A stretch of 64,000 bases of DNA from an uncultured Candidatus Saccharibacteria bacterium. GTDB taxonomy: Bacteria; Patescibacteriota; Minisyncoccia; Phycocordibacterales; PALSA-1337. Positions 1-64,000 of the stretch are shown here, piece after piece. The translations under genes and the position numbers were made by a program. The notes below the pieces were generated by a model. It worked only from the letters and a program-made list of their open reading frames with translations. It had not been told where the DNA came from and made no database searches. The stretch covers positions 4,824 to 68,823 of the forward strand of contig CAZBVQ010000003.1 of NCBI GenBank assembly GCA_964495685.1, in the 5' to 3' direction. How positions within the stretch are numbered: position 1 is the first letter of the stretch; every line of letters starts with the position of its first letter.

Positions 1-80
1 GGTGACTGTATTTATCTAGTGGATGGAGTATAATGAGGAGTGGTTATAGGAATTATAAATAAACGTTAATTTCAAATTGT

Positions 81-428
81 ATGGCAAAAACATCAGCTAT
101 CATTTTCGGCATCATCTTCGTGGTTGCTGGAATCTGGGGCCTCTTTGCTCAGCCAGCCATCGGCTTCATTGCCGCTGACACATTGAGCAGCATTATTCAC
201 ATTGTTATCGGTCTTATCCTCTTGGTGGTTGCAGGCAAGGAATCAGTCGGCACTACCCTCAAGACGGTCGGTATCATCTATGTGATCTTGGCCATCCTCG
301 GTTTCGTTGGAGCCAACTTCATCGCAGGTGACACGACGACCAATGTGTTCTATCTCATCGTTGGTGTTGTCGTTGCTGTTCTCGGCTTTGCTTCAAAGAA
401 GGGAGTCGCCGCACCGGCACAGATGTAG
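81..428 (+). CDS. small integral membrane protein (DUF4383-like; 3-4 hydrophobic helices)
   Basis: Clean 115-aa ORF with hydrophobic GxxxG-rich helices. A stem-loop terminator (aaagaccactc...gagtggtcttt) follows at ~455-482. Confidence 0.5.
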   Translation: MAKTSAIIFGIIFVVAGIWGLFAQPAIGFIAADTLSSIIHIVIGLILLVVAGKESVGTTLKTVGIIYVILAILGFVGANFIAGDTTTNVFYLIVGVVVAVLGFASKKGVAAPAQM

Positions 429-486
429 TTTTCGTGAGCGACCGCTCAACACAAAGACCACTCCAAGAGAGTGGTCTTTGTGTCAG

Positions 487-505
487 TGTGCGCCCTGAGG
501 GATTC
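487..505. repeat. 19-nt direct repeat of the tRNA-Val 3' end (tgtgcgccctgagggattc); second copy at 648-666 inside the tRNA gene; sense-oriented T-arm fragment at 584-595
   Basis: Exact 19-mer present twice, 161 bp apart. A complementary ttcgaatccctc fragment lies between the copies and could form a 9-bp hairpin with the first copy. Confidence 0.55.
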
Positions 506-649
506 TCGCCTTACAGGCGCGGTACAGGCTTCGTATCGTGCTCACTCTCGCAAGCTCGAGTTCCGCGCGATACACTCAGCCTTTTCGAATCCCTCCCGTG
601 ACGCGCGCAGGCGCGTCACTAGGACGCCCATGCTCACTTCGTTCGCATG

Positions 650-722
650 TGCGCCCTGAGGGATTCGAACCCCCGACCTTCGCTGTGTAAAAGCGCTGCT
701 CTACCAACTGAGCTAAGGGCGC
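650..722 (-). tRNA. tRNA-Val (anticodon UAC)
   Basis: Reverse complement GCGCCCTTAGCTCAGTTGGTAGAGCAGCGCTTTTACACAGCGAAGGTCGGGGGTTCGAATCCCTCAGGGCGCA folds as a cloverleaf. GG in D-loop, TTCGAAT T-loop, anticodon TAC at positions 34-36. CCA is not encoded. Confidence 0.85.
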
Positions 723-765
723 GTCGTTTCTTGTGGACTCTTAGAGATTAGCGTATATTCATGGT

Positions 766-1527
766 ATGAGCAACAAACTTCTCAACATCCCCATCTTGTA
801 CGAGGACGCTGATTGCGTTGTTGTCAACAAACCAGCTGGTCTCATGGTGCACTCGGATGGTCGCGATCCGGGGCCCTTTTTGACTGATTGGATACTCGCG
901 CACTATCCGGATGCGGTATCGGTGGGTGAGCCGGCTCGTGGTCTCGATGGTCATCCGATCGCTCGCCCGGGAATTGTTCACCGCTTGGACCGCGAAACAT
1001 CAGGCGCATTGATTGTAGCAAAGACAGCCGCTGGTCATGCGCATCTCAAACGGCAATTTCAAGATCGTACGGTCGCCAAGAAATATCTGGCATTCGTCTG
1101 GGGTGATATGCAGGAAGAGTTCGGTACCATTACTCGTTCCATTGGTCGTAGTGGTTCTGATTTCCGTAAATGGTCAGCACAACGAGGTGCGCGTGGTGAG
1201 ATGCGTGACGCCGAAACGTATTGGTCCCTCATCGGCAACGGGGAGGCGTTGACTGATACTGGCCGTGAACGATTTGCTCTGGTCGAGGTCGAGCCCAAAA
1301 CAGGGAGGACTCACCAGATTCGTGTGCACATGCTCGCCATCCATCACCCGGTCGTAGGAGATGTCCTCTATGCCCCAAAACGTCCCATGGCGCTTGGTTT
1401 CGAGCGTACCGCGCTCCATGCCCGAGCGGTGACATTTGAGACGTGTGCGGGCAAAAAGGTACATGTAGAGGCACCACTCCCTGACGACTTCCAAGCGGCT
1501 CGTACGCTTCTGGGGCTCAAAACGTAA
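766..1527 (+). CDS. RluA-family pseudouridine synthase
   Basis: Contains the HRLDRETSGALIVAKT catalytic motif (Asp in HRLD) and the N-terminal VVVNKPAGLMVH motif typical of RluA/RluD-type enzymes. 253 aa. Confidence 0.85.
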   Translation: MSNKLLNIPILYEDADCVVVNKPAGLMVHSDGRDPGPFLTDWILAHYPDAVSVGEPARGLDGHPIARPGIVHRLDRETSGALIVAKTAAGHAHLKRQFQDRTVAKKYLAFVWGDMQEEFGTITRSIGRSGSDFRKWSAQRGARGEMRDAETYWSLIGNGEALTDTGRERFALVEVEPKTGRTHQIRVHMLAIHHPVVGDVLYAPKRPMALGFERTALHARAVTFETCAGKKVHVEAPLPDDFQAARTLLGLKT

Positions 1528-1571
1528 CCTCACTTGGCAGTTTTTTATTTGTATGCTAAGCTCACGACACT

Positions 1572-2012
1572 ATGGCAACGAAGGTTATCTCACCAATCAA
1601 GCTCGATGAACGCAAGAAACTCGACATCCGTTCGGGTGATCAAGTGCGCGTCTGGCAGAAAATCGAGGAAGACAAGGGTAAATTCCGCCTCCAGGCCTTC
1701 GAAGGTCTGGTACTTGCACGCAAGCACGGCAGTGAGGCAGGTGCTACGTTCACGGTACGCAAGGTCGTCGGTGGTATCGGTGTAGAGCGTATCTTCCCGT
1801 TGTACTCTCCCATGATCGACAGTGTCGAGTTGATCCGCCGTTCCAAGGTCCGCCGCGCCAAGCTCTATTTCATTCGCGACAAAGCTACCAAGGAGATCAG
1901 GAAGCAGATGCGCCGCATCCTCTCGGTCAAAGATCCCAATCAGAATACGGATACCAAGGTTGTTTCTCAGGAAGCTGCACCAGCAGACAAACAGGAAGAG
2001 GCCAAGGCCTAA
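1572..2012 (+). CDS. rplS: 50S ribosomal protein L19
   Basis: GDQVRVW...[29 protein letters not shown] is diagnostic for bL19. A Lys-rich C-terminal extension is present. Confidence 0.9.
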
Positions 2013-2019
2013 CAAAAAA

Positions 2020-2040
2020 CCGCTCTCAAGCGGTTTTTTG
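2020..2040 (+). terminator. rho-independent terminator after rplS
   Basis: ccgctctcaagcgg hairpin followed by TTTTTTG. Confidence 0.6.
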
Positions 2041-2049
2041 TCGATTCGT

Positions 2050-2124
2050 TGGTGCTCCCACCAGGAATCGAACCTGGACTACGAACTTCGGAGGCTCGTG
2101 TTCTATCCATTAAACTATGGGAGC
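2050..2124 (-). tRNA. tRNA-Arg (anticodon CCG), CCA encoded
   Basis: Reverse complement GCTCCCATAGTTTAATGGATAGAACACGAGCCTCCGAAGTTCGTAGTCCAGGTTCGATTCCTGGTGGGAGCACCA. Anticodon loop CTCCGAA. Confidence 0.85.
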
Positions 2125-2157
2125 AATAGTACTCAGTCATGCTGCCAAATTTCGTTG

Positions 2158-2241
2158 TGCGCAGGAGAGGACTCGAACCTCCATGCCCTAACGGGCGCTA
2201 CCACCTCAAGGTAGTGCGTCTACCAATTTCGCCACCTGCGC
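2158..2241 (-). tRNA. tRNA-Leu (anticodon GAG), long variable arm
   Basis: Reverse complement GCGCAGGTGGCGAAATTGGTAGACGCACTACCTTGAGGTGGTAGCGCCCGTTAGGGCATGGAGGTTCGAGTCCTCTCCTGCGCA. 84 nt; anticodon loop TTGAGGT. Confidence 0.85.
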
Positions 2242-2289
2242 GGGTGTGCTGCACACTATAGCGGAAAGCGATACCTTTTTCAATCTGCC

Positions 2290-2883
2290 GTGATGACATA
2301 TACTTGTAGCATGCTTTATACCCGCAAAGGAGACAGTGGTACGACCAAGGCATTCAATTCCAAGCCGGGCGTGCGTATTTCCAAAAGTTCATGTCAAACC
2401 GAGGCACTTGGTGCACTCGATGAGCTCAATTCATTCATCGGTCTCGCCAAAGTGAAGCTCGCTGATCTGTCATGGGTCGTGAATGTATCGGCGGATACTA
2501 CTCAATCACTGCCAGAAGTCATCTGGTGGGTGCAGGAATGCCTATTCATCATTCAAGCCGAGACTGCTGGTGCCGACAAGCATATAGGTGAAGACAAAGT
2601 CACGCGACTTGAATTCGTCGTCGATTGGGCTGAGCGAGAAATGCCGCCTATCAAAACCTTTTTCATTTCTGGTGGCACGGAATGTGCGGCCCTCCTCGAT
2701 ATTTCCCGTACCTTGGCACGCAAAGCGGAGCGTCGGGTGATCGCTGGTATTGAGAAAGGGGAGGTGGTCGTGGGTCCGACGACCCTGGCTTTCCTCAATC
2801 GACTTTCGTCGCTCTTCTATGCGCTGGCTCGACTAAGTAACCATAAATCTGGTATAAAGGAGGTTGCGCCGACGTATCAGTAG
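2290..2883 (+). CDS. PduO-type ATP:cob(I)alamin adenosyltransferase (MMAB-like)
   Basis: N-terminal YTRKGDSGTT...SSCQTEALGALDELNSFIGLAK matches the PduO/EutT-like corrinoid adenosyltransferase signature. The true start may be the internal Met at 2311. Confidence 0.7.
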   Translation: MMTYTCSMLYTRKGDSGTTKAFNSKPGVRISKSSCQTEALGALDELNSFIGLAKVKLADLSWVVNVSADTTQSLPEVIWWVQECLFIIQAETAGADKHIGEDKVTRLEFVVDWAEREMPPIKTFFISGGTECAALLDISRTLARKAERRVIAGIEKGEVVVGPTTLAFLNRLSSLFYALARLSNHKSGIKEVAPTYQ

Positions 2884-2902
2884 TGTCGGAGCATGCATAC
2901 AT

Positions 2903-2977
2903 GGTGGCTATAGTTTAGTGGTAAAACCTCGGTTTGTGGAGCCGAAGTTGAGGGTTCGATTCCCTCTAGCCACCCCA
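2903..2977 (+). tRNA. tRNA-His (anticodon GUG) with G-1:C73 and encoded CCA
   Basis: G(-1)GTGGCTATAGTTTAGTGGTAAAACCTCGGTTTGTGGAGCCGAAGTTGAGGGTTCGATTCCCTCTAGCCACCCCA. The extra 5' G pairing with discriminator C is the bacterial tRNA-His hallmark. Confidence 0.9.
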
Positions 2978-4561
2978 AGAAAGAATTAGGTGAGCGAAAG
3001 CGGCATTTCGTGCCTCAGCTGTAAGGTATTTCTGTAGTTCCAACCGATGATATTCAGCTTCAAGCTCTGGATAGGCTTTTTCTATTGGAACAAACCAATC
3101 ATTGGCTTTAATGCTCACTATTTTGTCTTTTATTGAAAAGTTCCAACCAAGTGCTGCAAAGATTTCTCGCTTCTTCTCCAAGGTCCCAGAATTAAAGTTT
3201 TCTCGTGCATAGCAGGCAAAGTTAAATGTCTTATCAGTAAGTTCTAACCACTTCTCGGCTCGGTTCTCAGTGTTTCTGAGGTTACTCTTTAGTTTGGTGA
3301 TTTTGTCTTTCAACCCGTCACGCTCTTTTACAAAGGTCTCGTCATCAATTAATTCTCGATAACGCATTTTGGTAAGAGCATCAATCTCTTTTTGAGTTTC
3401 GGCGACTGCTTTATGTTGCGTTTCGTAGACTTTAGTTCGGTCCTCAATCTCTTTATTATTTTCTCTGTTTAAAATCTCAAGTGCCCAGTCTTTAAACTTT
3501 GGCAGGATGGTATATCGTTCAAGTTCGATATCAACCTGATCCTCAAGTTGCTTGAGGGTGACAGGGCTTCTTTGAGTACACTTCGTCCCTTTCTTGCGCC
3601 GAGTGCAATTGTAGTAAACATATTTCTCAAAGGTGTTTGTTTTCTTAACAAACTTTATTTTCTCGCTTGCGGTATACATCGAACCACATTCTTCACAGTA
3701 AATAAGGCCAGTGTAAGCAAATTCGTGGGTTTTTGCTCTAGGTTTACCATTTCGGCCCATAAGAGCCTGGACCCGATCATACTCCTCAAGGCTAATCATG
3801 GGCTTATGGTTGCCCTTATACAGCTTTCCTGACCACTCAAACATGCCGGTGTAGAAGATATTGGTGAACATCTTATAAATCACGCTGCTAGCGAGTTCAC
3901 CGCCACCACCACGCTTTGTTTTTGCTGTTCTAAAACCCCATTTATCATTCGCGATCTTTAAAATCTGTGGAGGAGTATAGTTGCCGGTAAGCATCATGTC
4001 CCACATCTTGCGGACCAAATCAAAACGATCTTTATCCTCGATAATTATGTGCTCAAGTTTGTCATTCAAATATCCGATAGGAGCTCGGGAGGGTAGCCAA
4101 CCTCGATCAGCTTTTCCAACCATTCCACGCATACTGTTTTTCTTAAGATCAATGATGAATTGATTTGCCATTCCACTCTCAACACTAAAAAGGAGAACAT
4201 TATCATCAGGCAGATACTGACGATCAATTGTTTGAATACATTTTAAAACTCCTTGCTGCAACATCCAGCTGAGAGCTCCGCTATCAACTGGGTTTCGAGA
4301 AAGTCGATTGAGTTGCCAACAAAGAATACCGTCAGCTTCACCTCGTTGAATGCGTTTGAGCATATCATCGAAGATTGGTCGGCAATAAGGCTTCTTGGCA
4401 GATTTAGCTTCTGTCAGTACCTCTTTGATAGTGATTCCTAGGCTGTTTGCAAGTTCCTTAAGTCGGTTCACCTGATCGTCGATAGACTGAACCTGCCTGT
4501 CCTCACTTTCAGAGGATTTTCTAGCGTATATGAAGAGTGTTCTTGGTGTAGTTTGGTTCAT
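2966..4561 (-). CDS. large serine recombinase (resolvase catalytic domain + recombinase domain + zinc ribbon)
   Basis: N-terminal LFIYARKSSESEDRQVQSIDDQ (catalytic Ser) and a YCEECGSMY...C zinc ribbon. 531 aa. The stop codon overlaps the 3' acceptor stem of tRNA-His. Confidence 0.9.
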   Translation of the reverse strand: MNQTTPRTLFIYARKSSESEDRQVQSIDDQVNRLKELANSLGITIKEVLTEAKSAKKPYCRPIFDDMLKRIQRGEADGILCWQLNRLSRNPVDSGALSWMLQQGVLKCIQTIDRQYLPDDNVLLFSVESGMANQFIIDLKKNSMRGMVGKADRGWLPSRAPIGYLNDKLEHIIIEDKDRFDLVRKMWDMMLTGNYTPPQILKIANDKWGFRTAKTKRGGGGELASSVIYKMFTNIFYTGMFEWSGKLYKGNHKPMISLEEYDRVQALMGRNGKPRAKTHEFAYTGLIYCEECGSMYTASEKIKFVKKTNTFEKYVYYNCTRRKKGTKCTQRSPVTLKQLEDQVDIELERYTILPKFKDWALEILNRENNKEIEDRTKVYETQHKAVAETQKEIDALTKMRYRELIDDETFVKERDGLKDKITKLKSNLRNTENRAEKWLELTDKTFNFACYARENFNSGTLEKKREIFAALGWNFSIKDKIVSIKANDWFVPIEKAYPELEAEYHRLELQKYLTAEARNAAFAHLILSWGG

Positions 4562-4567
4562 AGTAAT

Positions 4568-5548
4568 TTATCCGGCACTGCCTGCACTTATATCCTCATC
4601 CCTAATGTTATTTAAGTAAAGAGGATTTGTGGGTTCTTCCGCTTTATTCCGCTCTATTTCGTCTAACTCCGTTTTTTCACCGTTTTTTAACGGTTGGATG
4701 TTATCAGAATTGATATCATCTCCTGACCGTTTTTCCACCGCTATTTCGGACTCAATGTTATCAAAATTGATATCATGCGTTTCCCGTAATTTACCCGTAT
4801 TTACGGGATTACTCTGATCCTGCATTTCTCCCGTACTTACAGGTGCAATATTATCCCTATTTTGCCCTAATTTTCCCTTGTTGTCAGGCCTGTGCCAGGG
4901 TGGAACCCAAGTATTGCTAGAACCCTCTGGAATAGCAACTTTCTGTGGTTTTTTGTGTACACTCATCTGGTCAGCCAGGGACTTTATTTGGTCATTTAAC
5001 TCTTTAGGAGAGTTATTATTTAGGTTAGTCAGAGTATCAATTTCATCGCTTTTTACTGAATTATCATCGGGTTTGATATCATTATTTCTTGATTTTTGAT
5101 ATCTTCCTTTCCAATTTGATAGCTTAATACGCGGCGAGTTTTCATCCAAAGATTTCCAAAAGATCGAGCTTTGAAATGCATAGAGATTGGACCGGCCAAA
5201 ACCATGTTGGCCTCTTTGGACAATAATAATTCCATGATCTTCAAGAATCTGAATAGCTTTGCTTATGCTGGTTGGATTTTTCTCACCAGTAAATTTCTGC
5301 AGGCGTTTGATACTTGGAAAAGCTCCTTGAGTTTCAGTGTTGCAGTGTCTTAAGAGGACATCCAAAACAGCACCACAAAGTCTGGGGAGCTTCGCTACAT
5401 ACCAACCATCAACATACTCGTTGTCTACAAAATAACGAGTTGGTTTATCTTTTGGGCGTAGCCGATCGAAGGGAATATCACGCAAGAGGCTTGTTGCTCT
5501 CATTCTCTTGCGTTCCTTCCACGAATTGAGGTCTTGTTTCCAGTTCAT
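4568..5548 (-). CDS. hypothetical protein with N-terminal winged-helix/HTH domain and a long disordered acidic/Asn-rich tail (island cargo; replication or regulatory protein candidate)
   Basis: 326-aa ORF. The N-terminal ~120 aa (PTRYFVDNEYVDGWYVAKLPRL...ISKAIQILEDHGIIIVQR) is HTH-like; the remainder is low-complexity. Confidence 0.5.
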   Translation of the reverse strand: MNWKQDLNSWKERKRMRATSLLRDIPFDRLRPKDKPTRYFVDNEYVDGWYVAKLPRLCGAVLDVLLRHCNTETQGAFPSIKRLQKFTGEKNPTSISKAIQILEDHGIIIVQRGQHGFGRSNLYAFQSSIFWKSLDENSPRIKLSNWKGRYQKSRNNDIKPDDNSVKSDEIDTLTNLNNNSPKELNDQIKSLADQMSVHKKPQKVAIPEGSSNTWVPPWHRPDNKGKLGQNRDNIAPVSTGEMQDQSNPVNTGKLRETHDINFDNIESEIAVEKRSGDDINSDNIQPLKNGEKTELDEIERNKAEEPTNPLYLNNIRDEDISAGSAG

Positions 5549-5762
5549 CTTGGGTAATTCTTTTGATTAATAAAGGGAGCGTAGATTCTCTATGCTTCTG
5601 AATCTTTTCAAATTGCTCTTTGGTCATTGGCCGATAGATGGCAGACATAAGCCGCACAAGTTTGATACCTTGCTCGTAGGCTTGTTCAGCACTTATTTCT
5701 TTACCGAACTCACTTCGGTAGAGTGCCTGAAACTTTGCAATGTCTGCATCGGTCAGGACCAT
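5478..5762 (-). CDS. hypothetical small protein
   Basis: 94-aa ORF between island genes. No recognisable motif. Confidence 0.35.
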   Translation of the reverse strand: MVLTDADIAKFQALYRSEFGKEISAEQAYEQGIKLVRLMSAIYRPMTKEQFEKIQKHRESTLPLLIKRITQDELETRPQFVEGTQENESNKPLA

Positions 5763-5764
5763 AG

Positions 5765-6037
5765 CTATTCCGAGTAAAGTTTGTTCTTGAGAGCCTTGAT
5801 GCTGTCAAAGAACGACCGAGCTTTGACTTTCAGTTGGTCTGAAAAATATTGATTGGCATATCTATCAATTTCTGCTTCTCGTTTGAATACGAAAAGAGCC
5901 TTGCGAGGATCGTCTCGGTCCAAGCGGATAAGCTTGTAACCCAGGCACATGAGTGCCGCCGATACTCCAAGGTCATAGGTTGTGAACACATCTGGTCCGT
6001 CAGCTTCGGGCTGGGACCAACTCCGTTTTTTAATCAT
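5765..6037 (-). CDS. small hypothetical protein (DUF5659-like)
   Basis: FTTYDLGVSAALMCLGYKLIRLDRDDPRKALFVFK resembles a small conserved family common in phage/mobile contexts. Confidence 0.45.
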   Translation of the reverse strand: MIKKRSWSQPEADGPDVFTTYDLGVSAALMCLGYKLIRLDRDDPRKALFVFKREAEIDRYANQYFSDQLKVKARSFFDSIKALKNKLYSE

Positions 6038-6163
6038 GAGTAATATTGTTAGTTAGTAATTAATGCTCTAAACAAAAAAGCCAAAGCATTACGCTCTGAC
6101 TTTATTCGTCCGAAGGAGAAAGGTGGACGGAATGATTATGGGTTTAGTGTGGGTTCAATGTGA

Positions 6164-6754
6164 TCAGGTAATCAGCTTGTAGCCTAAGCCTTTAATATTC
6201 TTGATGATGTCCTTATTTTTAGCTTTCTTGGCTGGAAGGATGCCAAGTACCTCTTTAATATTTCTGATTACAAAAGTGAGGTTGCGTTTAGTAGTTTTAG
6301 AAACAGATTCTCCTAGGATGTCAGTGTAGGTAACTTGATGATTCTTTGTAGTAACGAGTTTGAGAAGAGTATAGAATTCCTGACTCTTTGGGTTAAAGAT
6401 AGCCTCGATTGTATTCAACCGGACCGCAGCAGTGACCTTATCGATCGAGAGGGTATTGCTTCCAATTTTGATTGTAATGACGTCAGTATCAGCTTTATTT
6501 TCATTTAAATAATTTGCAAAGGTACTTATCACCCAGAAACTAACGGCTTTGCCGATAATATTTAGATCACCGATGAGGCCTTCTTGTTCAAGTTTTTTCA
6601 AAATAAGAATCTGTTCTTTCACCGACAAAGTAGGCTGGTCCTTGAGCTGTAACTTCAAAATACCAGCAGGACTTATCAGAGCTCTTTCATGGATTAAAAC
6701 CTTGATGAATTGTATCTTCTGGACCGGCGTCATGGTAATAGTAATTTGATACAA
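6164..6754 (-). CDS. hypothetical protein (AT-rich island cargo)
   Basis: 196-aa ORF. Lys/Ile-rich, low GC. No motif recognised. Confidence 0.45.
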   Translation of the reverse strand: MYQITITMTPVQKIQFIKVLIHERALISPAGILKLQLKDQPTLSVKEQILILKKLEQEGLIGDLNIIGKAVSFWVISTFANYLNENKADTDVITIKIGSNTLSIDKVTAAVRLNTIEAIFNPKSQEFYTLLKLVTTKNHQVTYTDILGESVSKTTKRNLTFVIRNIKEVLGILPAKKAKNKDIIKNIKGLGYKLIT

Positions 6755-6798
6755 ATCTACAACGAATTTGGCTTTTCTCCAATAGGGTGTTTACTGGT

Positions 6799-6828
6799 TT
6801 GACAGTCTATACCCCTAGGGGGTATTAT
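6799..6828 (+). promoter_or_regulatory. sigma70-like promoter (TTGACA-N18-TATTAT) with an embedded CsoR operator ATACCCCTAGGGGGTAT (6809-6825)
   Basis: A GC-rich pseudo-palindrome of the TACCC-N-GGGTA type sits in the promoter spacer directly upstream of csoR-copA. This matches the B. subtilis-type CsoR box. Confidence 0.65.
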
Positions 6829-6830
6829 GT

Positions 6831-7103
6831 ATGTATATGAGACAAGATATTAAAACAAAAGCTATTCGCCGATTAAAAATTGTTGAGGGGCAGATTAGAG
6901 GACTTCAGAAGATGGTAGAAGACGAGAAGTATTGCATCGACATTATCACTCAGGCATCTGCTATTAAAGAGGCGCTTACTGGAATTGAGGGCCTGGTTCT
7001 TGAAAATCATCTTTCTACGCATGTTGTTCACCAAATGAAGCATGGTAGCGAAAAGAAAGCTGTCGATGAGATTCTTAAGGTTTATAAGCTAAAGCGCAAA
7101 TAA
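6831..7103 (+). CDS. csoR: CsoR/RcnR-family copper-sensing transcriptional repressor
   Basis: RLKIVEGQIRGLQKMVEDEKYCIDIITQ...HLSTHVVHQM carries the Cys-His-Cys metal-ligand pattern of the DUF156/CsoR family. Confidence 0.85.
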   Translation: MYMRQDIKTKAIRRLKIVEGQIRGLQKMVEDEKYCIDIITQASAIKEALTGIEGLVLENHLSTHVVHQMKHGSEKKAVDEILKVYKLKRK

Positions 7104-7108
7104 AAAAT

Positions 7109-9436
7109 ATGAATCATCCCACTAAAACATATAGAGTAAAAGGAATGCATTGCGCTTCTTGTGCTGGCATTATTGAGAAGACCTTCAAGAAGACTGAGGG
7201 AGTCCATTCTGCTGAAGTAAACTATGGGACCGAAAAAGCGAAGGTTGTCTTTGATGAATCAAAAACAAGTGCGCAGGAGCTTTCAAAGAAAATAGAGCCA
7301 CTTGGCTACTCCTTGGCTCTGGACCAGGAAATGTCACATGACCATGGTAGTCAATCAGCAGAAGCGATGGGTATGTCGGCAGATGAACATGCGGCACATC
7401 TGGGACTCAATCAGTCTAAGAAAGAAAAGCTCGCCGAAGTTGCTGATATGCGAACAAAATTACTTTCTGCTATTCCTCTCGCAATTTTCGCTGCACTCGT
7501 TATGGGATGGGATATTCTCGCTCAATACAAGGCGGTCCCTGAAATGAGTTATACGATCAAAGAATTTATCCACCACCTTCTTCCGATACTAGCTACATAC
7601 ATACTGTTTGTTGTCGGTAAACCATACCTCATGGGATTTTACAGATTCCTTCGATACGGCAAGGCAAACATGGATACGCTTATCGGTATTGGAACCACTG
7701 CCGCATTTTTATATAGCTTTGCTGTCACTGCTTTTGAAGAAGCTCTACGTCCATTTATAAACGTGGACTATCAATACTATGATGTCACGATTGTGGTCAT
7801 TACTTTTATAGCCCTTGGCAAATATCTTGAAGCTCGATCGAAAATAAAGACGGGTGATGCCATAGAAAAACTCCTAAATCTTCAAGCTAAAACAGCTTTG
7901 GTCATTCGTGATGGAAAGGAAGTAGAAATTTCAGTGAATGAGGTGAAGCACGGCGACCTTATTATCGTTAAGCCGGGCGCAAAGATTCCTGTAGACGGTG
8001 TTATTACTGAAGGTTCCTCATTTATCGATGAGTCCATGGTTACCGGAGAACCGATGCCTGCTCAGAAGAAAATCGGAGACAGTGTCGTATCCGGAACCAT
8101 AAACACAAGCGGTTCATTTACTTTCAAGGCCACCAAGGTTGGGTCCGAAACGCTTCTTGCTCAGATCATCAAGATGGTTGAAGATGCTCAAGGCAGCAAG
8201 GCCCCGATTCAAGCACTAGCAGATAAGATATCAGCAATCTTCGTGCCTATAGTTTTAGTAATTTCATTTCTCACTCTTGGCGCATGGCTTATCTTTGGCT
8301 CACAGTACCTAGGATTCTCCCAAGCTCTCTCATTTGGTCTGGTTTCATTTGTCGGTATTCTCGTGATCGCATGTCCCTGTGCTCTTGGTCTTGCAACACC
8401 TACGGCCATTATCGTAGGAGTCGGTAAGGGGGCTAAGGAAGGCATACTTATCAAAGATGCGGCAACTCTGGAGAAGCTCCATAAGGTAAATACTGTTGTT
8501 GTTGATAAAACAGGGACTATCACCAAAGGAAAACCAACTCTTGTTGATATACAAAATCTTTCTGATTTAAAAGATGAGGAATTGGTATCAATTCTCGCTT
8601 CACTTGAGAAAAAATCAGAACATCCAATTGCTCATGCAATTGTAAATTACGCACAAGAGAAAAACATTTCCACATCAGATATTTCAAATTTTGAGGGCAT
8701 ACAAGGCAAAGGTCTAAAGGGAGTAGTGAAAGGTACTGAATACTTTGTCGGCAACGCTAAGCTCGTTAGTGATCTTAAGGTTTCCTTTGACGCAACAAAA
8801 CTTAATGAATTTACTTCCCAAGGTAAAACACCAGTTATCCTTGCTACTAAAGAAAAGGTCCTCGGCTTTGTCATGGTGGCTGATGAAATTAAAGCAGAGT
8901 CGGTCGAGGCAGTAAAAAATCTTCATGCCCTGGGTATAAAAGTGGTTATGCTCACTGGTGATGATGAAAAGGCTGCCAAGTACATTGCCTCTCTTGTGGG
9001 AATTGATGATGTTGTCGCCCACGTTCTGCCACAGGATAAGCTCGAAAAAATAAAAGAGCTACAGTCACAAGGTCGAGTGGTTGCCATGGCAGGTGATGGC
9101 GTGAACGACGCTCCAGCGCTTGCTCAAGCGGATGTAGGTATTGCCATGGGGACTGGAACAGATGTGGCGATTGAGTCGGCTGGTATAACACTTCTCGGCG
9201 GAGATATCTCTAAGCTCGTAAAAGCTATCAAGCTCTCGAAGATCACTATGCGTGGGATTAAGCAGAATCTATTCTGGGCGTTTATCTATAACATCGTTGG
9301 TATACCGCTTGCAGCAGGAGCCCTATATCCAGTCTTCGGTTGGCTTTTAAATCCCGTCTTTGCTGGATTTGCCATGGCCATGTCTTCGGTATCGGTTGTA
9401 TCAAATTCACTTCGCATTAAAGCCAAAAAACTATAA
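7109..9436 (+). CDS. copA: Cu(I)-translocating P1B-type ATPase
   Basis: N-terminal HMA domain GMHCASCAG, CPC motif (ACPCALG), DKTGTIT phosphorylation site, GDGVNDAPAL hinge. 775 aa. Confidence 0.95.
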   Translation: MNHPTKTYRVKGMHCASCAGIIEKTFKKTEGVHSAEVNYGTEKAKVVFDESKTSAQELSKKIEPLGYSLALDQEMSHDHGSQSAEAMGMSADEHAAHLGLNQSKKEKLAEVADMRTKLLSAIPLAIFAALVMGWDILAQYKAVPEMSYTIKEFIHHLLPILATYILFVVGKPYLMGFYRFLRYGKANMDTLIGIGTTAAFLYSFAVTAFEEALRPFINVDYQYYDVTIVVITFIALGKYLEARSKIKTGDAIEKLLNLQAKTALVIRDGKEVEISVNEVKHGDLIIVKPGAKIPVDGVITEGSSFIDESMVTGEPMPAQKKIGDSVVSGTINTSGSFTFKATKVGSETLLAQIIKMVEDAQGSKAPIQALADKISAIFVPIVLVISFLTLGAWLIFGSQYLGFSQALSFGLVSFVGILVIACPCALGLATPTAIIVGVGKGAKEGILIKDAATLEKLHKVNTVVVDKTGTITKGKPTLVDIQNLSDLKDEELVSILASLEKKSEHPIAHAIVNYAQEKNISTSDISNFEGIQGKGLKGVVKGTEYFVGNAKLVSDLKVSFDATKLNEFTSQGKTPVILATKEKVLGFVMVADEIKAESVEAVKNLHALGIKVVMLTGDDEKAAKYIASLVGIDDVVAHVLPQDKLEKIKELQSQGRVVAMAGDGVNDAPALAQADVGIAMGTGTDVAIESAGITLLGGDISKLVKAIKLSKITMRGIKQNLFWAFIYNIVGIPLAAGALYPVFGWLLNPVFAGFAMAMSSVSVVSNSLRIKAKKL

Positions 9437-10053
9437 TGAAAAAACTCCTCTCATTACTAATAATCACAAGTGTCCTAGTAATAGGGGTGTTTGGTTTTAC
9501 CTCGATGAATCATGGGACCAATCACACTACCGGTTGTATTGCCTCAGCCGTAGACAATACGCCATGTCCGGAAAACATCGCAGCAATGTCGGTCCACCAT
9601 ATACAGGCATTCGTTTCATTCTTCAGCGTGATCCCGTCAATTCCGTTTATCTTTCTGCTCGCATTTCTTTTGGCAGTATTTCTCAGCATAGGATTCGTTT
9701 ATATAAAACGACAGGATTCGCTCTTAGCTAATCTTGCATTTTGGCGAATTCAGCACGATCCTGAACGTGCCCTCACTCGCCCAAGTGAAATTACTCGCTG
9801 GCTTTCTCTATTTGAAAACAGTCCTTCGATGCATAGAATTTTCATTATCAATTCTAATCTCATAAATCTATGCAAACAAAAAAGTCTAAGGAAAATAAAA
9901 AACATAAAACTATCGATCCAGAAGTGGCATTCGATCTTGTCTGCGGAATGGAGCTTGATGCAGACGGCATTAAGGCAACTGCAGACTACAAAGGTAAGAC
10001 CTATTACTTTTGTGCTATCCACTGCAAGAATCACTTTACAGCCGATCCTGTGA
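9436..10053 (+). CDS. membrane protein. The N-terminal ~110 aa are credible (signal/TM helices); the 3' half overlaps the YHS ORF in another frame and is probably a spurious extension or a frameshift.
   Basis: N-terminus MKKLLSLLIITSVLVIGVFG...IPSIPFIFLLAFLLAVFLSIGF is membrane-like. The C-terminal portion is compositionally random and overlaps 9870-10070. Confidence 0.3.
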   Translation: MKKLLSLLIITSVLVIGVFGFTSMNHGTNHTTGCIASAVDNTPCPENIAAMSVHHIQAFVSFFSVIPSIPFIFLLAFLLAVFLSIGFVYIKRQDSLLANLAFWRIQHDPERALTRPSEITRWLSLFENSPSMHRIFIINSNLINLCKQKSLRKIKNIKLSIQKWHSILSAEWSLMQTALRQLQTTKVRPITFVLSTARITLQPIL

Positions 10054-10070
10054 AGTATGCCGGAGAGTAA
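9870..10070 (+). CDS. YHS-domain (TRASH-like) metal-binding protein
   Basis: DPVCGM-like (DLVCGM)...TYYFCAIHCKNHFTADP matches the YHS motif found next to copper ATPases. Confidence 0.7.
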   Translation: MQTKKSKENKKHKTIDPEVAFDLVCGMELDADGIKATADYKGKTYYFCAIHCKNHFTADPVKYAGE

Positions 10071-10092
10071 CTTATTAATCTAACTACAAAAT

Positions 10093-10734
10093 ATGAACAA
10101 CCAAAACAACAAAATATTATATGGAATCGGCGGAATTGTTATCGGAATTCTCCTTGTCTCAGTGCTCACTCCAATGTTTCGATATGGTGGATACGGAATG
10201 ATGAACTGGAGAAGTAACTCCGTATCGGACCAGAGAGTGAGTGGAAACACTCAGGTGGCCGGTACAATCGACAAGCACTTCATCGAGCAGATGATCCCTC
10301 ACCATGATGGAGCTATCGCTATGGCAAATCTTGCACTCCAGAAAGCTAAGCGTCCGGAGATTAAAACCTTGGCTACGGCTATCATTGCAGCTCAGACAAC
10401 GGAGATTCAAAGTATGAACGGCTGGTATCAGGACTGGTTCGGAAGTACTGTTCCGAAGGTAAGTACCGGAATGATGGGTGGAGGCATGATGTCACAGAGC
10501 GGAATGCACATGGGCGGACAGGAAGATATGACTGCACTAGAAAATGCATCTGATTTTGACGAGGCATTTATCGAAGAGATGATTCCTCATCATCAGTTGG
10601 CGATCATGATGGCAAATATGCTTCAGTCAGGGACCAACCGACCTGAGATGCAGCAGCTCGCAAAGAACATCATCTCATCTCAATCAAAAGAAATTCAGCA
10701 AATGCAGGCTTGGTATACCCAGTGGTACAAATAA
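10093..10734 (+). CDS. DUF305-family protein (two repeats of the MIPHHxxAIxMA motif), copper-resistance associated
   Basis: QMIPHHDGAIAMANLAL... and EMIPHHQLAIMMANMLQ repeats, with an N-terminal TM anchor. Confidence 0.8.
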   Translation: MNNQNNKILYGIGGIVIGILLVSVLTPMFRYGGYGMMNWRSNSVSDQRVSGNTQVAGTIDKHFIEQMIPHHDGAIAMANLALQKAKRPEIKTLATAIIAAQTTEIQSMNGWYQDWFGSTVPKVSTGMMGGGMMSQSGMHMGGQEDMTALENASDFDEAFIEEMIPHHQLAIMMANMLQSGTNRPEMQQLAKNIISSQSKEIQQMQAWYTQWYK

Positions 10735-10766
10735 ACTTATTAAAAAATAATTAAACATAAAAATAT

Positions 10767-10988
10767 ATGAAACTATCAAAAGTAATGCATGTAGGAAGTG
10801 TTATCACAGGTTTTGTTGGAGTAATAGTATTTATAGGAACACTCATCGGCGGTGGCGACAATCTAGTGTTTGGAATTACAAAAATGGATGCATTAGCGTG
10901 TTCTGCGATTCTTATCCTTATCGCCACATGGCTTCAGATCGCAACCATCCATCACATGATGCTTGAGAAAAAGGGAGAGATTGTGTAA
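10767..10988 (+). CDS. small membrane protein
   Basis: 73-aa ORF with two hydrophobic helices. Confidence 0.4.
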   Translation: MKLSKVMHVGSVITGFVGVIVFIGTLIGGGDNLVFGITKMDALACSAILILIATWLQIATIHHMMLEKKGEIV

Positions 10989-11009
10989 TCAAGAGAAATA
11001 TTATCAATC

Positions 11010-12029
11010 ATGAAAACACTAACCTTCCACGTACATGGCATGCACTGCAACGCTTGTGTGCTCATGACAGAAAGCGAGCTTGGAGACTTGCCTAATATCA
11101 CTCACGTTAAATCGAGCCTTAAGAATCATTCAGTAGAAGTTACCGGAGACTTTGGAGATAAGACACAGGAACAAATTGCTGAAGAACTTACTGTTCCACT
11201 GAAGCCTCATGGCTACACAGTCTCAGTAGAAAAACAACAGCACAATGCTAAATGGGGAGACTTCAAGATTGCAGTACCTATAGCACTCGGCTTTGCGGTG
11301 CTCTTTGTGGTGCTACAGAAAATGGGAATAGTAAATCTGGTCAGTGCTGGCAATGTAACCTACGGCACAGCATTTGTGATCGGCATCATTGCGTCACTTT
11401 CAACCTGCATGGCGGTCGTCGGCGGGCTGGTCCTCTCGATGTCTGCAACGTTTGCCAAAGAAGGTGACAAGATAAAACCTCAACTCATGTTCCATGGGGG
11501 CCGTATAGCCTCATTCTTTATTCTTGGTGGAGTGATAGGTGCAATAGGATCGGCGTTTACGCTCAACACCTCGGCAACATTTATCCTGAGCCTGATTATT
11601 GGCATCGTCATGCTCATTCTCGGTATTAATCTTCTCGATACATTCCACTGGGCCAAGAAACTTCAGCCGTCCATGCCGAAGTTCATTGCCAAGCATGCGC
11701 ATGGCGTTTCTAAATTCAATCACACGCTCACTCCACTCCTTGTAGGTGTCGCAACATTCTTCTTGCCGTGCGGATTCACTCAATCAATGCAGTTATATAC
11801 ACTTAGCACAGGAAGCTTTATCACCGGAGGTCTCACCATGCTGGCTTTCGCACTGGGTACACTGCCGGTCCTTGCACTCATTAGCTTCAGCTCGTTCAGT
11901 ATTCAAAAAAGTTCAAAGGCGGGAGTCTTCTTCAAGACAGCAGGATTGATCGTCATCATGTTTGCGCTCTTCAACCTCATTAATAGCTTGGTCGTGATTG
12001 GGGTTATACCACCAGTCTTTAATTTCTAG
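11010..12029 (+). CDS. HMA-domain (GMHCNAC) protein fused to a multi-helix membrane domain (DsbD/CcdA- or TauE-like)
   Basis: N-terminal heavy-metal-associated fold with an MxCxxC-type motif, followed by 6+ TM helices. Located in the copper cassette. Confidence 0.65.
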   Translation: MKTLTFHVHGMHCNACVLMTESELGDLPNITHVKSSLKNHSVEVTGDFGDKTQEQIAEELTVPLKPHGYTVSVEKQQHNAKWGDFKIAVPIALGFAVLFVVLQKMGIVNLVSAGNVTYGTAFVIGIIASLSTCMAVVGGLVLSMSATFAKEGDKIKPQLMFHGGRIASFFILGGVIGAIGSAFTLNTSATFILSLIIGIVMLILGINLLDTFHWAKKLQPSMPKFIAKHAHGVSKFNHTLTPLLVGVATFFLPCGFTQSMQLYTLSTGSFITGGLTMLAFALGTLPVLALISFSSFSIQKSSKAGVFFKTAGLIVIMFALFNLINSLVVIGVIPPVFNF

Positions 12030-12042
12030 TATAATTCCAATT

Positions 12043-12432
12043 ATGAAAGCAACTATTATTTCAGTCATTGTGGCAGTGGTCCTCATCGGGGGAGCTTTTA
12101 TGCTTACCAGAAGTGGTGGTGATACTGCACAAGTAGCAAATGCAAACAACGTTACTGTTGTAGACGGAAAACAAATCATAGAGATAAGTGCCAAAGGCGG
12201 TTATCAGCCACGAAAGAGTATTGCTAAGGCAGGTATCCCAACTGTCATCCGGTTCAACACAAAAGGAACCTTTGATTGCTCATCATCGGTCCGCATTCCA
12301 AGTATAGGTATAAGCAAATCGCTTCCACAGACAGGATCAACAGATATTGATATTGGAACTCAGAAAGTAGCAACCCTTCAGGGAACTTGCGGAATGGGAA
12401 TGTATCCTTTTGAGGTAGAGTTTCAGAGCTAG
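12043..12432 (+). CDS. cupredoxin-like (PF13473-type) copper-binding protein, TM-anchored
   Basis: QIIEISAKGGYQP...IRFNTKGTFDCSSS...TCGMGMYPFEVEF resembles single-domain cupredoxin_1 proteins of cop operons. Start chosen at the MKATII ATG. Confidence 0.55.
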   Translation: MKATIISVIVAVVLIGGAFMLTRSGGDTAQVANANNVTVVDGKQIIEISAKGGYQPRKSIAKAGIPTVIRFNTKGTFDCSSSVRIPSIGISKSLPQTGSTDIDIGTQKVATLQGTCGMGMYPFEVEFQS

Positions 12433-12439
12433 TTTTTGA

Positions 12440-13342
12440 TTAAGAAGACTTAGGATGAAACGAGTGTAAATTCTCAATGTGCTGAGAGGGTGTGATATCT
12501 GCGGTTTGGCAAACATATGAAAGCTTCCCAAGTATCAAATGAAGATTTTCTTCTGACAGTTTTGCGTCGGTATGTTTTTGAATGCATCCCACAATTTCTT
12601 CTGAGTGGACAACATTCTCAATTGACTCTGTCTTGAATTCACATGAGTCAGTAAATACAACTATGCTTCGGAAAGCATTCTCTGGAATAGACGGCATAAG
12701 TAACTTGAGAGACATAATATGGGACCAGTTTTGTCGTATAGGATTCTGAAATTGGAATTTGTTCTTTCCGCCAGGCAATGACTGAGTCCAATTATCTTGG
12801 TCCTTGTTGCCAAATATCCATCCTTTGTAATCCTTACTCTCGATTACGAAGATACCGAACTTTGATACAACCAAGTGGTCAATCTGAGACGATCCGTTGT
12901 GGTCCGAAGGGATGGTTAGGTTATTGAAGATAAAATAGTCTTTATAGCTCAAACCCTCAGCGAGGATATGTGCAATTTCTTGTTCTCCGTCAGTGAGTCC
13001 ATCCATATAGCATTTGCAACCATGCTTCTCACTGTTCACAGCTGCAACTTGGTCCTTACTTGCACCAGCTGGGATGTATAGATTATTAGAGATCGGACTT
13101 TTAGACCGGTTTTTAATTTTCCTGATTACCCAAACAATACCGCCAAGTATCAGACCCCAGACAAGTATCTTTCCTAGTATTCCTATAAAATTGCCAGATG
13201 TGATTGATGATATGGACCCGAGAAGAATAAATGCAGCTCCGATAATAAAGATCCCTTTTAATGGTTCGAAGGGTTGGCTGTAATTCCCGTAACGTCGTCG
13301 TCGGTAATAATATGGTTTTCGATAATTGCGGTAGTAGCTCAT
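12440..13342 (-). CDS. NERD (nuclease-related domain) protein with N-terminal TM segment
   Basis: SQIDHLVVSKFGIFVIESKDYKGWIFG is the NERD core motif. An N-terminal hydrophobic helix follows a Tyr/Arg-rich tail. Confidence 0.65.
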   Translation of the reverse strand: MSYYRNYRKPYYYRRRRYGNYSQPFEPLKGIFIIGAAFILLGSISSITSGNFIGILGKILVWGLILGGIVWVIRKIKNRSKSPISNNLYIPAGASKDQVAAVNSEKHGCKCYMDGLTDGEQEIAHILAEGLSYKDYFIFNNLTIPSDHNGSSQIDHLVVSKFGIFVIESKDYKGWIFGNKDQDNWTQSLPGGKNKFQFQNPIRQNWSHIMSLKLLMPSIPENAFRSIVVFTDSCEFKTESIENVVHSEEIVGCIQKHTDAKLSEENLHLILGKLSYVCQTADITPSQHIENLHSFHPKSS

Positions 13343-13433
13343 TGATTATTCTTGTTAAGACAATTATAACCGAAATCAGACAAATAGACTTAAATCAGAA
13401 ACCTTTATATAAAAGCAAAAATATGGTAAAACA

Positions 13434-13799
13434 ATGGAAAATATCATGACTCTAATAAAACAATTAATATTACAAACAATTGAACAAAATGATGGTCATT
13501 GTGACTGGAAAATAATTAAACCGAAAGTTGGTGCATATCACTTCGCACATAAGATCTCAATTCCAACGGATAAACAGATAACACATCAAGCTTATTTACT
13601 TGAGCAGGCTGGAGCTGTAGAGCGGATTGTAGAAATGCCAGTAGGTATTTTCTACAGAATTACTCCATGGGGCCACGCACTACTTGGGCCGTTACATAAA
13701 AGGATTGGTTATTTTCTCCTCTATAAAAAGAACAACCTCTTTGCTCTTAGTGCCTTAGTTATATCAATCATCTCTTTAATTTTTTCAATACTTAAATGA
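13434..13799 (+). CDS. hypothetical protein
   Basis: 121-aa ORF divergent from the NERD gene. C-terminal hydrophobic helix. Confidence 0.4.
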   Translation: MENIMTLIKQLILQTIEQNDGHCDWKIIKPKVGAYHFAHKISIPTDKQITHQAYLLEQAGAVERIVEMPVGIFYRITPWGHALLGPLHKRIGYFLLYKKNNLFALSALVISIISLIFSILK

Positions 13800-14986
13800 G
13801 GAGAGTAATTATCATACATCGCTGGGAGGGAGGATCACATGACGACTGGCGTCCATGGCTTAAATCTGAACTTGAAAAGATTGGGTATGAAGTACTTGTA
13901 CCTGATATGCCGGATACCAATACACCGGTGATTGAAAAATGGGTTTCAAAAATAAAAGAGGTTGTTGGTGAACCAGACGGAGACACTTATTTCATAGGGC
14001 ATTCAATTGGCTGCCAAGCCATTCTTAGATATTTGCAAACTGTAGATACTCCAGTAGGCGGAGCGGTGTTTGTGGCAGGTTGGTTTAATCTCAGTAACTT
14101 GGAATCTGATGAAGTAAAAGAAATTGCTAAGCCATGGATAGAAATGCCGATGGATATTGATAAGTTAAGGACTATCCTACACCGATCTACATTACTCATT
14201 TCTGACAATGATCCTTATGGTTACTTCGAGGAAAATAAGCAGAAGTTTGGAATGTTAAAGTCCGAAATGAAAATTATCCACAATGGAGGACACCTTACGG
14301 CAGAAGATGGGTATTCTGAATTTCCGCAGATTATCTCTGAACTGAAAAGCATTGTAATAAAGCAATATTTCCAAATCACAACTGACAGAATGTTTACAGC
14401 TCTGGAATCCTTTCATCTATGGAAAAAGATGAATATGCTAATGAATGTAAATGAAGTTGGTCCAGAAGTTGCACAGAAGAATGTCGATATTTTTAGGAAG
14501 CACTGGGATTTTTTCCATCCGGTCATGGCTGGGGCTTATAAAATGTTTATTATTGATCTTTCAATCTTTTTCGATGCTGAAAAATATGAAGACACGTTTT
14601 CGCTGCATAAGCTTGTTGAGTCTATAAAGGAAAATATCAGTGAATCCGAGTATAAGGACCTGCTTCAAAAAATAAAAGATATAAAGAAAAAACATGGACC
14701 AGCAATTAACCTCCTTCTTACCTTAAGAAATAGTGATGTTGCTCATCAGAAGATGGAGAAGAAAAAGCGCCTTATCATCTATAAAGAGATTGAGGATTTA
14801 TTTATTGGTGTTCAAGAAATCCTCAATCTTTTGAGCAAATACTTTAATGGAGCCTATACCATGTGGGATCATGTAGGTAAAAATGTCGAGCATGGGACCG
14901 AGTGGGTAATGGAAAATTTGGAAAGGGGAGAAAAGGATAGATTAAAAGAGATCGAGGAAAAGTATAAAGTTGATCTGGGTGCTTAA
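13796..14986 (+). CDS. YdeN/RBBP9-family serine hydrolase (aa 1-190) fused to a ~200-aa C-terminal HEPN-like domain
   Basis: The N-terminus aligns well to B. subtilis YdeN (IIIHRWEGGSHDDWRPWL..., nucleophile in GHSIG, ...IIHNGGHL). The C-terminal extension contains R311-x5-H317 (LRNSDVAHQK) in a predicted helical context. Confidence 0.6.
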   Translation: MRRVIIIHRWEGGSHDDWRPWLKSELEKIGYEVLVPDMPDTNTPVIEKWVSKIKEVVGEPDGDTYFIGHSIGCQAILRYLQTVDTPVGGAVFVAGWFNLSNLESDEVKEIAKPWIEMPMDIDKLRTILHRSTLLISDNDPYGYFEENKQKFGMLKSEMKIIHNGGHLTAEDGYSEFPQIISELKSIVIKQYFQITTDRMFTALESFHLWKKMNMLMNVNEVGPEVAQKNVDIFRKHWDFFHPVMAGAYKMFIIDLSIFFDAEKYEDTFSLHKLVESIKENISESEYKDLLQKIKDIKKKHGPAINLLLTLRNSDVAHQKMEKKKRLIIYKEIEDLFIGVQEILNLLSKYFNGAYTMWDHVGKNVEHGTEWVMENLERGEKDRLKEIEEKYKVDLGA

Positions 14987-15105
14987 GCGAAACCAATAGA
15001 TAAGCGTTCTTTTTCGACCTTTTTTGCCCTATTTCACCCTATTTGCCCTAACGCTAGGCCAGATTAGGCCGAAAAGAGCCGAAAAGAGCCAAAATTACCC
15101 AAGAA

Positions 15106-15196
15106 CTGCTATACTTTGCATGTCAGGAATGTAGATCGTCGCATCATTCCTTTTCTCAAATATAGTTCTAACTTCCTCTACGACGGCACCCCACGC
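15106..15196 (+). repeat. ~90-bp direct repeat, copy A (contains hairpin AGGAATGtagatcgtcgcatCATTCCT)
   Basis: About 85% identical to copy B at 15802-15890. The two copies flank ORF 15236-15799. Confidence 0.7.
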
Positions 15197-15235
15197 TTAG
15201 AATAGGGCTTCATTAGGAGGCGGTGGTATTTTCTA

Positions 15236-15799
15236 TTGTGTTATAATTTCATTATGAAAAATTTTTCCACACTTATTTTCCTTTTGACTCTTATAATGTT
15301 GGGTATTTTTGGTTACTTGAAAATATTTAACGAAGCGGGAAACTCATTTAACTATTGGTACATACTAATCTTTGCGGTTGCGTATTTTGTTATTTGGGCA
15401 TGTGTACCTTTGGCTGAAGGGTTGCAAAGGAGGGGACGAATTAGAATGTTCGAAGACATTTCCCACAAATATGGTCTGAAACATGAATTCACTAAACTCC
15501 GATACCTCAATTCTTATGGCGAATTCAACAAACTCTCTGGTACATATAAAAATCATTCCGTTCTTATCAGGGATGTACATGATAAGCCGAAGGCGTGGCA
15601 TGGGGCGACAAGTCAAATACCCATAAAGGGAGTCGCGCTATCTTTTGGTCCACAGAAGACCCTGTACGCAATAGACGGTGAAGAAAAGCGTTTTCCACAG
15701 GAGCTTAATAATCTCAAACAGATATTTGATCCAAAATCAGGATATGCCAGCAAAGAACAGATAGTTACTGCACTTGAAGGATCAGCTTTTTTGTCCTAA
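15236..15799 (+). CDS. hypothetical membrane protein (2 N-terminal TM helices + cytoplasmic domain)
   Basis: 187-aa ORF, AT-rich. Flanked by the 90-bp direct repeats. Confidence 0.5.
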   Translation: MCYNFIMKNFSTLIFLLTLIMLGIFGYLKIFNEAGNSFNYWYILIFAVAYFVIWACVPLAEGLQRRGRIRMFEDISHKYGLKHEFTKLRYLNSYGEFNKLSGTYKNHSVLIRDVHDKPKAWHGATSQIPIKGVALSFGPQKTLYAIDGEEKRFPQELNNLKQIFDPKSGYASKEQIVTALEGSAFLS

Positions 15800-15801
15800 A
15801 A

Positions 15802-15890
15802 CTGCCTACTTTGCATATTAGGAATGTAAATCGTCGCGTCATTCCTTCTCTCGAAAATAGTTCTAACATCCTCTACGGCGGCACCCCACG
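15802..15890 (+). repeat. ~90-bp direct repeat, copy B
   Basis: ctgcctactttgcatattaggaatgtaaatcgtcgcgtcattccttctctcgaaaatagttctaacatcctctacggcggcaccccacg matches copy A. Confidence 0.7.
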
Positions 15891-16083
15891 TGAGAGAATT
15901 AGTTCAAAAAAATCATGGCTTGGCCCTATTTCATTGACCCTCAGAAAACAAAGATGGATCTAAAAAATTCATCCAAATTTTTCAGGTATTTTCTAGTGCC
16001 TCTTTTAGTAATAATACTGGCGACCACGGTAATAAGAATGATGACTATGTAGACGGGGTAGGGGAATCAGGTTGTCGCACCCA

Positions 16084-16112
16084 TTGACACACACCATCTT
16101 TCAGTGTATATT
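16084..16112 (+). promoter_or_regulatory. sigma70-like promoter TTGACA-N17-TATATT
   Basis: Consensus -35 and near-consensus -10 elements lie ~50 nt upstream of the TTG start at 16162, with an AAAGGAA RBS. Confidence 0.55.
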
Positions 16113-16161
16113 ATAACCTGAACAATTTCAGGAAAACTCCACAAAACAAAGGAACCTTCCA

Positions 16162-16788
16162 TTGAAAACAACTGTTAGTACTCTGACCCCATTCAACTTC
16201 GGACTCGTCATTGCTGGCCTCATCATCATGATGGTCGGCTTGCACCGCATCAGTCCGTTCAAGCTCGACAAAGCATTCTGGATCCAGAATGGTCCGCTCG
16301 TGGTCATCTTGGCCATTGCGTTCTATTTCTTCCGGCTCGCCAACATGGCCAATGGTTTTACCAACTGGGCTGGTGCAGCAGTGGGACTTTCGTCTCGATT
16401 TGTGCCGCTCATGGTCCTCCTCATCTTGGTGATGAGCATCGGCTCGATTGTCATGAAGGTGTATGACAAGCAAGTCGAACGGCTTCTCATCGAAAGCCCG
16501 ACGGCCGTACCACTGGTTGGCACCTTCATCATGCCCACACCGAGTGCGGGTGCACCCATTGTCGAAAGATTGTGGGGCAACAAGGAATTGAGGCCGATGT
16601 TTCTCTACTTCCTCCAAGCAGCATCGTTGGCGAGCATCCCGCTCTTCATGATGCGGCGGATGGGGATTCACAGTAGTGAAATCACGTCGAAAATGTACAT
16701 CACCGGTTTCATTATGGCCGTGGTGACATTCCCGCTTCGTGTCCCACTCTGTCGACTGACGGAGTTTATCTACAACAAGTTCCTTTAG
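16162..16788 (+). CDS. polytopic membrane protein (TTG start)
   Basis: 208-aa ORF with 5-6 hydrophobic helices. Preferred over the antisense His-rich ORF 16111-16671. Confidence 0.55.
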   Translation: MKTTVSTLTPFNFGLVIAGLIIMMVGLHRISPFKLDKAFWIQNGPLVVILAIAFYFFRLANMANGFTNWAGAAVGLSSRFVPLMVLLILVMSIGSIVMKVYDKQVERLLIESPTAVPLVGTFIMPTPSAGAPIVERLWGNKELRPMFLYFLQAASLASIPLFMMRRMGIHSSEITSKMYITGFIMAVVTFPLRVPLCRLTEFIYNKFL

Positions 16789-16836
16789 TGTCCTCGTTGG
16801 ACTCAGGCCCGTGCGCTCACCAGTGCGCGGGTTTTT

Positions 16837-17421
16837 TTATTTCTTGAATACGTCACAGGCTTCTTGGTATACATGAGCGAGTCGTGTAGTGATAGGGCAA
16901 TCAAGCAGTGTGCGTACCGTCTGGAGCACCTCCCCATAGAACCACATCTTCTTGTCCATCGATGCGCTAAATGATCCCGAGAACGCGTCTCCATGTAATC
17001 GTTTGAGCTGAATCAGCGATTGAAGGTTGTGAATACTATCAGCTGCGCAAACAATAAGCGCCTTCCGAGGCGCCTTCCGAAGTTTGTCGAGATATCCTCG
17101 TTTGCGCCATTCCCAATTTTGCTTGAGTTGTTCGAGACTGTCAGTAGCCGTTTTGTTCTCGGTGAGAGAGACGACAATCTCCGTAATACGTTCACCGAAA
17201 TCTTTTCGCATTATTTCTTCGGGGTATCCGTCAGCGTCCTCGATAACATCGTGGAGCAATGCCGCACAGAATGTCTCCTCGTCGGGCTCGTGCTGTGCAG
17301 TGATAAGTGCTACAGAGTAGGGGTGGACAATATACGGTAGGTCGAGCCCTATCCGCTGATGAGATGCGTGGCACCGTGCGGCCACGTCGATCGCGCGTTG
17401 TGTCTGTTGTGTGAAAATCAT
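16837..17421 (-). CDS. HD-domain (p)ppGpp hydrolase-like protein (RelA/SpoT-type HD, small alarmone hydrolase)
   Basis: YIVHPYSVALITAQHEPDEETFCAALLHDVIEDA matches the SpoT/Mesh1 HD motif. Start placed at the MIFTQQ Met (17421), not at the longer antisense-overlapping ORF start. Confidence 0.7.
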   Translation of the reverse strand: MIFTQQTQRAIDVAARCHASHQRIGLDLPYIVHPYSVALITAQHEPDEETFCAALLHDVIEDADGYPEEIMRKDFGERITEIVVSLTENKTATDSLEQLKQNWEWRKRGYLDKLRKAPRKALIVCAADSIHNLQSLIQLKRLHGDAFSGSFSASMDKKMWFYGEVLQTVRTLLDCPITTRLAHVYQEACDVFKK

Positions 17422-17500
17422 AGAAGAAAAAGTATATCGCATCTCAGAGGGATCGTCTTGTGTGGATAATGTAATACACCACAAAGACGTATACTTAGGT

Positions 17501-18082
17501 ATGTATATGACAAAAACTTCATCGGCTCGAATTCGTCGACGTGCGCGATATGATCTCGTCAAAGACATCGTCTTCATACTTATTGGCGCTGCAATTGCCT
17601 TCATGCTCGCGCGTACAGGAGGGCTCGACATTATTATCTCGTGGTTCGATAATTCAGCAGTGGCGAGCTTCGTAGCGGGCATTTTCTTCACTTCAGCATT
17701 TACTATCGCACCTTCGGCCGTGGCATTGAGTCATATCATCGGACACGCATCGCCTCATACGGTAGCGCTCTGGGGAGGCCTAGGCGCGCTCTGTGGCGAT
17801 CTGGCACTCTTCTTTTTTATCAAGGACCGCTTCGCCGAGGATCTGCGCACGTCATTACGCCCCTCTCTAGTCAAACATGTACTTTCTTCGTTCCATTTGG
17901 GATTCATGAAATGGCTCTCACCATTCTTGGGGGCACTCATTATTGCCTCACCATTACCTGATGAGCTCGGTCTCACACTCATGGGTCTTTCGCGCGTTCG
18001 TCTGGCCATACTTATACCTGTCTCATATGTCATGAATGCAGTCGGTATCTACGCACTTGTCTGGTTTGCCAATACCATGTAG
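17501..18082 (+). CDS. membrane protein (4-5 TM helices)
   Basis: Hydrophobic ORF. Start trimmed to the MYMTKTSS Met. Confidence 0.5.
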   Translation: MYMTKTSSARIRRRARYDLVKDIVFILIGAAIAFMLARTGGLDIIISWFDNSAVASFVAGIFFTSAFTIAPSAVALSHIIGHASPHTVALWGGLGALCGDLALFFFIKDRFAEDLRTSLRPSLVKHVLSSFHLGFMKWLSPFLGALIIASPLPDELGLTLMGLSRVRLAILIPVSYVMNAVGIYALVWFANTM

Positions 18083-18091
18083 AACTAGTAC

Positions 18092-18541
18092 ATGAAAATT
18101 ATTATTGTCCCCGTCGGTAAGGAGCGTGATTTCTCGGCCAATGACTTGGTCGGTGAGTATTCGTTGCGTATCGGTCACTATATGCCCATCGAATGGAAAT
18201 ACATTCCTGCCTCTACCAGTGCCGAAGAGGCCGCCAAGATACACAAGCTTATCGATGAATATGGCTCAGGGACACAGGTGATGATGCTCGACGAGAAGGG
18301 TAAAGAGTATTCATCTGTCGAGTTTGCGGGCTTCATGCAGAAGCGTCTCAATGAAGGTGTACGTACGCTCATCATCTTGATTGGCGGAGCGTACGGTTTC
18401 GATCAGTCTGTCCGTGAGCGTGCTACGTCGATGCTGGCTCTCTCACGTCTGACCTTCCCGCATCAGCTGGTCCGTCTCATTCTTGCTGAGCAGCTCTATC
18501 GCGTCTGTACCATCATCAAAGGGGAGAAGTATCATCATTAA
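18092..18541 (+). CDS. rlmH: 23S rRNA (pseudouridine1915-N3)-methyltransferase RlmH (SPOUT)
   Basis: C-terminal LSRLTFPHQLVRLILAEQLYRVCTIIKGEKYHH is the RlmH signature. Confidence 0.85.
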   Translation: MKIIIVPVGKERDFSANDLVGEYSLRIGHYMPIEWKYIPASTSAEEAAKIHKLIDEYGSGTQVMMLDEKGKEYSSVEFAGFMQKRLNEGVRTLIILIGGAYGFDQSVRERATSMLALSRLTFPHQLVRLILAEQLYRVCTIIKGEKYHH

Positions 18542-18554
18542 ATCAAAGGTTAAC

Positions 18555-19589
18555 ATGTCAGACTACGACTACGTATTACCACCAGAATTGGTAGCTCACG
18601 AACCAGTCACTCCACGTGATTCGTCGCGTCTGCTGGTCTACAGTACTGCGACGAATGAAGTATTTATCGACACCTTCAATCATCTGGCCCGATACATTCC
18701 TGCTGATTCGCTCATGGTGCTCAACGATACGCGAGTTGTCCCTGCACGACTCGAATGTACCAAAATGACGGGTGGCACGGTGCGGATCCTGTTTCTATTC
18801 AATGAATGGGATCGAAAGGTTCCGATCCGTGGCTTACCTGATCGAGGTATCAAGATCGGTGACACACTCTATGTCCGACAACGACCGATCGTGCGTGCTA
18901 TAGCACAACATAATGAAGAGTTCACATTTGAATTGATCGTTTCTCCGTCAGAATTTGAGGGGCTCTGTCATGATCGGGGGACGACGCCGTTGCCGCCCTA
19001 TATTCATTCGACATTGTCTGAAGCGGAGTCACGTATCCGGTATCAGACAGTATTTGCTGACAAGCCTGCTTCAGTCGCTGCGCCGACGGCCTCGCTCCAT
19101 TTCACCGAGAATGTATTCCGTTCCTTGGCTGAGAAGGGGATCGATCGTACTTACCTAACACTCCATGTTGGTCGCGGCACCTTCGCGCCAGTATCTCTGA
19201 ATGCGTTGGCGAGCGGCCGACTCCATACAGAGCCCATATCTATTTCTGCAGAATCAGCAAAGAAAATATCTTCTGCACAGAAGAGTGGACGAACTATAGT
19301 CGCTGTAGGTACGACGGCGATGCGTTCACTCGAGTCGGCGCAGGAATACGTCACGCAAGGGAAGGGCTATGATGGCGACACGTCTCTATTTATCAAACCA
19401 CCCTATACATTCAAGGTGGCCAATGCACTCATCACTAATTTCCATATTTCGAATACCTCATTACTCATGTTGGTCGATGCATTCTTGCAATCGAAGGGGG
19501 CCAAACGTAGCTGGCGTGATATATATGATATTGCTATCAAAGAAAAGTTCAGATTTTACTCATTCGGTGATGCGATGTTACTTATCTGA
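18555..19589 (+). CDS. queA: S-adenosylmethionine:tRNA ribosyltransferase-isomerase
   Basis: YDYVLPPELVAHEPVTPRDSSRLLV N-terminus and overall length are typical of QueA. Confidence 0.9.
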   Translation: MSDYDYVLPPELVAHEPVTPRDSSRLLVYSTATNEVFIDTFNHLARYIPADSLMVLNDTRVVPARLECTKMTGGTVRILFLFNEWDRKVPIRGLPDRGIKIGDTLYVRQRPIVRAIAQHNEEFTFELIVSPSEFEGLCHDRGTTPLPPYIHSTLSEAESRIRYQTVFADKPASVAAPTASLHFTENVFRSLAEKGIDRTYLTLHVGRGTFAPVSLNALASGRLHTEPISISAESAKKISSAQKSGRTIVAVGTTAMRSLESAQEYVTQGKGYDGDTSLFIKPPYTFKVANALITNFHISNTSLLMLVDAFLQSKGAKRSWRDIYDIAIKEKFRFYSFGDAMLLI

Positions 19590-19697
19590 GGCGCACCGAA
19601 GCATGTGTCGCACTCAGGCGGAAAGGTTGATTCGTGGTATGCCGATATGAGTAGTCGATCGGTTTCCACCTGAGTGCGGCACATGCTTCGGTGCGCC
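19590..19697. repeat. 108-bp hairpin element: 32-bp inverted repeats (2 mismatches) around a 44-nt loop
   Basis: ggcgcaccgaagcatgtgtcgcactcaggcgg ... ccacctgagtgcggcacatgcttcggtgcgcc. Lies immediately after the queA stop. Confidence 0.7.
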
Positions 19698-19727
19698 GTA
19701 TTGGTCAACGATGTAAAATATGCAATA

Positions 19728-20396
19728 ATGACTGCCATGAATACAAAACGCATTATTTTCTGGCTTATTTTCCTCGTGATACTCGGTCTCATCGTTTGGG
19801 GGCTCTCTGTGGCCATGAACAGGCAGCAGGGCGGCGTTCCCAAGCTCGGTTCTCCATCTCCCGTGACTGTTGACGATCATGTTCGTGGTCCTGCTGATGC
19901 ACCTGTCACCATTATTGAATATAGCGATTTCCAGTGTCCGGCATGTGCCGCTTATAATCCGTTGGTCGAGAAGCTGATCAGCGAATCGACATCGACCGTT
20001 CGCTTCGTCTACCGTCATTTCCCACTCTATCCATTGCCTCACAAGAATGCGGTAGTTGCTGCTCAAGCCGCCGAAGCTGCTGGTATGCAGGGTAAATTCT
20101 GGGACATGGGCCGACTCCTCTTCGTCAATCAGCTCGCTTGGGAAGCTTCAGACAAGCCCGAATCTATATTCGAAGAATACGCACAGCGTATTGGCCTCGA
20201 TATTGCATTGTACAAGAAAGACTTTGCTGCTGATGCTACCAAAGCTCGTGTGCAGCGTGATCGTGATGAAGGAGATACACTCGGTATCAATGCCACCCCG
20301 ACATTCTTCGTGAACGGTAAGGCGATCGTTAATCCAAATGGCTATGAAGCATTTAAAGCACTTGTGGACGCAGCCGCTCGCGGCGGTGCCCAATAA
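19728..20396 (+). CDS. DsbA-family thiol:disulfide oxidoreductase (CPAC active site), TM-anchored
   Basis: IIEYSDFQCPACAAYNPLVEKL thioredoxin-fold motif. Confidence 0.8.
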   Translation: MTAMNTKRIIFWLIFLVILGLIVWGLSVAMNRQQGGVPKLGSPSPVTVDDHVRGPADAPVTIIEYSDFQCPACAAYNPLVEKLISESTSTVRFVYRHFPLYPLPHKNAVVAAQAAEAAGMQGKFWDMGRLLFVNQLAWEASDKPESIFEEYAQRIGLDIALYKKDFAADATKARVQRDRDEGDTLGINATPTFFVNGKAIVNPNGYEAFKALVDAAARGGAQ

Positions 20397-20823
20397 ACTC
20401 GTCATATTCCTACTCATCGTCGCACTTCTTGGGTTTGCCGATGCGACGTATCTGACCATCGAGCACTATCAGGGTGTGATTCCTCCGTGCACCACCAATG
20501 GCTGTGATACGGTCCTGACGAGTACGTATTCGACCGCTGCAGGAATACCCGTTTCGCTACTGGGTGCTCTGTATTACCTCCTTGTTTTGGTGGGTGTGTT
20601 CGCCTATCTCGAATCCAAGAATACCAAGATACTCAAATGGGCACTCCTGTTTACCATCTTCGGTTTGTTGGGCTCACTGTGGTTCTTGTATGTCCAAGCA
20701 TTCATTCTCAATGCATACTGCCAGTACTGTCTTGGATCAGCGGCAACATCGATTGTTTTGTTTATTACAGCAGCTGTTACGTTGAAGAAGTATCAGGTCG
20801 GTGAATCGGGCACGCAGTTGTAA
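20338..20823 (+). CDS. vitamin K epoxide reductase (VKOR) family membrane protein, partner of DsbA
   Basis: PPCTTNGCDTVLTSTYS...GIPVSLLGALYY and the CQYC motif. Overlaps the 3' end of the DsbA gene by ~60 nt. Confidence 0.75.
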   Translation: MAMKHLKHLWTQPLAAVPNKLVIFLLIVALLGFADATYLTIEHYQGVIPPCTTNGCDTVLTSTYSTAAGIPVSLLGALYYLLVLVGVFAYLESKNTKILKWALLFTIFGLLGSLWFLYVQAFILNAYCQYCLGSAATSIVLFITAAVTLKKYQVGESGTQL

Positions 20824-20882
20824 TGTGTCATTCCTTCTTCGCGGGGATGACAAAGACCCTGATTACAGGGTAGACTTCTTCT

Positions 20883-21833
20883 ATGAGCAAAATTTCCAAC
20901 ATTCTCATCGCCGAACCGTCATCGGATTATGTACTCCTCGACTCTGGCGACGGCGAGAAGTTGGAACGATTCGGGCGTGTCGTACTATCTCGTCCTGACC
21001 CTCAAGCACTGTGGGCCAAGAAATTATCGGCCGCCGAATGGAAAAAGGCAGACGGACATTTCTCTCGTGAAGAAAGTGGTGGCAAATGGTCGCTCAAGTC
21101 ACACGTGCTCGCCAAGTGGCAGATATCATTCGGGGGATTGTCGTTCTGGATCAAGCCGACGGCATTCAAGCACACAGGGTTGTTTCCAGAGCAGGTGGTG
21201 AATTGGGAGTGGATGGAGAAGCAAATCAAAAATCAATTCCGTCCCCAAGCTGATGTCCCACGGAGCGGGTTACCGGAGGGACTGCAGCTCCCGCGGAGTG
21301 GGATTTCAGTTGGGGACGGAATTGAAGTTCTAAATTTGTTTGGGTATACGGGGGGTGCTACGTTGGCGTGTGCCAAGGCGGGAGCGAAAGTGGTGCATAT
21401 CGATAGTTCCAAGGCGGCGGTCAACTGGGCACGCGAGAATGCCGAGGCATCCGGATTGGCTGATGCGCCCATCCGCTGGATCATCGATGACGCTCGTGTA
21501 TTCGTCGAGCGTGAGATCAAGAGGGGTAGGAAATATCACGGTATCATCATGGATCCGCCGGCATTCGGCCACGGTCCGACCAGCGAACTCTGGAGAATCG
21601 AAGAACATTTCTTGAAATTGGTGGAGGATTGCAAGAAGTTGCTTGCAGACAAGCCGATCTTCTTCTTGATCAACGGATATTCTGCAGGATATTCAGCGGT
21701 CGCCTATGAAAATATGATGAGTGACCTGGTCTCGAAGTATGGAGGCGAGATTGAGATAGGGGAACTTACGATTGAAGAAGAAAAGGTGGGAAGATTACTC
21801 CCGGCAGGCATCTTCGCGAGGTGGTCGGCCTAA
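20883..21833 (+). CDS. class I SAM-dependent RNA methyltransferase (RlmI/YccW-like)
   Basis: LNLFGYTGGATLACAKAGAKVVHIDSSKAAV...GIIMDPPAFG matches the RlmI-type SAM-binding and DPPxF motifs. Confidence 0.6.
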   Translation: MSKISNILIAEPSSDYVLLDSGDGEKLERFGRVVLSRPDPQALWAKKLSAAEWKKADGHFSREESGGKWSLKSHVLAKWQISFGGLSFWIKPTAFKHTGLFPEQVVNWEWMEKQIKNQFRPQADVPRSGLPEGLQLPRSGISVGDGIEVLNLFGYTGGATLACAKAGAKVVHIDSSKAAVNWARENAEASGLADAPIRWIIDDARVFVEREIKRGRKYHGIIMDPPAFGHGPTSELWRIEEHFLKLVEDCKKLLADKPIFFLINGYSAGYSAVAYENMMSDLVSKYGGEIEIGELTIEEEKVGRLLPAGIFARWSA

Positions 21834-21852
21834 TTCTAGGCCCGGCCTAGAA
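21834..21852. promoter_or_regulatory. 19-bp palindrome TTCTAGGCC-C-GGCCTAGAA (copy 1 of 3)
   Basis: Follows the MTase stop directly and lies 20 nt upstream of the leaderless folD start. The same motif occurs at 34820-34836 and 48315-48333. Confidence 0.6.
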
Positions 21853-21871
21853 CCTATGCTATATTCTCCCT

Positions 21872-22705
21872 ATGTCAGCTACTATTCTCTCTGGTCGTAT
21901 TGCCCGTGAAGCCCGTACGGCGACTCTGGTCGAACGGGTCAAGAAACTTGGGTACGCTCCCAAGCTCGCCATCATTCAAGTCGGTGATCGGCCTGATTCG
22001 ACGGCCTATATCAATGCCAAGAAATCATTCGCGGCAAAAATCGGTGTCGATATTATCCACAGACATGAGGCTGAACAGGTGACGCAAACGGCACTTATTT
22101 CGATCGTCCAAGAATGTAACAAGGACGCGTCAATCCAAGGGATCATCATGCAACTCCCATTACCGAGCCACATCGACACCGTTTCTATCATCGAAGCGAT
22201 CGATCCACACAAAGATGTAGACGGACTGACCACGACCAACTATCAGAAAATGATTCTCCATGAATCGGGGGCTATCATTCCTGCCACGGCGCGTGGCGTG
22301 TTCGAATTGTTCAGATATTACTCGATCAATGTGTCAGGTAAGAATGTGGTGGTCGTCGGACGTTCACGTCTGGTCGGTACACCAATCGCTGTATTGGCCA
22401 AACAGGCAGGTGCCCAGGTGGTCATCTGTCATAGCAAAACACCAGACATTGCAGCTGAGACCAAGAAAGCAGACATAGTCATAGTTGCTGCAGGCAAACC
22501 CAAACTGATCGGTGCTGACCATATTAAACAGGGTGCCATCGTGATCGATATTGGTATAACCAAAATGCCTGACGGTACTATCCAGGGAGACGTCGATCAT
22601 GCGACGGTCGACACCAAGGCCTCGCTCATCACTCCAACCATAGGCGGTGTCGGTCCCATGACCGTTCTTGGCCTTTTCGAGAATGTGCTCGACGCATGTA
22701 AGTAA
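21872..22705 (+). CDS. folD: bifunctional 5,10-methylene-THF dehydrogenase/cyclohydrolase
   Basis: ILSGRIAREA...AIIQVGDRPDSTAYINAKKS and overall architecture. Confidence 0.9.
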   Translation: MSATILSGRIAREARTATLVERVKKLGYAPKLAIIQVGDRPDSTAYINAKKSFAAKIGVDIIHRHEAEQVTQTALISIVQECNKDASIQGIIMQLPLPSHIDTVSIIEAIDPHKDVDGLTTTNYQKMILHESGAIIPATARGVFELFRYYSINVSGKNVVVVGRSRLVGTPIAVLAKQAGAQVVICHSKTPDIAAETKKADIVIVAAGKPKLIGADHIKQGAIVIDIGITKMPDGTIQGDVDHATVDTKASLITPTIGGVGPMTVLGLFENVLDACK

Positions 22706-22782
22706 TCGACTTCTCTTGCGTCTACTACAGGAAAGACGATATGATTCCTGTATAGTTTTTATTAGTAAATAAATTACATTAC

Positions 22783-23574
22783 ATGAATATTCCTGCAAAA
22801 TTGTGGTCAACAATCATTGGGGCGGTCGGTGTGCTCACCATCCTGCTCGCGGTGTTGGCCATCAAAGGTATCCGTGAGATTGGGTATGTCGGCAAGGACA
22901 ATCCTGTTTATAATAGTATTTCAGTCAACGGCAAAGGGGAGGCTATCACCATTCCTGACGTAGCTACTTTCTCATTCACGGTGAATGAGACAGCAAAGAC
23001 GGTGGTCGATGCTCAGACCAAGGCTACCGACAAGACGAATGCTGCCCTCAAGGCGGTTAAGGATGCCGGTATTGCCGAGAAAGATATCAAGACGACAGCA
23101 TACTCGATCAATCCCCATTACGATTACACCAATGGTGAGTGTAATAGCTATCGATGCGCACCCGGCAAATCGACATTGACTGGATATGATGTCAGTCAGT
23201 CTGTCGAGGTGAAGATTCGTGATTTGACCAAGGCCGGAAGTATTTTCACAAGTATTGGCAGTATTGATGTGCAGAACGTGAATGGCCTTTCATTCTCGAT
23301 CGATGACATTGAGAAAGTCAAAGCCGAAGCTCGAGCAAAAGCTATTGCCGACGCACAGACCAAGGCCCAGGAACTTGCAAAACAGCTTGGCGTTCGTCTG
23401 GTGAAGATTACCAGCTTCTATGATTCAAGTGATCAACCAGTATTCTATGGTCGAGGCGAAGGTATGGGCGGTGATGCTGTGTCTATCAAGACCATGGCTG
23501 CGGTTGCGCCTAATATTCCGACAGGGGAGCAGAAGGTTACGAGTAATGTAACTATTAGTTACGAGATCAAGTAA
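22783..23574 (+). CDS. SIMPL/DUF541 periplasmic protein (TM-anchored)
   Basis: SINPHYDYTNG...GYDVSQSVEVKIRDLTKAGSIF matches the 26-kDa periplasmic immunogenic protein family. Confidence 0.75.
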   Translation: MNIPAKLWSTIIGAVGVLTILLAVLAIKGIREIGYVGKDNPVYNSISVNGKGEAITIPDVATFSFTVNETAKTVVDAQTKATDKTNAALKAVKDAGIAEKDIKTTAYSINPHYDYTNGECNSYRCAPGKSTLTGYDVSQSVEVKIRDLTKAGSIFTSIGSIDVQNVNGLSFSIDDIEKVKAEARAKAIADAQTKAQELAKQLGVRLVKITSFYDSSDQPVFYGRGEGMGGDAVSIKTMAAVAPNIPTGEQKVTSNVTISYEIK

Positions 23575-23593
23575 CTATTCTCATGTTAGAACC

Positions 23594-23626
23594 AAAAACC
23601 GTACGCTCAGGGCGTACGGTTTTTGG
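23594..23626 (+). terminator. rho-independent terminator
   Basis: aaaaaccgtacgctcagggcgtacggttttt. Confidence 0.65.
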
Positions 23627-23712
23627 ACCAGTTGACTTCATTCGACCAATCCTGTATTATATTGTCTATCACTACCCCCGCAGGGGTTTTTTAATAGAAG
23701 AAGTATACCCAT

Positions 23713-23889
23713 ATGAAACTCTCTGAATACGTCAAAGATACACGTGCTGAAATGGCCCACGTCAATTGGCCGAGCCGTCAACAGACCGTGCGATTCACCG
23801 TTCTGGTGATCATTGTCTCTGTCATTGTGGCCGCACTCCTTGGTCTCTCGGATTTCGTATTCTCCAAGTTGCTCACACTTCTTTTCTAG
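23713..23889 (+). CDS. secE: preprotein translocase subunit SecE (58 aa; absent from the ORF track because <60 aa)
   Basis: MKLSEYVKDTRAEMAHVNWPSRQQTVRFTVLVIIVSVIVAALLGLSDFVFSKLLTLLF. Single TM helix. Sits immediately upstream of nusG-rplK. Confidence 0.75.
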   Translation: MKLSEYVKDTRAEMAHVNWPSRQQTVRFTVLVIIVSVIVAALLGLSDFVFSKLLTLLF

Positions 23890-23911
23890 TTTCTAATCTT
23901 CACTTACAACC

Positions 23912-24457
23912 ATGTCCAAACAACTCAACACAGGTGAGCGCAATTGGTACGCGATCCATACCTATGCAGGGTATGAGAATGCTGTTGCCCGCAATCTCAA
24001 GCAACGTATCGAATCTCTCGGCATGGAGGACAAGATTTTTGCCGTAATTGTGCCTACTGAAAAGAAGATTAAGGTCAAAGGTGGCAAGCGTGTAGAAGAG
24101 GAAGAGAAGATTTATCCAGGATACGTGCTTGTCGACATGATCGTGACTGACGATTCGTGGTACGTCGTACGCAACACGCCACGTGTGACTGGTTTCGTCG
24201 GTGCGGGTGTCTCTCCAGTGCCTCTTGAGCAGAAAGAGGTAGATTCGTTGTTCGCACGTATGAATCAGGGCAACACCCAGCACTCGATCGACCTCTCGAC
24301 AGGGGATCTTATCAAGGTCGCCGATGGTCCATTCAAGGACTTTGAAGGCAAAGTATCTGAGGTCGACACTGAACGTGGCAAAGTCAAGGTGCTGGTATCG
24401 ATGTTCGGTCGTGAGACACCAGTCGAGCTCGATTTCTTGCAAGTAAAGAAGGTTTAA
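23912..24457 (+). CDS. nusG: transcription antitermination factor NusG
   Basis: WYAIHTYAGYENAV...PGYVLVDM...KOW region GDLIKVADGPFKDFEGKV. Confidence 0.9.
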   Translation: MSKQLNTGERNWYAIHTYAGYENAVARNLKQRIESLGMEDKIFAVIVPTEKKIKVKGGKRVEEEEKIYPGYVLVDMIVTDDSWYVVRNTPRVTGFVGAGVSPVPLEQKEVDSLFARMNQGNTQHSIDLSTGDLIKVADGPFKDFEGKVSEVDTERGKVKVLVSMFGRETPVELDFLQVKKV

Positions 24458-24477
24458 TGTAGTATCCAATAACCACT

Positions 24478-24900
24478 ATGGCAAAAAAGATTGTAAAAAA
24501 GGTAAAGGTCATCGCTCCGGCAGGTAAGGCAACTCCTGCTCCACCACTTGGTCCGACCCTCGGTCAGGCCGGTGTTAACATTGGTGATTTCACCAAGAAA
24601 TTCAATGATGCCACCAAGGGCATGATGGGCGACATGATCCCGGTTCTTATTACGGTATACGAGGATCGCACCTATGATTTCAAGCTCAAGACTCCTCCAG
24701 CTTCAAGTCTCATCTTGAAAGCTATCGGCAAAGAGAAGGGTTCGGGCAAGCCGAATACCAGCAAGGTAGGCACAATTACCAAGGCACAGATCAGGGCAAT
24801 CGCTGAGAAGAAAATGCCGGATCTCAATGCAAATGATGTCGATGCTGCAGCCAAGATTATTGCGGGTACGGCGAGACAGATGGGTGTCGATGTGAAATAA
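24478..24900 (+). CDS. rplK: 50S ribosomal protein L11
   Basis: [34 protein letters not shown] is diagnostic. Confidence 0.95.
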
Positions 24901-24914
24901 CATACACTACAGAA

Positions 24915-24941
24915 CAAAAAATGGGCTTCGGCCCATTTTTT
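24915..24941 (+). terminator. rho-independent terminator after rplK (no rplA follows)
   Basis: aaaaaatgggcttcggcccatttttt. Confidence 0.7.
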
Positions 24942-24992
24942 GTTGAGAGGGGTTGATTTTCGGTGGGGAAGTGGTAGGGTGTTGGGTGAATT

Positions 24993-25367
24993 ATGAACCT
25001 ATATGTCATTGAATGGTCGACCGAGCGACGACCAGAAATCAAACGCTTGTGTCGTCTGTTGGGTAAGATTCCGGGCCTGAATCTTGTCGCCACAAAAGAA
25101 AAAGCTGAAGTGGCCCTTGTGGTTCTCGATGAAAGTGGTACTGGTGGGGTGTTCGATGCCCTAGATCACTTCCGAGAAAATCGTCCCGTATGGTGTCTCT
25201 GTCCGCACCAGGCTGAATTGAACAGCAACCTCGCTGCCCGGCTCCACAAACAGGAATCGAATCACGCTAGCCCACTTCTGGCTGTCCTCAGATTTGAATT
25301 TATTCCGGAAGCGGCAAAAATCGTCAAAGGACTTGTTGTTCTGAATCGGAGGCTAGGGTCTGTATAG
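24993..25367 (+). CDS. hypothetical protein
   Basis: 124-aa ORF. No motif recognised. Confidence 0.4.
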   Translation: MNLYVIEWSTERRPEIKRLCRLLGKIPGLNLVATKEKAEVALVVLDESGTGGVFDALDHFRENRPVWCLCPHQAELNSNLAARLHKQESNHASPLLAVLRFEFIPEAAKIVKGLVVLNRRLGSV

Positions 25368-25431
25368 CTGCTGTCCAGTTTCAGGATCAATTTCACGCCA
25401 AGGCGACCCCTTGGCTTTTTTGTACTCGAAT

Positions 25432-25947
25432 TTACTGCGTAGCTGGTGTGCCACTGTGGTCGACTTTGTATTCCAGAAGAAGTGTCCCTGTCTCTGATTG
25501 CGCGGTACTTACGAGAGTGAGTTTGTGGGTTAGGTCTTCAGTGAATAGTGATATACCTTTGCCAAACACGAGAGGCTCAATGGTTAGGAACAGTCGGTCG
25601 ACGACATTGGCCTTCATGAACATGGTGTAAATTTTGGAGCCGCCGCAGATGGCGACTTCTTTGAAACCGCGACTTTCAAGTTCAGCCAGTAAATCGACAG
25701 GAGATTTTTGCGTTGTCTCAGCACCTTCGAATTTCTTGTCACGGGTATAGACGATGTTGATGCGTTCCTTGAGTGGGCGGGGGAGTGTGGCGTACGTGGT
25801 CGAACCCATAACAACTACACCAGCACGCTTGGTCAGCTCCACGAAACGTTTCTTGTCCTCTTTGCTGGTCCAGAAAGCCGAATGTTTCTCATCGCGTGCG
25901 ATGAATCCATCGGCGGTAACGGCGGCTATGATGTATGCGCGAATCAT
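25432..25947 (-). CDS. dihydrofolate reductase-family protein (RibD C-terminal/DHFR-like)
   Basis: MIRAYIIAAVTADGFIARDEKHSAFWTSKEDKKRFVELTKRAGVVVMGSTTY pattern. Last gene of the thyA-dcd operon. Confidence 0.6.
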   Translation of the reverse strand: MIRAYIIAAVTADGFIARDEKHSAFWTSKEDKKRFVELTKRAGVVVMGSTTYATLPRPLKERINIVYTRDKKFEGAETTQKSPVDLLAELESRGFKEVAICGGSKIYTMFMKANVVDRLFLTIEPLVFGKGISLFTEDLTHKLTLVSTAQSETGTLLLEYKVDHSGTPATQ

Positions 25948-25953
25948 GGATTA

Positions 25954-26586
25954 CTACTGTACTTTGAACTGTTCCTTGAGTGTCTTGATATCACCCTTGG
26001 CGAGCAGATCTACTTCTTCTTTCTTCTCCATCTGCACTCCCTCGATAATATCTTTTTGGTGATACTTACTCGGGCGCGGCGTGACCGGATGTTTGAGCTC
26101 TTCGAATGCGACTTGGCAGAGACGTTCTCCAGGATAGAGACGGATGGCTTGTGAGCGGGTATTGTTGCGGATAGGGAGAATAAGCTGACCTTCATAGCCT
26201 GCATCGATCACGCCAGTGAGGTCGAGCGATAAGCCCTTGCGGTTGGTAGATGAGCGAGGGTAGAGGACTGCCATAAGGTCGGTAGGCATTTTGATGGCCT
26301 CGAGAGTGGAAACAAGGATGTATTCTTGCGGCAGGAGCTCGAAATATTGGCCCTGCTCGAGTTCGACAACCTCGAAATATTCATGGTTGCGCTTGTCGAA
26401 GTGGGTAATATCGAGTGACTCACGACCCTTGGCAGTCATGTGCCACATCTTGGGGATCATGAACGTGAAGCCGAGACGTAGATCAACGGAGTGTTCTTGG
26501 AGCTGGAATTTGTCGAGGTTTGGCTTGAAGCTGAGTGAGCCTGAAGTGACGCGTTCGAGGATATCAATTTTAGTTATTATAGACAT
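25954..26586 (-). CDS. dcd: dCTP deaminase family (Dcd; possibly bifunctional dCTP deaminase/dUTPase)
   Basis: Motifs DLRLG, YPRSSTNRKGL, IDAGYEGQLIL, CQVAF. Confidence 0.85.
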   Translation of the reverse strand: MSIITKIDILERVTSGSLSFKPNLDKFQLQEHSVDLRLGFTFMIPKMWHMTAKGRESLDITHFDKRNHEYFEVVELEQGQYFELLPQEYILVSTLEAIKMPTDLMAVLYPRSSTNRKGLSLDLTGVIDAGYEGQLILPIRNNTRSQAIRLYPGERLCQVAFEELKHPVTPRPSKYHQKDIIEGVQMEKKEEVDLLAKGDIKTLKEQFKVQ

Positions 26587-26626
26587 GAGGGTAAATCAAA
26601 ACGTAAAAATCAAAATTCAAAAATAA

Positions 26627-27463
26627 TCACAACGCAATCTTGAGGCCAGTGATGGCATCCATGGGATTATACTGCTTCGTGAGGTTTTCTACCACTTGGT
26701 CAGCAAACTCTTTGTCCATCTTTTCGGCTTTCTCGAATGCATTATCAGGGAGCTCGAGTCGGACTGGTGCATGTTCATGCTCACGACGCATGATTTCTTC
26801 GGCGCCAGCATAGTGGTTGCTATAAATGTGGGCATTTGAAATAGAGTGAGAGTAAATACCTGGTCTGACTCCCAATTTTTGGGCAAGGATACATTGGAGG
26901 AGCGCAAATCCGGCGACATCAGCAGGGGTGCCGAGTATGACGTCGTTTGAGCGAACAATATTGTGTAGATGGAGACGTCCCCCGATGATGTTGACCGTGA
27001 ATGTGTAGGGACACGGCACGTTCTTCTTTTTTGCTAGGGACAAGCCATCTTGGGCAGGATCCCATGTCACGATGACGCCCTGTCGTGAGCTCGGTTCTTT
27101 CTGGAGAAGGTCGATGAGTAGGGCGATTTGATCACGACCAAAATGCTTGCGCCAGCGATATCCGTAGGCGACTGTCACTACGTCGTTGGGGTTGGTGAAA
27201 AGATCCCAGATCTTGGTGTAATCGCGCAAAAAAATCTCAGGCTTGCGTGCACCAGAGAGAAACCAGACTTGCTCTGCGACGAACATCTTGATGGGAATTT
27301 TGCGGAGTGTGAGGATAGGGAAGCCGTCCTTCTCAATGTCGGTGGTGAAATGCATACCAGGAATGGCCTTTGTGTCATAGCCAGTGCGCTCACTGAACTC
27401 ATGAATGCCGGTGGTCATAATATCACTCACCATCTTTTTGTATATCTCGTCAAACGTTGTCAT
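26627..27463 (-). CDS. thymidylate synthase (ThyA) family enzyme with Asp at the Asn177-equivalent substrate-specificity position (predicted pyrimidine-C5 (hydroxy)methylase acting on dCMP)
   Basis: VWFLSG, catalytic Cys in VPCPYTF (aligns to PCH), RSNDVILGTPADVAGFALL (aligns to RSCDVFLGLPFNIASYALL), HIYSNH. Asp182 codon at 26918-26920. Confidence 0.8.
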   Translation of the reverse strand: MTTFDEIYKKMVSDIMTTGIHEFSERTGYDTKAIPGMHFTTDIEKDGFPILTLRKIPIKMFVAEQVWFLSGARKPEIFLRDYTKIWDLFTNPNDVVTVAYGYRWRKHFGRDQIALLIDLLQKEPSSRQGVIVTWDPAQDGLSLAKKKNVPCPYTFTVNIIGGRLHLHNIVRSNDVILGTPADVAGFALLQCILAQKLGVRPGIYSHSISNAHIYSNHYAGAEEIMRREHEHAPVRLELPDNAFEKAEKMDKEFADQVVENLTKQYNPMDAITGLKIAL

Positions 27464-27532
27464 TGCCTGTTAATTATATATAATCAAGCTACGAATGAAC
27501 ATGTTGCCGATTGTGCGATTTCGTATCCAAAT

Positions 27533-28048
27533 ATGAAAATTGATTATCCATACCTTCCTGAAGGGAGAACCATCAAACATGTTCCTGTCACCAACGTTTT
27601 TATGGCTGAGGCTAAGCGAGTGAGGGCTGAACTTTCAACAGAGAAAAATTATCCGACTGGTGCAGTCATTGTGAAGGATTCCAAGATACTCGGTCGAGCA
27701 GGCAATCAGGCGGCACTCAAAAATAAAACCCTCCAAGAATTCCATCGTACAAAGTTGTGTCTGCGTAAAGTGTTCAAGATACCTTCGGGTCAAAAATATT
27801 GGGTCTGCCCAGGTTGTGCGAAATATCAACACCATGCTGAGTGGGGAGCGGTCCGAGATGCTATCAAGCGGATAGGAAATATTGCTGGTGCAGACTTGTA
27901 CCTATATGGCCACTGGTGGTGCTGCAAACCGTGCTGGAGGAGCATGATCGATGCGGGTGTTCGAGATGTGTATCTTGTCGAAGGAGCTTTCGAATTATTC
28001 GAAAAGCGATCGCATGTAGTAGCTGAGGCGACCAAGAACAATACATAA
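27533..28048 (+). CDS. dCMP/CMP deaminase (zinc-dependent, ComEB-like)
   Basis: HAE...PCxxC motifs (HAEWGAV; CCKPCWRSM). Start trimmed to the MKIDYPY Met; the longer ORF start is antisense to thyA. Confidence 0.75.
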   Translation: MKIDYPYLPEGRTIKHVPVTNVFMAEAKRVRAELSTEKNYPTGAVIVKDSKILGRAGNQAALKNKTLQEFHRTKLCLRKVFKIPSGQKYWVCPGCAKYQHHAEWGAVRDAIKRIGNIAGADLYLYGHWWCCKPCWRSMIDAGVRDVYLVEGAFELFEKRSHVVAEATKNNT

Positions 28049-28049
28049 T

Positions 28050-28469
28050 ATGAAACTTCTCATCAAAAAACTCAAGCCCGATGCCAAGTTGCCCTCATAC
28101 GCTCATCCAGGTGATGTTGGTTTGGATCTCTATTCACTAGAGGACAAACTGCTCAATCCTGGTGAGCGTCATATTTTTTTCGTGGGATTTGCCCTGGAAT
28201 TTCCGACCGGCTATGCTGCTATTGTGAAGGACAAAGGCGGTACTTCGAAGAATGGTTTGCATACAGCCGGTGGGGTGTACGATGCGGGGTATCGTGGTGA
28301 ATATAACGTCAATCTGGTGAATCTGAGTGACAAACCATATCAAGTCCATACAGGTGATAAGATCGCCCAGCTCGTTATTTTCCCAGTCGCTATTGCTGAG
28401 CTCGAAGAAGTGTCGGCTTTGAATGATTCATCGCGTGGAGAGGGACGATTCGGTAGTACGGGACGATAA
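28050..28469 (+). CDS. dut: dUTP pyrophosphatase
   Basis: Motifs GDVGLDL, GVYDAGYRGE, DKIAQLVI, RGEGRFGSTG. Confidence 0.85.
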   Translation: MKLLIKKLKPDAKLPSYAHPGDVGLDLYSLEDKLLNPGERHIFFVGFALEFPTGYAAIVKDKGGTSKNGLHTAGGVYDAGYRGEYNVNLVNLSDKPYQVHTGDKIAQLVIFPVAIAELEEVSALNDSSRGEGRFGSTGR

Positions 28470-28478
28470 TATATCATC

Positions 28479-29132
28479 ATGCTTTCACCATTCCTGCTGA
28501 CAAAAAGTAAACCGCCGTTCATCGTCATTGAAGGCGGTGAGGGCTCGGGTAAATCATCGGTCTTGATGGCGCTCAAAGAAGAGCTGGGTGATCGTATTTT
28601 CACCACCCGCGAGCCGGGTGGTTCGCCCTATGCCGAAGTTATCCGCGATGTGACTTTGAAAAATCCACTGGCCAAAGGGACTCCTGCCGAAACAACCCTC
28701 TGCCTCATGTTCGCATCACGTTTCGATAATACGAGCCGTTCTATAGTTCCTGCACTGAAGGCTGGTACGCCTGTCATCGCTGATCGTTTCGATGCTTCTT
28801 CATTTGCGTACAATGTAGGTGCCCAATCTCGCGGCGCCCTCGAAGGGTTGTTCTGGAAACTTCGTGAACGTCTCGAAGTCAAACCGGACCTCTATATTTT
28901 CTTTGATGTTGATCCCCGTGAAGGTCTCCGCCGCGCTCAGTCGCGCAACCAATCATTGTTGCAGGGCAAACAATATGACCATTTCGATGATCGAGAGGTC
29001 GAGTTCCACGAAAAAGTCAGAGAAGGATACATGAAATTTTTCCAGAAAGTGCCGCACATGATCATTGATGCCAATCAGCCGCTCGATGAGGTCAAAAAGG
29101 CGTTCCGAGAGGAGATTCTTGCTAGAATTTAG
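28479..29132 (+). CDS. tmk: thymidylate kinase
   Basis: P-loop IVIEGGEGSGKSS, then TREPGG...DRF. Confidence 0.9.
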   Translation: MLSPFLLTKSKPPFIVIEGGEGSGKSSVLMALKEELGDRIFTTREPGGSPYAEVIRDVTLKNPLAKGTPAETTLCLMFASRFDNTSRSIVPALKAGTPVIADRFDASSFAYNVGAQSRGALEGLFWKLRERLEVKPDLYIFFDVDPREGLRRAQSRNQSLLQGKQYDHFDDREVEFHEKVREGYMKFFQKVPHMIIDANQPLDEVKKAFREEILARI

Positions 29133-29239
29133 TGGGGATATCTGAGGTGTTGACAAGGTTGTGGGGGAGGAGTAAGGTAGTGCGTAGGTTGCTCTACAGG
29201 CTATTACGTGGAGTGATAAAACGGCCTCACAAGCCACAT

Positions 29240-29455
29240 GTGGACTCTAATGTTCACAAAAAATGGGCGTGTGAGAGGGTTTGAATTCAAGGCCACAAAA
29301 AAACTTTCGCGGCTGAGAAGTACACAATTCTCTCCACCCCAGTTCTTTCCACCGCGCTCCGTCGCAGTGGTCGTTCCGAGGGTCTTTGCCGAGAGGCATA
29401 CCCCGTTTATGGTGGGGTCCGTCGTTGCCCAGGTGGGTGGCGACGGACTTTTTTG
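29240..29455 (+). promoter_or_regulatory. structured non-coding leader or small RNA ending in a strong intrinsic terminator (gtccgtcg-N16-cgacggac-TTTTTT at 29417-29455), upstream of glyA
   Basis: tmk ends at 29132, so the terminator 320 nt downstream is not its own. An upstream tccgtcgc copy (29344) can compete for the terminator's 3' arm. The ORFs here are not protein-like. Confidence 0.3.
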
Positions 29456-29613
29456 TTGCCCAGATTTTCTTTCGTGCTAGAATGCGAATACGACTAACTA
29501 ACATGCTTACCACAACCTACAAATCAACGTGGTCTTCATTTGCATAATTACGGTGAATTACCTGCGGTGTGATTCGGTTCGTGGTTCATTATTCACCATT
29601 CACTATTCATTCT

Positions 29614-30810
29614 ATGAAAGACACACAGATCAAAAAACTCATCGATGCTGAGAAGAAGCGTCAAAAGAGCGTCATCAATCTTATCGCCTCAGAGAACGTT
29701 GTTTCATCAGATGTACTCGAAGCGCTCGGTTCGGAATTGACCAACAAGTACGCAGAAGGGTATCCGCGTGCACGTTATTATGGCGGCAACCAAGTCGTCG
29801 ACAAGATCGAAGAGCTTTGCAAAGAGCGCGCACTCACATTATTCGGCCTTTCGGCAGATGAATGGCATGTCAATGTCCAGCCTCTGTCAGGGTCACCAGC
29901 CAATCTGGCTGTATATGTCGCTCTAGTCCCTCAAGGTGGCAAGATTATGGGTATGTCACTCGATCATGGTGGTCATCTCACTCACGGTCACAAAGTTTCG
30001 GCTACGGGCAAATTCTGGACCCAGGTACCGTATGGTCTCGACAAAGATACTGAGCTCATCAATTACGGGGCACTCAAGGAGCTCGCTCTTCGAGAGAGGC
30101 CAGCCATCATCGTCGGTGGCTACACGGCGTATACGCGTGTCGTTGATTTCAAGAAATTGCGCGAAATAGCTGACGCATGCGGAGCGTTGCTCATGATCGA
30201 CATGTCTCATTTCGCTGGTCTCGTCGCAGGCAAGGCTTATCCATCACCATTCGCGTACGCTGATGTGGTCACCACAACTGTACACAAGACACTCCGTGGT
30301 CCTCGTAGCGCACTTATTTTTTCCAAGAAAGATACGCGTGATCTTCCCAAGAAAATAGACAAAGCAGTTTTCCCGGGATTGCAGGGAGGCCCACACCTCA
30401 ATCAGATTGCCGCTGTCGCTGTGGCGCTCAAAGAAGCTGCCGCTCCCGCATTCAAGAAATATGCAGTGCAGGTCAAGAAGAACGCTGCAGTACTTGCCCA
30501 AGAATTGAGCAACAAAGGATGGAAAATTATTTCCGGAGGCACAGACTCACATCTGGTGCTTGTCGATACTTGGATGGGGGGCCAGAAAAATGCCAAGGGT
30601 GCCGGGGCCATTCCTGGCAAGATCGCTAGTGATGCACTTGAGAAGGCCGGCATCATTGTAAACAAGAACGCTATTCCTTTTGATGCTCGTCCGCCGGCAG
30701 ATCCTTCCGGTATCCGTCTCGGTTCAGCCGCAGAGACGACGAGGGGTAAAAAAGAAAAAGATTTCAAGAAAATCGCTGAGAAGATAGATGCGGTGCTCAA
30801 AAGGCTGTGA
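29614..30810 (+). CDS. glyA: serine hydroxymethyltransferase
   Basis: KRQKSVINLIASENVVSSDVLEALGSELTNKYAEGYP and PLP-Lys region. Start at the MKDTQIK Met. Confidence 0.9.
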   Translation: MKDTQIKKLIDAEKKRQKSVINLIASENVVSSDVLEALGSELTNKYAEGYPRARYYGGNQVVDKIEELCKERALTLFGLSADEWHVNVQPLSGSPANLAVYVALVPQGGKIMGMSLDHGGHLTHGHKVSATGKFWTQVPYGLDKDTELINYGALKELALRERPAIIVGGYTAYTRVVDFKKLREIADACGALLMIDMSHFAGLVAGKAYPSPFAYADVVTTTVHKTLRGPRSALIFSKKDTRDLPKKIDKAVFPGLQGGPHLNQIAAVAVALKEAAAPAFKKYAVQVKKNAAVLAQELSNKGWKIISGGTDSHLVLVDTWMGGQKNAKGAGAIPGKIASDALEKAGIIVNKNAIPFDARPPADPSGIRLGSAAETTRGKKEKDFKKIAEKIDAVLKRL

Positions 30811-30850
30811 TTGCGGTATACTTCCCACAGGGAAAGAGAAAGGCAATCTT

Positions 30851-31069
30851 ATGAAGAAATCTGTTCGTAGAGCGCGGTGGTCACCTTACACATCTCGTAA
30901 GCAACAACGTCGTGAGAAAGTTCAATTGTTGAATGAAAGTATTGAAACCTCGGGTTGTTTCGTTGGTCATGATCAGAATCGAGTTTCAGATGATCTTGCG
31001 CACGAGGCAGTCGGGCCACATGACTCTCTGGCTGTACCCAGTCATCTTGCTCATCAGATAGTTCGTTAG
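30851..31069 (+). CDS. possible small basic protein (72 aa); weak
   Basis: ORF with AG-rich RBS (gggaaagagaaagg). The antisense ORF 30849-31091 is an equally poor alternative. Confidence 0.2.
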   Translation: MKKSVRRARWSPYTSRKQQRREKVQLLNESIETSGCFVGHDQNRVSDDLAHEAVGPHDSLAVPSHLAHQIVR

Positions 31070-31564
31070 CGTGCTTTCCGGCCAGATCCAAGGAGGTTCC
31101 GTGTGAGCCTCTTTTTGTATAAAAAAGAAAAAAGGCGCAACCACGGGTTGCGCCTTGAAAGTGAACGGAACCTCCTCCGTAGAGTACTACGGTACGTTAA
31201 ATTTAGGGAGGCGAGAATAATGTGCAAGATGGTTTTGTGTAAGCCTTCGTCGGCGGCGTGCTGTTGAAGTGTCTCGATCCTTGTGGTGACAAGGATACAC
31301 ATATGACCATCGGTCCCTAGACTATGAGACACAGGTCTCGGGGTGGGAATGACGTCCTTCTCGAGCGGGCCCGACGTCCTCATTACCGTTCTATTTCCAC
31401 ACTGCATCTGAAAAGAATCATAATCTATTGTTGGGCGTTTGTCAAATCGTGTGTACCTAAAACAGTAACCAAGCCCATCCTTATAATATACCTATTCATT
31501 GGATGTAATGTGGATACAAAAAGCGCCACCGTTTTACCGGTGACGCGTGTTTCAGGGTATCTGG

Positions 31565-32410
31565 TCAGTCGTTTGACCCTTGACCGCCGGTGTCTTCGAC
31601 CGATCCGATCATGTAATCAATTGCCCATGTGATGTATAGTCCTGCTGGACAAAGAGGGGTGACATCAACTTCTCCAGACGATTCAGGACCAACGTCAATG
31701 TCAATGTAAGCCCCGCTATTCGCATCGTGCTGAACGGTCTGTCCGTGGACGTCAATTTCTTCGGGTGATAGCTCACGGTCAAATACGAGAGGGAGCATGG
31801 TTCCTTCCGTCGCCTTCCACGCCTGGGCAGTTATGAAGATCCGATAATGGTACAACAGTGACGAGTCAGGGTTTACGTATCGAAACGCCGTCCAGGCATT
31901 ATCACTCAGAGTGAAGGTGTTCGAGTAGTCATTATTCGGATCATTCGTGGACGTCGTCAACGTTCCACGAGCCGCAACTTCACTGACGTTGAGTCCTGTA
32001 ATGGTATTTGTGCCCATGTTGACCCAAGCAGAGCCGTGCGATCTGGAAGACTCCGTGGCATAACCACCGGCTGGTTGTTGATTCGTCCACACAGACGTCC
32101 TGACTGTCTCGCTGGCATATACAGGTCCTGATGTGTCGGTCTCCACCAACGTCTTCGTCACAGGATCCAGGCCACCCAAAGTCCATCCACGAGTGAACGA
32201 ACTGACCTGTTTGAGGCTTCGAGGATGACTGGACTGTGGCCCCCCACAATTTCCTGTGAGACATGTTTCCTTGATCGGTTGCCACGTACGAGTGGATTGT
32301 TTGAGGACAACCGAGGTTGTCGGTAGGATCACTTCTGCCGCCCACGTGGCTTGTGTAATGGTTAGAAAAGTGGCCGTCATAATCATGACGTGCCTGATCA
32401 GTGTTTTCAT
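31565..32410 (-). CDS. secreted hypothetical protein (signal peptide MKTLIRHVMIMTATFLTITQATWA)
   Basis: Ser/Thr/Asn-rich 281-aa ORF. No catalytic motif recognised. Confidence 0.5.
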   Translation of the reverse strand: MKTLIRHVMIMTATFLTITQATWAAEVILPTTSVVLKQSTRTWQPIKETCLTGNCGGPQSSHPRSLKQVSSFTRGWTLGGLDPVTKTLVETDTSGPVYASETVRTSVWTNQQPAGGYATESSRSHGSAWVNMGTNTITGLNVSEVAARGTLTTSTNDPNNDYSNTFTLSDNAWTAFRYVNPDSSLLYHYRIFITAQAWKATEGTMLPLVFDRELSPEEIDVHGQTVQHDANSGAYIDIDVGPESSGEVDVTPLCPAGLYITWAIDYMIGSVEDTGGQGSND

Positions 32411-32562
32411 TGTGCGATTGTGTTTCCGTTGCTGTTTCCCCATACCCTATTTCCCATACTCACACGAGCACGAGTGGTCTGGATTCGAAATTGACCATAA
32501 CACGATTATCACATAAAAGCAAGCCCTTCGTGCTTATCCTGCCTTTCTGCTACAATCTAACC

Positions 32563-34242
32563 ATGAAACAACAGATTCAGGTGGTATTCGAAAAAGCCTT
32601 GCAAAACCTCGATATTGCAGGGTCTTCTTTCCGTCTGGAATACCCAGAGAACCCTGAGCATGGCGATTTCTCATGTAATGTAGCCATGGTCAATGCCAAG
32701 AAACTTGGCATGGCTCCCAAAGTTCTTGCCGAGAAAGTGGTCGCCGAGATCGGCAAAGGGAATTCTGATTTTATTGCATCAGCTACTGTGGCTGGCCCTG
32801 GATTCATCAACATTACGATCAAGAGCACTGTGTTCACAGAGAATATTATTTCAGTCGCGCAAGGTGATGGGGAATATGGATGGAACAAGAACGATGCGGA
32901 CAAGAAAGTCATGGTTGAATATACTGACCCCAATCCATTCAAAGTGCTTCATATCGGTCACCTGATGTCCAACGCCATTGGTGAATCTATTTCTCGTCTC
33001 GTCCAATCTGCGGGTGCGGAGGTCAAGCGTGCCAACTGGCAAGGCGATGTCGGTCCGCATGTCGCAAAAGCTATTTGGGGAGCTCTTCATCTCAATGTTC
33101 CTGACAAACATGGCGCCGAATTCTGGGGCAAGGCCTACACACATGGTGCGCTGGCGTACGAAGATGATGCCGCTGCCAAGAAAGAGGTCGATGAGATCAA
33201 TAAGAAAGTCTATTCACGCACCGATGATCAGATCAACAAGCTCTATGATCAAGGTAGGAAAGAGAGTTTGGAGGCATTCGAAGTCATGTACGCCAAGCTC
33301 GGCACGAAATTCGACAATTACTTCTTCGAAGGTACTGAGGGCAGGAATGGTGAGCCGATTGTCCGCGAATATCTGAAGAAAGGTGTATTCCAGGAAAGTG
33401 AAGGAGCGATTGTATTCAAAGGTGAAGATCATGGGTTGCACACGCGTGTCTTCATGACCTCGCAGGGACTCCCGACATATGAGACCAAGGAGCTTGGTTT
33501 GAATGCTGAGAAATTCAAGCTCTATCCCGATCTGGCAGAATCGATCATCATTACCGCCAATGAACAAAGTGATTATTTCCGTGTGCTCCTGAAGGTCATG
33601 GAGCTGGTCATGCCGAATGTGGCTGCCAAGACCAAACATATGAGTCATGGCATGATGCGTTTTGCTTCGGGCAAAATGTCATCTCGCAAAGGTAATGTTA
33701 TTAGTGCCGAGGCGCTCATCGATGATATTCGTTCGTTGGTCACGGAGAAGATCGCCGACCGTGAATTTTCCGCTACACAGAAGGATGAAATCGCTGACGC
33801 GGTAGCCATTGGCGCTATCAAGTATACGATTTTGCGCCAGGCGGTCGGTAGCGATGTTATCTTCGATTCAGCCTCCTCTATCTCATTCGAAGGTGACTCG
33901 GGACCATATCTGCAGTATGCAGCAGTGAGGGCGGGTTCGATCTTGGAGAAAGGAAAGAAGGAGGGCAAAATCGTCGCTCCAGAAGAGGTGACTATGCTCG
34001 AAAGACTTATTTCAAGATTCCCGGATATCGTCGAGCGAGCACGAGCAGAATATGCGCCGCAACATATCGCAAGTTATCTCATGGCGCTCGCAGGTGAGTT
34101 CAATGCGTATTATGCCAATCATCAGATCGTCGACGACGCTGATCCGCTCTCACCATATCGTGTGGCGCTGACCAAGGCATTCAGGACGGTCATGATCAAT
34201 GGATTGTGGATTCTCGGTATCAAAGTTCCGGAGAGGATGTAG
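32563..34242 (+). CDS. argS: arginyl-tRNA synthetase
   Basis: HIGH motif (LHIGHLMSNAIGE), the N-terminal add-1 domain, and the characteristic C-terminal Met. Confidence 0.9.
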   Translation: MKQQIQVVFEKALQNLDIAGSSFRLEYPENPEHGDFSCNVAMVNAKKLGMAPKVLAEKVVAEIGKGNSDFIASATVAGPGFINITIKSTVFTENIISVAQGDGEYGWNKNDADKKVMVEYTDPNPFKVLHIGHLMSNAIGESISRLVQSAGAEVKRANWQGDVGPHVAKAIWGALHLNVPDKHGAEFWGKAYTHGALAYEDDAAAKKEVDEINKKVYSRTDDQINKLYDQGRKESLEAFEVMYAKLGTKFDNYFFEGTEGRNGEPIVREYLKKGVFQESEGAIVFKGEDHGLHTRVFMTSQGLPTYETKELGLNAEKFKLYPDLAESIIITANEQSDYFRVLLKVMELVMPNVAAKTKHMSHGMMRFASGKMSSRKGNVISAEALIDDIRSLVTEKIADREFSATQKDEIADAVAIGAIKYTILRQAVGSDVIFDSASSISFEGDSGPYLQYAAVRAGSILEKGKKEGKIVAPEEVTMLERLISRFPDIVERARAEYAPQHIASYLMALAGEFNAYYANHQIVDDADPLSPYRVALTKAFRTVMINGLWILGIKVPERM

Positions 34243-34313
34243 TGCACAAGTCGGGGTTGCATTTGGGTGGGGTGGTGGTAGATTGGTGATAACTGTTCAA
34301 TGAAAGGTGAATT

Positions 34314-34715
34314 ATGAAGCCAAATGTTCAGGTTCTGCGACAGGCTTATTGTTTTTTTACAGACACACGGTACGATCCCTCACTACGACTTGGGGCTGAA
34401 ATCCCTCCGAAGGGATACAATTTCTCCATACTCAATCATGACGGTTTGCGTGTTGAACTCGTGATTGGAGTTCCCGAGTGGGGGAAATGTATCCACTCGG
34501 CGCAATTGCGAGTTTTCCAACCAGGTGAAGGGCCAGGTTCTTGGCCCGGTAAAATTCTGGCAGTGTGTGATGCGGTCGACGATCCAGATCGGGACGTGTT
34601 GGCGGATGTGTTTTATGCAGGAAGCAACGACCCTGACCGCGCACTTCTATGTCAACGGCTCCGTGAGGATATTGGTGCCGCAGTGGCCAGGGCCCGGTCA
34701 CTTCTTGTTGTTTGA
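34314..34715 (+). CDS. hypothetical protein; weak
   Basis: 133-aa ORF. The overlapping minus-strand ORF 34432-35436 is antisense to ileS and rejected. Confidence 0.3.
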   Translation: MKPNVQVLRQAYCFFTDTRYDPSLRLGAEIPPKGYNFSILNHDGLRVELVIGVPEWGKCIHSAQLRVFQPGEGPGSWPGKILAVCDAVDDPDRDVLADVFYAGSNDPDRALLCQRLREDIGAAVARARSLLVV

Positions 34716-34819
34716 TGGGTAGCCTAGATACCTTGCACGGCCGACCGGAAATCTCCGTTCGGCCTCTTTTTATTCTCAAAACGCAAAAAAGTGCTAGAAT
34801 GGCTCTACTGTACTGCGCA

Positions 34820-34836
34820 TCTAGGCCGGGCCTAGA
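34820..34836. promoter_or_regulatory. palindrome TCTAGGCC-G-GGCCTAGA (copy 2 of 3) in the ileS 5' region
   Basis: Lies 6 nt upstream of the ileS ATG and downstream of a TGcTAGAAT -10 element at 34792-34800. Confidence 0.6.
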
Positions 34837-34842
34837 AATCAC

Positions 34843-37800
34843 ATGACTGACCCTATCAACCCAGAACAAAAAGCTATCACCAAATCTCCTCATGCTGAGC
34901 GCGAGGAGCGTATTCTTGCCCGCTGGAAAGAGAAGGGCATTTTCGAGCAGACACTCAAGCAGACTGAGGGCAAGAAAGAATTTATTTTCTATGAAGGTCC
35001 GCCAACTGCCAATGGTCGTCCTGGTATTCATCATCTCGAAGCACGCGCTTTCAAGGACGCGATTCCGCGTTACAAAACCATGCAAGGATTCCACGTGCGT
35101 CGCAAAGGAGGATGGGATACACATGGTCTGCCAGTCGAAATCCAAGTTGAGAAGGAGTTGGGCCTCAAGTCCAAGAAGGAAGTCGAGTCTTACGGCATCG
35201 AGCGTTTCAATGAGAAGTGCAAAGAAAGTGTCTGGAAATATGTCCATGAATGGGAAGGCTTCACTGAGCGCATGGGGTATTGGGTTGATCTCAAAGATCC
35301 GTACATTACCTACAAGTCTTCGTACATCGAGTCTTTGTGGAATATCATGAAGACAGTCGACAAGAAGGGATTGCTCTACAAGGATTACAAAGTCGTACCC
35401 TGGTGTCCGCGCTGTGGCACTGGTCTTTCGTCGCATGAATTGGCGCAGGGCTATCAGGACGTTAAGGATTTGGCGGTGACGGTGAAGTTCAAGGTCACAA
35501 ACGGAAAAGAAAAACTGGGCTCCACAGATGATATATATTTGCTTGCATGGACAACTACACCATGGACCTTACCAGGGAACGTTGGGTTAGCTGTTGGAAA
35601 AAAACAAAAAGGAATTACTTACAAACTGGTCTTTCTTGAACCGGACATTGCCAAAGTTGTTATCGGCAAAGGACAATCTGGTCAGTATGAATCCCCAAAC
35701 GGTTTTTTTGCAGAAGAAGTTGAAAAATTTAATAAAGAACATAAAGGAAAAGCATATCTCGTAACATCCCAATATAACTTTTCTGAAAAATTAAAGCCCC
35801 CATTTCCTATTAAAGAAAATCTTCTCCTAACAGATCTTACCGAGAATCAACTAATCGGCCTCACCTACGAACCCCTCTATTCGTTTTTGAAAGACAACAT
35901 TTCTGGTGCCGAAAAAGAAAAACTTTCCAATGCATACAAAGTATATGCGGCTGATTTTGTCACGACGACCGATGGTACTGGGATAGTTCACACTGCGGTT
36001 ATGTATGGTCAGGAGGATTTTGAGTTGGGAACACAGGTTGGTTTGCCGAAATATCACCTCGTCAATGATGATGGAACCTTCAAGAAAGAGGCCGGATTCC
36101 TTGCAGGCAGATTCGTGAAAGATGAAGCCGTCGCTATCGACATCATCAAAGATCTCGCCAGTCGCCCAACAGGCAGCTTGTTGTTCCACAAAGAGAAGCA
36201 CGAGCACAGCTACCCATTCTGTTGGCGTTGCAAGACTCCACTCATCTATTTTGCCCGCGATTCGTGGTATATCCGCATGTCTTCATTGCGTGACAACCTA
36301 GTCAAAGAGAATGAGAGCATCAACTGGGTGCCCGCCCATATCAAAGAAGGTCGTTTTGGTGAATGGCTCCGCGAAGTCAAAGATTGGGCCATTTCCCGCG
36401 AGCGTTACTGGGGAACACCACTTCCTGTCTGGGTTTGTGATGGGTGTCATGAGCGCAAAGTAGTTGGTTCTGTCGCCGAAATTGCACAGAAGTCGAAAAA
36501 CATGTATTTCGGTATTCGACACGGCGAAGCTGAGCAGAATGTACATAATATTCTGAACGGTGACCCAAGTAAGCACTATCATTTGACTGAGAAGGGCAAG
36601 AAAGAGGTTACGGATTCCGTTAAGTCATTCAAACAGAAGATTGATGTTATTTACGCCTCGCCATTGCTTCGTACCAAGGAGACTGCCGAAATTGCGGCAG
36701 GTATTTTGGGCGTGCCGGCATCTTCCATTTTCTATGATGAACGTTTGCGTGAAATGGGCATGGGCGAGCTCGAAGGGAAGAATGTGAGCGAGCTTAACGG
36801 ATTGGTTGATGTTCCAGAAAAACTCTTCACTACCTCGGTCAGAGGTGTTGAGACACGACTGGAGATCAAGAGACGCGTTGGCACATTCATCGAAGAGATT
36901 GAACAGAAGCATGTTGGTAAGACTATTTTGGTTGTCAGTCATGATAGTCCATTGTGGATGCTCGAGAGTGCTGCCACAGGCCTCGATACCACCCAGGCTC
37001 TTGCACTCAAAGCAGGTAAGTCATTTTTCATGGATAATGCCGAAGTTAGAAAAATTGATTACTCGATAGTTCCACACAACGCTGACTTCGAACTTGATCT
37101 GCATCGCCCATACATTGATACAGTGAAGATTCCGTGCGCATGTGGCGGGACAATGACACGTGTCAAAGAAGTTATGGATGTGTGGTTTGATTCTGGCGCT
37201 ATGCCTTTTGCGCAGGATCATTATCCGTTCGAACACAAAGAACTAGTAGATAGTGGTTTGTTCAAGAAAGCTCACGGCTATCCCGCTGATTTTATTTCTG
37301 AGGCCATCGATCAGACACGTGGCTGGTTCTATACATTGCACGCTATTGGTGTGTTGATGGGCAAGGGCAAGGCATTCAAGAACGTTATCTGTCTCGGTCA
37401 CATTCTCGATGGAGAGGGCAAGAAAATGTCGAAATCTCTCGGCAATATCGTCGACCCATGGAGCATGATGGACAAATACGGCGCTGACGCACTGCGTTTC
37501 TGGATGTACTCTGTCAATCAGCCGGGGGATTCGAAAAACTTTGATGAGAAGACAGTCGATGAAATGGTCAAAAAAGTATTCAATTTAGCGGCAAATGTGT
37601 TGTCGTTCTATCAGATGTATGCGGAGAAGTCGGCAGTTGCAAGTAACACGTTGCAAGTCACATCGCGTAACATTTTGGATCGATGGATTATTTCGAGACT
37701 TGATCAGGTGATCGAGACAGTCACCAAAGGCTTGGACTCATATGTATTTCTTGAGCCGACGCGTTCGGTACGTGATTTTATTGCAGACCTCTCACAATGG

Positions 37801-38493
37801 TATTTACGCCGCTCGCGTGACCGATTCAAGTCAGAAGATGTCCAAGACAAACAAGCTGCACTAGCGACGACCCGCTACATTCTAGTAACACTCGCCAAAG
37901 TTATGGCGCCGTTCACACCATTTTTTGCAGATTATCTGTACCAGGAAGCAGGTGGAGATCTCGAGAGTGTTCATTTGGAGAAGTGGCCGGTCGCAGGGAA
38001 GATCGATACGCAGCTCATCACAGATATGGCACACGTCCGCACCGCATGCTCCAAAGGTTTGGAGGCTCGTACACGTGCCAAGATCAACGTACGTCAGCCG
38101 CTGGCAAAGTTGTATATAAAGACCGGTATTGCCGACAAACTCTCACCCGAACTTCTCGGTCTGATCGAAGATGAAGTTAATGTCAAGGGAGTCGCTATCA
38201 GCGTGTCTATTGATTCCGAGGTGCAGCTCGATACCGTCATCACTCCCGCTCTCAAAGAAGAGGGCATGGTCCGTGAATTGATGCGCCTTATTCAGGATCT
38301 CCGCAAAGCCAAGGGTCTCAGTGTGGGTGATCGGGCAGTCTTGAATGTGGAGACAGATGGCGCGGGCAGGAAAGTTATCGACACCAATGCTACACAAATC
38401 AAAACCGCCTGCGGTATTTCTGAAATCCGCTACGGCACTGTTGCTGGTGACACGACCATGATCGCAGAGATGCCGTTCAAGCTTGGCTTGTAA
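34843..38493 (+). CDS. ileS: isoleucyl-tRNA synthetase (type 2) with an inserted histidine-phosphatase (PGAM-like) domain (~aa 545-745)
   Basis: PPTANGRPGIHH (HIGH), KMSKSLGN and DWAISRERYWGTPLPVWVCDGC; then the insert FGIRHGEAEQN...ILVVSHDSPLWM; then HRPYIDTVKIPCACGGTMTRVKEVMDVWFDSGAMPF. Confidence 0.95.
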   Translation: MTDPINPEQKAITKSPHAEREERILARWKEKGIFEQTLKQTEGKKEFIFYEGPPTANGRPGIHHLEARAFKDAIPRYKTMQGFHVRRKGGWDTHGLPVEIQVEKELGLKSKKEVESYGIERFNEKCKESVWKYVHEWEGFTERMGYWVDLKDPYITYKSSYIESLWNIMKTVDKKGLLYKDYKVVPWCPRCGTGLSSHELAQGYQDVKDLAVTVKFKVTNGKEKLGSTDDIYLLAWTTTPWTLPGNVGLAVGKKQKGITYKLVFLEPDIAKVVIGKGQSGQYESPNGFFAEEVEKFNKEHKGKAYLVTSQYNFSEKLKPPFPIKENLLLTDLTENQLIGLTYEPLYSFLKDNISGAEKEKLSNAYKVYAADFVTTTDGTGIVHTAVMYGQEDFELGTQVGLPKYHLVNDDGTFKKEAGFLAGRFVKDEAVAIDIIKDLASRPTGSLLFHKEKHEHSYPFCWRCKTPLIYFARDSWYIRMSSLRDNLVKENESINWVPAHIKEGRFGEWLREVKDWAISRERYWGTPLPVWVCDGCHERKVVGSVAEIAQKSKNMYFGIRHGEAEQNVHNILNGDPSKHYHLTEKGKKEVTDSVKSFKQKIDVIYASPLLRTKETAEIAAGILGVPASSIFYDERLREMGMGELEGKNVSELNGLVDVPEKLFTTSVRGVETRLEIKRRVGTFIEEIEQKHVGKTILVVSHDSPLWMLESAATGLDTTQALALKAGKSFFMDNAEVRKIDYSIVPHNADFELDLHRPYIDTVKIPCACGGTMTRVKEVMDVWFDSGAMPFAQDHYPFEHKELVDSGLFKKAHGYPADFISEAIDQTRGWFYTLHAIGVLMGKGKAFKNVICLGHILDGEGKKMSKSLGNIVDPWSMMDKYGADALRFWMYSVNQPGDSKNFDEKTVDEMVKKVFNLAANVLSFYQMYAEKSAVASNTLQVTSRNILDRWIISRLDQVIETVTKGLDSYVFLEPTRSVRDFIADLSQWYLRRSRDRFKSEDVQDKQAALATTRYILVTLAKVMAPFTPFFADYLYQEAGGDLESVHLEKWPVAGKIDTQLITDMAHVRTACSKGLEARTRAKINVRQPLAKLYIKTGIADKLSPELLGLIEDEVNVKGVAISVSIDSEVQLDTVITPALKEEGMVRELMRLIQDLRKAKGLSVGDRAVLNVETDGAGRKVIDTNATQIKTACGISEIRYGTVAGDTTMIAEMPFKLGL

Positions 38494-38494
38494 C

Positions 38495-39115
38495 ATGTAC
38501 GCTATCCATACAACTCCTGGATTTGTCATCGAGTCCCGGCCATCTGGTGAGGCGGGGAGAGTACTTTCTATATTCACTCGCGACATGGGACTGGTCCGCG
38601 CGGTGGCACAGGGGATACGGCTCGAAAAATCGAAGCTCCGTTACCATGTGCAGGAGTATTCATTTGGGGAGTTTTCGTTCGTGAGGGGGAAGGAGTATTG
38701 GAGACTTACAAGTGCGAATGGCATTGATGTAGCCAGATCCGATGCGAATACACGAAGTATGCGAATGACGCGAATAGAATCACAAAACACAGGCCAAGAA
38801 CTTATTGGTCGCATTGCACTGCTTCTTCGTCGACTTCTCCACGGTGAAGAGGCGTATTCAGAATTATTTGCTCATATTCAAGCAGCTTCTGAACTACTGG
38901 CTTCTTCGGGTTTGAATACTGAAGAACTCCAAACACTGGAATCACTTATTGTTTTTCGTATCGTGCGGGCTCTGGGCTACGTCGGTACAGACAAAGATAT
39001 TGATGACCAGATTGTGGATGGTCCCATATCAATCGAATTGGTGCGTACGAGTGCGGGGAAGAGGGTACTCCTCAATAAACATATTAATAAAGCACTCAGG
39101 GAAAGTCAGTTGTAA
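38495..39115 (+). CDS. recO: DNA repair protein RecO
   Basis: N-terminal OB-fold pattern GFVIESRPSGEAGRVLSIFTRDMGLVRAVAQGIR...L.P and C-terminal LESLIVFRIVRALGY. The ATG lies 1 nt after the ileS stop. Confidence 0.65.
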   Translation: MYAIHTTPGFVIESRPSGEAGRVLSIFTRDMGLVRAVAQGIRLEKSKLRYHVQEYSFGEFSFVRGKEYWRLTSANGIDVARSDANTRSMRMTRIESQNTGQELIGRIALLLRRLLHGEEAYSELFAHIQAASELLASSGLNTEELQTLESLIVFRIVRALGYVGTDKDIDDQIVDGPISIELVRTSAGKRVLLNKHINKALRESQL

Positions 39116-39136
39116 GCTTGTGGTATAATAATTCGC

Positions 39137-41074
39137 GTGCCCCCAGCTGATGAGCAAAATCGCATCGAAGAGCTCAAGAAGTCCCTCTATTCGCGGACGG
39201 CTCCTGATGTGCGCACGCGCCGCAAACTCCGATTCTCGCCGACAGAGACGCCCGTTCGTACCAATTGGGGAGATCATCCAGAAGGTATCGAGTCTGTCAC
39301 TCTCAACAAACAATACGAAGATCATTCCATGTCTTTCTTCACCAAATTTCTGATTGCTTCATTTGTATTTTGCGTCATCGCTGTAGGAATCGGTGCGTAT
39401 CTCTTTTTCAATGGATCCAACCTTATTTCGGCAAATAATATCGCTATAGATATTACTGGCCCTGTCTCTATTCCTGGCGGTGCCCCTGTCTCGTTCGACA
39501 TTCAAGTCACCAACAAGAACAACGTCGATCTCCAGTCTGCTGACTTAGCTATTGATTTCCCAGCAGGCGCGACCAATCCCAAGGATCCTACTCAAGAGCT
39601 CAAGACATACCGTGAATTGCTCGGTGATATTCCTGCGGGTGGTTCGGTCCACAAGACGGTGAGCGCGATCATTTTCGGTGAAGAGAATCTCCAGAAACAA
39701 ATCGGTGCCAACGTCACCTACAAGGTCAAAGGATCTACGACACTCTTCACCAAGAAGACGTCATATGAAGTACTCATCAATTCATCCCCGATAGTGCTCA
39801 ATGTCACGTCATTCCAAGAGATTACTTCAGGTCAAGAATTCGACATGAAAGTGTCGCTCAAATCAAATTCGACAGATATCCTCAAGAATGTCTTACTCAA
39901 AGGAAGCTATCCGTTCGGGTTTACCTTCATATCGTCGAGCATCAAGCCGCTCTCTGATAGTGCCACGTGGAAGATTGGTGATATACCACCTGGCGGGGAG
40001 CGCACGATCACCATTCACGGCAAGATACAAGGTGAAGATAGTGAGACACGCGTATTCCGCTTCGCTGCAGGTGCTCAGAGCTTGAATGACCCCAAAGTTA
40101 TTGGCACACAGTATATGACTGTCGATAAGGCCATGACCATCCAGAAGCCATTCATATCACTAGCGATCGCAATCGATAACAATTCGTCACCCAATGATTT
40201 CATCGGCCAATTCGACCAGAATGAGCGCGTCACTATCAACTGGTTCAACAATCTAACCACCTCAGTGTCCAATGTGAGCATTGTCGCCAAATTGAGTGGC
40301 TCTGCGTACGACAAGACTGCCGTGCAGCCTGATCAGGGATATTTCGATTCTGCCAACAACCAAATCATCTGGAACCAGAAGACGACGCCGGAGCTGGCAT
40401 CGGTCGCAGCAGGGCAGAGCGGTACTATTTCATTCGGCCTCATACCCAAAGACAAGAGCACGCCGACCAATCCGATAGTCAATCCGATAGTGGTGGTGAC
40501 GGCGGGAGTGTCTGCTGATCGCCAGAGTGGCTCGAATGTGTCGGGTGAATTGGCGGCCGCTGCTTCACGTACGACGCGCGTGTCATCCAATATTTCTCTG
40601 ACTGGTCGTATCGTCCGTACCACAGGACCTTTCGTAAATACGGGAGTGGTGCCACCCAAAGTCGAACAGTCTACTACCTATACCGTAGTGTGGACCATAG
40701 ACAATACATCAAGTGCTGTCGGCAATGCTCGTGTCACGGCCACGTTGCCCGCGTATGTGAAGTGGCAGAAGGCGGTGAGTCCGTCGAGTGAGAATGTCAC
40801 CTATGATGAGAATAGCGGGACGGTGACCTGGGAGATCGGCACAGTCGCCGCCTACACGTCGAGCGCGACTCGTCGTCGAGAGGTCAATTTCCAAATAGCA
40901 TTTACACCGAGTATTAATCAGACCGATCAATCTCCGACCCTAGTCAATCAATCGATACTTTCTGCAACTGATAATTTCACGGGGGCACAGCTCCAGAGCA
41001 CTCAGGAATATCTCACGACTCGCTTTAGTACCGATCCGGCCTATAGAGAAGGGCAGGCGACAGTGGTCAAGTAG
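39137..41074 (+). CDS. large TM-anchored surface protein (GTG start, leaderless after TATAAT at 39125-39130)
   Basis: 645-aa ORF. TM helix MSFFTKFLIASFVFCVIAVGIGAYLFF, then a beta-rich Thr/Ser/Asn-rich ectodomain. Confidence 0.6.
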   Translation: MPPADEQNRIEELKKSLYSRTAPDVRTRRKLRFSPTETPVRTNWGDHPEGIESVTLNKQYEDHSMSFFTKFLIASFVFCVIAVGIGAYLFFNGSNLISANNIAIDITGPVSIPGGAPVSFDIQVTNKNNVDLQSADLAIDFPAGATNPKDPTQELKTYRELLGDIPAGGSVHKTVSAIIFGEENLQKQIGANVTYKVKGSTTLFTKKTSYEVLINSSPIVLNVTSFQEITSGQEFDMKVSLKSNSTDILKNVLLKGSYPFGFTFISSSIKPLSDSATWKIGDIPPGGERTITIHGKIQGEDSETRVFRFAAGAQSLNDPKVIGTQYMTVDKAMTIQKPFISLAIAIDNNSSPNDFIGQFDQNERVTINWFNNLTTSVSNVSIVAKLSGSAYDKTAVQPDQGYFDSANNQIIWNQKTTPELASVAAGQSGTISFGLIPKDKSTPTNPIVNPIVVVTAGVSADRQSGSNVSGELAAAASRTTRVSSNISLTGRIVRTTGPFVNTGVVPPKVEQSTTYTVVWTIDNTSSAVGNARVTATLPAYVKWQKAVSPSSENVTYDENSGTVTWEIGTVAAYTSSATRRREVNFQIAFTPSINQTDQSPTLVNQSILSATDNFTGAQLQSTQEYLTTRFSTDPAYREGQATVVK

Positions 41075-41080
41075 TGCTGT

Positions 41081-41531
41081 TGACTTTTGTGTTCGAGGGT
41101 GTTACATTGTTCACGAACTTGAAATGAGTCATACGGAGATTTCGTGTCGGCTGGGTAGTTCGTACGGCCGCACGTGTGCGCGCATACGCGCACTGTTCAC
41201 GAGGCGCGGTTCACGCGACCAGAGTCGCGTACCCGACGGCGCTCACTGGCTTGGTGTTGGCGCCCTTCGGCTCGCCTCGTTCACGCCGGCTCGCCCCTTC
41301 GGTTTACCGATTCCGGGGGGCGAGTCCGGCCATGGCTCATATTTATTGACACTTTTGACTCGTGGTCAGCCGCCGACGCGCGTTTGGTCATCTGCTCCAG
41401 CGCGCCATCGACCAGAGTCACTTGGCACCCTCATGCCTCCCGCAACCTTTCCTCCGTTGCGACCGGGTGTGATGGGTGCCAAGATCGTTCTTTTGAACTG
41501 CTGCGGAGATGCCCTTCGCGGCATTTTTATT
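41081..41531 (+). ncRNA. candidate structured RNA: GC-rich (~60%) ~415-nt unit with its own promoter (TTGACT-N17-TACATT at 41081-41109) and terminator (~41505-41531)
   Basis: Multiple cUUCGg tetraloop hairpins, the palindrome GTGCGCGcataCGCGCAC, three GTTCACG repeats, and a 10-bp stem cttggcaccc/gggtgccaag. The only ORFs are Arg/Pro-rich nonsense. glyS has its own TGgTATACAAT -10 immediately downstream. Confidence 0.3.
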
Positions 41532-41559
41532 TTCCATACTTTTGGTATACAATGCCCCT

Positions 41560-42894
41560 ATGTCAAAAAAAGCCCCAGAATCAGTGTCCGACAAGGTCAT
41601 GGAAAACCTCATTGCTCTGTGCAAGCGTAGAGGCTTCATATTCCAGGGATCTGAGATATATGGAGGCCTGGCCGGTACCTGGGACTACGCTCCTCTCGGC
41701 CTGATGCTCAAGAACAACATCCGCAAGCTCTGGTGGAAGCGTTTCGTCGATGATCGTGATGATATGTACGGTGTCGATGCGGCCCTGCTCATGAATCAGC
41801 GCACTTGGGAGGCGAGTGGTCACGTCAGCGGCTTCGCTGATCCGATGGTGGAGTGTGCCAAGTGTAAACATCGTTTTCGTGTCGACCAGCTCGCTGATTC
41901 CAAGAAATGTCCCGACTGTGGCGGCAAGCTCGGAGAAGCGCAGCAGTTCAACATGATGTTCAAGACGCACGTCGGTGCCAACCAAGACTCAGCATCTATT
42001 TCATATTTGCGTCCCGAGACAGCACAAGGCATGTTCGTCAATTTCAAAAATATCCTCGACACCTTCCATCCCAAGCTACCGTTCGGTATGGCTCAGATAG
42101 GTAAGGCCTTCAGGAATGAGATTGCACCACGCGACTTCCTCTTCCGTGCTCGCGAGTTTGAGCAGATGGAGATTGAGTATTTCGTTAATCCGAAGGATTG
42201 GGAGAAGACATTCGAGCACTTCCACAAGGAAATGCACGCATTCATTGCTGATGTCGGTCTGACTGCTTCTAAAGTAAGTGACTATGAAGTGCCTGATGGT
42301 GATCGTGCTCATTATTCGAAGAGGACGATCGACGTCGAGTTCGAATATCCTTTCGGTAAGAAAGAGCTGTATGGTCTGGCATATCGTACAGATTTTGACC
42401 TCAAGCAACACTCAGAATTCAGTAAGGTTGATCTGTCATATTTCGATGAAGAAACAAAAGAACGCTTCGTCCCACATTGTATCGAGCCATCATTTGGTCT
42501 TGATCGCACGGTCCTTGCGGTACTGACAGATGCGTATAGGGAAGACGATCTCGGTGGTGAAAAGCGCACCTATCTTAAACTTGCTCCGTCAGTTGCGCCA
42601 GTGAAGATTGCCGTATTTCCATTGCTAAAAAATAAACCACAACTGGTTGCCAAGGCGCACGAATTGTTCAAGGTGCTCAAGAAAGAATTTGGTGCAGTAG
42701 TGTTTGATGATAATGGCAATATTGGTAAGCGTTATCGTCGTCAGGATGAGATTGGTACTCCGTTCTGTGTGACTGTTGATTTCGATACGATCGAGAAAGG
42801 TGCGGGGGTGACCATTCGTGATCGAGATACTGGTGAGCAAGAAAGGGTTGCGGAAGGGGAGTTGGCTGCATTCCTGCACAAGAAAATAGGTTAA
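41560..42894 (+). CDS. glyS: glycyl-tRNA synthetase (dimeric class II, GlyQS/eukaryote-archaeal type)
   Basis: GFIFQGSEIYGGLAGTWDYAPLG, zinc knuckle CAKCKHRF...CPDCGG, class II motifs. Leaderless start 7 nt after TACAAT. Confidence 0.9.
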   Translation: MSKKAPESVSDKVMENLIALCKRRGFIFQGSEIYGGLAGTWDYAPLGLMLKNNIRKLWWKRFVDDRDDMYGVDAALLMNQRTWEASGHVSGFADPMVECAKCKHRFRVDQLADSKKCPDCGGKLGEAQQFNMMFKTHVGANQDSASISYLRPETAQGMFVNFKNILDTFHPKLPFGMAQIGKAFRNEIAPRDFLFRAREFEQMEIEYFVNPKDWEKTFEHFHKEMHAFIADVGLTASKVSDYEVPDGDRAHYSKRTIDVEFEYPFGKKELYGLAYRTDFDLKQHSEFSKVDLSYFDEETKERFVPHCIEPSFGLDRTVLAVLTDAYREDDLGGEKRTYLKLAPSVAPVKIAVFPLLKNKPQLVAKAHELFKVLKKEFGAVVFDDNGNIGKRYRRQDEIGTPFCVTVDFDTIEKGAGVTIRDRDTGEQERVAEGELAAFLHKKIG

Positions 42895-42908
42895 TCTTTT
42901 ACGTCTAC

Positions 42909-44177
42909 ATGAACTTCACCAAAACAGTCCTCGACAATGGTCTGCGTATCATCACTATACCCATGACTGACAATCCGTCAGTGACGGTACTTGTCATGGT
43001 CGAGACTGGCTCAAAATATGAGACCAAAGAAATCAATGGTATCTCTCATTTCCTCGAGCACATGATGTTCAAGGGTACACCACGCCGCCCCAATGCCACC
43101 GATATCTCTCGAGAACTCGATGGTCTCGGTGCTCACTACAACGCATTTACCTCACAGGAATATACTGGCTACTACGCCAAGGTGAGTTCTGATCGTTTCG
43201 ATCAGGCACTCGATATCATCTCTGATCTCTACGTCAATCCGGTGTTCAAGACTGAAGATATGGACAAGGAGAAGGGTGTTATCGTCGAAGAAATCCGTAT
43301 GTACCAAGACATGCCTCATCAGGATGTTCAGGATGTGTTCGCCGCACTCCTCCATGGTGACCAGCCGGCAGGGTGGAGTGTGCTGGGTACTGAGGACCAC
43401 GTTCGCTCATATACACGCGATCAGCTCCAGTCGTATCGCACTGCGCACTATGTAGCTGGTGCCACAACAGTCATTGTTGCTGGCTCATTCGATCAGACTA
43501 CTGTGCTCGATAAGATTGGTACTGCATTCAAGGGTATTGCGACTTCTGGCAAGAAAGATAAGGTGGCCATTAGTGAATCCCAGTTTGCGCCGGCCATCAA
43601 GATCAAATACAAAGAGACTGATCAGACGCATCTGGTCATTGGCTTCCGCACATTTCCTATACTCGATCCGCGCAATGCGACTATGACAGTACTCTCGACC
43701 ATCCTTGGTGGCGGTATGAGTTCGCGCCTCTTCGCTCGTATGCGTGATCAGCTCGGTATGTGTTATTACGTACGCTCATCGCACAATCCCAACACCGATC
43801 ATGGGGACCTGACGGTCTCTGCGGGTGTTGATTCGAGTCGTGTCCATGAAGCAGTCCGTGAAATTCTCGCCCAATTCAAGCGACTGATCGATGAGCCGGT
43901 ATCTGACGCTGAGCTCAAGAAGGCCAAGGACTATTTGAGGGGTACGACCTTGCTCGGACTCGAGACTTCAGAGGCTCGTGCCGAATATGCCGGATATCAA
44001 GAAATGCTCAAGAAGAAAGTCGAAGAACCAAATGATGTTATTGCTCGCATACACAAAGTCACAGCAGCAGATATTCAAGCTCTAGCGAAAACCTTTTTCG
44101 TTAATGAGGGATTGAATATGGCTATTGTAGGGAAGTACAAGGACGCCGAACCATTTCAGGAATATTTCCATATATAG
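42909..44177 (+). CDS. M16-family zinc metallopeptidase (insulinase-like)
   Basis: HFLEHMMFKGT (HxxEH inverted zincin motif). Confidence 0.85.
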   Translation: MNFTKTVLDNGLRIITIPMTDNPSVTVLVMVETGSKYETKEINGISHFLEHMMFKGTPRRPNATDISRELDGLGAHYNAFTSQEYTGYYAKVSSDRFDQALDIISDLYVNPVFKTEDMDKEKGVIVEEIRMYQDMPHQDVQDVFAALLHGDQPAGWSVLGTEDHVRSYTRDQLQSYRTAHYVAGATTVIVAGSFDQTTVLDKIGTAFKGIATSGKKDKVAISESQFAPAIKIKYKETDQTHLVIGFRTFPILDPRNATMTVLSTILGGGMSSRLFARMRDQLGMCYYVRSSHNPNTDHGDLTVSAGVDSSRVHEAVREILAQFKRLIDEPVSDAELKKAKDYLRGTTLLGLETSEARAEYAGYQEMLKKKVEEPNDVIARIHKVTAADIQALAKTFFVNEGLNMAIVGKYKDAEPFQEYFHI

Positions 44178-44342
44178 GAGCCCTACAGAGCACTGTGCCG
44201 CGTGGATTCTGCGGAACTCGCCGCACGAACTTGTAAGGTCTTTTGGCATACGGGGCAATAATCTGACCATGCCAAAAGCCCTAACAAGTTCGGCGACTCA
44301 GACAGTCCTCGAATCCACGCGGCACAGTGCTCTGTAGGGCTC
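44178..44342. repeat. 165-bp hairpin/MITE-like element: perfect 32-bp terminal inverted repeats (gagccctacagagcactgtgccgcgtggattc) with nested inner imperfect inverted repeats
   Basis: Begins 1 nt after the peptidase stop and ends 1 nt before the next ORF. The inner cttttggcat/atgccaaaag and cgaacttgt/acaagttcg pairs extend the hairpin. Confidence 0.75.
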
Positions 44343-44366
44343 TTGGTATGTGCTACAATAATTCGC

Positions 44367-45461
44367 ATGGAATCGTCAGCACACAATAGCCGTCTCAGCA
44401 TTAGTACAGGCACCATAGTACGTTTTTTTGTCGTCCTTATTCTTATTGCGGCGCTCTACTACATGTCGGATGTCGTTCTGGTAATTCTGGCTGCGGTGGT
44501 CATAGCATCATCTATCGAGCCCGTCGTACGTCGTATGAGAGTATGGTTTCATCTGCACCGCGTGGTCAGTGTGATCATCATCTACCTTGTTCTTGCCGCT
44601 ATAATTGCCGGATTCGTCGTCTTCCTGCTGCCACTCATTCTCAGTGATGCGGTCAATTTCCTTTCTGCCATTCCCAAGACTATATCGCTCGAGACACTCT
44701 GGAGCCCAATTCAGAGCATTGGTTCAGCCGCTGATGGATCGTCACTGGCGGCCCACACGGTCTCCGTATCCGATTTGATCAGAGGTCTACAAGATTTTCT
44801 TGTTGGATCGAGTTCGGGTATTGTCCAGACGGTGAGCACATTGTTCGGTGGTGCACTGGGTTTGATACTTATTCTGGTACTGTCGTTTTATCTGGCCGCC
44901 CAGGAGGATGGTGTCGATGATTTCTTGCGTATTGTTACACCAGTTAGACACTATGATTACATTATTGATCTCTGGAAACGTTCTCGCCGCAAGATCGGCC
45001 TCTGGCTTCAGGGTCAGGTACTGCTCGGTATTATTGTCGGTCTCCTTGTGTACCTTGTCCTCACGGTCGTCGGCATCCCCCACGCACTTCTCTTGGCTAT
45101 ATTTGCTGGAGTACTAGAAATCATCCCCGTTTTCGGTCCGATTGTATCTGCTGTTCCTGCTATCATCCTAGCTTTTGCGGATCAGGGGGCAGGTATCGGA
45201 TTCTTGGTTGTAGGCCTCTATCTCATCATTCACCAGTTCGAAAATCACCTCTTCTATCCCTTGGTGGTCAAGAAGATCGTCGGTATTTCACCGATCGTGG
45301 TCATCGTCGCCCTTGTCATTGGTGCCAAGTTGGCCGGTATTCTCGGGGCACTCATTGCCGTTCCGATCTCTGCGGCGTTCATGGAATACGTGCACGACAT
45401 CGAAAAGTACAAGAAGCTCGAGCGTGCCGAGAGGGCAGTAGAGAAGGGCGGTGCGCTGTAG
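44367..45461 (+). CDS. AI-2E family transporter (PerM/UPF0118)
   Basis: 8-TM ORF with the conserved central LGIIVGLLVY...IPVFGPIVSAVPAI region. Leaderless ATG 7 nt after TGtGCTACAAT. Confidence 0.75.
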   Translation: MESSAHNSRLSISTGTIVRFFVVLILIAALYYMSDVVLVILAAVVIASSIEPVVRRMRVWFHLHRVVSVIIIYLVLAAIIAGFVVFLLPLILSDAVNFLSAIPKTISLETLWSPIQSIGSAADGSSLAAHTVSVSDLIRGLQDFLVGSSSGIVQTVSTLFGGALGLILILVLSFYLAAQEDGVDDFLRIVTPVRHYDYIIDLWKRSRRKIGLWLQGQVLLGIIVGLLVYLVLTVVGIPHALLLAIFAGVLEIIPVFGPIVSAVPAIILAFADQGAGIGFLVVGLYLIIHQFENHLFYPLVVKKIVGISPIVVIVALVIGAKLAGILGALIAVPISAAFMEYVHDIEKYKKLERAERAVEKGGAL

Positions 45462-45506
45462 TAACTCCTCTTTCCCGAAGCCCCAATTCACGCTAGACTA
45501 AGCTTC

Positions 45507-46949
45507 ATGAGTAAAACGCCTTTCTACATCACTACGACACTCCCGTACGTCAATTCTGATCCTCATATCGGCTTTGCCATGGAGATTATTCGTGCAGACG
45601 TCATAGCTCGAGCCAAGAAGCTTGAAGGTTTCGACGTATTTTTCAATACGGGCACTGACGAACATGGCGTGAAGATATATCAGAAGGCACTTAGTGGGCA
45701 AGAAGATACTCAAGCATTCGTCGATCGCTACGCGGCCAAGTTCAAGGAGTTACAGAATATTCTCGGACTTTCTCCTGATATACATTTCATACGCACAACT
45801 GATGACAAGCACGTCGCTGCGGCACAAGAATTTTGGCGTATCTGTGACAAGAATGGCTTCATTTACAAGAAAGTATACAAGACCAAGTATTGCTCTGGTT
45901 GCGAATTGGAAAAGACTGACACTGAGCTCAATGATGACGGGCGTTGCTTCATTCACCCAACCATCGACCTCATGCTCATTGATGAAGAGAATTATTTCTT
46001 CAAATTCAGCGCCTTTCAGCAGAAGCTTCTCGATCTGTACGCTTCAAATCCGAAATTGATCGTTCCCGATTTTCGTTTCAATGAGATCAAGGCCTTCGTC
46101 GAACGTGGACTCGAAGATTTCAGCATTTCACGTCTTGCCACCAAGATGCCTTGGGGCGTGCCAGTGCCTGGTGACAAGGATCATGTCATGTATGTCTGGT
46201 TCGATGCCTTGGTGAGCTATATTTCTACTCTCGGTTGGCCTGAAGATACCAAAAATTTCGAAAAATTCTGGCAGAATGGGACGCCGGTGCAATATTGTGG
46301 CAAGGACAATCTTCGTCAGCAATCAGCAATGTGGCAGGCCATGCTCATGTCGGTCGGTTTACCGCCGACTCACACTATTGTGATTGATGGTTTCGTGACA
46401 GGTGAGGGAGGGGTCAAGATGTCCAAGTCGTTGGGCAACACTATCGATCCGCTCGATATCGTCAAGGAATATGGTGTCGATGCTCTGCGCTATTATGTCT
46501 GCCGTGAACTCAGTCCTTTTGAAGATAGCCCATTTACTATGGATAAGTTCAAAGAGGCTTACAATGCTCATCTGGCAAATGGGGTCGGCAATTTGACGAG
46601 TCGTGTCATGAAAATGGCGACTACCAATCTTGCGAGTGCTCCGGAGATCCCTTCGAAGAGTGTTCCCGCAGCATTCACTGATGCTTTGGCAGGTTTCAAC
46701 ATTCAAGCTGCAGCTCATGTCGTTTGGGAGCATATTTCAGCTGCTGACCGCATCATTCAAGAAAAAGAGCCTTTCAAACTAGTAAAGACTGACAAAGAGG
46801 CCGCCATCGAGATCATCAAGGATTTGTGTGTACGACTCTACACTATTGGAGACATGCTCGAACCGATTATGCCACAGACGTCTGAATTGCTCAAAAAACT
46901 GGTGAAGGAACACAAGATGCCAGAGCAACCTCTCTTCATGAGGAAATAG
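45507..46949 (+). CDS. metG: methionyl-tRNA synthetase (short form)
   Basis: TTTLPYVNSDPHIGF (HIGH region), zinc knuckle CSGCELE...C, KMSKSLGN. Confidence 0.9.
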   Translation: MSKTPFYITTTLPYVNSDPHIGFAMEIIRADVIARAKKLEGFDVFFNTGTDEHGVKIYQKALSGQEDTQAFVDRYAAKFKELQNILGLSPDIHFIRTTDDKHVAAAQEFWRICDKNGFIYKKVYKTKYCSGCELEKTDTELNDDGRCFIHPTIDLMLIDEENYFFKFSAFQQKLLDLYASNPKLIVPDFRFNEIKAFVERGLEDFSISRLATKMPWGVPVPGDKDHVMYVWFDALVSYISTLGWPEDTKNFEKFWQNGTPVQYCGKDNLRQQSAMWQAMLMSVGLPPTHTIVIDGFVTGEGGVKMSKSLGNTIDPLDIVKEYGVDALRYYVCRELSPFEDSPFTMDKFKEAYNAHLANGVGNLTSRVMKMATTNLASAPEIPSKSVPAAFTDALAGFNIQAAAHVVWEHISAADRIIQEKEPFKLVKTDKEAAIEIIKDLCVRLYTIGDMLEPIMPQTSELLKKLVKEHKMPEQPLFMRK

Positions 46950-46950
46950 T

Positions 46951-47505
46951 ATGAAGGTATTACTGATTGATAATGGGACGAAATTATTGACACAGTTGCA
47001 AGACTTGCTTGGTCATCATGAAATTACAAGGCGATGGGAAGATTCGTCAGCATATATCACAGAAGGATATGGACTCATTGTTTTGTCTGGTAGTAGTGAG
47101 CGATCAGTTGTCCATAACCAAGGAGTCTTTTCCAAGGAGATAGATCTGATCAAGACGTCAGAGGTTCCGATTATCGGGATATGTTTCGGATGCGAACTCA
47201 TCGTGAGCGCTTGTGGTGGTGAGCTTGCTCAGATGGATCACCGTATACAGGGCACACAGACTATCCGTATGGTAGACAAACAACTACCATTTTCGGAAAT
47301 CCAGGTCTATGAGAGTCATCGGTGGGTGATCAAAAGATTATCGAAGGAATTTGAAGTATTAGCTGAGTCTGATCAGGGGCCTGAGGTTATTCGTCATGTA
47401 ACACGTCCCATATACGGCTTACAGTTTCATCCTGAGAAATGCGTGGATGAATTACAAGGAGACGATTTGTTTAGGAGTATAATCGCTAAGTTACATCTTG
47501 CATGA
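46951..47505 (+). CDS. class-I glutamine amidotransferase domain protein (stand-alone GATase1)
   Basis: Catalytic Cys in IGICFGCELI and His in the QFHPE motif. Confidence 0.65.
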   Translation: MKVLLIDNGTKLLTQLQDLLGHHEITRRWEDSSAYITEGYGLIVLSGSSERSVVHNQGVFSKEIDLIKTSEVPIIGICFGCELIVSACGGELAQMDHRIQGTQTIRMVDKQLPFSEIQVYESHRWVIKRLSKEFEVLAESDQGPEVIRHVTRPIYGLQFHPEKCVDELQGDDLFRSIIAKLHLA

Positions 47506-48320
47506 ACTATATAGACATCCACGGCCACATCAATTTCGACGATTATTCGGCTGATCGCGAAGAGGTTATCAAGCGTGCCCAAGAAGGGGGAGTCGGCATT
47601 ATTTCTGTGGGTACAGGTCTAGAATCATCACGGGCTGCTATCAAGTTGGCTGAAATTCATGAGAACATGTGGGCCGTTGTCGGTATTCATCCCACTGATA
47701 CAGCGAGTGATGTTGCGCATGATGAGTTTGAGGCCATCAAAAAACTTGCAACTCACCAGAAAGTGGTCGCTATCGGCGAGTGTGGTCTTGATTATTTCCA
47801 TTCGAAACCAGATGATATTCCCAAACAAAAAGATTTATTTGAAAAACATATCATGCTGGCCAATGAAGTACATAAACCTCTCATGCTCCATGTTAGAAAT
47901 GCCAAGCCAAACTCGCAAGGTGGGTCAGTCGCCATCGATCCATCAGAGCATAATGCATATCAGGAGGTAATCTCGATGCTCAAAAAAACGGCGCGCGTAC
48001 GTAGTAACTTTCACTTCTTCGCTGGCACGATACAAGATGCACAGGATATCGTGGCGATGGGAAATACCATTTCATTTACCGGTGTCCTGACCTTTGCACG
48101 CAACTACGATGGGATAGTAAAGTCTGTTCCGGTAACTTCGATAATGTCAGAGACCGACTGTCCGTATGTTGCACCCATACCTTTTCGGGGAAAACGCTGT
48201 GAGCCTGTCCATGTTATCGAAACGGTAAAGAAGATTGCCGAAATTAGGGGTGAGTCTCTGGATGCGGTCGAGAAGCAGTTGTTGGAGAATGCGCGAGCTC
48301 TTTTTGACCTGAATTTCTAG
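47502..48320 (+). CDS. tatD: TatD-family metal-dependent hydrolase/DNase
   Basis: YIDIHGHINFDDY...GIHPTD...GECGLDY motifs. Confidence 0.85.
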   Translation: MNYIDIHGHINFDDYSADREEVIKRAQEGGVGIISVGTGLESSRAAIKLAEIHENMWAVVGIHPTDTASDVAHDEFEAIKKLATHQKVVAIGECGLDYFHSKPDDIPKQKDLFEKHIMLANEVHKPLMLHVRNAKPNSQGGSVAIDPSEHNAYQEVISMLKKTARVRSNFHFFAGTIQDAQDIVAMGNTISFTGVLTFARNYDGIVKSVPVTSIMSETDCPYVAPIPFRGKRCEPVHVIETVKKIAEIRGESLDAVEKQLLENARALFDLNF

Positions 48321-48333
48321 GCCCGGCCTAGAA
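48315..48333. promoter_or_regulatory. palindrome TTCTAGGCC-C-GGCCTAGAA (copy 3 of 3) overlapping the tatD stop codon
   Basis: Identical to the copy at 21834-21852. Confidence 0.6.
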
Positions 48334-48352
48334 TATTCCGCCACTAAGACAT

Positions 48353-48393
48353 ATCTTCAGCGAATCTTCAGCAGTTCTTCATTATTTCTTCAT
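48353..48393 (+). repeat. 41-bp repeat atcttcagcgaatNttca...ttcttcattatttcttcat (copy 1; copy 2 at 61674-61714)
   Basis: 36/41 identical between two intergenic regions. Both lie upstream of + strand genes (rpsF; the beta-helix/lipase gene). Confidence 0.6.
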
Positions 48394-48568
48394 TGTTACT
48401 TGATACGATGATAGCGCCCTCGGGCACCATGTCCTTCGGGGCACTTCTTGCATGAGGCGTCGATGTGTGGTAATCTGCGCTCATTACAACTAACGCAGTA
48501 TGTCCTTTCTGTCGAAAGGTCCCAGAGTCAGCTATAGGCAAACGATGGGTCACAGACTGCACAATCAC

Positions 48569-49072
48569 ATGACTACAACTACTCACGACGAACAGTCGGT
48601 GTACGAGGTCGGATATCTTATCGTGTCATCGATTCCGGAGGAGAAAGTTCCGGAAGAAGGTGAGGCGGTGAAGAAAATTATCACAGACGCGGGCGCTTCG
48701 GTTATTGCCGAAGAGGCACCGCATCGCGAGCATCTTGCCTATACAATTAGCAAGAAGACCGTTTCTGGTGGCTACGATCGTTATGACGTTGCCCACTTCG
48801 GATGGGTCAAGTTCGAGCTTGGATCGGACAAGGTCGAGGCCGTCAAGAAGGCCATCGAGCTCCGTCCATCAGTGCTCCGCACATTACTCATCAGTACCGT
48901 TCGTGACACTACCTATCTTGGTAAGCGCGCTCCAGCATTCACGCCTATGGCGACCACCGTTAGTGCCCCAGCTACGATCTCGGGTGCTCTCGCAGATGAG
49001 AAAAAAGACGTCGCTCCAGCGACGGTCGAGGAGATGGACAAGAGCATCGACAACATGGTGAAAGAGGTATAA
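48569..49072 (+). CDS. rpsF: 30S ribosomal protein S6 with C-terminal extension
   Basis: YEVGYLIVSSIPEEK... S6 fold region. Upstream promoter TTGCAT-N17-TAATCT at ~48448-48477. Confidence 0.85.
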   Translation: MTTTTHDEQSVYEVGYLIVSSIPEEKVPEEGEAVKKIITDAGASVIAEEAPHREHLAYTISKKTVSGGYDRYDVAHFGWVKFELGSDKVEAVKKAIELRPSVLRTLLISTVRDTTYLGKRAPAFTPMATTVSAPATISGALADEKKDVAPATVEEMDKSIDNMVKEV

Positions 49073-49136
49073 TTATCAAACACCGCGTTCCGGCGTATAG
49101 ATTACAAGGAATACGGCGTAATCTCTCACAACCAGT

Positions 49137-49586
49137 ATGTATCTCAACAAAGCGTTCGTTATAGGGAATCTAACTCGTGATCCAGAGCTCAAAGCTCTGC
49201 CATCGGGTACCAAGGTATGTAGCTTCGCAGTCGCGACCAATCGTTCGTTCAAAGACAAAGAGGGCAATCGTCAAGATGCCAGTGAATTCCACAACATCGT
49301 AGCATTTGCCCGATTGGCTGAGCTGGTCGCTCAGTATATGAAGAAGGGTTCACAGGTATATGTCGAAGGTCGTCTCCAGACACGTTCCTGGGAAGACAAG
49401 AATGGTGGTGGTATGAAATATCGCACCGAAATTGTCGCTGAGGCCATCCAGTTCGGTAATCGTCCGACTGGCGCCGGAGCCCCAGCTTCGACAGGCAAGA
49501 AGGGTGCCGCAGCAACGCCAGATGTTCCATCAGACAAGATTGATTATCCGACCGAAGAGATCAACCCGGAGGATATACCGTTCTAA
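49137..49586 (+). CDS. ssb: single-stranded DNA-binding protein
   Basis: OB-fold [57 protein letters not shown] and C-terminal DIPF tail. Confidence 0.9.
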
Positions 49587-49678
49587 GAATCAAACTATTA
49601 AACCATTTAACAATTTCACAATTCAACAGCGGACAATCTTTGAATAGTTCTTTTGTCGAATTGTCGAATCTTATTATC

Positions 49679-49882
49679 ATGAAGAAACAGTGTTATTTCT
49701 CCCAGCATAATATCCAGTATATCGATTACAAGGATACCGAGATCTTGAAGAAGTTCCTCAATCCGCATGGACGCATCCTCTCGAGGAAGCGCACCGGTAT
49801 TGCTGCCAAGTACCAGCGTCAGTTGGCTACTGCAGTCAAGCGTGCGAGGTTCATGGGCTTGTTGCCGTACGTGGCGAGCTAA
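49679..49882 (+). CDS. rpsR: 30S ribosomal protein S18
   Basis: [61 protein letters not shown]. Confidence 0.9.
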
Positions 49883-49894
49883 TCGGGCAAGCAT

Positions 49895-50045
49895 CAAAAC
49901 CGATTCAGTATTCTGTTCCAGAGACACGGAATTTGTGTGTATACAAATTCCTCTGTCCTCGATGATTTTGTGCTCAAAATCATCTGCGGGGGTCTCTTAC
50001 ACAGAACACTGAATCGGTTTTTGGTATAGCTAAATTATCGCTGCA
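49895..50045. repeat. nested inverted repeats between convergent rpsR and efp (likely a bidirectional terminator region)
   Basis: aaaaccgattcagtattctgt/acagaacactgaatcggttttt outer pair. Inner pairs ggaatttgt-gtgtatac-acaaattcc and gatgattttgtgctcaaaatcatc. Confidence 0.5.
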
Positions 50046-50059
50046 CGTACAGGATAAGC

Positions 50060-50632
50060 CTATTTGCCTACACGCTCACGATATTCACCAGTCTCGGTGT
50101 TGACTCTGATGATATCTCCTTCGTTGACGAAGAGGGGAGCGTTGATGGTCGCACCAGTCTCGAGAGTGACAACCTTGTTGCCACCGGTGGCGGTATCACC
50201 CTTTATGCCTGGAGGAGCTTCAGTTACTCTGAGGTCGACGGTGATCGGCATCTTGAAGCCCATAGGCTGTTCATCGAACAAGAATTGCTCAACGACGGTG
50301 TTAGGTTTGAGGAACTTGGCCTGAGGGCCAGCTTGATCCTCAGTGATCTTGAAGCGCTTGGAAGGGTCTTCAGCTTCACAGAACCACCATTCACCGCGGT
50401 TGGCGTAGAGGAATTTGACTTCACGACTATCGATCTCTGCCTCCTCGATCTTCTCAGACTGGTGGAATGAGTACTCGGTAACCTTGCCCGTCATGAGGTT
50501 CTTGAGCTTGGTAGCATTGACCGGCTTGCGCTGCTGTTTGCGGAAGACGTGAGATGAGAGCACTTCGTAAGGAGCGCCGTCGAGGACAATATATTTCTTT
50601 TCGGTTACTTCGTTATATTCGAGGAGGGACAT
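50060..50632 (-). CDS. efp: elongation factor P
   Basis: N-terminal KOW-like region (VFRKQQRKPVNATKLKNLMTG) and three-domain length (190 aa). Confidence 0.85.
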   Translation of the reverse strand: MSLLEYNEVTEKKYIVLDGAPYEVLSSHVFRKQQRKPVNATKLKNLMTGKVTEYSFHQSEKIEEAEIDSREVKFLYANRGEWWFCEAEDPSKRFKITEDQAGPQAKFLKPNTVVEQFLFDEQPMGFKMPITVDLRVTEAPPGIKGDTATGGNKVVTLETGATINAPLFVNEGDIIRVNTETGEYRERVGK

Positions 50633-50736
50633 GGGGATTTGTGTTTAGTTGATAGCTCGGGTAGTCTAGCTGGTTTTGTGGGAAAAGGCAAAAAAGCCGC
50701 GGACACAGGTGGTCCGCGGCTCGAAAAGTGTAATGC

Positions 50737-51126
50737 CTATGAGCGTATTCTTTGTTGGGAGAACTCTTTCCCTGCGATGGGAAATAGCATGTGAGCGATG
50801 GTGGATGTCTCAAAAAATTCACGGGTATTCATCATCATACAGACACCTTTTTTGCTCCGTGCGTTGTAGGTTCCAATGAAATAGTAACGTTCGTCCATTT
50901 TTGTGCTCAGTGTCCCTATCCGATATGCCACAAAGGAAAACTCTTCACCTGCATAATGGCTATAGGAGGGATCGCCACCAATATGAGTTATGAACAAGAC
51001 GTGCCCCTCACGACTTTCTCCTGCGAATGTGAATTTGGTGGCTAGTTCTTCTTGTGTTAGGACTCCACTCTTGAACAAAAGGTTCTTGAATCCTGGCCCA
51101 TCGATTATCTTTAACATGGTCGGCAT
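50737..51126 (-). CDS. hypothetical protein
   Basis: 129-aa ORF. No motif. Confidence 0.4.
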   Translation of the reverse strand: MPTMLKIIDGPGFKNLLFKSGVLTQEELATKFTFAGESREGHVLFITHIGGDPSYSHYAGEEFSFVAYRIGTLSTKMDERYYFIGTYNARSKKGVCMMMNTREFFETSTIAHMLFPIAGKEFSQQRIRS

Positions 51127-51324
51127 AGAATGCCCTTTCTTTGTCGGGAACTCACATGTAATTCAGTGTACATGCTGACACTCTTATTGGGCATATTCCA
51201 GATATCCCAATGACTGGATCATAAGATCACAGAATGACCAATGACATTTTACATTGTTTTTTGTTTTTGTCAAAAACACCCTTTCCTATTGGGAAGGGGT
51301 GTTTTCGTCTAACCACCAAATTTT

Positions 51325-52449
51325 TTACTGCCCACCCAGCTTGGCACGTATCTCTTTGAGCACATCATTCTTGACCTTCACATTTTCTTTCAAGAACTGT
51401 CTCGTCGCATCATAGCCGCGACCGAGTTTCACGTCACCGAATGAGTAGGAAGATCCTGACTTGGAGAGAATTTCATACTTTTCACCGAGGGCGATGATTT
51501 CTCCTTCTTGGGAAATACCTTCGTTGTACATGAGATCGAACTCTGTTTGCTTGAACGGGGCAGCAACTTTATTCTTGACCACCTTCACGCGTACACGGCC
51601 TCCCATGATTTCTTCACCCTTCTTGATTTGAGCGATGCGGCGGATGTCGAGACGGACTGAGGCGTAGAACTTCAAGGCTTTGCCACCTGGAGTCGTTTCG
51701 GGATTGCCAAACATGACACCGATCTGCATACGGATCTGGTTGATGAAGATGACCACGGTCTTGGACTTGGCGGTTATGGCTGTCATTTTGCGGAGAGCTT
51801 GAGACATGAGTCTTGCTTGTGCGCCGACGTGGTGTGCGCCCATGTCACCCTCGATTTCTGCTCGGGGGGTGAGTGCCGCTACTGAGTCAATAACAATAAC
51901 GTCCATTTTATTGGTACGGACGAGGCTGTCGACTATCTCCAGCGCTTGCTCACCAGTGTCTGGCTGGGAAATAAGGAGGTCCGTCAACTTCACACCGAGC
52001 TTGCCGGCATATTCTGGGTCCATGGCGTGCTCTGCGTCGATGTATGCGCAGACGCCGCCGAGCTTTTGTGCTTCGGCGACAACGTGGAGGGCGAGGGTTG
52101 TTTTGCCGGATGATTCGGGGCCGAATATTTCGATAATACGACCGCGGGGCATACCGCCGATACCGAGTGCCCAGTCGAGACCGAGTGAGCCAGTCGGAAT
52201 GGCATTAACGTTGACCTTCGGCTTGTCGCCGAGCTTCATGATGCTATCTTCACCGAATTTGGTGCGGATGGCGTCGAGTGCGTCAGCGATACCGGCGGCA
52301 GATTTCTTGAGGGGAGCTTTTGTTTCGGATGATTCTTCTTGTAATTCGTTCTCGGTAGAAGGGGATACAGTTTCCTGCTTCTTGACCTTCTTGTCTTTGA
52401 TTGTAGGCATATCGTTATGATTAGCTGATAAATTGTGGTCATGCGACAA
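51325..52449 (-). CDS. recA: recombinase RecA (TTG start in track; alternative ATG at 52410)
   Basis: Walker [14 protein letters not shown]2 loop region, [17 protein letters not shown]. Confidence 0.95.
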
Positions 52450-52522
52450 CGGCTCCGTTCGTATGACTAACAGGTTGCAGTCATGTGGCTACGGCTCCGT
52501 TCGTTTGACTCACGGGTTGCAG
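52446..52522. repeat. two tandem ~34-bp direct repeats in the recA 5' leader (each with core AACGGAGCCGT(T))
   Basis: acaacggctccgttcgtatgactaacaggttgcag / ctacggctccgttcgtttgactcacgggttgcag. They lie downstream of a TGaTACAAT -10 (minus strand, 52533-52541). Confidence 0.6.
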
Positions 52523-52599
52523 GCGTAGGGGTATTGTATCACTAAAAGAAGGCAACAAAAAAGTCACTCAAGCTTGCCGAGCGAATTGTTTCGTGATAG

Positions 52600-52962
52600 C
52601 TATTTCCTCCACACTCTCACCGTTTCTTCTACTGTCCTACCGAATTGATCCTTCGCCTCAAGTCTGAGTATGTTGGTGCCAGGGAATATGACGATGGTCT
52701 CGTTGAAATTGCCACTCTCATCGATGGTGACGGCGCGGCCATTCAAGGTGATGATATTGGCACGTTCTACACGACCGATGATGTGAGTGGTCGTGGCATC
52801 GATAGATGCGAAATCTGTCGGATCACTGAGGATGATGTGAGGGCCGCGGGCATAGGCGAGGGAACGCCATATTGCATAGGCGACGATGAGGGCGACGATG
52901 ACGATGGCGCCAGCGATTCGGGTCAGTCGCAGGAATGAGGTACGAGTGAGGGGCATAGACAC
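52600..52962 (-). CDS. TM-anchored hypothetical protein
   Basis: 120-aa ORF with an N-terminal hydrophobic helix. Confidence 0.45.
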   Translation of the reverse strand: MSMPLTRTSFLRLTRIAGAIVIVALIVAYAIWRSLAYARGPHIILSDPTDFASIDATTTHIIGRVERANIITLNGRAVTIDESGNFNETIVIFPGTNILRLEAKDQFGRTVEETVRVWRK

Positions 52963-52992
52963 TACAGAGGATAGCAGAAAAACCTCAAAGGT

Positions 52993-55329
52993 TTAAGCTA
53001 CGCTCTCGTCTGTGGTTCCTGTGGTCGTGTCTGACATCCCAGCAGCTTCGGTCTCTGATGCTGAACTTGAACCAAATACTTCACGAGCTTTGGAGCCATT
53101 TGCAGGACCTATGACACCTTTGCCTTCAAGGAGATCCATGAGTTTGGCAGCACGGGAATAACCAACACCAAGCTTGCGCTGGAGATATGAGGTAGACGCT
53201 TTGCCACTCGAAATGACTTCTTCACGAGCTGCCTCATAAAGATCATCTTCTTCCTCGAGTGAATCGTTATCTAGCCCCATAGCATCGAATGCGGCACCGG
53301 ATCCAGCTTCGGTGGGGGCGAGGTTGATCTCACTCATGATCTCGTCCTTGTACTGATCGATGATGAACTTGACCACTTTCTTGACCTCAGCTTCCGAAAT
53401 ATATGCCGACTGCAGACGTACCGGCTTTGCCATTTCTGCACCGAGGTAGAGCATGTCACCTGCACCGAGGAGTTTCTCAGCACCTTGTTGGTCGAGGATG
53501 GTACGTGAATCGATCTGTGACGCCACTTGGAGGGCGATACGTGTCGGCACGTTGGCCTTGATGAGACCGGTGATGACGTTGACCGATGGGCGTTGCGTAG
53601 AGATGATCAAGTGAATACCGACGGCACGACTCATTTGCGCCAAGCGGACAATTGCGGATTCCAATTCTCGGGGATATGTCTGCATAATATCCGCCAACTC
53701 ATCGATGATAATGGCGATATAAGGCATAGTCTCGGGCAATTTCGGCGCATTTTCATCGGTCGGAGACGGCTGGCCAGCAGCTTTCCACTGAGCTACGGCC
53801 GGTGCCAACACATTCTTGTGATATGAATCGATATCACGAGTACCACACTTCTCGAGCACATCATAACGGCGACTCATCTCCTTACCAGCCCACTTGAGAG
53901 CTAGAATTGCTTTCTTGGGATCAGTGATGACCGGTGTGAGTAGGTGAGGGATCTTGTTGTACATGGTGAGCTCGACGCGCTTGGGGTCGATCATGATGAA
54001 CTTGAGATTCTCCGGTGAATTGCGGTAGAGGAGGGATGTGATCACGGCATGAATCGTCACTGACTTACCAGAACCAGTCGCACCAGCAACTAGGGCATGG
54101 GGCGCTTTGGCGAGATTGGCGAAATGTGATTTGCCGGCAATATCCTTGCCCAATGACATAATGAGAGGCTTCTCGGATTCCTGGAAATCGGGTGAGGCAA
54201 GAAGAGTTCCGAGGCCGACGGTGGTCTTGGCGGTGTGGGGTACTTCGATACCTACGAGGGATTTGCCCGGAATGGGTGCCTCGATACGGATAGGGTGTGC
54301 GGCCAGGGCGAGAGCCAGGTCATTGTTCAAAGCGACGATGCGTGAGAGCTTCACACCTTCGGCGGGCTTGAGTGCATATCGAGTGACTGATGGTCCGATG
54401 GATATCTCGTCCATCTCGACAGTAATATTGAAATTTTGGAGGGTGCGCTTGATGATGTTGGCATTGGCCTTGATATCACCAGTTTCTGGTTTACCTTTGT
54501 CTTTTTCGAGCAGATTGAGCGGGGGAGGGGTGAAATCTTTGAGATAGGCGACGGGAGCAGCGGCCGCAGCAAAAGGCATATCGTCATCAGAAATATCTGC
54601 TGGTTTGGTGATGCGGGGACCACGGGCGCTCTCTTCTTGACGCTTCTTCTGTTCGGCTGCTGCACGCTCGATAGCTTCACGTTCAAGATTACTCATCGGA
54701 CCCTCATGATCAAGTGAGGCCAGGGCAGCATCCACACGCTTCTCCTCATCCTTGCCCATTTTTCCAGATTTCTTGAGTGCGAGTACACCCTGAGCATCTT
54801 CATCGGCGAGTTCGTCTGTGCGTCTCCAGAACATGAGTTGTTCCCAGGTGATGTGGAGGTTGAAGGTCATGATGACTGAGACCACGAATATAGCAGCAAG
54901 AATGATAGTGGCTGCCCATACATCGAGGATACTGACGAAACCAGCAGCGATCCAACGGCCGATGACACCACCTGCTTCAGCATATGCTCGGTGAATAAGA
55001 CCCAGTCCTGAGATGAAAAATAGGGCAACACCCACAATCTTGGTTGTCTCTAGTCGACGTTCTGCGCCTTGCAGGAATGATACGCCGAGCATAGCTAGGG
55101 CAATCGGGATCAAATAATATCCGATGCCGAACCAGCTCATGAGGAATTCGTATATATAGTTACCGAAGCCGGCCTTACCGAACGCTGCCAGGAGAGAGAG
55201 GATCATGAGCAGGAAACAAAGGAGAGCCCAAATAGTGCGCACGGTTTCATCCTTCATGCTACTCAGGAATGGAGTCTTTTTTCCGAGATCTTGTTTTTTC
55301 TTTGCCATGACCATAATCATACCATTCAA
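52993..55329 (-). CDS. ftsK: DNA translocase FtsK/SpoIIIE (TTG start)
   Basis: N-terminal TM helices, linker, motor domain with Walker A GATGSGKS, C-terminal gamma winged-helix. Confidence 0.9.
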   Translation of the reverse strand: MNGMIMVMAKKKQDLGKKTPFLSSMKDETVRTIWALLCFLLMILSLLAAFGKAGFGNYIYEFLMSWFGIGYYLIPIALAMLGVSFLQGAERRLETTKIVGVALFFISGLGLIHRAYAEAGGVIGRWIAAGFVSILDVWAATIILAAIFVVSVIMTFNLHITWEQLMFWRRTDELADEDAQGVLALKKSGKMGKDEEKRVDAALASLDHEGPMSNLEREAIERAAAEQKKRQEESARGPRITKPADISDDDMPFAAAAAPVAYLKDFTPPPLNLLEKDKGKPETGDIKANANIIKRTLQNFNITVEMDEISIGPSVTRYALKPAEGVKLSRIVALNNDLALALAAHPIRIEAPIPGKSLVGIEVPHTAKTTVGLGTLLASPDFQESEKPLIMSLGKDIAGKSHFANLAKAPHALVAGATGSGKSVTIHAVITSLLYRNSPENLKFIMIDPKRVELTMYNKIPHLLTPVITDPKKAILALKWAGKEMSRRYDVLEKCGTRDIDSYHKNVLAPAVAQWKAAGQPSPTDENAPKLPETMPYIAIIIDELADIMQTYPRELESAIVRLAQMSRAVGIHLIISTQRPSVNVITGLIKANVPTRIALQVASQIDSRTILDQQGAEKLLGAGDMLYLGAEMAKPVRLQSAYISEAEVKKVVKFIIDQYKDEIMSEINLAPTEAGSGAAFDAMGLDNDSLEEEDDLYEAAREEVISSGKASTSYLQRKLGVGYSRAAKLMDLLEGKGVIGPANGSKAREVFGSSSASETEAAGMSDTTTGTTDESVA

Positions 55330-55411
55330 TTAACATCGTCGCACTTTCTTGGCGGATTATTTTCTGTTTTTTATATCGCCATAACTCGATCCATTCTGTC
55401 TCTATTCTGTG

Positions 55412-55510
55412 TCATCCTTGCACAACATAATTCCTTCCTTCCAAGCATCAAAGCGCTTCGCTGGCTACATTTTCGGCTTGTCAGGAAGGAATTATGTCGT
55501 GCAAGGATGA
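55412..55510. repeat. 99-bp hairpin element: 27-bp inverted repeats (1 mismatch) tcatccttgcacaacataattccttcc / ggaaggaattatgtcgtgcaaggatga
   Basis: Lies in the divergent intergenic region between ftsK and the regulator gene. Confidence 0.7.
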
Positions 55511-55646
55511 TATGTTCCAAGCTATACACACCCCACTTGCGCACAGAACGTTTTGGACTATAATGGACACATCAAAGACATAGACGGGACAACGATTTTT
55601 GGTAAAAGACACTAGATTTTTATAAAGGACAGAATAAGACAAAAAT

Positions 55647-56438
55647 ATGGATAAAAAGGACAGAGAAAATCAGTCACATCAGAACGACGCTTTTAAGTGG
55701 AAAAACTTAGGTTTTTTCTCTGCTGAAGAATATCTTCTGTATATTTTCAAAAAGACAGAAAAAATAACTGCAGGAATTTATCTGGTCTCAGGTCTCCTAA
55801 AAGACGACGAACCAATGAAGTGGGAATTGCGTGATCATGGTATGGAGTTGATGTCATCGTCCTTTATGGCGTCGAGCAATGTTCCTGGAGACAAAAGTGC
55901 TGTCATTCAATCGCTATTCACCTCCGCACTGGAAACAATTTCATTGTTGAATGTTGCCCGTATTTCCAACCTGATTACCGAAATGAATCATGCACTACTC
56001 GTTCGTGAAATCGATAACGTGGTAGGTATGCTCCGCGATCGTCTGGCTGAAAATGCCGAAAATGCAGGATATGTTCTTTCGGAAAATTTCTTTAAGACAC
56101 CAGAATTGTATTCGACAGGATTTCGCCCAGAAAATAATTCTCACACTGCGAGTCAGTTTGATGCTCATAAGGGACATCTCAATGTGTCGAAGTCACAAGG
56201 CTCAAATATCACAAATGTTCCACAAGGACAGCCGACGGTTCAGATGAAGAAGAATAAGCGACAAGAAGCCATATTGAATGTCCTTAAGAATCAGTCCAAT
56301 CTGACTATAAAAGACTTCTCGAGAGTCATAAAAGACTGCAGTGAGAAAACAATTCAGCGTGAATTGATAGAACTCGTAGATCGTGGCATGGTGAGGAAAG
56401 AAGGGGAGAGAAGATGGAGCCGATATTCATTGAAATAG
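55647..56438 (+). CDS. putative transcriptional regulator with C-terminal winged-helix HTH
   Basis: C-terminal LTIKDFSRVIKDCSEKTIQRELIELVDRGMVRKEGERRWSRYSL is DeoR/MarR-like. The N-terminal domain is unknown. Confidence 0.5.
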   Translation: MDKKDRENQSHQNDAFKWKNLGFFSAEEYLLYIFKKTEKITAGIYLVSGLLKDDEPMKWELRDHGMELMSSSFMASSNVPGDKSAVIQSLFTSALETISLLNVARISNLITEMNHALLVREIDNVVGMLRDRLAENAENAGYVLSENFFKTPELYSTGFRPENNSHTASQFDAHKGHLNVSKSQGSNITNVPQGQPTVQMKKNKRQEAILNVLKNQSNLTIKDFSRVIKDCSEKTIQRELIELVDRGMVRKEGERRWSRYSLK

Positions 56439-57024
56439 AGCTTGGATTTGTGTCAAAAAGTCCTTTTTGGGGATCGGTTGTATACTCTATATAGATATGT
56501 CATTTTACCTTGACTTTCCTAGGTATTTTGGCTACTATAGCTCTATTGACCAATAAACCTCGATTCAAGGCCATATTTCTGTAAGAATTAGGGCCTTTCA
56601 TCGTTGCAGTATATGGTCATGTAATATCTAGTTCCAAAGTGAGGTTTTGGGTTGTCCACATAGGATTTGCGAGTGAGGTAGACAGTACGCTATAATGCAA
56701 TGTAACGAGTGTGTAAAGTCTAACTTTATGCATTCGTTCCCAATGCGTTTCAGCACTGGGTCCCGAACTTTGACAACATAACAATAGTCAAATGTTCAAC
56801 CGATCATGCGGTTGGCGTATCTATCTTTTTTATTGAGCAATCAATAATTACAGATCGTGTGTCATCCCGTTTGATCTTTGCTTTGCCACAAAATATAGCG
56901 TCTGCGTGTCGATAGCGTGGGCGGTATATGTGGAAATGTATTATCAAGTTAGTTTACAAAATCGCATTAATCCTCTTCGTCTTATTAGTAATAAAAGAGG
57001 AGTGCGTTAAATTAGAAAATAGAC

Positions 57025-58854
57025 ATGAAAAAGATTCTTATTGCTTCAGGCGTAGCCGTTGTGGCTTTCGCTTCGATTGCAGCAGCTCAGACTTTCTCAA
57101 CCAACCTCACGGTCGGTTCGACTGGTTCTGATGTTGTTGCTCTCCAGACATGGCTCGTTGCTAATGGCTTCGATATTCCGGCTATCAGTGCTGGTACAGC
57201 CAAGGGTTACTTTGGTTCACAGACTCAGGCCGCCGTCAAGAAGTACCAGACCTCAAAGGGTCTTCCTTCTACCGGTTTCGTAGGTCCTCTTACTCGCGGT
57301 GCATTGAATGGTACAGCTTCAGTTGCCTCGGCTCCGGCTTCAGCCGTCTGTCCGGCAGGGTTTACATGCGTACCAGTCGCTGGTGCCCCAGTTACCACTG
57401 CAACTCCTGGTTCTATCACAACCACAGGTGTCGCTGGCACACTCGCTGTCTCCCTCCAGGGTTCACCGTCAGGTGCTTCTCTCGACAAGGGTGAGACAGA
57501 AGATGTTGTCCGCTATAAGCTCCAGGCCGCTGCTTCAGACGAGCAGGTCACGAGTGTGTCTCTTGACTTCGATACTCGCCTCTGGCTCATGGCTGGCTCA
57601 GTCACCATCAAGGATGACTCAGGTGCTGTTGTAGCTCAGAAGACTGGCCTTTCAGCAAGTGATTTCACTGAACTCACCGTTGGAACAAGCTATCGCTTGT
57701 ACGTTCCAGTCAACTACGTTATTCCTCGCGCACAGAGCCGCTACTTTACTGTTAGTGTAACTATGCTCCCGATCTCAGATCGCAGCGCAGCTACAGTAAC
57801 TATCAGTCAGTTCCAGGTTCGTGCTGTTGATGGTACGGGAGTGTCAGACACACAGACTTGTAATTCAAGCTCTTGTGGTTCAACCCGCACCTTCAGCTAC
57901 ACTGGTAGCAACACTGGCTCAATCATCTCGACCTTGAATGCAAATTCACCTCTCAAGAGATTGGTTCAGATCTCGAACTCAACCAAGACCGAAGGTGTCG
58001 TCCTTGCCAAGTACGATCTTAAGTCACAGAACAGAGACGCAACTCTCCGTACCCTCAAGGTCTACGTCAAGACCGATGGTACGAGCGTCAACACTCTCTT
58101 CAGTCGCTTCCAGATCCAGGCAGGAAGTCAGACTTATACTGCTAGCGAGACCAATGTCAGCTCACCGAACACCACAGCTTCTTCAACAGTCACCTTCACT
58201 GACCTCATGATCCCGTTGCAGAAGGATGTGTATACAACGGTTACTGTTCTTGCTGATGTCGCACAGCCGTCTTCAAACGGTGCCCTTGATGGTAAGATGG
58301 CCTCAACTACGATTGTTGCAAATACTGGCAACGTCGCAGCTGAAGATTCAACCTTCAACACAGTCACTGTGAACTCAGTTAGTTTGACTGGTAGCGATGC
58401 AATCTTCTCAGCTAGCGGTGCTATCTTGAGCAACATGACAACCACTCTTGGCTCACCAGTCTTGAGTAACAACGTCACTGTTTCGCAGCCGGTATCCTTC
58501 ACATATACCTTGCAAGCAGGTGACAACACCTTGTACGTTGCCGCTGCCCCGACCACTGCTCTCTCAACGACCAGTACTGGTTATGGTTCAGCCGCAAACG
58601 CTTCAAGTACGCTCACTTCGGTCACTGCGACCCCGAGCGAAGTTTCAGGTGATGCTAGTACCTACTTCGTCGTCCCAGCAGGAGGTTCTCGTACCTTCCG
58701 ATGGAGTGGTCAGGTTCTTAACGATGCTCCTCGCGGAGTTGTCTTGAGAACTTTCTACGTCACAGCTGTCAAGTATGACACTGACACCACCAACCTGAAC
58801 GACAACTCGATCAACTATAACCTCGGCGCCCTCAAGGCTGAGCCAGTTATCTAG
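57025..58854 (+). CDS. secreted surface protein: signal peptide + PG_binding_1 domain + Thr/Ser-rich beta-sandwich repeats (paralog A)
   Basis: GSTGSDVVALQTWLVANGFDIPAISAGTAKGYFGSQTQAAVKKYQTSKGLPSTG is the peptidoglycan-binding domain. Shares a near-identical 614-bp block with 59603-61444. Confidence 0.8.
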   Translation: MKKILIASGVAVVAFASIAAAQTFSTNLTVGSTGSDVVALQTWLVANGFDIPAISAGTAKGYFGSQTQAAVKKYQTSKGLPSTGFVGPLTRGALNGTASVASAPASAVCPAGFTCVPVAGAPVTTATPGSITTTGVAGTLAVSLQGSPSGASLDKGETEDVVRYKLQAAASDEQVTSVSLDFDTRLWLMAGSVTIKDDSGAVVAQKTGLSASDFTELTVGTSYRLYVPVNYVIPRAQSRYFTVSVTMLPISDRSAATVTISQFQVRAVDGTGVSDTQTCNSSSCGSTRTFSYTGSNTGSIISTLNANSPLKRLVQISNSTKTEGVVLAKYDLKSQNRDATLRTLKVYVKTDGTSVNTLFSRFQIQAGSQTYTASETNVSSPNTTASSTVTFTDLMIPLQKDVYTTVTVLADVAQPSSNGALDGKMASTTIVANTGNVAAEDSTFNTVTVNSVSLTGSDAIFSASGAILSNMTTTLGSPVLSNNVTVSQPVSFTYTLQAGDNTLYVAAAPTTALSTTSTGYGSAANASSTLTSVTATPSEVSGDASTYFVVPAGGSRTFRWSGQVLNDAPRGVVLRTFYVTAVKYDTDTTNLNDNSINYNLGALKAEPVI

Positions 58855-58903
58855 TCCATCGTACGAGTAGGTTGCAAGGATTTCGGGAGAAATTTCCGTA
58901 ATC

Positions 58904-58927
58904 TGAACACACAAAAACCGCCTTCGG
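58904..58927 (+). terminator. rho-independent terminator
   Basis: aaaaaccgccttcgggcggttttt. Confidence 0.7.
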
Positions 58928-58972
58928 GCGGTTTTTGTGTTGTCTGACAATTTCGTGATATGATATCTCATC

Positions 58973-59500
58973 ATGAAAAATATTCACCTTTCTGTGTCTA
59001 AAATAATAGCCCTTGTATTTGTTATTGTGTGCATTGTGCTTATTGGGTGGGGAATACGATCTCATAGTAGTCGTAGTATAGTCACTTATATTGATCCCGG
59101 CGCTGGCATCTCGATTAGCCATCCATACTATCTGAAGCTAACTCCTGTCCCTACTGAAGAAAAGGCAATGCTATTCTATTTGGATGCACCAGGTAGTCAT
59201 GCTGCATTTGTCGGATTTATGAAAGACCATGACTATGTGGAACGTGACCGTCGTTTCTATGACGGAGTCTTATTCAAAGAACCCAATCAGACTGTTAATT
59301 CAAGGGTATCTTTTGGAGATTATACGGGCTATAAGGCTGTCGTGGATGTGAATGTGTACCGTTATACACTGTATAGAAATATCAATGCGTCCTCATCTCT
59401 CATTATCCGTTCAGAAATATCAGCATCATCGAGTCCTCAGATGGCCACTCTCGAAAAAGAGTTTATGTCGATGGTATCCAGTATTGGTGTGGACAAATAA
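58973..59500 (+). CDS. TM-anchored hypothetical protein
   Basis: 175-aa ORF between the two paralogs. Confidence 0.5.
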   Translation: MKNIHLSVSKIIALVFVIVCIVLIGWGIRSHSSRSIVTYIDPGAGISISHPYYLKLTPVPTEEKAMLFYLDAPGSHAAFVGFMKDHDYVERDRRFYDGVLFKEPNQTVNSRVSFGDYTGYKAVVDVNVYRYTLYRNINASSSLIIRSEISASSSPQMATLEKEFMSMVSSIGVDK

Positions 59501-59602
59501 TCATCGGGCTTCCATCCGGATCGTGATATACTCTATATAGGTGTGGGCATCGTTTTTATCGAGCTACTTTTTTATCGGAATCGTAATTAATTATATAGAA
59601 TT

Positions 59603-61444
59603 ATGTCACGAATATTTACTAAAATGACCATTAGTTTGGTCGCTGTATGCGCCTTGGCATCGATAGCTTCGGCCCAAAGCTTCACGATCGATCTTGGAGT
59701 TGGTGCAACTGGCACAGAAGTCGTCGCACTTCAGACGGCACTCATTGCTCAAGGATATGACATTCCCGCCATATCTTCTGGCGTGGTATCCAAAGGCACC
59801 TTCGGTAGTCAGACGAGAAATGCCGTCAAGAAGTACCAGACCTCAAAGGGTCTTCCTTCTACCGGTTTCGTAGGTCCTCTTACTCGCGGTGCATTGAATG
59901 GTACAGCTTCAGTTGCCTCGGCTCCGGCTTCAGCCGTCTGTCCGGCAGGGTTTACATGCGTACCAGTCGCTGGTGCCCCAGTTACCACTGCAACTCCTGG
60001 TTCTATCACAACCACAGGTGTCGCTGGCACACTCGCTGTCTCCCTCCAGGGTTCACCGTCAGGTGCTTCTCTCGACAAGGGTGAGACAGAAGATGTTGTC
60101 CGCTATAAGCTCCAGGCCGCTGCTTCAGACGAGCAGGTCACGAGTGTGTCTCTTGACTTCGATACTCGCCTCTGGCTCATGGCTGGCTCAGTCACCATCA
60201 AGGATGACTCAGGTGCTGTTGTAGCTCAGAAGACTGGCCTTTCAGCAAGTGATTTCACTGAACTCACCGTTGGAACAAGCTATCGCTTGTACGTTCCAGT
60301 CAACTACGTTATTCCTCGCGCACAGAGCCGCTACTTTACTGTTAGTGTAACTATGCTCCCGATCTCAGATCGCAGCGCAGCTACAGTAACTATCAGTCAG
60401 TTCCAGGTACGTGCTGTTGATGGTACGGGAGTGTCCAGTACGCAGACGGAGACCGCAGACCGCACGTTTAGTTACACAGGAGGCAACTCGAGTCAGATCG
60501 TGATTACTTTGAACGATCAAGCTCCACCTAATATGTTGGTGCCCATTTCTGGTTCGAGCGATACGGAGAATGTCGTCCTCGGCGTGGCCAATATACGATC
60601 CCAGAATAAGGATGGCGTGATGCGTAAAGTATCGATGTATGTATCGACGAACGGTCTTGCACCCTCTTCAATATTCAATGATATCAAGATCGTGTCAGGA
60701 AACTTGGCCTATTCAGCCGATTCGATTGCCAATGGTAATGCGTATGAATTGACAGTCTTCAGTAACATGGCAATTCCTTTGCCCAAGGATACAAATGTTC
60801 CGGTAGCGATCGTCGCTCGAGTCAAGCCCAATACCAATAACGCTATTAATGGCGCTGCTGCATCCACGACCATAGTTGCATCGGGTACTGCTGGTGGTAC
60901 GAGTAATAATCCAGTTGTCGAGGATGCGTCTGCCAATACGATTGACATTAATGATGCGAACATTGCTACAAGTGACATAACGTTCTCCGAAAGTGATGCC
61001 AACCTGTTCAAAGTCGCTCCTCGAGTCACTTTGGGTGCTCCTATTATCAATAGTAATACTACCGTAGCTCAGCCGGTTACTTTCGAATATACGTTGACTG
61101 CGGGTGCTAATACTCTGTACGTAAGTGCGGTTCCAGCAAGTGCTCTCGCCACTACGAGTACTGGATATGGCTCAGCCGCTAACGCTTCGAGCACGATTAC
61201 ATCAGTAACCGCGACCCCGAGTGATATGTCGGGAGATAGCTCGGGTTCCTACTTCGTTATCCCTGCTGGTGGATCTCGTTCATTTAAATGGACTGGTGTG
61301 ATGAGGTATGACCCGCCACGAGGATCTGTTTTGAGAACGCTCAAGATCACTGGTATCAGATACGGCACTTCGAGTAGTAATTTAACCGCCGAGACAGTAG
61401 TCTATTATGATTATGATTCGCTCAAAGCGGAGACGGTGTTGTAG
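59603..61444 (+). CDS. secreted surface protein with PG_binding_1 domain (paralog B)
   Basis: Same architecture as 57025-58854. The N-terminal 70 aa and C-terminal ~340 aa are diverged; the middle ~205 aa are identical. Confidence 0.8.
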   Translation: MSRIFTKMTISLVAVCALASIASAQSFTIDLGVGATGTEVVALQTALIAQGYDIPAISSGVVSKGTFGSQTRNAVKKYQTSKGLPSTGFVGPLTRGALNGTASVASAPASAVCPAGFTCVPVAGAPVTTATPGSITTTGVAGTLAVSLQGSPSGASLDKGETEDVVRYKLQAAASDEQVTSVSLDFDTRLWLMAGSVTIKDDSGAVVAQKTGLSASDFTELTVGTSYRLYVPVNYVIPRAQSRYFTVSVTMLPISDRSAATVTISQFQVRAVDGTGVSSTQTETADRTFSYTGGNSSQIVITLNDQAPPNMLVPISGSSDTENVVLGVANIRSQNKDGVMRKVSMYVSTNGLAPSSIFNDIKIVSGNLAYSADSIANGNAYELTVFSNMAIPLPKDTNVPVAIVARVKPNTNNAINGAAASTTIVASGTAGGTSNNPVVEDASANTIDINDANIATSDITFSESDANLFKVAPRVTLGAPIINSNTTVAQPVTFEYTLTAGANTLYVSAVPASALATTSTGYGSAANASSTITSVTATPSDMSGDSSGSYFVIPAGGSRSFKWTGVMRYDPPRGSVLRTLKITGIRYGTSSSNLTAETVVYYDYDSLKAETVL

Positions 61445-61459
61445 GTAAGAATTGAGTAC

Positions 61460-61487
61460 AAAAACCACCCCTCTCGGGGTGGTTTTT
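61460..61487 (+). terminator. rho-independent terminator
   Basis: aaaaaccacccctctcggggtggttttt. Confidence 0.7.
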
Positions 61488-61673
61488 GGTATGTGCGTAT
61501 AGTGCGCTATACTATGTGTGCATGATCAATCCATTCGACCGAAGTTTCTTCAAGTTCCTCATCGGATTCATGGTGATCCTCCTCCTTAGTTTCGGGGTCC
61601 TCTTCCTCGTAGGTCGCTACGGCTCATTCCTGTAATAGGTGGGGTGTCTGACTATACCAGACCACACGAAACA

Positions 61674-61714
61674 ATCTTCAGCGAATGTTCATCGATTCTT
61701 CATTATTTCTTCAT
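61674..61714 (+). repeat. 41-bp repeat copy 2 (see 48353-48393)
   Basis: atcttcagcgaatgttcatcgattcttcattatttcttcat. Confidence 0.6.
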
Positions 61715-61769
61715 CCTTCCTTGCTACGATCTGTGCATTATTGGGTTCGTAACCTCATACATGCACATG

Positions 61770-64000
61770 AAAGATTTCATTCATATACTTATGGCTGGTA
61801 TTACCACCGGCATGATCGCGTTCCTCGGATTCTTGCCGAGTGTACACGCGGAGACGATTATCAATGACGGGTTCCTGCAGGGAGATACGGTGTGGGATGT
61901 TGCTCATAGCCCCTACGTCTTGAATGATGTGGTGACTGTTCCCGCGGGCATTACGCTCACCATCGAGCCTGGTGTCCGAGTCGTGGCTGACCCAGCGTCG
62001 CCCTACGATCCTTACCTGTATGTGAATGGTACGCTTGATGTGGCTGGATCACCGAGTGCCCACGTCAGTATCGGCTCCTTGTTCGGTATCACGGTCGATC
62101 ATGGATATGCCACGCTGTCATACACTGATACCTCGATGAAAGGCACGCTATCATTCATCGGTGCCACGGGCTCTATCGCATCATCGACGATAGATCATGA
62201 TGCTGCGGATACCTCTGATGGCGTATACATTCAAGACAGTTCAGTCCGTATATCTGGCAGTCGCATCGCTCATCACGTGAACGGGGTGGTTGTTCAGGGT
62301 GGCGGAGGAGTATTCCAGGCCATCGGACAGACTCATCTCGCATGGAATAATGACGGCGGTGATGCCGATATAGTGAGTGGACTTATTGCACAGACTCCAG
62401 TCGTATCTATGTCAGTGCAGATTACTGATTCATCGTTGGTCGACAACGTACACACAGCTATTACCAATTATTCCTCGGCTACGGTCGATGCGGACCACAA
62501 TTGGTGGGGGAGTCAGTCGGGACCAAGTGATGCAGAGGCGGCGGCTTCTAATGGCGTTAAAGGATACATATCGTATACACCATGGCTTGATCATGATCCG
62601 ACGGTGCCACAGGTGGCGTCATTGTGTTGTTCGAGCATCTTATTCATTCCTGGACTCGAGGCCAGTCGACTCTATAGGTCCGAGGTCGGTATGTTCGGCA
62701 TAGGGAGTACCACCAATAGACTTTGGGAGCCCAATCGTAATGATGATGTTCGTAAACTCTTCCTCAATACCAATGGTTCGAGTACAGACGCGTCTATTTA
62801 CGTGGGTGGTCCGATCGGTCGTGCGCTCGGGGTCGTCAGTATTTACGGCTCGTTTATGGATATGCTTGATACATTAGTCACCCAAGGGACCATGAATGAG
62901 TGGCGACCGTTCGGTTACGATTGGCGTGCCGCGATCGGCGATGTGGTGACTGGACCGACGAGGCGGGCTACGACGACCGAGCAGCTCATAGACACGGTTA
63001 TCTCCATGGCCGATCATTCCAAGACAGGCAAAGTCACCATTGTGGCCCACAGCAATGGTGGTCTGGTCGCCAAATACCTCGTGAAGACACTTGTCGACAT
63101 GGGTAAGGTAGACATAATCGATTCGGTCATATCGGTGGCAGTGCCGTACCTGGGTACGCCGCAGGCAATTCTAGGGCTTCTTCATGGAGACAATCAGTCT
63201 ATCTTGGGAGGTCTTATTTTGAAACAGAGTGTCGCCAAAGAATGGGGGGTCAACATGCCCAGTGCGTATTCGCTACTGCCATCAGCTACGTATTTCGCAC
63301 GCGCGCTCGGGCCTACGATTGCGTACGCGAGTACCACGGGTGGTGAGGGTATCGATACATCGACAGAGCAGAATTCGTTCATATCTTCTCGCGCCAATGG
63401 TTGGCTCATGACGACGGCCGAAGCGCTCCATGCGATTCTTGACCCATTCGTATGGCCTTCGACTATTGTACGGTGGGCTATTGTCGGGTGGGGGAACCGT
63501 ACGGCCAAAGGGATCGTATATTCTGCCGACGGATACCGTGCTACGACGACTCCGATGGGTGATAGTACTGTGGTCGTGCCGAGTGCTGTGTATGATGCAG
63601 GCACAGTTGCGGCTATCAATTTGCCACAAGAATCAGTGACTGAAGGGAGGGTATATGATCATGCCAATATCCTCGAGTCATCCGCCACGCAATCTGCCAT
63701 TCGAGATATGGTGACAGGCGCTGATACTGACCAGTCGGTACGTACGTTGAGTATTACGGATAAATTGCGACAGATACCCAATCTGACCATTGGCGAACCT
63801 GATTATGAACATGAGAAGACATTCTTGGTGGTGAGCACGCATTCACCCGTCGAACTCCATCTTAGTGACATGAATGGCCGTCACACTGGATTCGCACCTA
63901 TTCCTGCAAGTACCGACGAGGAACTTGAGGATGGATTGTGGAAATATGCTGAGCACGATATTCCTGGAAGTAGTTTCGAGACACACGGCGATGAAGAACA
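61770..64000 (+). CDS. secreted protein, 3'-truncated by the window end: signal peptide + right-handed beta-helix-like region + alpha/beta-hydrolase lipase/esterase domain
   Basis: An open frame runs from the ATG at 61770 to the window end, over 740 aa, and is not in the ORF track because it lacks a stop. MKDFIHILMAGITTGMIAFLGFLPSVHA signal peptide. GxSxG nucleophile motif in TIVAHSNGGLVAKYL. Confidence 0.7.

Follow-up and report, generated by a model that had tools for sequence, protein, structure and literature searches.

A predicted AbiU2-family HEPN domain fused to a YdeN-type serine hydrolase on an integrative element of a Candidatus Saccharibacteria genome

The locus and its boundaries

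The analysed DNA (the window) is a stretch of 64,000 nucleotides from the genome of an uncultured Candidatus Saccharibacteria bacterium. It contains a ~12-kb integrative element, or island, at a tRNA-His gene; copper-resistance genes and the gene of a serine recombinase are part of it. The gene that we describe here belongs to its cargo and lies at its far (attR-side) end. The features of the locus are as follows (positions are those of the window).

2904..2977, plus strand: tRNA-His, the left boundary of the island; GC content falls directly after it
2966..4561, minus strand: island-encoded large serine recombinase (integrase), phrog_95 integrase, 2.1e-61
12440..13342, minus strand: NERD-domain protein of 300 aa, membrane-anchored, encoded divergently next to the fusion gene, PF08378, 3e-31
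13434..13799, plus strand: orf121, 121 aa, with a C-terminal transmembrane helix (residues 99-121) and a 4-bp ATGA overlap with the start of the fusion gene
13796..14986, plus strand: hydrolase-HEPN fusion gene, 396 aa, identified by the ORF, two Pfam domains and an AF2 model
13796..14365, plus strand: YdeN/RBBP9-type alpha/beta serine hydrolase domain, residues 1-190, identified by PF06821, YdeN 1uxo and Foldseek
14003..14005, plus strand: Ser70 codon, nucleophile in GHSIG; Ser in this column in 83/84 homologous domains
14210..14212, plus strand: Asp139 codon, predicted triad acid (SDNDP); column D in 67/84 and E in 15/84, aligned with DDP of RBBP9
14291..14293, plus strand: His166 codon, predicted triad base (GGH); His in this column in 81/84
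14357..14974, plus strand: predicted AbiU2-family HEPN domain, residues ~188-393, all-helical, identified by PF18734 and our own family HMM
14726..14746, plus strand: R311-N312-x4-H317, predicted HEPN catalytic motif, identified by column conservation
15112..15195, no strand: first copy (copy 1) of an 84-nt direct repeat, at which all related contigs cease to be syntenic
15236..15799, plus strand: 187-aa protein with two transmembrane helices (TM187), between the direct repeats; missing from related contigs
15807..15890, no strand: second copy (copy 2) of the 84-nt direct repeat, 89% identical; weak similarity to the tRNA-His 3' end

The genes of the NERD protein, orf121 and the fusion protein lie inside the island, as the original prediction had it: they belong to a low-GC stretch of the element (0.37-0.44 vs ~0.49). 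Since synteny with related contigs ends at copy 1 of the direct repeat, this copy is probably the right junction of the island. The gapped similarity between the repeat end and the 3' end of tRNA-His is at about the 99th percentile of the null distribution, which is suggestive and no more, and a search for exact copies of at least 13 bp of the tRNA-His region elsewhere found none. We considered the repeat as a structured RNA and rejected this (z-scores from -0.5 to +0.7). An Rfam scan of positions 1-22000 returned tRNAs only. A promoter and terminator scan of positions 12300-16000 gave fewer matches than shuffled sequences and is uninformative.

Architecture of the fusion protein

The ORF and all other sequence-level statements of the original prediction are correct to the base, including the positions of Ser70 within GHSIG (codon 14003) and of R311 and H317 within RNSDVAH (codons 14726-14746). 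An identical layout of hydrolase and HEPN in one ORF is found in five further contigs (L002-L005 and L012). As these contigs come from different samples, the fusion is genuine and is not an artefact. Nor is it unique to this assembly; a second fusion (P0013, see below) exists as well.

The AF2 model of the whole protein has a pLDDT of 92.3 and a pTM of 0.85. An unbroken helix (residues 177-216) spans the junction and connects the last helix of the hydrolase to the first helix of the HEPN domain. The C-terminal 200 residues had been described as helical and rich in Lys and Glu. They are all-helical in the models, and Lys and Glu account for 23% of them.

The hydrolase domain

The similarity of residues 1-190 to Bacillus subtilis YdeN, noticed earlier, is fully borne out. 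PF06821 (Ser_hydrolase) matches residues 4-184 with an E-value of 7.3e-23 and 81.8 bits (cut-off 22), and the match covers positions 1-171 of the 172 profile positions, i.e., the whole domain. The sequence of YdeN (1uxo) is matched over residues 2-187 (4.5e-17). The AF2 model of this half (pLDDT ~97) is matched by Foldseek to 1uxo with an E-value of 1.5e-12, TM 0.91 and rmsd 1.8 Å, and to RBBP9 with TM 0.85. The domain is a predicted active serine hydrolase with an intact triad Ser70/Asp139/His166. It has the fold, the length, the Ser-Asp-His triad and the GHSxG motif in common with YdeN and with human RBBP9 (2qs9, 7oex). The latter is the sole characterised relative, an aromatic aminopeptidase that requires a free alpha-amine (PMC8866121).

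YdeN and RBBP9 are single-domain proteins, whereas the Patescibacteria/DPANN clade to which the query hydrolase belongs is mostly multidomain. More than 20 unrelated fusion partners occur in this clade, among them cupin, NUDIX, NYN, PLD, Vsr-like, HhH-GPD, GNAT, APH, SOD, glycosyltransferase, UvrB, Ham1, Fmt, LeuRS and tRNA-binding domains; LeuRS, Fmt, UvrB and SOD are housekeeping enzymes. By BLASTP the query hydrolase shares 59-68% identity with the hydrolase part of hydrolase-cupin proteins. A separate observation concerns leucyl-tRNA synthetase: LeuRS of two distant lineages contains a hydrolase of the same clade as an insertion that adjoins the CP1 editing domain. A literature search on LeuRS with a hydrolase domain gave nothing relevant.

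The HEPN domain

The profile PF18734 (HEPN_AbiU2) matches the full protein with 28.6 bits and its C-terminal half with 30.5 bits against a gathering cut-off of 26.8. This is a marginal score, just over the threshold, and relatives of the query reach 67 bits. Almost all relatives recovered by the query's profile (98 of 100) match PF18734, with a best E-value of 5e-24.

The motif R-x4-6-H, which had suggested a HEPN domain in the original prediction, is uninformative by itself: it turns up in 52% of shuffled versions of the C-terminal domain, and the domain has a second occurrence at residue 234. The column conservation is a different matter. The R311/H317 motif is invariant in nine close relatives; among 100 representatives with 20-48% identity, no residue except H317 is invariant, and R311 is retained in at least 90%. 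In 121 of 123 sequences the corresponding position has a motif of the form R[NDH..]x4H. The polar N312 directly after R311 fits the usual HEPN motif, in which R is followed by N, D or H. The assignment therefore relies on the Pfam match and on column conservation, not on the short motif.

Fold searches neither confirmed nor refuted a four-helix HEPN fold. Foldseek with the model of the C-terminal half (pLDDT 84) gave no significant match in PDB and BFVD (best E-value ~0.9), and profile searches (A1, A4) of PDB sequences gave only spurious matches to coiled-coil and designed proteins. H317 is located in the one low-confidence (low-pLDDT) loop of the model. The HEPN prediction is borne out by the profile, the relatives and the two conserved residues. 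On this sequence evidence the C-terminal half is an AbiU2-family HEPN domain and a predicted RNase. To our knowledge, RNase activity has been reported for no AbiU2-family protein.

The family is small and patchy, with 213 representatives in 1.84 billion proteins; some copies are frameshifted, and most relatives are solo HEPN proteins. Such rarity, patchiness and frameshifted copies are typical of conflict genes.

Repeated linkage of HEPN and hydrolase

The second fusion, P0013, has a HEPN half that is 47-49% identical to that of the query. Its hydrolase belongs to a different subclade: it is 27% identical to the query hydrolase and 61-71% identical to the hydrolases of hydrolase-NUDIX proteins. 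Both fusions have the same junction geometry. In addition, a Saccharibacteria contig (L008) encodes separate HEPN and hydrolase genes on one strand, 14 bp apart. The query, P0013 and L008 occupy separate places in the HEPN tree, and the hydrolase triad is retained in all three. The low identity of the two fused hydrolases, their membership of different subclades (cupin vs NUDIX) and the separate tree positions of their HEPN domains indicate independent origins: judging by these comparisons, the fusion arose at least twice, and the linkage with a hydrolase three separate times if the adjacency in L008 is included. The chance of at least three hydrolase links among 17 HEPN lineages is P ~7e-6 to 6e-3. 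Three separate links between this HEPN subfamily and YdeN-type hydrolases argue that the hydrolase is not an accidental passenger.

In a close HEPN relative, P0008, the hydrolase is replaced by another N-terminal domain with a GSG...DID signature. We tried this domain as an MNT nucleotidyltransferase; the match to NTP_transf_5 is sub-threshold (15 bits, E-value 0.017) and no PDB relative was found, so the identification is kept as a lead only.

Genomic context and database searches

The solo relatives of the HEPN domain are found in several kinds of surroundings. One (L013) is the last gene of an operon that consists of a type IIG R-M system, a wHTH-TIR protein and the HEPN protein. Others are adjacent to a MORC-like ATPase or belong to a cluster with MazG, a Schlafen-helicase and HNH. 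One is located beside a holin-like protein and an amidase, which has the look of a prophage lysis cassette, judged by sequence only, and a GIY-YIG gene is near another. As solo relatives lie in defence islands, a defence or abortive-infection role of the fusion is a reasonable reading.

Searches with the locus itself gave little. At E<=1 neither the fusion protein nor its C-terminal half nor orf121 fits any model of PADLOC. PHROGs gave no match to the fusion, and NCBIfam gave weak sub-threshold matches only. A scan of viral contigs with the HEPN profile found nothing, and tblastn against phage and plasmid records matched the hydrolase half alone, with no HEPN relative. Literature searches for HEPN with serine hydrolase and for HEPN with Saccharibacteria returned nothing relevant.

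Proposed function and alternatives

We lean slightly towards the following reading: a single protein with an intact hydrolase and a HEPN domain is a defence or addiction RNase with a functionally coupled hydrolase module. The product of the ORF is one soluble protein with two domains. Its HEPN domain would most likely be a metal-independent endoribonuclease that probably acts as a dimer, as in other HEPN RNases. Once triggered, it would cut cellular or phage RNA, and the cutting would result in abortive-infection-type defence or in stabilisation of the element. The hydrolase would be a coupled accessory module that could act as a gate for the RNase or process the RNase substrate beforehand. 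The fusion alone is weak evidence for such coupling, since the hydrolase clade joins so many unrelated partners.

The neighbouring genes could be thought to belong to the same system. The NERD protein (PF08378: 108.6 bits vs the cut-off of 22.1, residues 118-231; two predicted transmembrane helices within residues 26-77) is indeed the divergent membrane-anchored neighbour that had been described, and the small ORF next to the fusion gene is likewise real, overlapping its start codon by 4 bp. A two-gene defence or Abi system of a membrane nuclease or sensor, for example, and a cytoplasmic RNase would agree with the adjacent divergent genes and their shared 91-bp intergenic region, with the domain-level resemblance to the NERD modules of PglW and MAD6 (defence kinases, in which the module is N-terminal) and of MkoA, and with retention of the arrangement in L002, L004, L005 and L012. 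However, those contigs are close kin (fusion proteins 93-99% and NERD proteins 84-99.7% identical), so the conserved gene order tells little. No NERD gene is found beside any of the ~16 other HEPN lineages (the P0013 contig is too short to show one) or at loci of orf121 homologues, and the matches to defence families are far under their cut-offs; in PADLOC, NERD gave PglW/MkoA and TM187 gave PycTM as weak domain-level matches only. We consider such a system quite unlikely, and the pair proposed originally is not supported, the NERD adjacency being confined to one close lineage. Somewhat less doubtful, yet still improbable, is that orf121 is an antitoxin or repressor of a hydrolase-HEPN toxin and that the two stabilise the integrative element rather than fight phages. 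The ATGA overlap implies co-translation, a small upstream gene is in the classic position of an antitoxin, the genes stand at the end of a mobile element, and the orf121 homologue of L028 overlaps its own downstream gene likewise; the N-terminal part of orf121 is winged-helix-like by eye and a C-terminal transmembrane anchor is predicted. On the other hand, homologues of orf121 (56-97% identical) precede mutually unrelated genes elsewhere: a 459-aa unknown protein, a 447-aa Zn-ribbon/HTH protein, a weak Mrr-like protein and a 78-aa transmembrane protein. The 459-aa protein, that of L028, contains LRHQNAH and was tried as a HEPN protein and rejected (hhalign probability 0.15%, no Pfam match). 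Moreover, orf121 has no Pfam, PHROG or PADLOC match, its homologues are absent from all solo HEPN loci and from L008, and no antitoxin-like partner is conserved. The NERD gene and orf121 share the island with the fusion gene as its neighbours, but neither is a demonstrated component of the system.

The remaining alternatives concern the hydrolase. It could be a passenger, i.e., a housekeeping YdeN-type enzyme that fuses readily in the streamlined genomes of Patescibacteria and DPANN, with two independent halves and a HEPN domain that works like its solo kin. The many unrelated partners of the clade and the prevalence of solo HEPN relatives fit this explanation, which we hold to be unlikely in view of two independent fusions of the same geometry and one adjacency in a rare family, the triad retained in all three linked members, and the pTM and unbroken junction helix of the model, which suggest a fixed two-domain unit. 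Far less room is left for a housekeeping enzyme of RNA processing or quality control, in which hydrolase and HEPN would serve the normal tRNA and rRNA metabolism of Saccharibacteria. The clade is tied to translation enzymes (within LeuRS, fused to tRNA_bind and Fmt), and some HEPN proteins function in RNA maturation (PMC3710099); yet the family is patchy, the gene is on a low-GC integrative island, some relatives are frameshifted, and solo relatives have defence-island or prophage settings. The insertion at LeuRS CP1, the fusions to tRNA-binding domains and Met-tRNA formyltransferase, and the activity of RBBP9 suggest another possibility, to which we give a low probability: the clade may be an aminoacyl-tRNA-directed esterase and the fusion a bifunctional toxin or defence effector directed against tRNA. 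Recognition or deacylation of charged tRNA may precede its cutting, or binding of an aminoacyl ligand by the hydrolase may gate the RNase.

Comparison with known systems

PF18734 is named for the Lactococcus lactis abortive-infection gene abiU2. Anantharaman et al. 2013 (PMC3710099) placed AbiU2 among the HEPN families and noted that it has the conserved motif. The query resembles it in a score above the gathering cut-off and in the retained R-x4-6-H; its relatives occur in R-M operons (L013), as reported for AbiU2 (PMC3710099). The contexts of AbiU2 given in that paper are Sel1-repeat and R-M operon only, and the word 'hydrolase' is absent from it. The query differs in the N-terminal serine hydrolase joined to its HEPN domain, in its host, a Patescibacteria epibiont, and in its membership of a distinct small subfamily (20-48% identity to other representatives).

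The HEPN-MNT type II/VII toxin-antitoxin systems are similar in that a HEPN RNase is restrained by an associated enzyme domain. Unlike them, the fusion and its neighbours have no MNT or nucleotidyltransferase gene or domain, and the query HEPN is of the AbiU2 family, not classic HEPN (PF05168). A serine hydrolase is incapable of the AMPylation chemistry of MNT.

A C-terminal HEPN domain after another functional domain is also known from AbiA (RT-HEPN), AbiJ with its NTDs, and RloC and PrrC (ATPase-HEPN anticodon nucleases), all single-chain defence proteins with a variable enzymatic or sensor domain at the N-terminus. Mobile elements or defence islands carry the genes of such proteins, and an alpha/beta serine hydrolase is absent from the partners listed for them (PMC3710099; PMC9226505). 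In contrast to AbiA, RloC and PrrC, the query fusion has no ATPase, RT or DNA-binding module. Rst_Hydrolase-3TM and further candidate systems of PADLOC that contain a hydrolase share with the locus a hydrolase that adjoins small transmembrane proteins on a mobile element, whereas the fusion, its C-terminal half and orf121 fit none of the PADLOC models. The original suggestion that the architecture is undescribed agrees with our literature searches, which found no account of the combination. We regard it as a variant of the Abi-type HEPN effectors with a new domain architecture.

Significance

In many immune and toxin systems, such as Cas13, Csm6, Abi and HEPN-MNT, the effector is a HEPN RNase, and the module attached to HEPN varies and sets the trigger and specificity. 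An alpha/beta serine hydrolase in the place of this module was not found in the published surveys that we searched. Its independent acquisition at least twice argues that the hydrolase-HEPN pairing does something. If the reading as a tRNA-targeting effector is true, the fusion would represent a mechanism described for no HEPN system.

Very little is known about the defence repertoire and the phages of Saccharibacteria, which live as ultra-small epibionts. The presence of the gene on a copper-resistance element shows how accessory conflict genes travel in reduced genomes. The hydrolase inserted in LeuRS offers a testable clue to what the YdeN/RBBP9 family does biochemically, and it may matter more broadly.

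The hydrolase-HEPN fusion

The gene under study is the following:

13796-14986, + strand: hydrolase-HEPN fusion, 396 aa

The protein has no transmembrane (TM) helices by hydropathy. Its residues 4-184 match the Pfam family Ser_hydrolase (PF06821, 7.3e-23), and sequence comparison relates it to B. subtilis YdeN (4.5e-17; structure 1uxo) and human RBBP9 (1e-8). We obtained an AlphaFold model from an alignment of 41 sequences (pLDDT 92.3, pTM 0.85); superposition of its hydrolase half on 1uxo gives TM 0.91 and rmsd 1.8 A. The columns of the catalytic triad are conserved across 84 aligned homologous domains: 83 have Ser in the Ser70 column, 82 have D or E in that of Asp139, and 81 have His in that of His166. 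Given these columns, the fold and the profile match, the hydrolase half is predicted to be catalytically competent. In the model an unbroken helix (residues 177-216) runs between the two halves. The original prediction placed the nucleophile Ser70 in a GHSIG motif (codon 14003) and the R311-H317 dyad in RNSDVAH (codons 14726-14746); both match the sequence exactly.

The nearest hydrolase relatives (P0002-P0012, P0017, and P0025) are proteins of 270-278 aa that end in a small cupin-like domain, so that the HEPN domain takes the position of the cupin in the fusion. The cupin matches of these relatives are sub-threshold in our scan, and a Cupin_2 match is precomputed for P0017.

Assignment of the C-terminal half

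The motif R-x4-6-H occurs in 52% of shuffles of the HEPN domain, and there is a second copy at residue 234; thus the bare motif is no evidence for HEPN. The Pfam family HEPN_AbiU2 (PF18734) scores 28.6 bits against the full protein and 30.5 bits against its C-terminal 200 aa, which is marginal with respect to the gathering cut-off of 26.8. Therefore, membership was checked across the whole family. A HEPN profile built from nine relatives recovered 213 proteins from 1.84 billion representatives (E<=1e-3). When 100 of the recovered relatives were scanned singly, 98 matched PF18734 (best E 5e-24). H317 is the sole invariant residue in an alignment of these 100 sequences, which have 20-48% identity to the fusion; R311 is conserved in at least 90% of them, and 121 of 123 HEPN representatives have R-[N/D/H]-x4-H at the corresponding position. 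AbiU2 was defined by Anantharaman et al. 2013 as a HEPN family that retains the motif (PMC3710099).

The HEPN-domain model is all-helical (pLDDT 84), with H317 in its sole low-confidence loop. Foldseek comparison of this model with PDB and BFVD gave no significant match, and profile searches of PDB sequences with the HEPN half gave only spurious ones. The initial HEPN assignment thus stands as to family and conserved residues and lacks a significant fold match in PDB and BFVD. By profile and motif conservation, the C-terminal half belongs to HEPN_AbiU2, and its HEPN fold is only predicted.

Recurrence of the hydrolase-HEPN linkage

It had been considered that the fusion might be unique to this assembly and lie over a contig join. 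The fusion is not unique: five contigs from other samples carry the same 396-aa ORF with products 93-99% identical to ours. Among them is a Candidatus Saccharibacteria MAG, from which the organism was identified. A second fusion (P0013, 394 aa) has an overall identity of 38%; the HEPN halves of the two proteins are 47-49% identical and the hydrolase halves only 27%. In BLASTP the hydrolase of our fusion shares 59-68% identity with that of hydrolase-cupin proteins 278 aa long, and the hydrolase of P0013 is 61-71% identical to hydrolase-NUDIX proteins. Since the hydrolase halves come from different subclades and the HEPN halves are alike, the HEPN domain joined two hydrolase subclades independently.

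A third linkage is found in another Saccharibacteria MAG (L008), where 14 bp separate the end of a solo HEPN gene from an independent YdeN-like hydrolase gene (190 aa), both on one strand; a trypsin-like peptidase gene comes next. A neighbour-joining tree of HEPN domains places the three hydrolase-linked HEPNs at three points among solo and otherwise fused members. The probability of at least three hydrolase links in 17 HEPN lineages by chance is roughly estimated as 7e-6 to 6e-3, under our assumption of one to ten such hydrolase genes per genome of ~900 genes.

The island and the neighbouring genes

The GC content falls from ~0.5 to 0.37-0.44 between ~3 and 16 kb of the window. This stretch includes the following features:

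2904-2977: tRNA-His, at which the low-GC stretch starts
2966-4561: large serine recombinase (phrog_95, 2e-61); the ORF end overlaps the last 12 nt of tRNA-His
after tRNA-His, with the recombinase: replication-initiator-like (RepO-like) protein
next: CsoR, CopA, YHS protein, DUF305, HMA-membrane protein, cupredoxin
12440-13342, - strand: NERD gene, 300 aa (PF08378, 3e-31), two TM helices by hydropathy
13434-13799, + strand: orf121, 121 aa, one C-terminal TM helix; 4-bp overlap (ATGA) with the fusion start
15112-15195 and 15807-15890: 84-nt direct repeat, 89% identical, bracketing a 187-aa TM gene

The copper genes were called by reading translations, with Pfam support for cupredoxin only, via a homologue in L002. 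The last four island genes are NERD, orf121, the fusion, and the gene of the 187-aa protein (two TM helices by hydropathy). Synteny with all related contigs ends at 15191; they share one repeat copy and diverge straight after '...GGCACCC'. The synteny stop and the repeat at 15112-15195 make the fusion gene the terminal cargo of the element. Judged from these sequence features, 2904-15195 is a ~12-kb low-GC copper-resistance integrative element at tRNA-His of a Saccharibacteria genome. The repeat end weakly resembles the tRNA-His 3' end plus 12 nt (~99th percentile of the null), and the repeats may be two attR-like junctions from tandem insertions. Structured RNA was rejected as an explanation of the repeat.

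The proposed defence or abortive-infection pair of NERD and the fusion was not supported: NERD sits next to the fusion only in the near-identical lineage, and none of the other HEPN loci carries it. Both NERD and orf121 failed a co-occurrence test. Homologues of orf121 fall into seven clusters (56-97% identical), and the genes that follow its homologues in L024, L025, L026, and L028 are mutually unrelated: a 459-aa protein of unknown function (4-bp overlap), a 447-aa Zn-ribbon/HTH protein, a weak Mrr-like nuclease, and a 78-aa TM protein. One homologue lies in another metal-resistance cluster; the L026 homologue is near CsoR/MauE/DUF305. Thus orf121 looks like a conserved backbone gene of the island, next to a slot for variable cargo, rather than a dedicated partner. 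Its N-terminal part appears winged-helix-like by eye.

Solo and otherwise fused HEPN relatives

The majority of the HEPN family consists of solo proteins, 190-250 aa long. Rare fusions (P0008, P0093, P0100, P0102, P0142, and P0112) involve ASCH (N- or C-terminal), NUDIX, SET, or an unknown 260-aa N-terminal region. In P0008 the N-terminal domain is 140 aa long, contains GSG...DID, matches NTP_transf_5 weakly, and is possibly MNT-like. The contexts of solo HEPN genes are as follows:

L013, 524-4509: Eco57I/MmeI-type IIG R-M (898 aa), then wHTH-TIR (216 aa), then AbiU2-type HEPN (211 aa)
L015: MORC-like GHKL ATPase
L018: MazG-like, Schlafen-type helicase with S24 peptidase, HNH; HEPN frameshifted
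L007, 4644-6594: holin-like, N-acetylmuramoyl-L-alanine amidase-like, and a 1058-aa protein directly before HEPN
L001: GIY-YIG

The L013 genes form an operon with gaps of 2 nt, a candidate composite defence system. In L007 the holin-like and amidase-like genes, called from sequence alone, look like a prophage lysis cassette; the HEPN gene lies where an accessory ('moron') gene of a prophage usually sits. The L007 contig (597 kb) is labelled Gammaproteobacteria, which looks doubtful given its gene set.

Frameshifts split the HEPN gene in L009 (2127-2775), L023 (1032-1350), and L018 (4938-5589). The break is the same in the independent assemblies L009 and L023 and is therefore a real mutation, not a read error. 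The frameshifted copies fit a costly gene in decay. Taken together, the contexts and frameshifts show the pattern of gene families involved in conflict or defence, and the contexts match the R-M association reported for AbiU2 (PMC3710099).

Possible function

We propose that the HEPN domain would serve as an RNase effector in abortive infection, defence or addiction, with the hydrolase as an accessory coupled to it. The hydrolase clade is fused to many different partners, which weakens any single inference on the accessory role. One subset of these fusions is tRNA-centred: LeuRS insertion, tRNA_bind, and Met-tRNA formyltransferase (YidD+Fmt), as seen in L030, P0255, P0281 (Nanoarchaeia), P0057, and P0282. 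In one Azambacteria protein and one Nanoarchaeia protein, a YdeN-type hydrolase lies inside LeuRS beside the CP1 editing domain; the first of these is:

L030 (Ca. Azambacteria GCA_016234725.1), 181-3639, - strand: LeuRS with tRNA-synt_1 (12-223), NUDIX (244-360), editing (378-507), Ser_hydrolase (524-688), and Anticodon_1 (1002-1114)

In P0255 the hydrolase (247-413) precedes the editing domain. We found no literature on a hydrolase domain inserted in LeuRS. These fusions hint that the clade may act on aminoacyl-tRNA-like esters. RBBP9 cleaves N-terminal residues with a free alpha-amine (PMC8866121), and this specificity together with the tRNA-linked fusions suggests that the substrates are aminoacyl esters and that the fusion is a bifunctional toxin directed at tRNA; we regard this reading as unlikely.

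No description of a serine-hydrolase-HEPN architecture was found in the literature, no PADLOC model matched the fusion, and no phage or plasmid record contained it. It is already known that HEPN effectors can carry variable N-terminal modules; what is new here is a serine hydrolase as the module.

Follow-up and report, generated by a model that had tools for sequence, protein, structure and literature searches.

A ThyA homolog with the residue signature of phage dCMP methylases in a housekeeping cluster of Patescibacteria: a candidate cytosine-first route to thymidylate

Does the protein annotated as thymidylate synthase (TS) in at least 80 species of Patescibacteria (CPR) methylate dUMP, or does it act on a cytosine nucleotide? 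In the textbook route to thymidylate, deamination precedes methylation. In the stretch of DNA analysed here, 64,000 nucleotides from an uncultured Candidatus Saccharibacteria bacterium (hereafter the window), a ThyA homolog carries Asp instead of Asn at the position that specifies the pyrimidine, a mark of phage enzymes whose substrate for methylation is dCMP and not dUMP. With a probability of about 55%, we propose that this lineage makes thymidylate in the swapped order, dCMP to 5-methyl-dCMP to dTMP, by means of a reductive dCMP methylase of the type of phage Xp12, a module known in phages, which in these cellular organisms would have become a fixed housekeeping cluster.

All six genes that the first-pass annotation had placed in two divergent operons were recovered as open reading frames with the family matches as named (Table 1), and the cluster extends beyond tmk into glyA, which corrects the earlier gene list; the true start of glyA is probably the ATG near 29614. 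The divergent ThyA-like and deaminase genes are separated by a 69-bp intergenic region with a promoter candidate that reads into the deaminase-dut-tmk operon, and this operon ends at a terminator-like hairpin. Neighbours of the cluster are nusG, rplK, glyA, argS and ileS, and its GC content is that of the surrounding sequence. About 20 kb from the cluster, a serine recombinase lies beside tRNA genes within the window.

Table 1. Features of the deoxynucleotide cluster and their positions in the window
Feature	Position	Strand	Evidence
DHFR (171 aa)	25432-25947	-	PF00186 E = 1.9e-18
DCD-family / dUTPase-fold protein	25954-26586	-	TIGR02274 115 bits, above cutoff
CCT codon, Pro138 of DCD-family protein (= E. 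coli Dcd catalytic Glu138)	26173-26175	-	
ThyA-like protein (278 aa), Asp177/Pro147 type	26627-27463	-	PF00303 E = 7e-53
GAT codon, Asp182 of ThyA-like protein (= E. coli Asn177, pyrimidine-specificity residue)	26918-26920	-	
Active-site loop K-N-V-P-C-P: Asn148 (= L143), catalytic Cys151 (= C146), Pro152 (= H147)	27008-27025	-	
Near-consensus sigma-70-like promoter TTGTCA-16-TATAAT	27457-27484	+	11/12 matches, consensus match only
PF00383 zinc deaminase (171 aa)	27533-28048	+	PF00383 E = 1.5e-11
dUTPase, canonical trimeric, C-terminal motif V	28050-28469	+	TIGR00576 115.6 bits, above cutoff
dTMP kinase, ordinary	28479-29132	+	TIGR00041 126.6 bits, above cutoff
Intrinsic-terminator-like hairpin, strong	29414-29451	+	17-pair stem, then T run
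SHMT (glyA)	29569-30810	+	PF00464 E = 1.4e-154

Asp182 of the ThyA-like protein aligns with TS Asn177 in pairwise HMMER alignments against solved structures (LGTPADVAGF over LGVPFNIASY) and in multiple alignments, and comparison with ThyA, T4 gp42 and Xp12 equally places Asp, not Asn, at the specificity position, so that this central observation of the first-pass annotation stands, as does its reading that the catalytic Cys (Cys151, paired with Cys146) and the RSxD and H-x-Y motifs are kept. As Asp177 is found in 80/80 Patescibacteria orthologs, each from a different species genome, and in 125 of the 150 closest cluster representatives among 1.84 billion proteins, Asp182 is no sequencing accident; Asn177 occurs among these 150 representatives only together with His147 (20/20 cases). 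Compared with E. coli ThyA, the window type shows Asn177→Asp, His147→Pro, Gln165→Val/Ile, Trp83→Phe, Leu143→Asn and Asp205→Asn, with a 4-residue insertion ahead of the catalytic loop. Across the Patescibacteria orthologs, Pro replaces His147 in 77/80, Asn occupies position 143 in all 80, Phe is found at position 83 and Gln165, which according to the L. casei literature holds Asn177 in its orientation in TS, has given way to Val, Ile or Met in 80/80 species. On the other hand, the fold, the TS-type reductive C-terminal tail, the linkage to DHFR and SHMT and all catalytic and phosphate-/deoxyribose-binding residues are common to the window system and canonical ThyA (E. coli, L. casei), with C146, E58, Y94, R21, R126, R166, S167, D169, H207 and Y209 invariant across the 80 orthologs. 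No other positions discriminate cytosine-modified phage DNA and contigs as well as 177 and 147 (PMC8670742).

The ThyA-like protein is closer to the TS homolog of Xanthomonas phage Xp12 (BLASTP E = 4e-56, 33-35% identity) than to E. coli ThyA (29% identity) or T4 gp42 (22%), and the smallest clade that holds both the window protein and Xp12 comprises 90 leaves, all Asp-type, in a neighbour-joining tree calculated without support values. Asp177, Pro147, Phe83, Asn143 and the KNVPCP and AYGYRWR-[KR]HFGRDQ motifs are common to the two proteins, and neither has Gln at position 165 (Val in the window, Leu in Xp12); Pro147 and Asn143 are also shared with Tedan. The active-site signatures read EYCPVRDDNHY in the window, EYCPLRDDHHY in Xp12 and EYCHQRDNDHY in E. 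coli. Differences from Xp12 include Asn instead of His at position 205 and a longer, TS-like C-terminal tail. The Xp12 module (MT664984 44377-46195) likewise pairs its TS homolog with an adjacent PF00383 protein of the dCMP-deaminase family and a DHFR homolog (E = 5e-11 to the window DHFR), but the window deaminase is divergently transcribed and barely similar to that of Xp12 (E = 0.008), a Glu-less DCD-fold protein, SHMT, Tmk and dUTPase are present in addition, and the cluster is a chromosomal, housekeeping one shared by at least 80 species of a cellular lineage. Expressed in E. coli, Xp12 and 5/7 phage Asp-type enzymes made 5mdC, whereas 2/7 yielded none in the published assay (bioRxiv 10.1101/2024.12.05.627091). 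The dCMP preference predicted for the window enzyme is drawn from its residues and from a single validated enzyme to which it is about 35% identical.

Conservation of the partner genes was assessed over 80 Patescibacteria species, in all of which the arrangement recurs beside the same housekeeping genes, on contigs that reach 686 kb. The DHFR gene is linked to the TS gene in 63/80 species and encodes a genuine DHFR (best PDB match T. maritima DHFR 1cz3, E = 4.8e-29), glyA is linked in 64/80 and dTMP kinase, which aligns ungapped with solved TMKs and keeps the base-binding F/R segment, in 41/80, and dUTPase in only 24/80. In 74/74 informative loci, the deaminase gene points away from the TS gene and lies no further than 400 bp from it; its HAE (27833-27841) and CKPC (27923-27934) motifs are invariant, as is a second H/C/C/C set. 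An AF2 model (pLDDT 89) finds dCMP deaminases as best PDB folds, at a moderate match (TM 0.45-0.6). The family is CPR-specific, with 787 proteins and almost no phage relatives. In viruses, a deaminase is linked to 11/11 Asp/Pro-type TS genes and to 0/48 Asn-type homologs, and a natural fusion of deaminase and TS(Asp) occurs (P0143). The PF00383 deaminases encoded in cis by these phages use 5-methyl-dC nucleotides as substrates and have been proposed to replace dUMP thymidylate synthase (bioRxiv 10.1101/2024.12.05.627091). We predict the window protein to be a 5-methyl-dCMP, or 5-methyl-dCTP, deaminase; deamination at the monophosphate level is an assumption, since mSCD-B5, the phage deaminase that has been characterised, takes triphosphates and not monophosphates as substrates (bioRxiv 10.1101/2024.12.05.627091). 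Metagenomic phage pairs of TS(Asp) and mSCD resemble the window in having an Asp177-type TS and a PF00383 deaminase no more than 3 kb apart (bioRxiv 10.1101/2024.12.05.627091; PMC8670742) and are proposed to supply thymidine nucleotides by 5-methyl-dC nucleotide deamination, bypassing dUMP thymidylate synthase. Those pairs are viral, though, and tied to DNA with cytosine replaced by 5mC, whereas the window belongs to a bacterial chromosome and encodes an ordinary dTMP kinase.

The designation of the DCD-family protein as dCTP deaminase in the first-pass annotation is weakened despite its passing the family cutoff, as the catalytic Glu138 is replaced by Pro in 75/75 orthologs, and with this loss the protein is probably not a deaminase. 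Fold, family model and the residues S111, R115 and D128 are shared with Dcd and bifunctional Dcd:dUTPase (E. coli 1xs1, M. tuberculosis 2qlp, B. halodurans 4xjc), from which the window protein differs, besides Pro138, in a dUTPase-like IDAGY motif with its Tyr and in an invariant Asp at the position of Dcd His121 / Dut Asn84. In 77/80 species, no more than 3 kb separate its gene from the TS gene. Judged by these residues, the protein is most plausibly a candidate dCTP pyrophosphatase supplying dCMP.

Taken in order, the proposed pathway would start with hydrolysis of dCTP to dCMP by the Glu-less DCD-fold protein. The ThyA homolog, as an Xp12-type deoxycytidylate C5-methyltransferase, would convert dCMP and methylene-tetrahydrofolate to 5-methyl-dCMP and dihydrofolate; recycling of the latter would fall to the neighbouring DHFR and SHMT, with SHMT regenerating methylene-THF. 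The divergent deaminase would then turn the 5-methylcytosine nucleotide into a thymine nucleotide, in the simplest form 5-methyl-dCMP into dTMP, to be phosphorylated by the ordinary dTMP kinase of the deaminase operon. Because the deaminase is an invariant partner, the kinase is ordinary and the same phage module has been proposed to make thymidine nucleotides, the likeliest main output would be thymidylate and not 5mC-DNA; the idea of the first-pass annotation that the cluster serves to modify DNA instead of making dTMP in the ordinary way is thus not supported in that form.

A conventional explanation keeps the enzyme a dUMP-methylating TS, with a lineage-specific Asp balanced by compensating changes and a normal dCMP deaminase supplying dUMP. 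Deaminase, TS, DHFR, SHMT, dUTPase and Tmk do form a complete conventional thymidylate cycle, and as the same gene set suits the order dCMP deaminase → dUMP → TS → dTMP, gene context cannot tell the order of the steps; furthermore, a TS strictly specific for dCMP would leave the dUMP derived from dUTPase without a consumer, which counts against the cytosine-first reading. The TIGR03284 thymidylate-synthase cutoff is passed (126 vs 108 bits), every catalytic residue and the tail are TS-like, published CPR studies call the gene thyA, and the separate thyA or thyX that the first-pass annotation had proposed to look for did not emerge from a local search, in which neither the window nor 1.3 Mb of flanking sequence yielded a second TS or a ThyX, so that the gene is apparently the sole TS of its neighbourhood. 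Yet 5/6 NCBIfam thymidylate-synthase equivalog models score the protein far under cutoff, Gln165 and His147 are lost, every natural Asp177 enzyme of known substrate (T4 gp42, MilA, BcmA, Xp12 and five metagenomic phage enzymes) uses a cytosine nucleotide (bioRxiv 10.1101/2024.12.05.627091; PMC13326640), and N177D/N229D mutations, as cited in PMC8670742 and PMC13326640, shift TS towards dCMP. We therefore consider a dUMP-methylating enzyme unlikely, while giving it serious weight. Far less credible is an enzyme yielding 5-hydroxymethyl- or 5-hydroxy-dCMP, be it a dCMP hydroxymethylase like T4 gp42/MilA or some other variant that modifies C5. The window protein does share with gp42 and MilA/BcmA the Asp of the specificity position and a residue other than His after the catalytic Cys, but it falls outside the gp42 group in the tree, has Asn where hydroxymethylases have Asp/Glu at 143 (Asp in gp42), possesses the C-terminal tail that gp42 lacks, and keeps Ser167, for which MilA/BcmA have Ala to accommodate ribose. 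By the residue rules of PMC13326640, the retained D169, Asn in 5-hydroxy-dCMP synthases, argues against such a synthase. Hydroxymethylases release THF and need no DHFR; the linked genuine DHFR, the TS-type tail and Asn143 thus favour methylation, so that in the earlier designation as dCMP-directed C5-(hydroxy)methylase the methylase part is strengthened by the Xp12-like residues and the all-Asp clade and the hydroxymethylase part recedes, in line with the reductive methylation that the DHFR partner had suggested.

Even with a dCMP methylase, much of the 5-methyl-dCMP might be phosphorylated and incorporated, with 5mC replacing much or all genomic cytosine as in Xp12 and thymidine drawn from the same pool by deamination. 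To our knowledge, full replacement of cytosine by 5mC would be unprecedented in a cellular genome. The phage module of TS(Asp) and deaminase, with or without DHFR, does go along with complete replacement (bioRxiv 10.1101/2024.12.05.627091), and the conserved Glu-less DCD-fold protein could be a pyrophosphatase clearing dCTP, which would make it a functional counterpart of the PRA-PH/MazG domains that phages carry fused with or linked to Asp-type TS (P0183; PMC8670742). Against this, no 5-methyl-dCMP kinase is evident, the kinase of the cluster resembles standard dTMP kinase, our literature search turned up no account of CPR DNA with bulk 5mC, and the MetaGPA papers, in which cytosine-modified DNA was selected from filtered fractions, mention no CPR-like contigs; bulk 5mC may occur in the DNA of these bacteria, but replacement on that scale appears rather improbable. 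Finally, the cluster might be a prophage or a misbinned phage contig, as the closest relatives outside Patescibacteria (42-45% identity) sit in phage-like contexts and the serine recombinase is found in the window. The housekeeping neighbours and the unremarkable GC content speak against such an origin, which is effectively refuted by the recurrence of the arrangement in 80 species and by a best match of only 38% identity among 2.9 million viral contigs.

In canonical thymidylate synthases (ThyA, EC 2.1.1.45) the specificity for dUMP is set by Asn177, which is oriented by Gln165, while His147 adjoins the catalytic cysteine. The 278-residue ThyA homolog of the window, with residues given in E. 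coli ThyA numbering unless its own numbering is used, has Asp, Val and Pro at these three positions. The Asp at the invariant Asn position had been noticed in the first-pass annotation and is borne out by the codon (26918-26920, GAT for Asp182) as well as by HMMER alignments to solved thymidylate synthases, in which LGTPADVAGF lies over LGVPFNIASY and Asp182 thus takes the position of E. coli Asn177; multiple alignments agree, and a check for an Asn instead found Asp182 at this position in all alignments made. Equally, the six open reading frames delimited in that annotation were all recovered with the same boundaries and protein families (table).

Coordinates of the genes of the deoxynucleotide cluster and of other features in the window
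Feature	Position	Strand	Remarks
tRNA-His	2904-2977		
Serine recombinase, large	2966-4561	-	overlaps end of tRNA-His, beside tRNA cluster
Possible integrated element	2050-4561, ~4000-16000		serine recombinase and lower-GC region
Lower-GC stretch	~4000-16000		GC 0.38-0.44 vs ~0.48 elsewhere
Heavy-metal P-type ATPase	7109-9436		inside lower-GC stretch
124-aa ORF	24993-25367	+	between rplK and DHFR gene; without Pfam match
Terminator-like hairpin	25397-25415		after 124-aa ORF
DHFR	25432-25947	-	family match
DCD-family protein	25954-26586	-	family match
ThyA homolog	26627-27463	-	PF00303, E = 7.1e-53, profile positions 2-252 of 266
PF00383 deaminase	27533-28048	+	family match
Canonical dUTPase	28050-28469	+	family match
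dTMP kinase (Tmk)	28479-29132	+	family match
SHMT (glyA)	29569-30810	+	3' of dTMP kinase gene
ileS	34843-38493	+	1216 aa; PF00300 His_Phos_1 at residues 558-740
PG_binding_1 protein	57025-58854	+	~610 aa
PG_binding_1 protein	59603-61444	+	~610 aa, adjacent paralog

Over 2,200 homologs of the protein were found at E < 1e-10, and those ranking in the first 120 are 263-304 residues long (mostly 278), share 70-94% identity, derive from Patescibacteria (CPR) MAGs and, where the source names them, are labelled 'thymidylate synthase'. A scan of species-representative genomes identified a relative in 231 genomes, and the best 80 of these, used for the counts of ThyA residues and of gene linkage, are without exception Patescibacteria (Taylor-, Adler-, Kaiser-, Nomura- and Campbellbacteria, Paceibacterota, Minisyncoccia); a Ca. 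Taylorbacteria MAG matches the window at 96% identity. In all 80 species Asn177 is replaced by Asp, Gln165 by Val, Ile or Met (Val in the window protein), Trp83 by Phe, Leu143 by Asn and Asp205 by Asn, and in 77 of 80 His147 is replaced by Pro. On the other hand, the catalytic Cys146, the phosphate-binding Arg21, Arg126, Arg166 and Ser167, the deoxyribose-binding His207 and Tyr209, as well as Glu58 and Tyr94, are kept in the window protein and in 79-80 of the 80 orthologs, Asp169 is kept in 80/80 and the hydrophobic, thymidylate synthase-like C-terminal tail (...GLKIAL) is retained throughout. Asn at position 143 was called from an L-INS-i alignment together with ungapped anchoring on the catalytic Cys; the Leu suggested by a fast MAFFT alignment was a gap misplacement.

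Comparison with E. coli thyA, T4 gene 42 and the genome of the Xanthomonas phage Xp12 placed the window protein closest to the thymidylate synthase (TS) homolog of Xp12, to which it is 35% identical (BLASTP E = 4e-56), compared with 29% for E. coli ThyA and 22% for the T4 dCMP hydroxymethylase gp42, with BLOSUM distances of 0.65, 0.77 and 0.89, respectively. Both proteins carry Asp177 and Pro147, and the signature EYCPVRDDNHY of the window corresponds to EYCPLRDDHHY in Xp12, with the codons checked in the window; AYGYRWR-[KR]HFGRDQ and a 4-residue insertion in WDPAxDGL...KNVPCP are common to both. Asn143, found in all 80 CPR orthologs, is likewise present in the Xp12 enzyme, which yields a methyl product. 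When 1.84 billion cluster representatives were searched exhaustively with HMMER, 127 proteins were retrieved at E < 1e-30, and among the best 150 representatives, which were classified, 125 possess Asp177 and 20 Asn177, the first Asn-type protein appearing at about rank 73. Within these 150, Asn177 always occurs with His147 (20/20), and Asp177 occurs with Pro147 in 97 proteins and otherwise usually with an aliphatic residue. In a neighbour-joining tree without support values, the smallest clade with the window protein and Xp12 comprises 90 leaves, all of Asp-type, and the Asn/His proteins group apart from it. Natural fusions of Asp-type TS homologs also occur among the representatives, the partner being a PF00383 deaminase in P0143, a PRA-PH/MazG-type pyrophosphohydrolase in P0183 and an HNH endonuclease in P0154.

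Positions 177 and 147 separate phage contigs with modified cytosine from unmodified ones better than any others (PMC8670742), and MilA, BcmA and T4 CH, all of them cytosine-using enzymes, share a conserved Asp (PMC5175136). By published rules, N177D indicates dCMP as substrate, a hydrophobic residue at position 143 favours a methyl and Asp or Glu a hydroxymethyl product, and D169N marks 5-hydroxy-dCMP synthases (PMC13326640). Furthermore, the Xp12 homolog and five of seven metagenomic Asp-type phage enzymes produced 5-methyl-dCMP, detected as 5mdC in E. coli with T4 gp1 (bioRxiv 10.1101/2024.12.05.627091); for the CPR members this activity is predicted by homology. The absence of an acidic residue at position 143, the TS-type tail and a true DHFR linked in 63/80 loci favour reductive chemistry, with a methyl and not a hydroxymethyl product. 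The earlier prediction that the window protein is a reductive dCMP C5-methylase is thus well supported by the active-site signature and the homology to validated enzymes.

A divergent deaminase gene lies within 400 bp upstream of the TS gene in 79/80 CPR loci, and in 74/74 where 700 bp or more of sequence is available on that side, while the DCD-like gene is found within 3 kb in 77/80 and SHMT, DHFR, Tmk and dUTPase are linked in 64, 63, 41 and 24 of the 80 loci, with FolD present in some. In Xp12 the TS homolog, a dCMP-deaminase-family protein and DHFR form one operon, and in the Ruegeria phage Tedan, the best phage match (36%), the TS gene is followed by a deaminase. The nearest non-CPR relatives (representatives P0123 and P0127, 42-45% identity) occur in phage-like contexts with a deaminase directly downstream in each, and viral Asp/Pro-type loci have a deaminase within 3 kb in 11/11 cases, compared with 0/48 for viral Asn177 homologs. 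The latter (IMG/VR contigs L104-L151) were intended as a canonical control, but form a D143/N147/N177 group instead, which makes the control weaker than intended; with Asp143, Cys146, Asn147, Asn177 and the motif ...RSNDI.WG.YGANAVH they are predicted by published rules to be dUMP hydroxymethylases. The Asp-type TS and deaminase module is already known in phages: on modified contigs, a TS gene is located within 3 kb of 70% of the PF00383 deaminases, with one TS-linked member converting 5mdCTP to dTTP, from which a bypass of dUMP thymidylate synthase has been proposed (bioRxiv 10.1101/2024.12.05.627091). A separate thyA or thyX, for which a check was proposed in the first-pass annotation, was not found in a local search of the window and 1.32 Mb of CPR flanks that used E. 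coli ThyA, gp42 and T. maritima ThyX as tblastn queries, together with the RHR(7)S motif.

Of the partner proteins, the DHFR has T. maritima DHFR as best solved relative (E = 5e-29) and is homologous to the DHFR-like gene of Xp12 (E = 5e-11), and Tmk scores above the equivalog cutoff for dTMP kinases, its alignment to solved TMKs being free of gaps across the base-binding segment. The family of the deaminase is CPR-specific and comprises 787 proteins, inconsistently labelled by pipelines as dCMP deaminase, 'deaminase' or TadA, in which the HAE and CKPC motifs (His101, Glu103, Cys131, Cys134) are invariant. Its best Foldseek matches in the PDB, obtained with an AlphaFold model of pLDDT 89, are dCMP deaminases (cyanophage S-TIM5, S. 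mutans, human, T4, PBCV-1), although with TM-scores of just 0.45-0.6 and with TadA and guanine deaminase close behind. Similarity to the Xp12 deaminase is marginal and only two weak matches represent phage relatives. A second invariant set (His71, Cys76, Cys92, Cys95), apart from the HAE/CxxC zinc site, suggests a second structural zinc site, and an N-terminal YPYLPEGR motif is also conserved.

The label 'dCTP deaminase' given previously to the DCD-family protein is doubtful. Despite a score above the TIGR02274 cutoff, Pro138 (codon 26173-26175) occupies the position of the catalytic Glu138 of E. coli Dcd, with Pro in 75/75 orthologs, so that deamination by the known mechanism is probably impossible. 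The protein keeps Ser111, Arg115 and Asp128, the Tyr in its IDAGY motif is dUTPase-like, and an invariant Asp stands in for His121 of Dcd and Asn84 of Dut. It might represent a dCTP pyrophosphatase yielding dCMP, and the annotation of the gene as a deaminase across the Patescibacteria is probably wrong. T4 gp56 dCTPase was considered as a model and discarded, being non-homologous (16% identity, no common motifs).

In the pathway considered most probable, dCTP would first yield dCMP, a step for which the Glu-less DCD-fold protein is a candidate, dCMP would be methylated to 5-methyl-dCMP by the Asp177/Pro147 TS homolog with use of methylene-THF and release of DHF, and 5-methyl-dCMP would be deaminated to dTMP by the divergently paired deaminase and phosphorylated to dTDP by Tmk, with DHFR, SHMT and, in some of the genomes, FolD closing the folate cycle. 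The residue signature, the clade, the gene linkage and the loss of Glu from the DCD homolog are observed directly, and from these we infer all substrate specificities as well as the mono- or triphosphate level of deamination. With a conserved deaminase and a dTMP kinase in the cluster, the indicated product is thymidylate, and the earlier proposal of DNA modification rather than dTMP synthesis does not find support.

Since the conventional route has the same net stoichiometry, the two step orders are not distinguished by gene content, and the case consequently rests on the active-site signature and the homology to validated enzymes. An ordinary dUMP thymidylate synthase that tolerates Asp at position 177 would fit the same gene content and is considered unlikely. 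Scores against the thymidylate synthase equivalog models are mixed: the window protein exceeds the cutoff of TIGR03284 (126 bits vs 108) and, at 69-147 bits, stays below those of five NF0024xx/NF010393 models (325-576). Two CPR papers handle the gene as ordinary thyA. Still less probable is that 5-methyl-dCMP is made and also incorporated, so that chromosomal 5mC replaces most or all cytosine and thymidine arises from the same pool by deamination, a low expectation that would concern the Paceibacterota/Parcubacteria (Taylor-, Adler-, Kaiser-, Nomura- and Campbellbacteria). To our knowledge, 5mC in place of most or all cytosine occurs only in phages such as Xp12.

A hydroxymethylase, which the earlier prediction had left open, or a hydroxylase is very improbable. 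Residues 143 and 169 speak against both, as do the C-terminal tail and the linkage to DHFR: gp42-type enzymes release THF instead of DHF and have Asp or Glu at position 143, where Asn is found, and 5-hydroxy-dCMP synthases of the RB69 gp48 type have Asn169, where Asp is found in 80/80. Hydroxymethylases have been described as being without the TS C-terminal segment and as not needing DHFR (PMC5175136). A prophage origin is effectively excluded, with nusG and rplK just upstream of the cluster, argS, ileS, metG and ftsK elsewhere in the window, even GC content across the cluster and recurrence in 80 CPR species; the cluster is chromosomal. In a scan of 2.9 million viral contigs with the single window protein as query, the best relative was just 38% identical, so that the CPR family does not represent misbinned phage DNA.

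If the dCMP methylase reading is true, a large and widespread bacterial lineage makes thymidylate cytosine-first and not by the textbook conversion of dUMP to dTMP, 5-methyl-dCMP is a normal cellular metabolite by a route so far described only for phages, and thousands of 'thymidylate synthase' and 'dCTP deaminase' entries in Patescibacteria are mis-assigned, with metabolic reconstructions in need of revision. A link of dCMP methylases, TS Asp or 5mC genomes to CPR/Patescibacteria was not found in the searchable literature, and the fixation of the module as a housekeeping cluster with a Glu-less DCD in a major cellular lineage appears undescribed in the literature searched. The dCMP methylase reading also suggests that genes of a core pathway have passed between phages and their ultra-small hosts. 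Bulk 5mC in some cellular genomes, a possibility that it raises, would have a bearing on restriction biology, mutation spectra and methylation-aware environmental sequencing, and cellular sources of dCMP methylases, possibly also of 5mC-selective deaminases, are of current biotechnological interest.

Additional features of the window (table) include the serine recombinase, which together with the lower-GC region may constitute an integrated element. The isoleucyl-tRNA synthetase harbours a histidine-phosphatase domain that separates the two halves of its catalytic domain, an architecture also seen in a related 675-kb Paceibacterota contig (locus L005, 1-2246). The two adjacent paralogs carry the peptidoglycan-binding domain at the N-terminus, and the remainder of both is without family match.

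What the first reader, a model, noticed from the sequence alone, without database searches (positions are those of the whole stretch)
36475..37085. Isoleucyl-tRNA synthetase carries an inserted, apparently complete histidine-phosphatase (PGAM-like) domain
The 1216-aa IleRS is collinear with type-2 IleRS such as the Thermus enzyme across the HIGH, CP/editing, KMSKS and anticodon-binding regions. Between the WVCDGC zinc knuckle and HRPYID...CACGG...DVWFDSG, where Thermus IleRS has a ~25-aa linker, this protein has a ~200-aa in-frame insertion.

The insert starts FGIRHGEAEQN (Arg559-His560; codons 36517-36522). This is the RHG nucleophile motif of the histidine phosphatase / phosphoglycerate mutase superfamily. 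It ends ...ILVVSHDSPLWM (His700; 36940-36942), the second catalytic His. That is the full signature of a branch-1 histidine phosphatase.

I know of no described aaRS with an embedded phosphatase domain. It could provide a new proofreading, tRNA-end repair, (p)ppApp/adenylate-handling or regulatory activity. This is the most striking protein-level anomaly in the window.
Basis: partly seen in the sequence, partly recalled or inferred. Interest (0 to 1): 0.8.

Follow-up and report, generated by a model that had tools for sequence, protein, structure and literature searches.

The report
Phosphatase domain embedded inside isoleucyl-tRNA synthetase
An essential protein-synthesis enzyme (isoleucyl-tRNA synthetase) of a large group of tiny uncultured bacteria carries a complete, apparently active phosphatase inside it; the phosphatase derives from a neighbouring gene, its substrate is unknown, and no such enzyme pairing was found in the literature searched.

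Summary

It is not an assembly artefact. The same architecture occurs in all 120 best homologues and in 80 of 80 sampled species genomes (at least 546 hits), all Paceibacteria/Parcubacteria. The catalytic Arg-His…Arg…Glu…His set is kept in 97 of 97 embedded copies.

New here: in related genomes the phosphatase is a free-standing gene wedged between argS and an insert-less ileS (29 of 36 well-flanked cases; genes abut). The same subfamily is also fused to ArgRS, inserted into ValRS (up to four copies), and inserted at other IleRS sites.

It is therefore a dedicated partner of class Ia synthetases that one clade internalised. The substrate is unknown. Fold and size point to a small phosphomonoester, not a mutase or protein-phosphatase role. 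Nothing was found in the literature searched. Novelty: new variant of a known kind. Interest: 0.72.

The parts
34843..38493 (+). ileS: 1216-aa type-2 isoleucyl-tRNA synthetase with the embedded phosphatase
   Evidence: ORF; TIGR00392 874 bits vs cutoff 621; Foldseek top hits are PmIleRS2 8c8u/v/w, TMt 0.75-0.79
36490..37071 (+). Inserted domain, aa 550-743: branch-1 histidine phosphatase
36517..36522 (+). Arg559-His560 of the RHG motif (phospho-acceptor His)
   Evidence: 65/65 invariant; 97/97 in embedded copies from independent genomes
36538..36540 (+). Asn566 (RHGxxxxN)
   Evidence: 65/65; 94 of 97 N, 3 Q
36670..36672 (+). Arg610, second phosphate-binding Arg (SPxxRTxET motif)
   Evidence: 65/65; 97/97
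36751..36753 (+). Glu637, presumed proton donor (RLRE motif)
   Evidence: 65/65; 95 E and 2 D of 97
36940..36942 (+). His700, second catalytic His
   Evidence: 65/65; 97/97
36433..36447 (+). Zinc-knuckle half A (VCDGC; C532, C535), upstream of the insert
   Evidence: Both Cys 65/65
37135..37149 (+). Zinc-knuckle half B (CACGG; C765, C767), downstream of the insert
   Evidence: Both Cys 65/65
35020..35034 (+). P-G-I-H-H: non-canonical GXHH version of the class I HIGH motif
   Evidence: 63-65 of 65 conserved; GXHH = mupirocin hyper-resistant IleRS2 type (PMC10485003)
35548..35580 (+). Thr-rich editing motif WTTTPWTLPGN (CP1 editing domain)
   Evidence: 65/65 invariant
35974..36018 (+). Editing-site motif GTGIVHTAVMYGQED
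   Evidence: G, T, G, V, H and D392 invariant
37423..37437 (+). KMSKS loop
   Evidence: 62-65 of 65
32530..34242 (+). argS (570 aa), upstream operon partner
   Evidence: Called gene with Arg_tRNA_synt_N, tRNA-synt_1d and DALR_1; ArgRS directly upstream in 46 of 63 fused loci
34314..34715 (+). 133-aa ORF in the argS-ileS slot that holds the free-standing phosphatase gene in unfused genomes
   Evidence: No Pfam hit, no similarity to the phosphatase HMM, not conserved in 80 related loci
38495..39115 (+). recO-like gene, conserved downstream neighbour
   Evidence: RecO_N; present in 62 of 80 fused loci and in unfused L084

Best explanation
This is a genuine bifunctional protein. It is a fully equipped type-2 (GXHH) isoleucyl-tRNA synthetase whose connective-peptide zinc hairpin carries, at its tip, a complete ~194-aa branch-1 histidine phosphatase with an intact catalytic set.

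Origin (shown): in related Paceibacteria the same phosphatase subfamily is a free-standing ~190-aa gene packed between argS and ileS, with the three genes abutting. In one large clade a copy moved into ileS and the free-standing gene was lost. Elsewhere it fused to the C-terminus of ArgRS, entered ValRS, or entered other IleRS loops, sometimes in two to four copies.

Function (inferred): conserved gene order together with repeated fusion implies that the phosphatase works together with class Ia synthetases, probably in physical association with them, rather than serving anything specific to isoleucine. Its fold, size and cap place it with small-substrate phosphomonoesterases (PspA, PhoE, GpgP, CobC). 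I therefore think it most likely uses His560 to hydrolyse a small phosphomonoester tied to the charging cycle. My favoured candidate is a nucleotide-type group: a 2'/3'-phosphate on the tRNA acceptor end that would block charging, or an adenine-nucleotide by-product.

I put about 0.9 on the anatomy, origin and active-enzyme parts, about 0.55 on 'functionally coupled to aminoacylation', and about 0.2-0.3 on the specific nucleotide/tRNA-end substrate. The overall confidence of 0.55 refers to the statement up to and including functional coupling.
For: Anatomy.

Host enzyme intact: GIHH, KMSKS, both editing motifs and all zinc Cys are invariant or nearly so.

Not an artefact and clade-wide: 120 of 120 top homologues have PF00133+PF00300; the identical protein is on 7 contigs; at least 546 species genomes are hit, and 80 of 80 sampled loci have N-insert-C at the same site.

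Selection on catalysis: the insert is only 44% identical to the reference against 73-75% for the IleRS body, yet R559, H560, N566, R610, E637 and H700 are 65/65. R, H, R and H are 97/97 in independent embedded copies. Insert length is held at 192-205 aa.

Operon origin: L084/L085 have argS, then a 189-aa His_Phos gene, then a 931-aa insert-less ileS, with gaps of 3 and 1 nt and the same recO/DUF11 synteny as the window. P0176 is a second case. In a metagenome sample, 29 of 36 well-flanked free-standing copies are argS-X-ileS and none lacks both neighbours; median junctions are 11 and 20.5 nt; 37 of 37 complete downstream IleRS lack the insert. Only 1 of 80 fused loci keeps a free-standing copy. 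ArgRS lies directly upstream in 46 of 63 fused loci, 14 of them with a gap under 70 nt.

Recurrence: ValRS P0249 (948 bits vs 704), P0245 and P0133 with four copies; ArgRS P0257 (405 vs 262), P0271 and P0272; alternative-site IleRS P0150, P0142 and P0256, the last from Peregrinibacteria. All copies keep the catalytic residues wherever the sequence covers them.

Against: No substrate was tested, and none can be read from the sequence. Every NCBIfam equivalog cutoff (dPGM, PspA, CobC, SixA, GpmB) is missed.

The insertion sites are diverse and copies can be tandem. That argues for tethering or co-expression rather than a precise geometric hand-off between active sites.

The embedded domains are near-neutral (pI 6.5), so there is no generic RNA-binding surface.

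Three of the seven free-standing representatives whose context I looked up individually lie away from any synthetase gene.

The metagenome sample was retrieved with operon-type queries and is therefore biased towards that subfamily.

Co-divergence of insert and host is significant but modest (Mantel r 0.34, Spearman 0.12), and the domain tree is unresolved.

Model coordinates and PAE were not available, so the orientation of the phosphatase pocket relative to the synthetic site is unknown.
Confidence: 0.55

Rival explanations
1. Metabolic hitch-hiker. The phosphatase performs an ordinary small-molecule dephosphorylation unrelated to translation (for example a PspA-, HFP-, CobC- or GpgP-like step). 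It merely shares an operon with argS/ileS. In these streamlined genomes, with overlapping genes, it became fused or inserted because that was tolerated and guarantees constitutive co-expression.
For: The closest folds are all metabolic phosphatases. The ArgRS fusion is what a simple stop-codon loss between abutting genes would give, and it is rare at 3 of 120 clusters. Some free-standing relatives sit in unrelated contexts. Varied insertion sites and tandem copies show no geometric constraint.
Against: Internal insertion into an essential enzyme happened at five or more sites in three synthetases. The argS-X-ileS order is conserved across lineages whose IleRS are only 44-48% identical. The free-standing copy is lost once the embedded one exists, in 79 of 80 loci. 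By established principle, conserved gene order plus repeated fusion predicts interacting or functionally linked proteins.
Confidence: 0.28
2. Hidden glycolytic enzyme. The embedded domain is the cofactor-dependent phosphoglycerate mutase that surveys report as missing from several Parcubacteria clades.
Against: All dPGM equivalog cutoffs are missed by a wide margin: NF038349 89 vs 225, TIGR01258 33 vs 81.7, NF010713 22 vs 305. Phosphatases outrank mutases in both fold searches. The ~200-aa size and short cap match PhoE/PspA. Four copies in one ValRS and fusion to ArgRS are hard to explain for a glycolytic mutase.
Confidence: 0.08
3. Protective protein phosphatase. The domain removes inhibitory phosphates that HipA/HipT-like toxin kinases place on class I synthetases, or otherwise regulates the synthetase by dephosphorylation.
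For: The association is restricted to class I synthetases in my sample. From established knowledge, HipA phosphorylates GltX and HipT phosphorylates TrpS, both class I enzymes, and the histidine phosphatase superfamily includes the protein phosphatases SixA, PGAM5 and Sts.
Confidence: 0.06
4. Non-catalytic module. The domain now serves only as a structural, tRNA-binding or allosteric sensor element.
For: aaRS insertions often act as RNA-binding or regulatory modules (general knowledge). The INS subdomain of IleRS2 binds the tRNA D-loop (bioRxiv 10.64898/2026.02.03.703510).
Against: The catalytic residues are invariant in 97 of 97 embedded copies while the rest of the domain has drifted to about 44% identity. 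The domain is near-neutral in charge.
Confidence: 0.03
5. Artefact or selfish element: a chimeric assembly, or an intein-like or mobile insertion that is removed from the mature protein.
For: None found.
Against: Independent assemblies and hundreds of species show the same junction. There is no compositional break. There is no Hint/intein domain. The junction residues are K/P/S at the start and an invariant Pro at +1, with no Cys/Ser/Thr nucleophile.
Confidence: 0.01

Closest known systems
Type-2 IleRS with the GXHH signature motif (Priestia megaterium IleRS2, PDB 8c8u/8c8v/8c8w; Thermus thermophilus 1ILE)
   Same: Collinear over the catalytic core, CP1 editing domain, both zinc sites, the KMSKS loop, the anticodon-binding domain and the C-terminal domains. 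phmmer E 2e-245; Foldseek TMt 0.75-0.79. The protein carries the swapped HIGH motif GIHH, which is described as giving mupirocin hyper-resistance.
   Different: It carries 194 extra residues forming an independent enzyme domain where PmIleRS2 has 2 residues (476-479). It also has about 44 extra residues in the editing-domain region. It misses the MupA/MupB exception cutoffs (779 and 766 bits vs 1900).
Small branch-1 histidine phosphatases: PspA (4ij5), PhoE/YhfR (1h2e, 1ebb), GpgP Rv2419c (4pz9, 6s2q), riboflavin-pathway HFP (9mmh), CobC (6e4b)
Free-standing 'histidine phosphatase family protein / PhoE' genes of Patescibacteria (e.g. P0158, P0397; Staskawiczbacteria P0462, P0495)
   Same: The direct unfused relatives: about 40% identical to the insert, same catalytic residues, located between argS and ileS in syntenic operons.
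   Different: They are separate polypeptides. They are strongly basic (pI about 9.7 against 6.5 for embedded copies). They carry a conserved VSSWPE motif. They have no described function.
Other catalytic domains attached to synthetases: CP1 editing domains, and NCBIfam NF040702 'isoleucine--tRNA ligase, N-acetyltransferase domain-containing'
   Same: These are precedents that class Ia synthetases, IleRS included, acquire extra catalytic domains by insertion or fusion (PMC13114784).
   Different: Those domains act on aminoacyl esters or amines. A phosphomonoesterase has no obvious substrate in the canonical reaction. This protein scores 313 bits against a cutoff of 1999 for NF040702, so it is not a member.
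   Same: A precedent for a phosphatase activity built into a tRNA 3'-end-handling enzyme and proposed to heal tRNA ends. It works like the favoured hypothesis.
   Different: It has an unrelated fold (HD metal-dependent) and a different host enzyme. No evidence here links the His_Phos domain to tRNA ends.

Membership tests
Isoleucyl-tRNA synthetase (class Ia; TIGR00392) | Score above the curated equivalog cutoff | tested here: met
   874 bits vs 621.4
Isoleucyl-tRNA synthetase (class Ia; TIGR00392) | Class I signature motifs HIGH and KMSKS | tested here: met
   KMSKS at aa 861-865 is 62-65 of 65 conserved. HIGH is present as the known variant GIHH, aa 61-64 (PMC10485003)
Isoleucyl-tRNA synthetase (class Ia; TIGR00392) | CP1 editing domain with the Thr-rich and GTGxVH...D motifs | tested here: met
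   WTTTPWT 65/65; G378, T379, G380, V382, H383 and D392 65/65
Isoleucyl-tRNA synthetase (class Ia; TIGR00392) | Isoleucylation of tRNA-Ile | not testable with these tools
   Requires an enzyme assay
IleRS2, GXHH (mupirocin hyper-resistant) subtype | First and third positions of HXGH swapped to GXHH in a type-2 IleRS | tested here: met
   P-G-I-H-H; the best PDB match is the GVHH mutant 8c8w; definition from PMC10485003
IleRS2, GXHH (mupirocin hyper-resistant) subtype | Millimolar Ki for mupirocin | not testable with these tools
   Biochemical property
MupA/MupB acquired mupirocin-resistance IleRS (NF000257, NF000258) | Score above the exception-model cutoff | tested here: not met
   766 and 779 bits vs 1900
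Histidine phosphatase superfamily, branch 1 (PF00300) | Pfam gathering threshold | tested here: met
   102.5 bits (106.9 for the insert alone) vs 21.7; profile positions 4-181 of 194
Histidine phosphatase superfamily, branch 1 (PF00300) | Catalytic core: RHG nucleophilic His, second Arg, Glu proton donor, second His | tested here: met
   R559, H560, R610, E637 and H700 invariant in 65/65. R, H, R and H are 97/97 and E637 is 95 E plus 2 D in independent copies
Histidine phosphatase superfamily, branch 1 (PF00300) | alpha/beta PGAM-like fold | tested here: met
Histidine phosphatase superfamily, branch 1 (PF00300) | Phosphomonoesterase or mutase activity through a phospho-His intermediate | not testable with these tools
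   Requires an enzyme assay and an H560A control
Cofactor-dependent phosphoglycerate mutase (dPGM) | Score above any dPGM equivalog or subfamily cutoff | tested here: not met
   Insert alone: NF038349 88.7 vs 225; TIGR01258 33 vs 81.7; NF010713 22 vs 305; NF002339 38 vs 316
PspA, CobC, SixA and GpmB equivalogs | Score above the equivalog cutoff | tested here: not met
   Insert alone: PspA 57.8 vs 350; CobC TIGR03162 67.8 vs 162.9; SixA 32.9 vs 74.5; GpmB 51.5 vs 261
Intein / Hint-domain insertion | Hint domain, a Cys/Ser N-terminal nucleophile, and a C-terminal HN followed by Cys/Ser/Thr | tested here: not met
   No Hint hit. The first insert residue is K/P/S and the residue after the insert is an invariant Pro; the PHN that follows is succeeded by A/S/H/P
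IleRS with GNAT domain (NF040702) | Score above the exception cutoff | tested here: not met
   313 bits vs 1999

The most novel reading that the evidence does not exclude
The phosphatase is a third catalytic activity of class Ia synthetases in CPR bacteria. It acts in cis or in complex on the tRNA acceptor end. It would remove a 2'/3'-phosphate or (pyro)phosphate left by ribonuclease damage or by tRNA-end-modifying toxins, so that healing and charging happen on one enzyme. This would be a previously unknown synthetase-linked tRNA repair or anti-toxin function, and it would explain the recurrent capture of the domain by IleRS, ValRS and ArgRS.
Probability: 0.15. Interest if true: 0.92.

Novelty: new variant of a known kind. 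Interest (0 to 1): 0.72.

Why it matters
Aminoacyl-tRNA synthetases are among the best-studied enzymes, and their added domains usually reveal biology such as editing, tRNA binding or signalling. Here an essential synthetase in hundreds of species of a major uncultured bacterial radiation carries a conserved, apparently active phosphatase for which the canonical charging reaction offers no substrate.

The link between phosphatase and synthetase is supported by three independent kinds of evidence: a conserved argS-X-ileS operon, internalisation into IleRS, and separate fusions to ArgRS and ValRS. That makes a concrete biochemical question directly testable with recombinant protein.

Whatever the answer, it would add to what is known about translation in CPR bacteria. 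Possible answers include tRNA-end healing, nucleotide product handling, a missing metabolic enzyme hidden inside a synthetase, or regulation. The finding also matters for annotation: metabolic surveys that assign one function per gene will miss this phosphatase. In addition, the host IleRS is of the GXHH type linked to mupirocin hyper-resistance.

Tried and rejected
1. Assembly chimera: rejected. The identical protein is on 7 contigs, and the same junction occurs in 120 of 120 homologues and 80 of 80 genome loci.

2. Intein or mobile element: rejected.

3. A second His_Phos paralogue in the window: none found. The 133-aa ORF in the argS-ileS slot is not a degraded phosphatase as far as HMMs can see, and it is not conserved elsewhere.

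4. Domain phylogeny to test single versus multiple origin: the NJ tree was unresolved, with distances of 0.5-0.7. Only local patterns were usable: the P0133 copies are mutual nearest neighbours, and the P0272 domain is nearest the operon-type free-standing copies.

5. Charge as a proxy for tRNA binding: inconclusive.

6. The first genome scan, with a divergent 27-sequence alignment, failed at pattern design. It was repeated with closer sequences.

7. Foldseek against afdb50 was unavailable.

8. Geometry of the phosphatase pocket relative to the synthetic site, the editing site and the tRNA: not measurable, because model coordinates and PAE are not exposed.

9. Literature: six searches for any description of an aaRS-phosphatase fusion found nothing. 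The search on Parcubacteria pyrophosphatase was uninformative.

10. Rfam found no leader or riboswitch near argS/ileS.

11. PPi hydrolysis as the role: considered and not favoured. Histidine phosphatases are phosphomonoesterases. From my own recollection, not checked here, many CPR bacteria use PPi-dependent enzymes. No test was possible.
Full report
**1. The observation**

The window contains a 1216-aa ORF at 34843-38493 on the + strand. It passes NCBI's curated isoleucine-tRNA ligase model (TIGR00392, 874 bits, cutoff 621.4). Pfam finds tRNA-synt_1 in two stretches, plus Anticodon_1 and DUF5915. Between the two tRNA-synt_1 stretches it finds His_Phos_1 (PF00300) at aa 558-740, with E 3.1e-29 and 102.5 bits against a gathering score of 21.7, covering profile positions 4-181 of 194.

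A residue-level alignment to Priestia megaterium IleRS2 (8c8w) runs to query 549 / target 476 and resumes at query 744 / target 479. Residues 550-743 (nt 36490-37071) are therefore a clean insertion that replaces two residues. GC content is continuous across the insert.

**2. Not an artefact, and not peculiar to this genome**

The identical protein is called on seven contigs, including independent Logan assemblies. All 120 best homologues carry PF00133 and PF00300 together. They are 58-72% identical and come from NCBI, JGI, ENA and Logan. Named ones are Patescibacteria, Paceibacterota, Parcubacteria and Taylorbacteria.

The named lineages are Wolfe-, Nomura-, Taylor-, Zambryski-, Adler-, Campbell-, Kaiser-, Vogel- and Yonathbacteria, plus Minisyncoccia. 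All 80 loci returned show IleRS-N, insert, IleRS-C at the same point when scored with HMMs I built from the family.

**3. Both enzymes look functional**

In 65 aligned homologues the following host motifs are invariant or nearly so:
- the GIHH signature
- KMSKS
- the Thr-rich and GTGxVH...D editing motifs
- both zinc sites, including the four Cys that flank the insert (C532, C535, C765, C767)

The insert evolves faster than its host. It is 44% identical to the reference on average, against 73-75% for the catalytic body. Its length is nevertheless held at 192-205 aa. R559, H560, N566, R610, E637 and H700 are 65/65.

In 97 embedded copies from independent genomes and metagenomes, R, H, R and H are 97/97, and the Glu is E (95) or D (2).

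AlphaFold2 models the insert as the most confident part of the full protein (pLDDT 93-97). Modelled alone it reaches pLDDT 95.8 and pTM 0.92.

It misses every NCBIfam equivalog cutoff, including all dPGM models. It is therefore a member of the superfamily but of no characterised subfamily.

**4. Where the insertion sits**

The PmIleRS2 catalytic core is given as residues 40-168 and 513-632 (PMC10485003). Position 476-479 therefore lies in the connective-peptide region: CP2 in that paper's nomenclature, and CP2/CP3 in the nomenclature of PMC11685878. The domain is mounted at the tip of the 4-Cys zinc hairpin on very short linkers. N553 and P744 are invariant. I could not measure the orientation of the phosphatase pocket because model coordinates are not exposed.

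**5. Origin: an operon neighbour**

A HMMER search of 1.84 billion representative proteins with the insert alone returned three kinds of hit: IleRS fusions, about 50 free-standing proteins of ~190-210 aa, and unexpected architectures.

Context look-ups showed that the free-standing protein P0158 lies between argS and a 931-aa insert-less ileS, with gaps of 3 and 1 nt. The recO and DUF11-protein genes follow downstream, exactly as in the window. P0176 is a second case, with argS overlapping the phosphatase gene by 4 nt.

I then scanned metagenome contigs with an alignment of such copies and classified the 80 best loci:

| Category | Loci |
|---|---|
| Free-standing | 61 |
| Embedded in IleRS | 18 |
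| Fused to ArgRS | 1 |

Of the 36 free-standing genes with at least 1.2 kb on both sides, 29 are argS-X-ileS, 4 have argS only, 3 have ileS only and none has neither. Junctions are tight: a median of 11 nt from the argS stop to the first aligned phosphatase residue, and 20.5 nt from the phosphatase stop to the first aligned IleRS residue. All 37 complete downstream IleRS lack the insert.

Conversely, in the 80 fused genome loci:
- ArgRS is directly upstream in 46 of the 63 loci with enough upstream sequence.
- In 14 of those the gap is under 70 nt, so the slot is empty.
- Only one locus (L074) still has a free-standing copy, and it is divergent.

The two states are thus complementary. The insert-less IleRS of L084 has a canonical HYGH motif and is 44-48% identical to the fused bodies, which are 66-79% identical to each other. 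The operon therefore predates the fused GXHH clade. A few GxHH-type IleRS without the insert but with the upstream gene also exist (5 of 29 that could be typed).

**6. The association recurs**

Curated models confirm the following:
- P0249 is a ValRS (948 bits vs 704) with the domain inserted after the RIPVWY motif, the homologous connective-peptide position.
- P0245 is another ValRS fusion.
- P0133 is a ValRS with four copies, one at a separate site and three in tandem.
- P0257 is an ArgRS (405 bits vs 262) with a C-terminal copy.
- P0150 (1419 aa; six cluster members on contigs up to 1.06 Mb), P0142 and P0256 (Candidatus Peregrinibacteria) are IleRS of the HYGH type with inserts at other sites (taxonomy and cluster sizes).

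The other IleRS sites are:
- the loop after WFESGSMPYA (query-equivalent 792-808)
- the boundary before the anticodon-binding helices (928-941)
- inside the second zinc knuckle

Every copy keeps the catalytic residues wherever the sequence covers those positions.

The ArgRS fusion is rare, at 3 of 120 clusters. It probably arose twice, because the P0272 domain is nearest the operon-type free-standing copies while P0257/P0271 are nearest different ones. The ValRS tandem copies are mutual nearest neighbours, which indicates duplication in place.

**7. What it most likely does**

Shown:
- a complete histidine-phosphatase domain under purifying selection on its catalytic residues
- embedded in a complete IleRS
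- derived from a gene that is almost always co-operonic with argS and ileS
- captured repeatedly by class Ia synthetases

Inferred: conserved gene order plus repeated fusion indicates a functional, probably physical, partnership with these synthetases. This rests on the established Rosetta-stone and gene-order principles. The fold indicates a small phosphomonoester substrate.

The partnership spans Ile, Val and Arg enzymes, so the substrate should be common to charging: tRNA ends or adenine nucleotides. I favour a nucleotide-type phosphate, for instance a 2'/3'-phosphate blocking the acceptor end. I give this only 0.2-0.3.

Against a precise hand-off between active sites are the varied insertion sites, the tandem copies and the near-neutral charge of embedded domains.

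**8. Rivals**

The main rival is a metabolic hitch-hiker retained for co-expression (0.28).

A 'hidden PGM' reading is prompted by the reported absence of PGM in some Parcubacteria (PMC7304191). It is weakened by the failed dPGM cutoffs, the fold ranking and the multi-copy ValRS architecture (0.08).

A protein-phosphatase or anti-kinase role (0.06) and a purely structural role (0.03) fit the data less well. Artefact and intein explanations are excluded.

**9. Comparison with what is known, and novelty**

The host is a member of IleRS2 of the GXHH type. The insert is a member of the branch-1 histidine phosphatase superfamily, closest in fold to PspA and PhoE, but a member of no characterised subfamily.

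Synthetases with extra catalytic domains are known: editing domains, and a GNAT-containing IleRS model in NCBIfam. A 2026 survey of domain insertions lists synthetases as frequent hosts (PMC13114784). However, six full-text searches found no description of a phosphatase in or beside a synthetase. Databases name these proteins only 'isoleucyl-tRNA synthetase', 'class I tRNA ligase family protein', 'histidine phosphatase family protein' or 'PhoE'.

I rate it a new variant of a known kind, with interest 0.72. It is real, ancient, widespread, directly testable and surprising to specialists, but its mechanism is not yet established.

Noticed in passing
P0249, P0245, P0133 (ValRS); P0257, P0271, P0272 (ArgRS); loci L090, L092-L171: The same histidine-phosphatase subfamily is inserted into ValRS at the homologous connective-peptide site. 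One ValRS has four copies. It is also fused to the C-terminus of ArgRS in 3 of 120 close ArgRS clusters.
   Followed up: partly
P0150 (L091:5001-9260), P0142, P0256/P0395: IleRS of the canonical HYGH type, with P0256 annotated as Peregrinibacteria, carry one to three phosphatase domains at other sites: after WFESGSMPYA, before the anticodon-binding helices, and inside the second zinc knuckle. These appear to be independent insertion events.
   Followed up: partly
L084:4303-9367; L085; L089; L092-L171: There is a conserved three-gene arrangement of argS, free-standing His_Phos and insert-less ileS, with abutting or overlapping genes. It is found in 29 of 36 well-flanked metagenome cases.
   Followed up: yes
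L074:2809-3453 and 4390-7995: One Paceibacterota genome keeps both a divergent free-standing phosphatase gene downstream of argS and the embedded copy in ileS. It may be an intermediate state.
   Followed up: partly
window 35020-35034: The IleRS has GIHH in place of the class I HXGH motif. GXHH is the swap reported to confer mupirocin hyper-resistance on IleRS2. It is conserved across the whole fused clade.
   Followed up: partly
window ~35611-35814 (aa ~257-324): A second, smaller peculiarity of the same protein: about 44 extra residues in the editing-domain region compared with PmIleRS2. The segment is low in GC (0.36-0.37), variable among homologues, and modelled with pLDDT below 50.
   Followed up: no
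window 34314-34715: A 133-aa ORF lies in the argS-ileS gap, where unfused genomes have the phosphatase gene. It has no Pfam hit, no similarity to the phosphatase, and is not conserved in any of 80 related loci. It may not be a real gene.
   Followed up: partly
window 32530-34242, 34843-38493, 41509-42891, 45507-46946: Four synthetase genes fall within 15 kb: ArgRS, IleRS, a class II enzyme with an HGTP anticodon domain, and a short 480-aa MetRS. Only IleRS carries the phosphatase.
   Followed up: no
window 21872-30810: A cluster of folate and thymidylate genes: FolD, a DHFR/RibD_C-like gene, dCTP deaminase, thymidylate synthase, thymidylate kinase and SHMT.
   Followed up: no
window 649-2977: Four tRNA genes. 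tRNA-Arg(CCG) and tRNA-His(GTG) encode their 3'-CCA, whereas tRNA-Val(TAC) and tRNA-Leu(GAG) do not, so a CCA-adding enzyme is needed.
   Followed up: no
alignment A6 (P0158, P0229, P0200, P0176, P0261, P0240, P0189): The operon-type free-standing phosphatases share a VSSWPE motif just after RHG..N and are strongly basic (median pI 9.7). Embedded copies lack the motif and are near-neutral (pI 6.5).
   Followed up: no
L007:4338-8724; L065; L079: L007 is a frameshift-ridden contig with an inverted partial duplicate of the fused gene at its end, probably assembly noise. L065 and L079 have an extra ~40-50 aa insertion in the C-terminal half of the fused IleRS.
   Followed up: no
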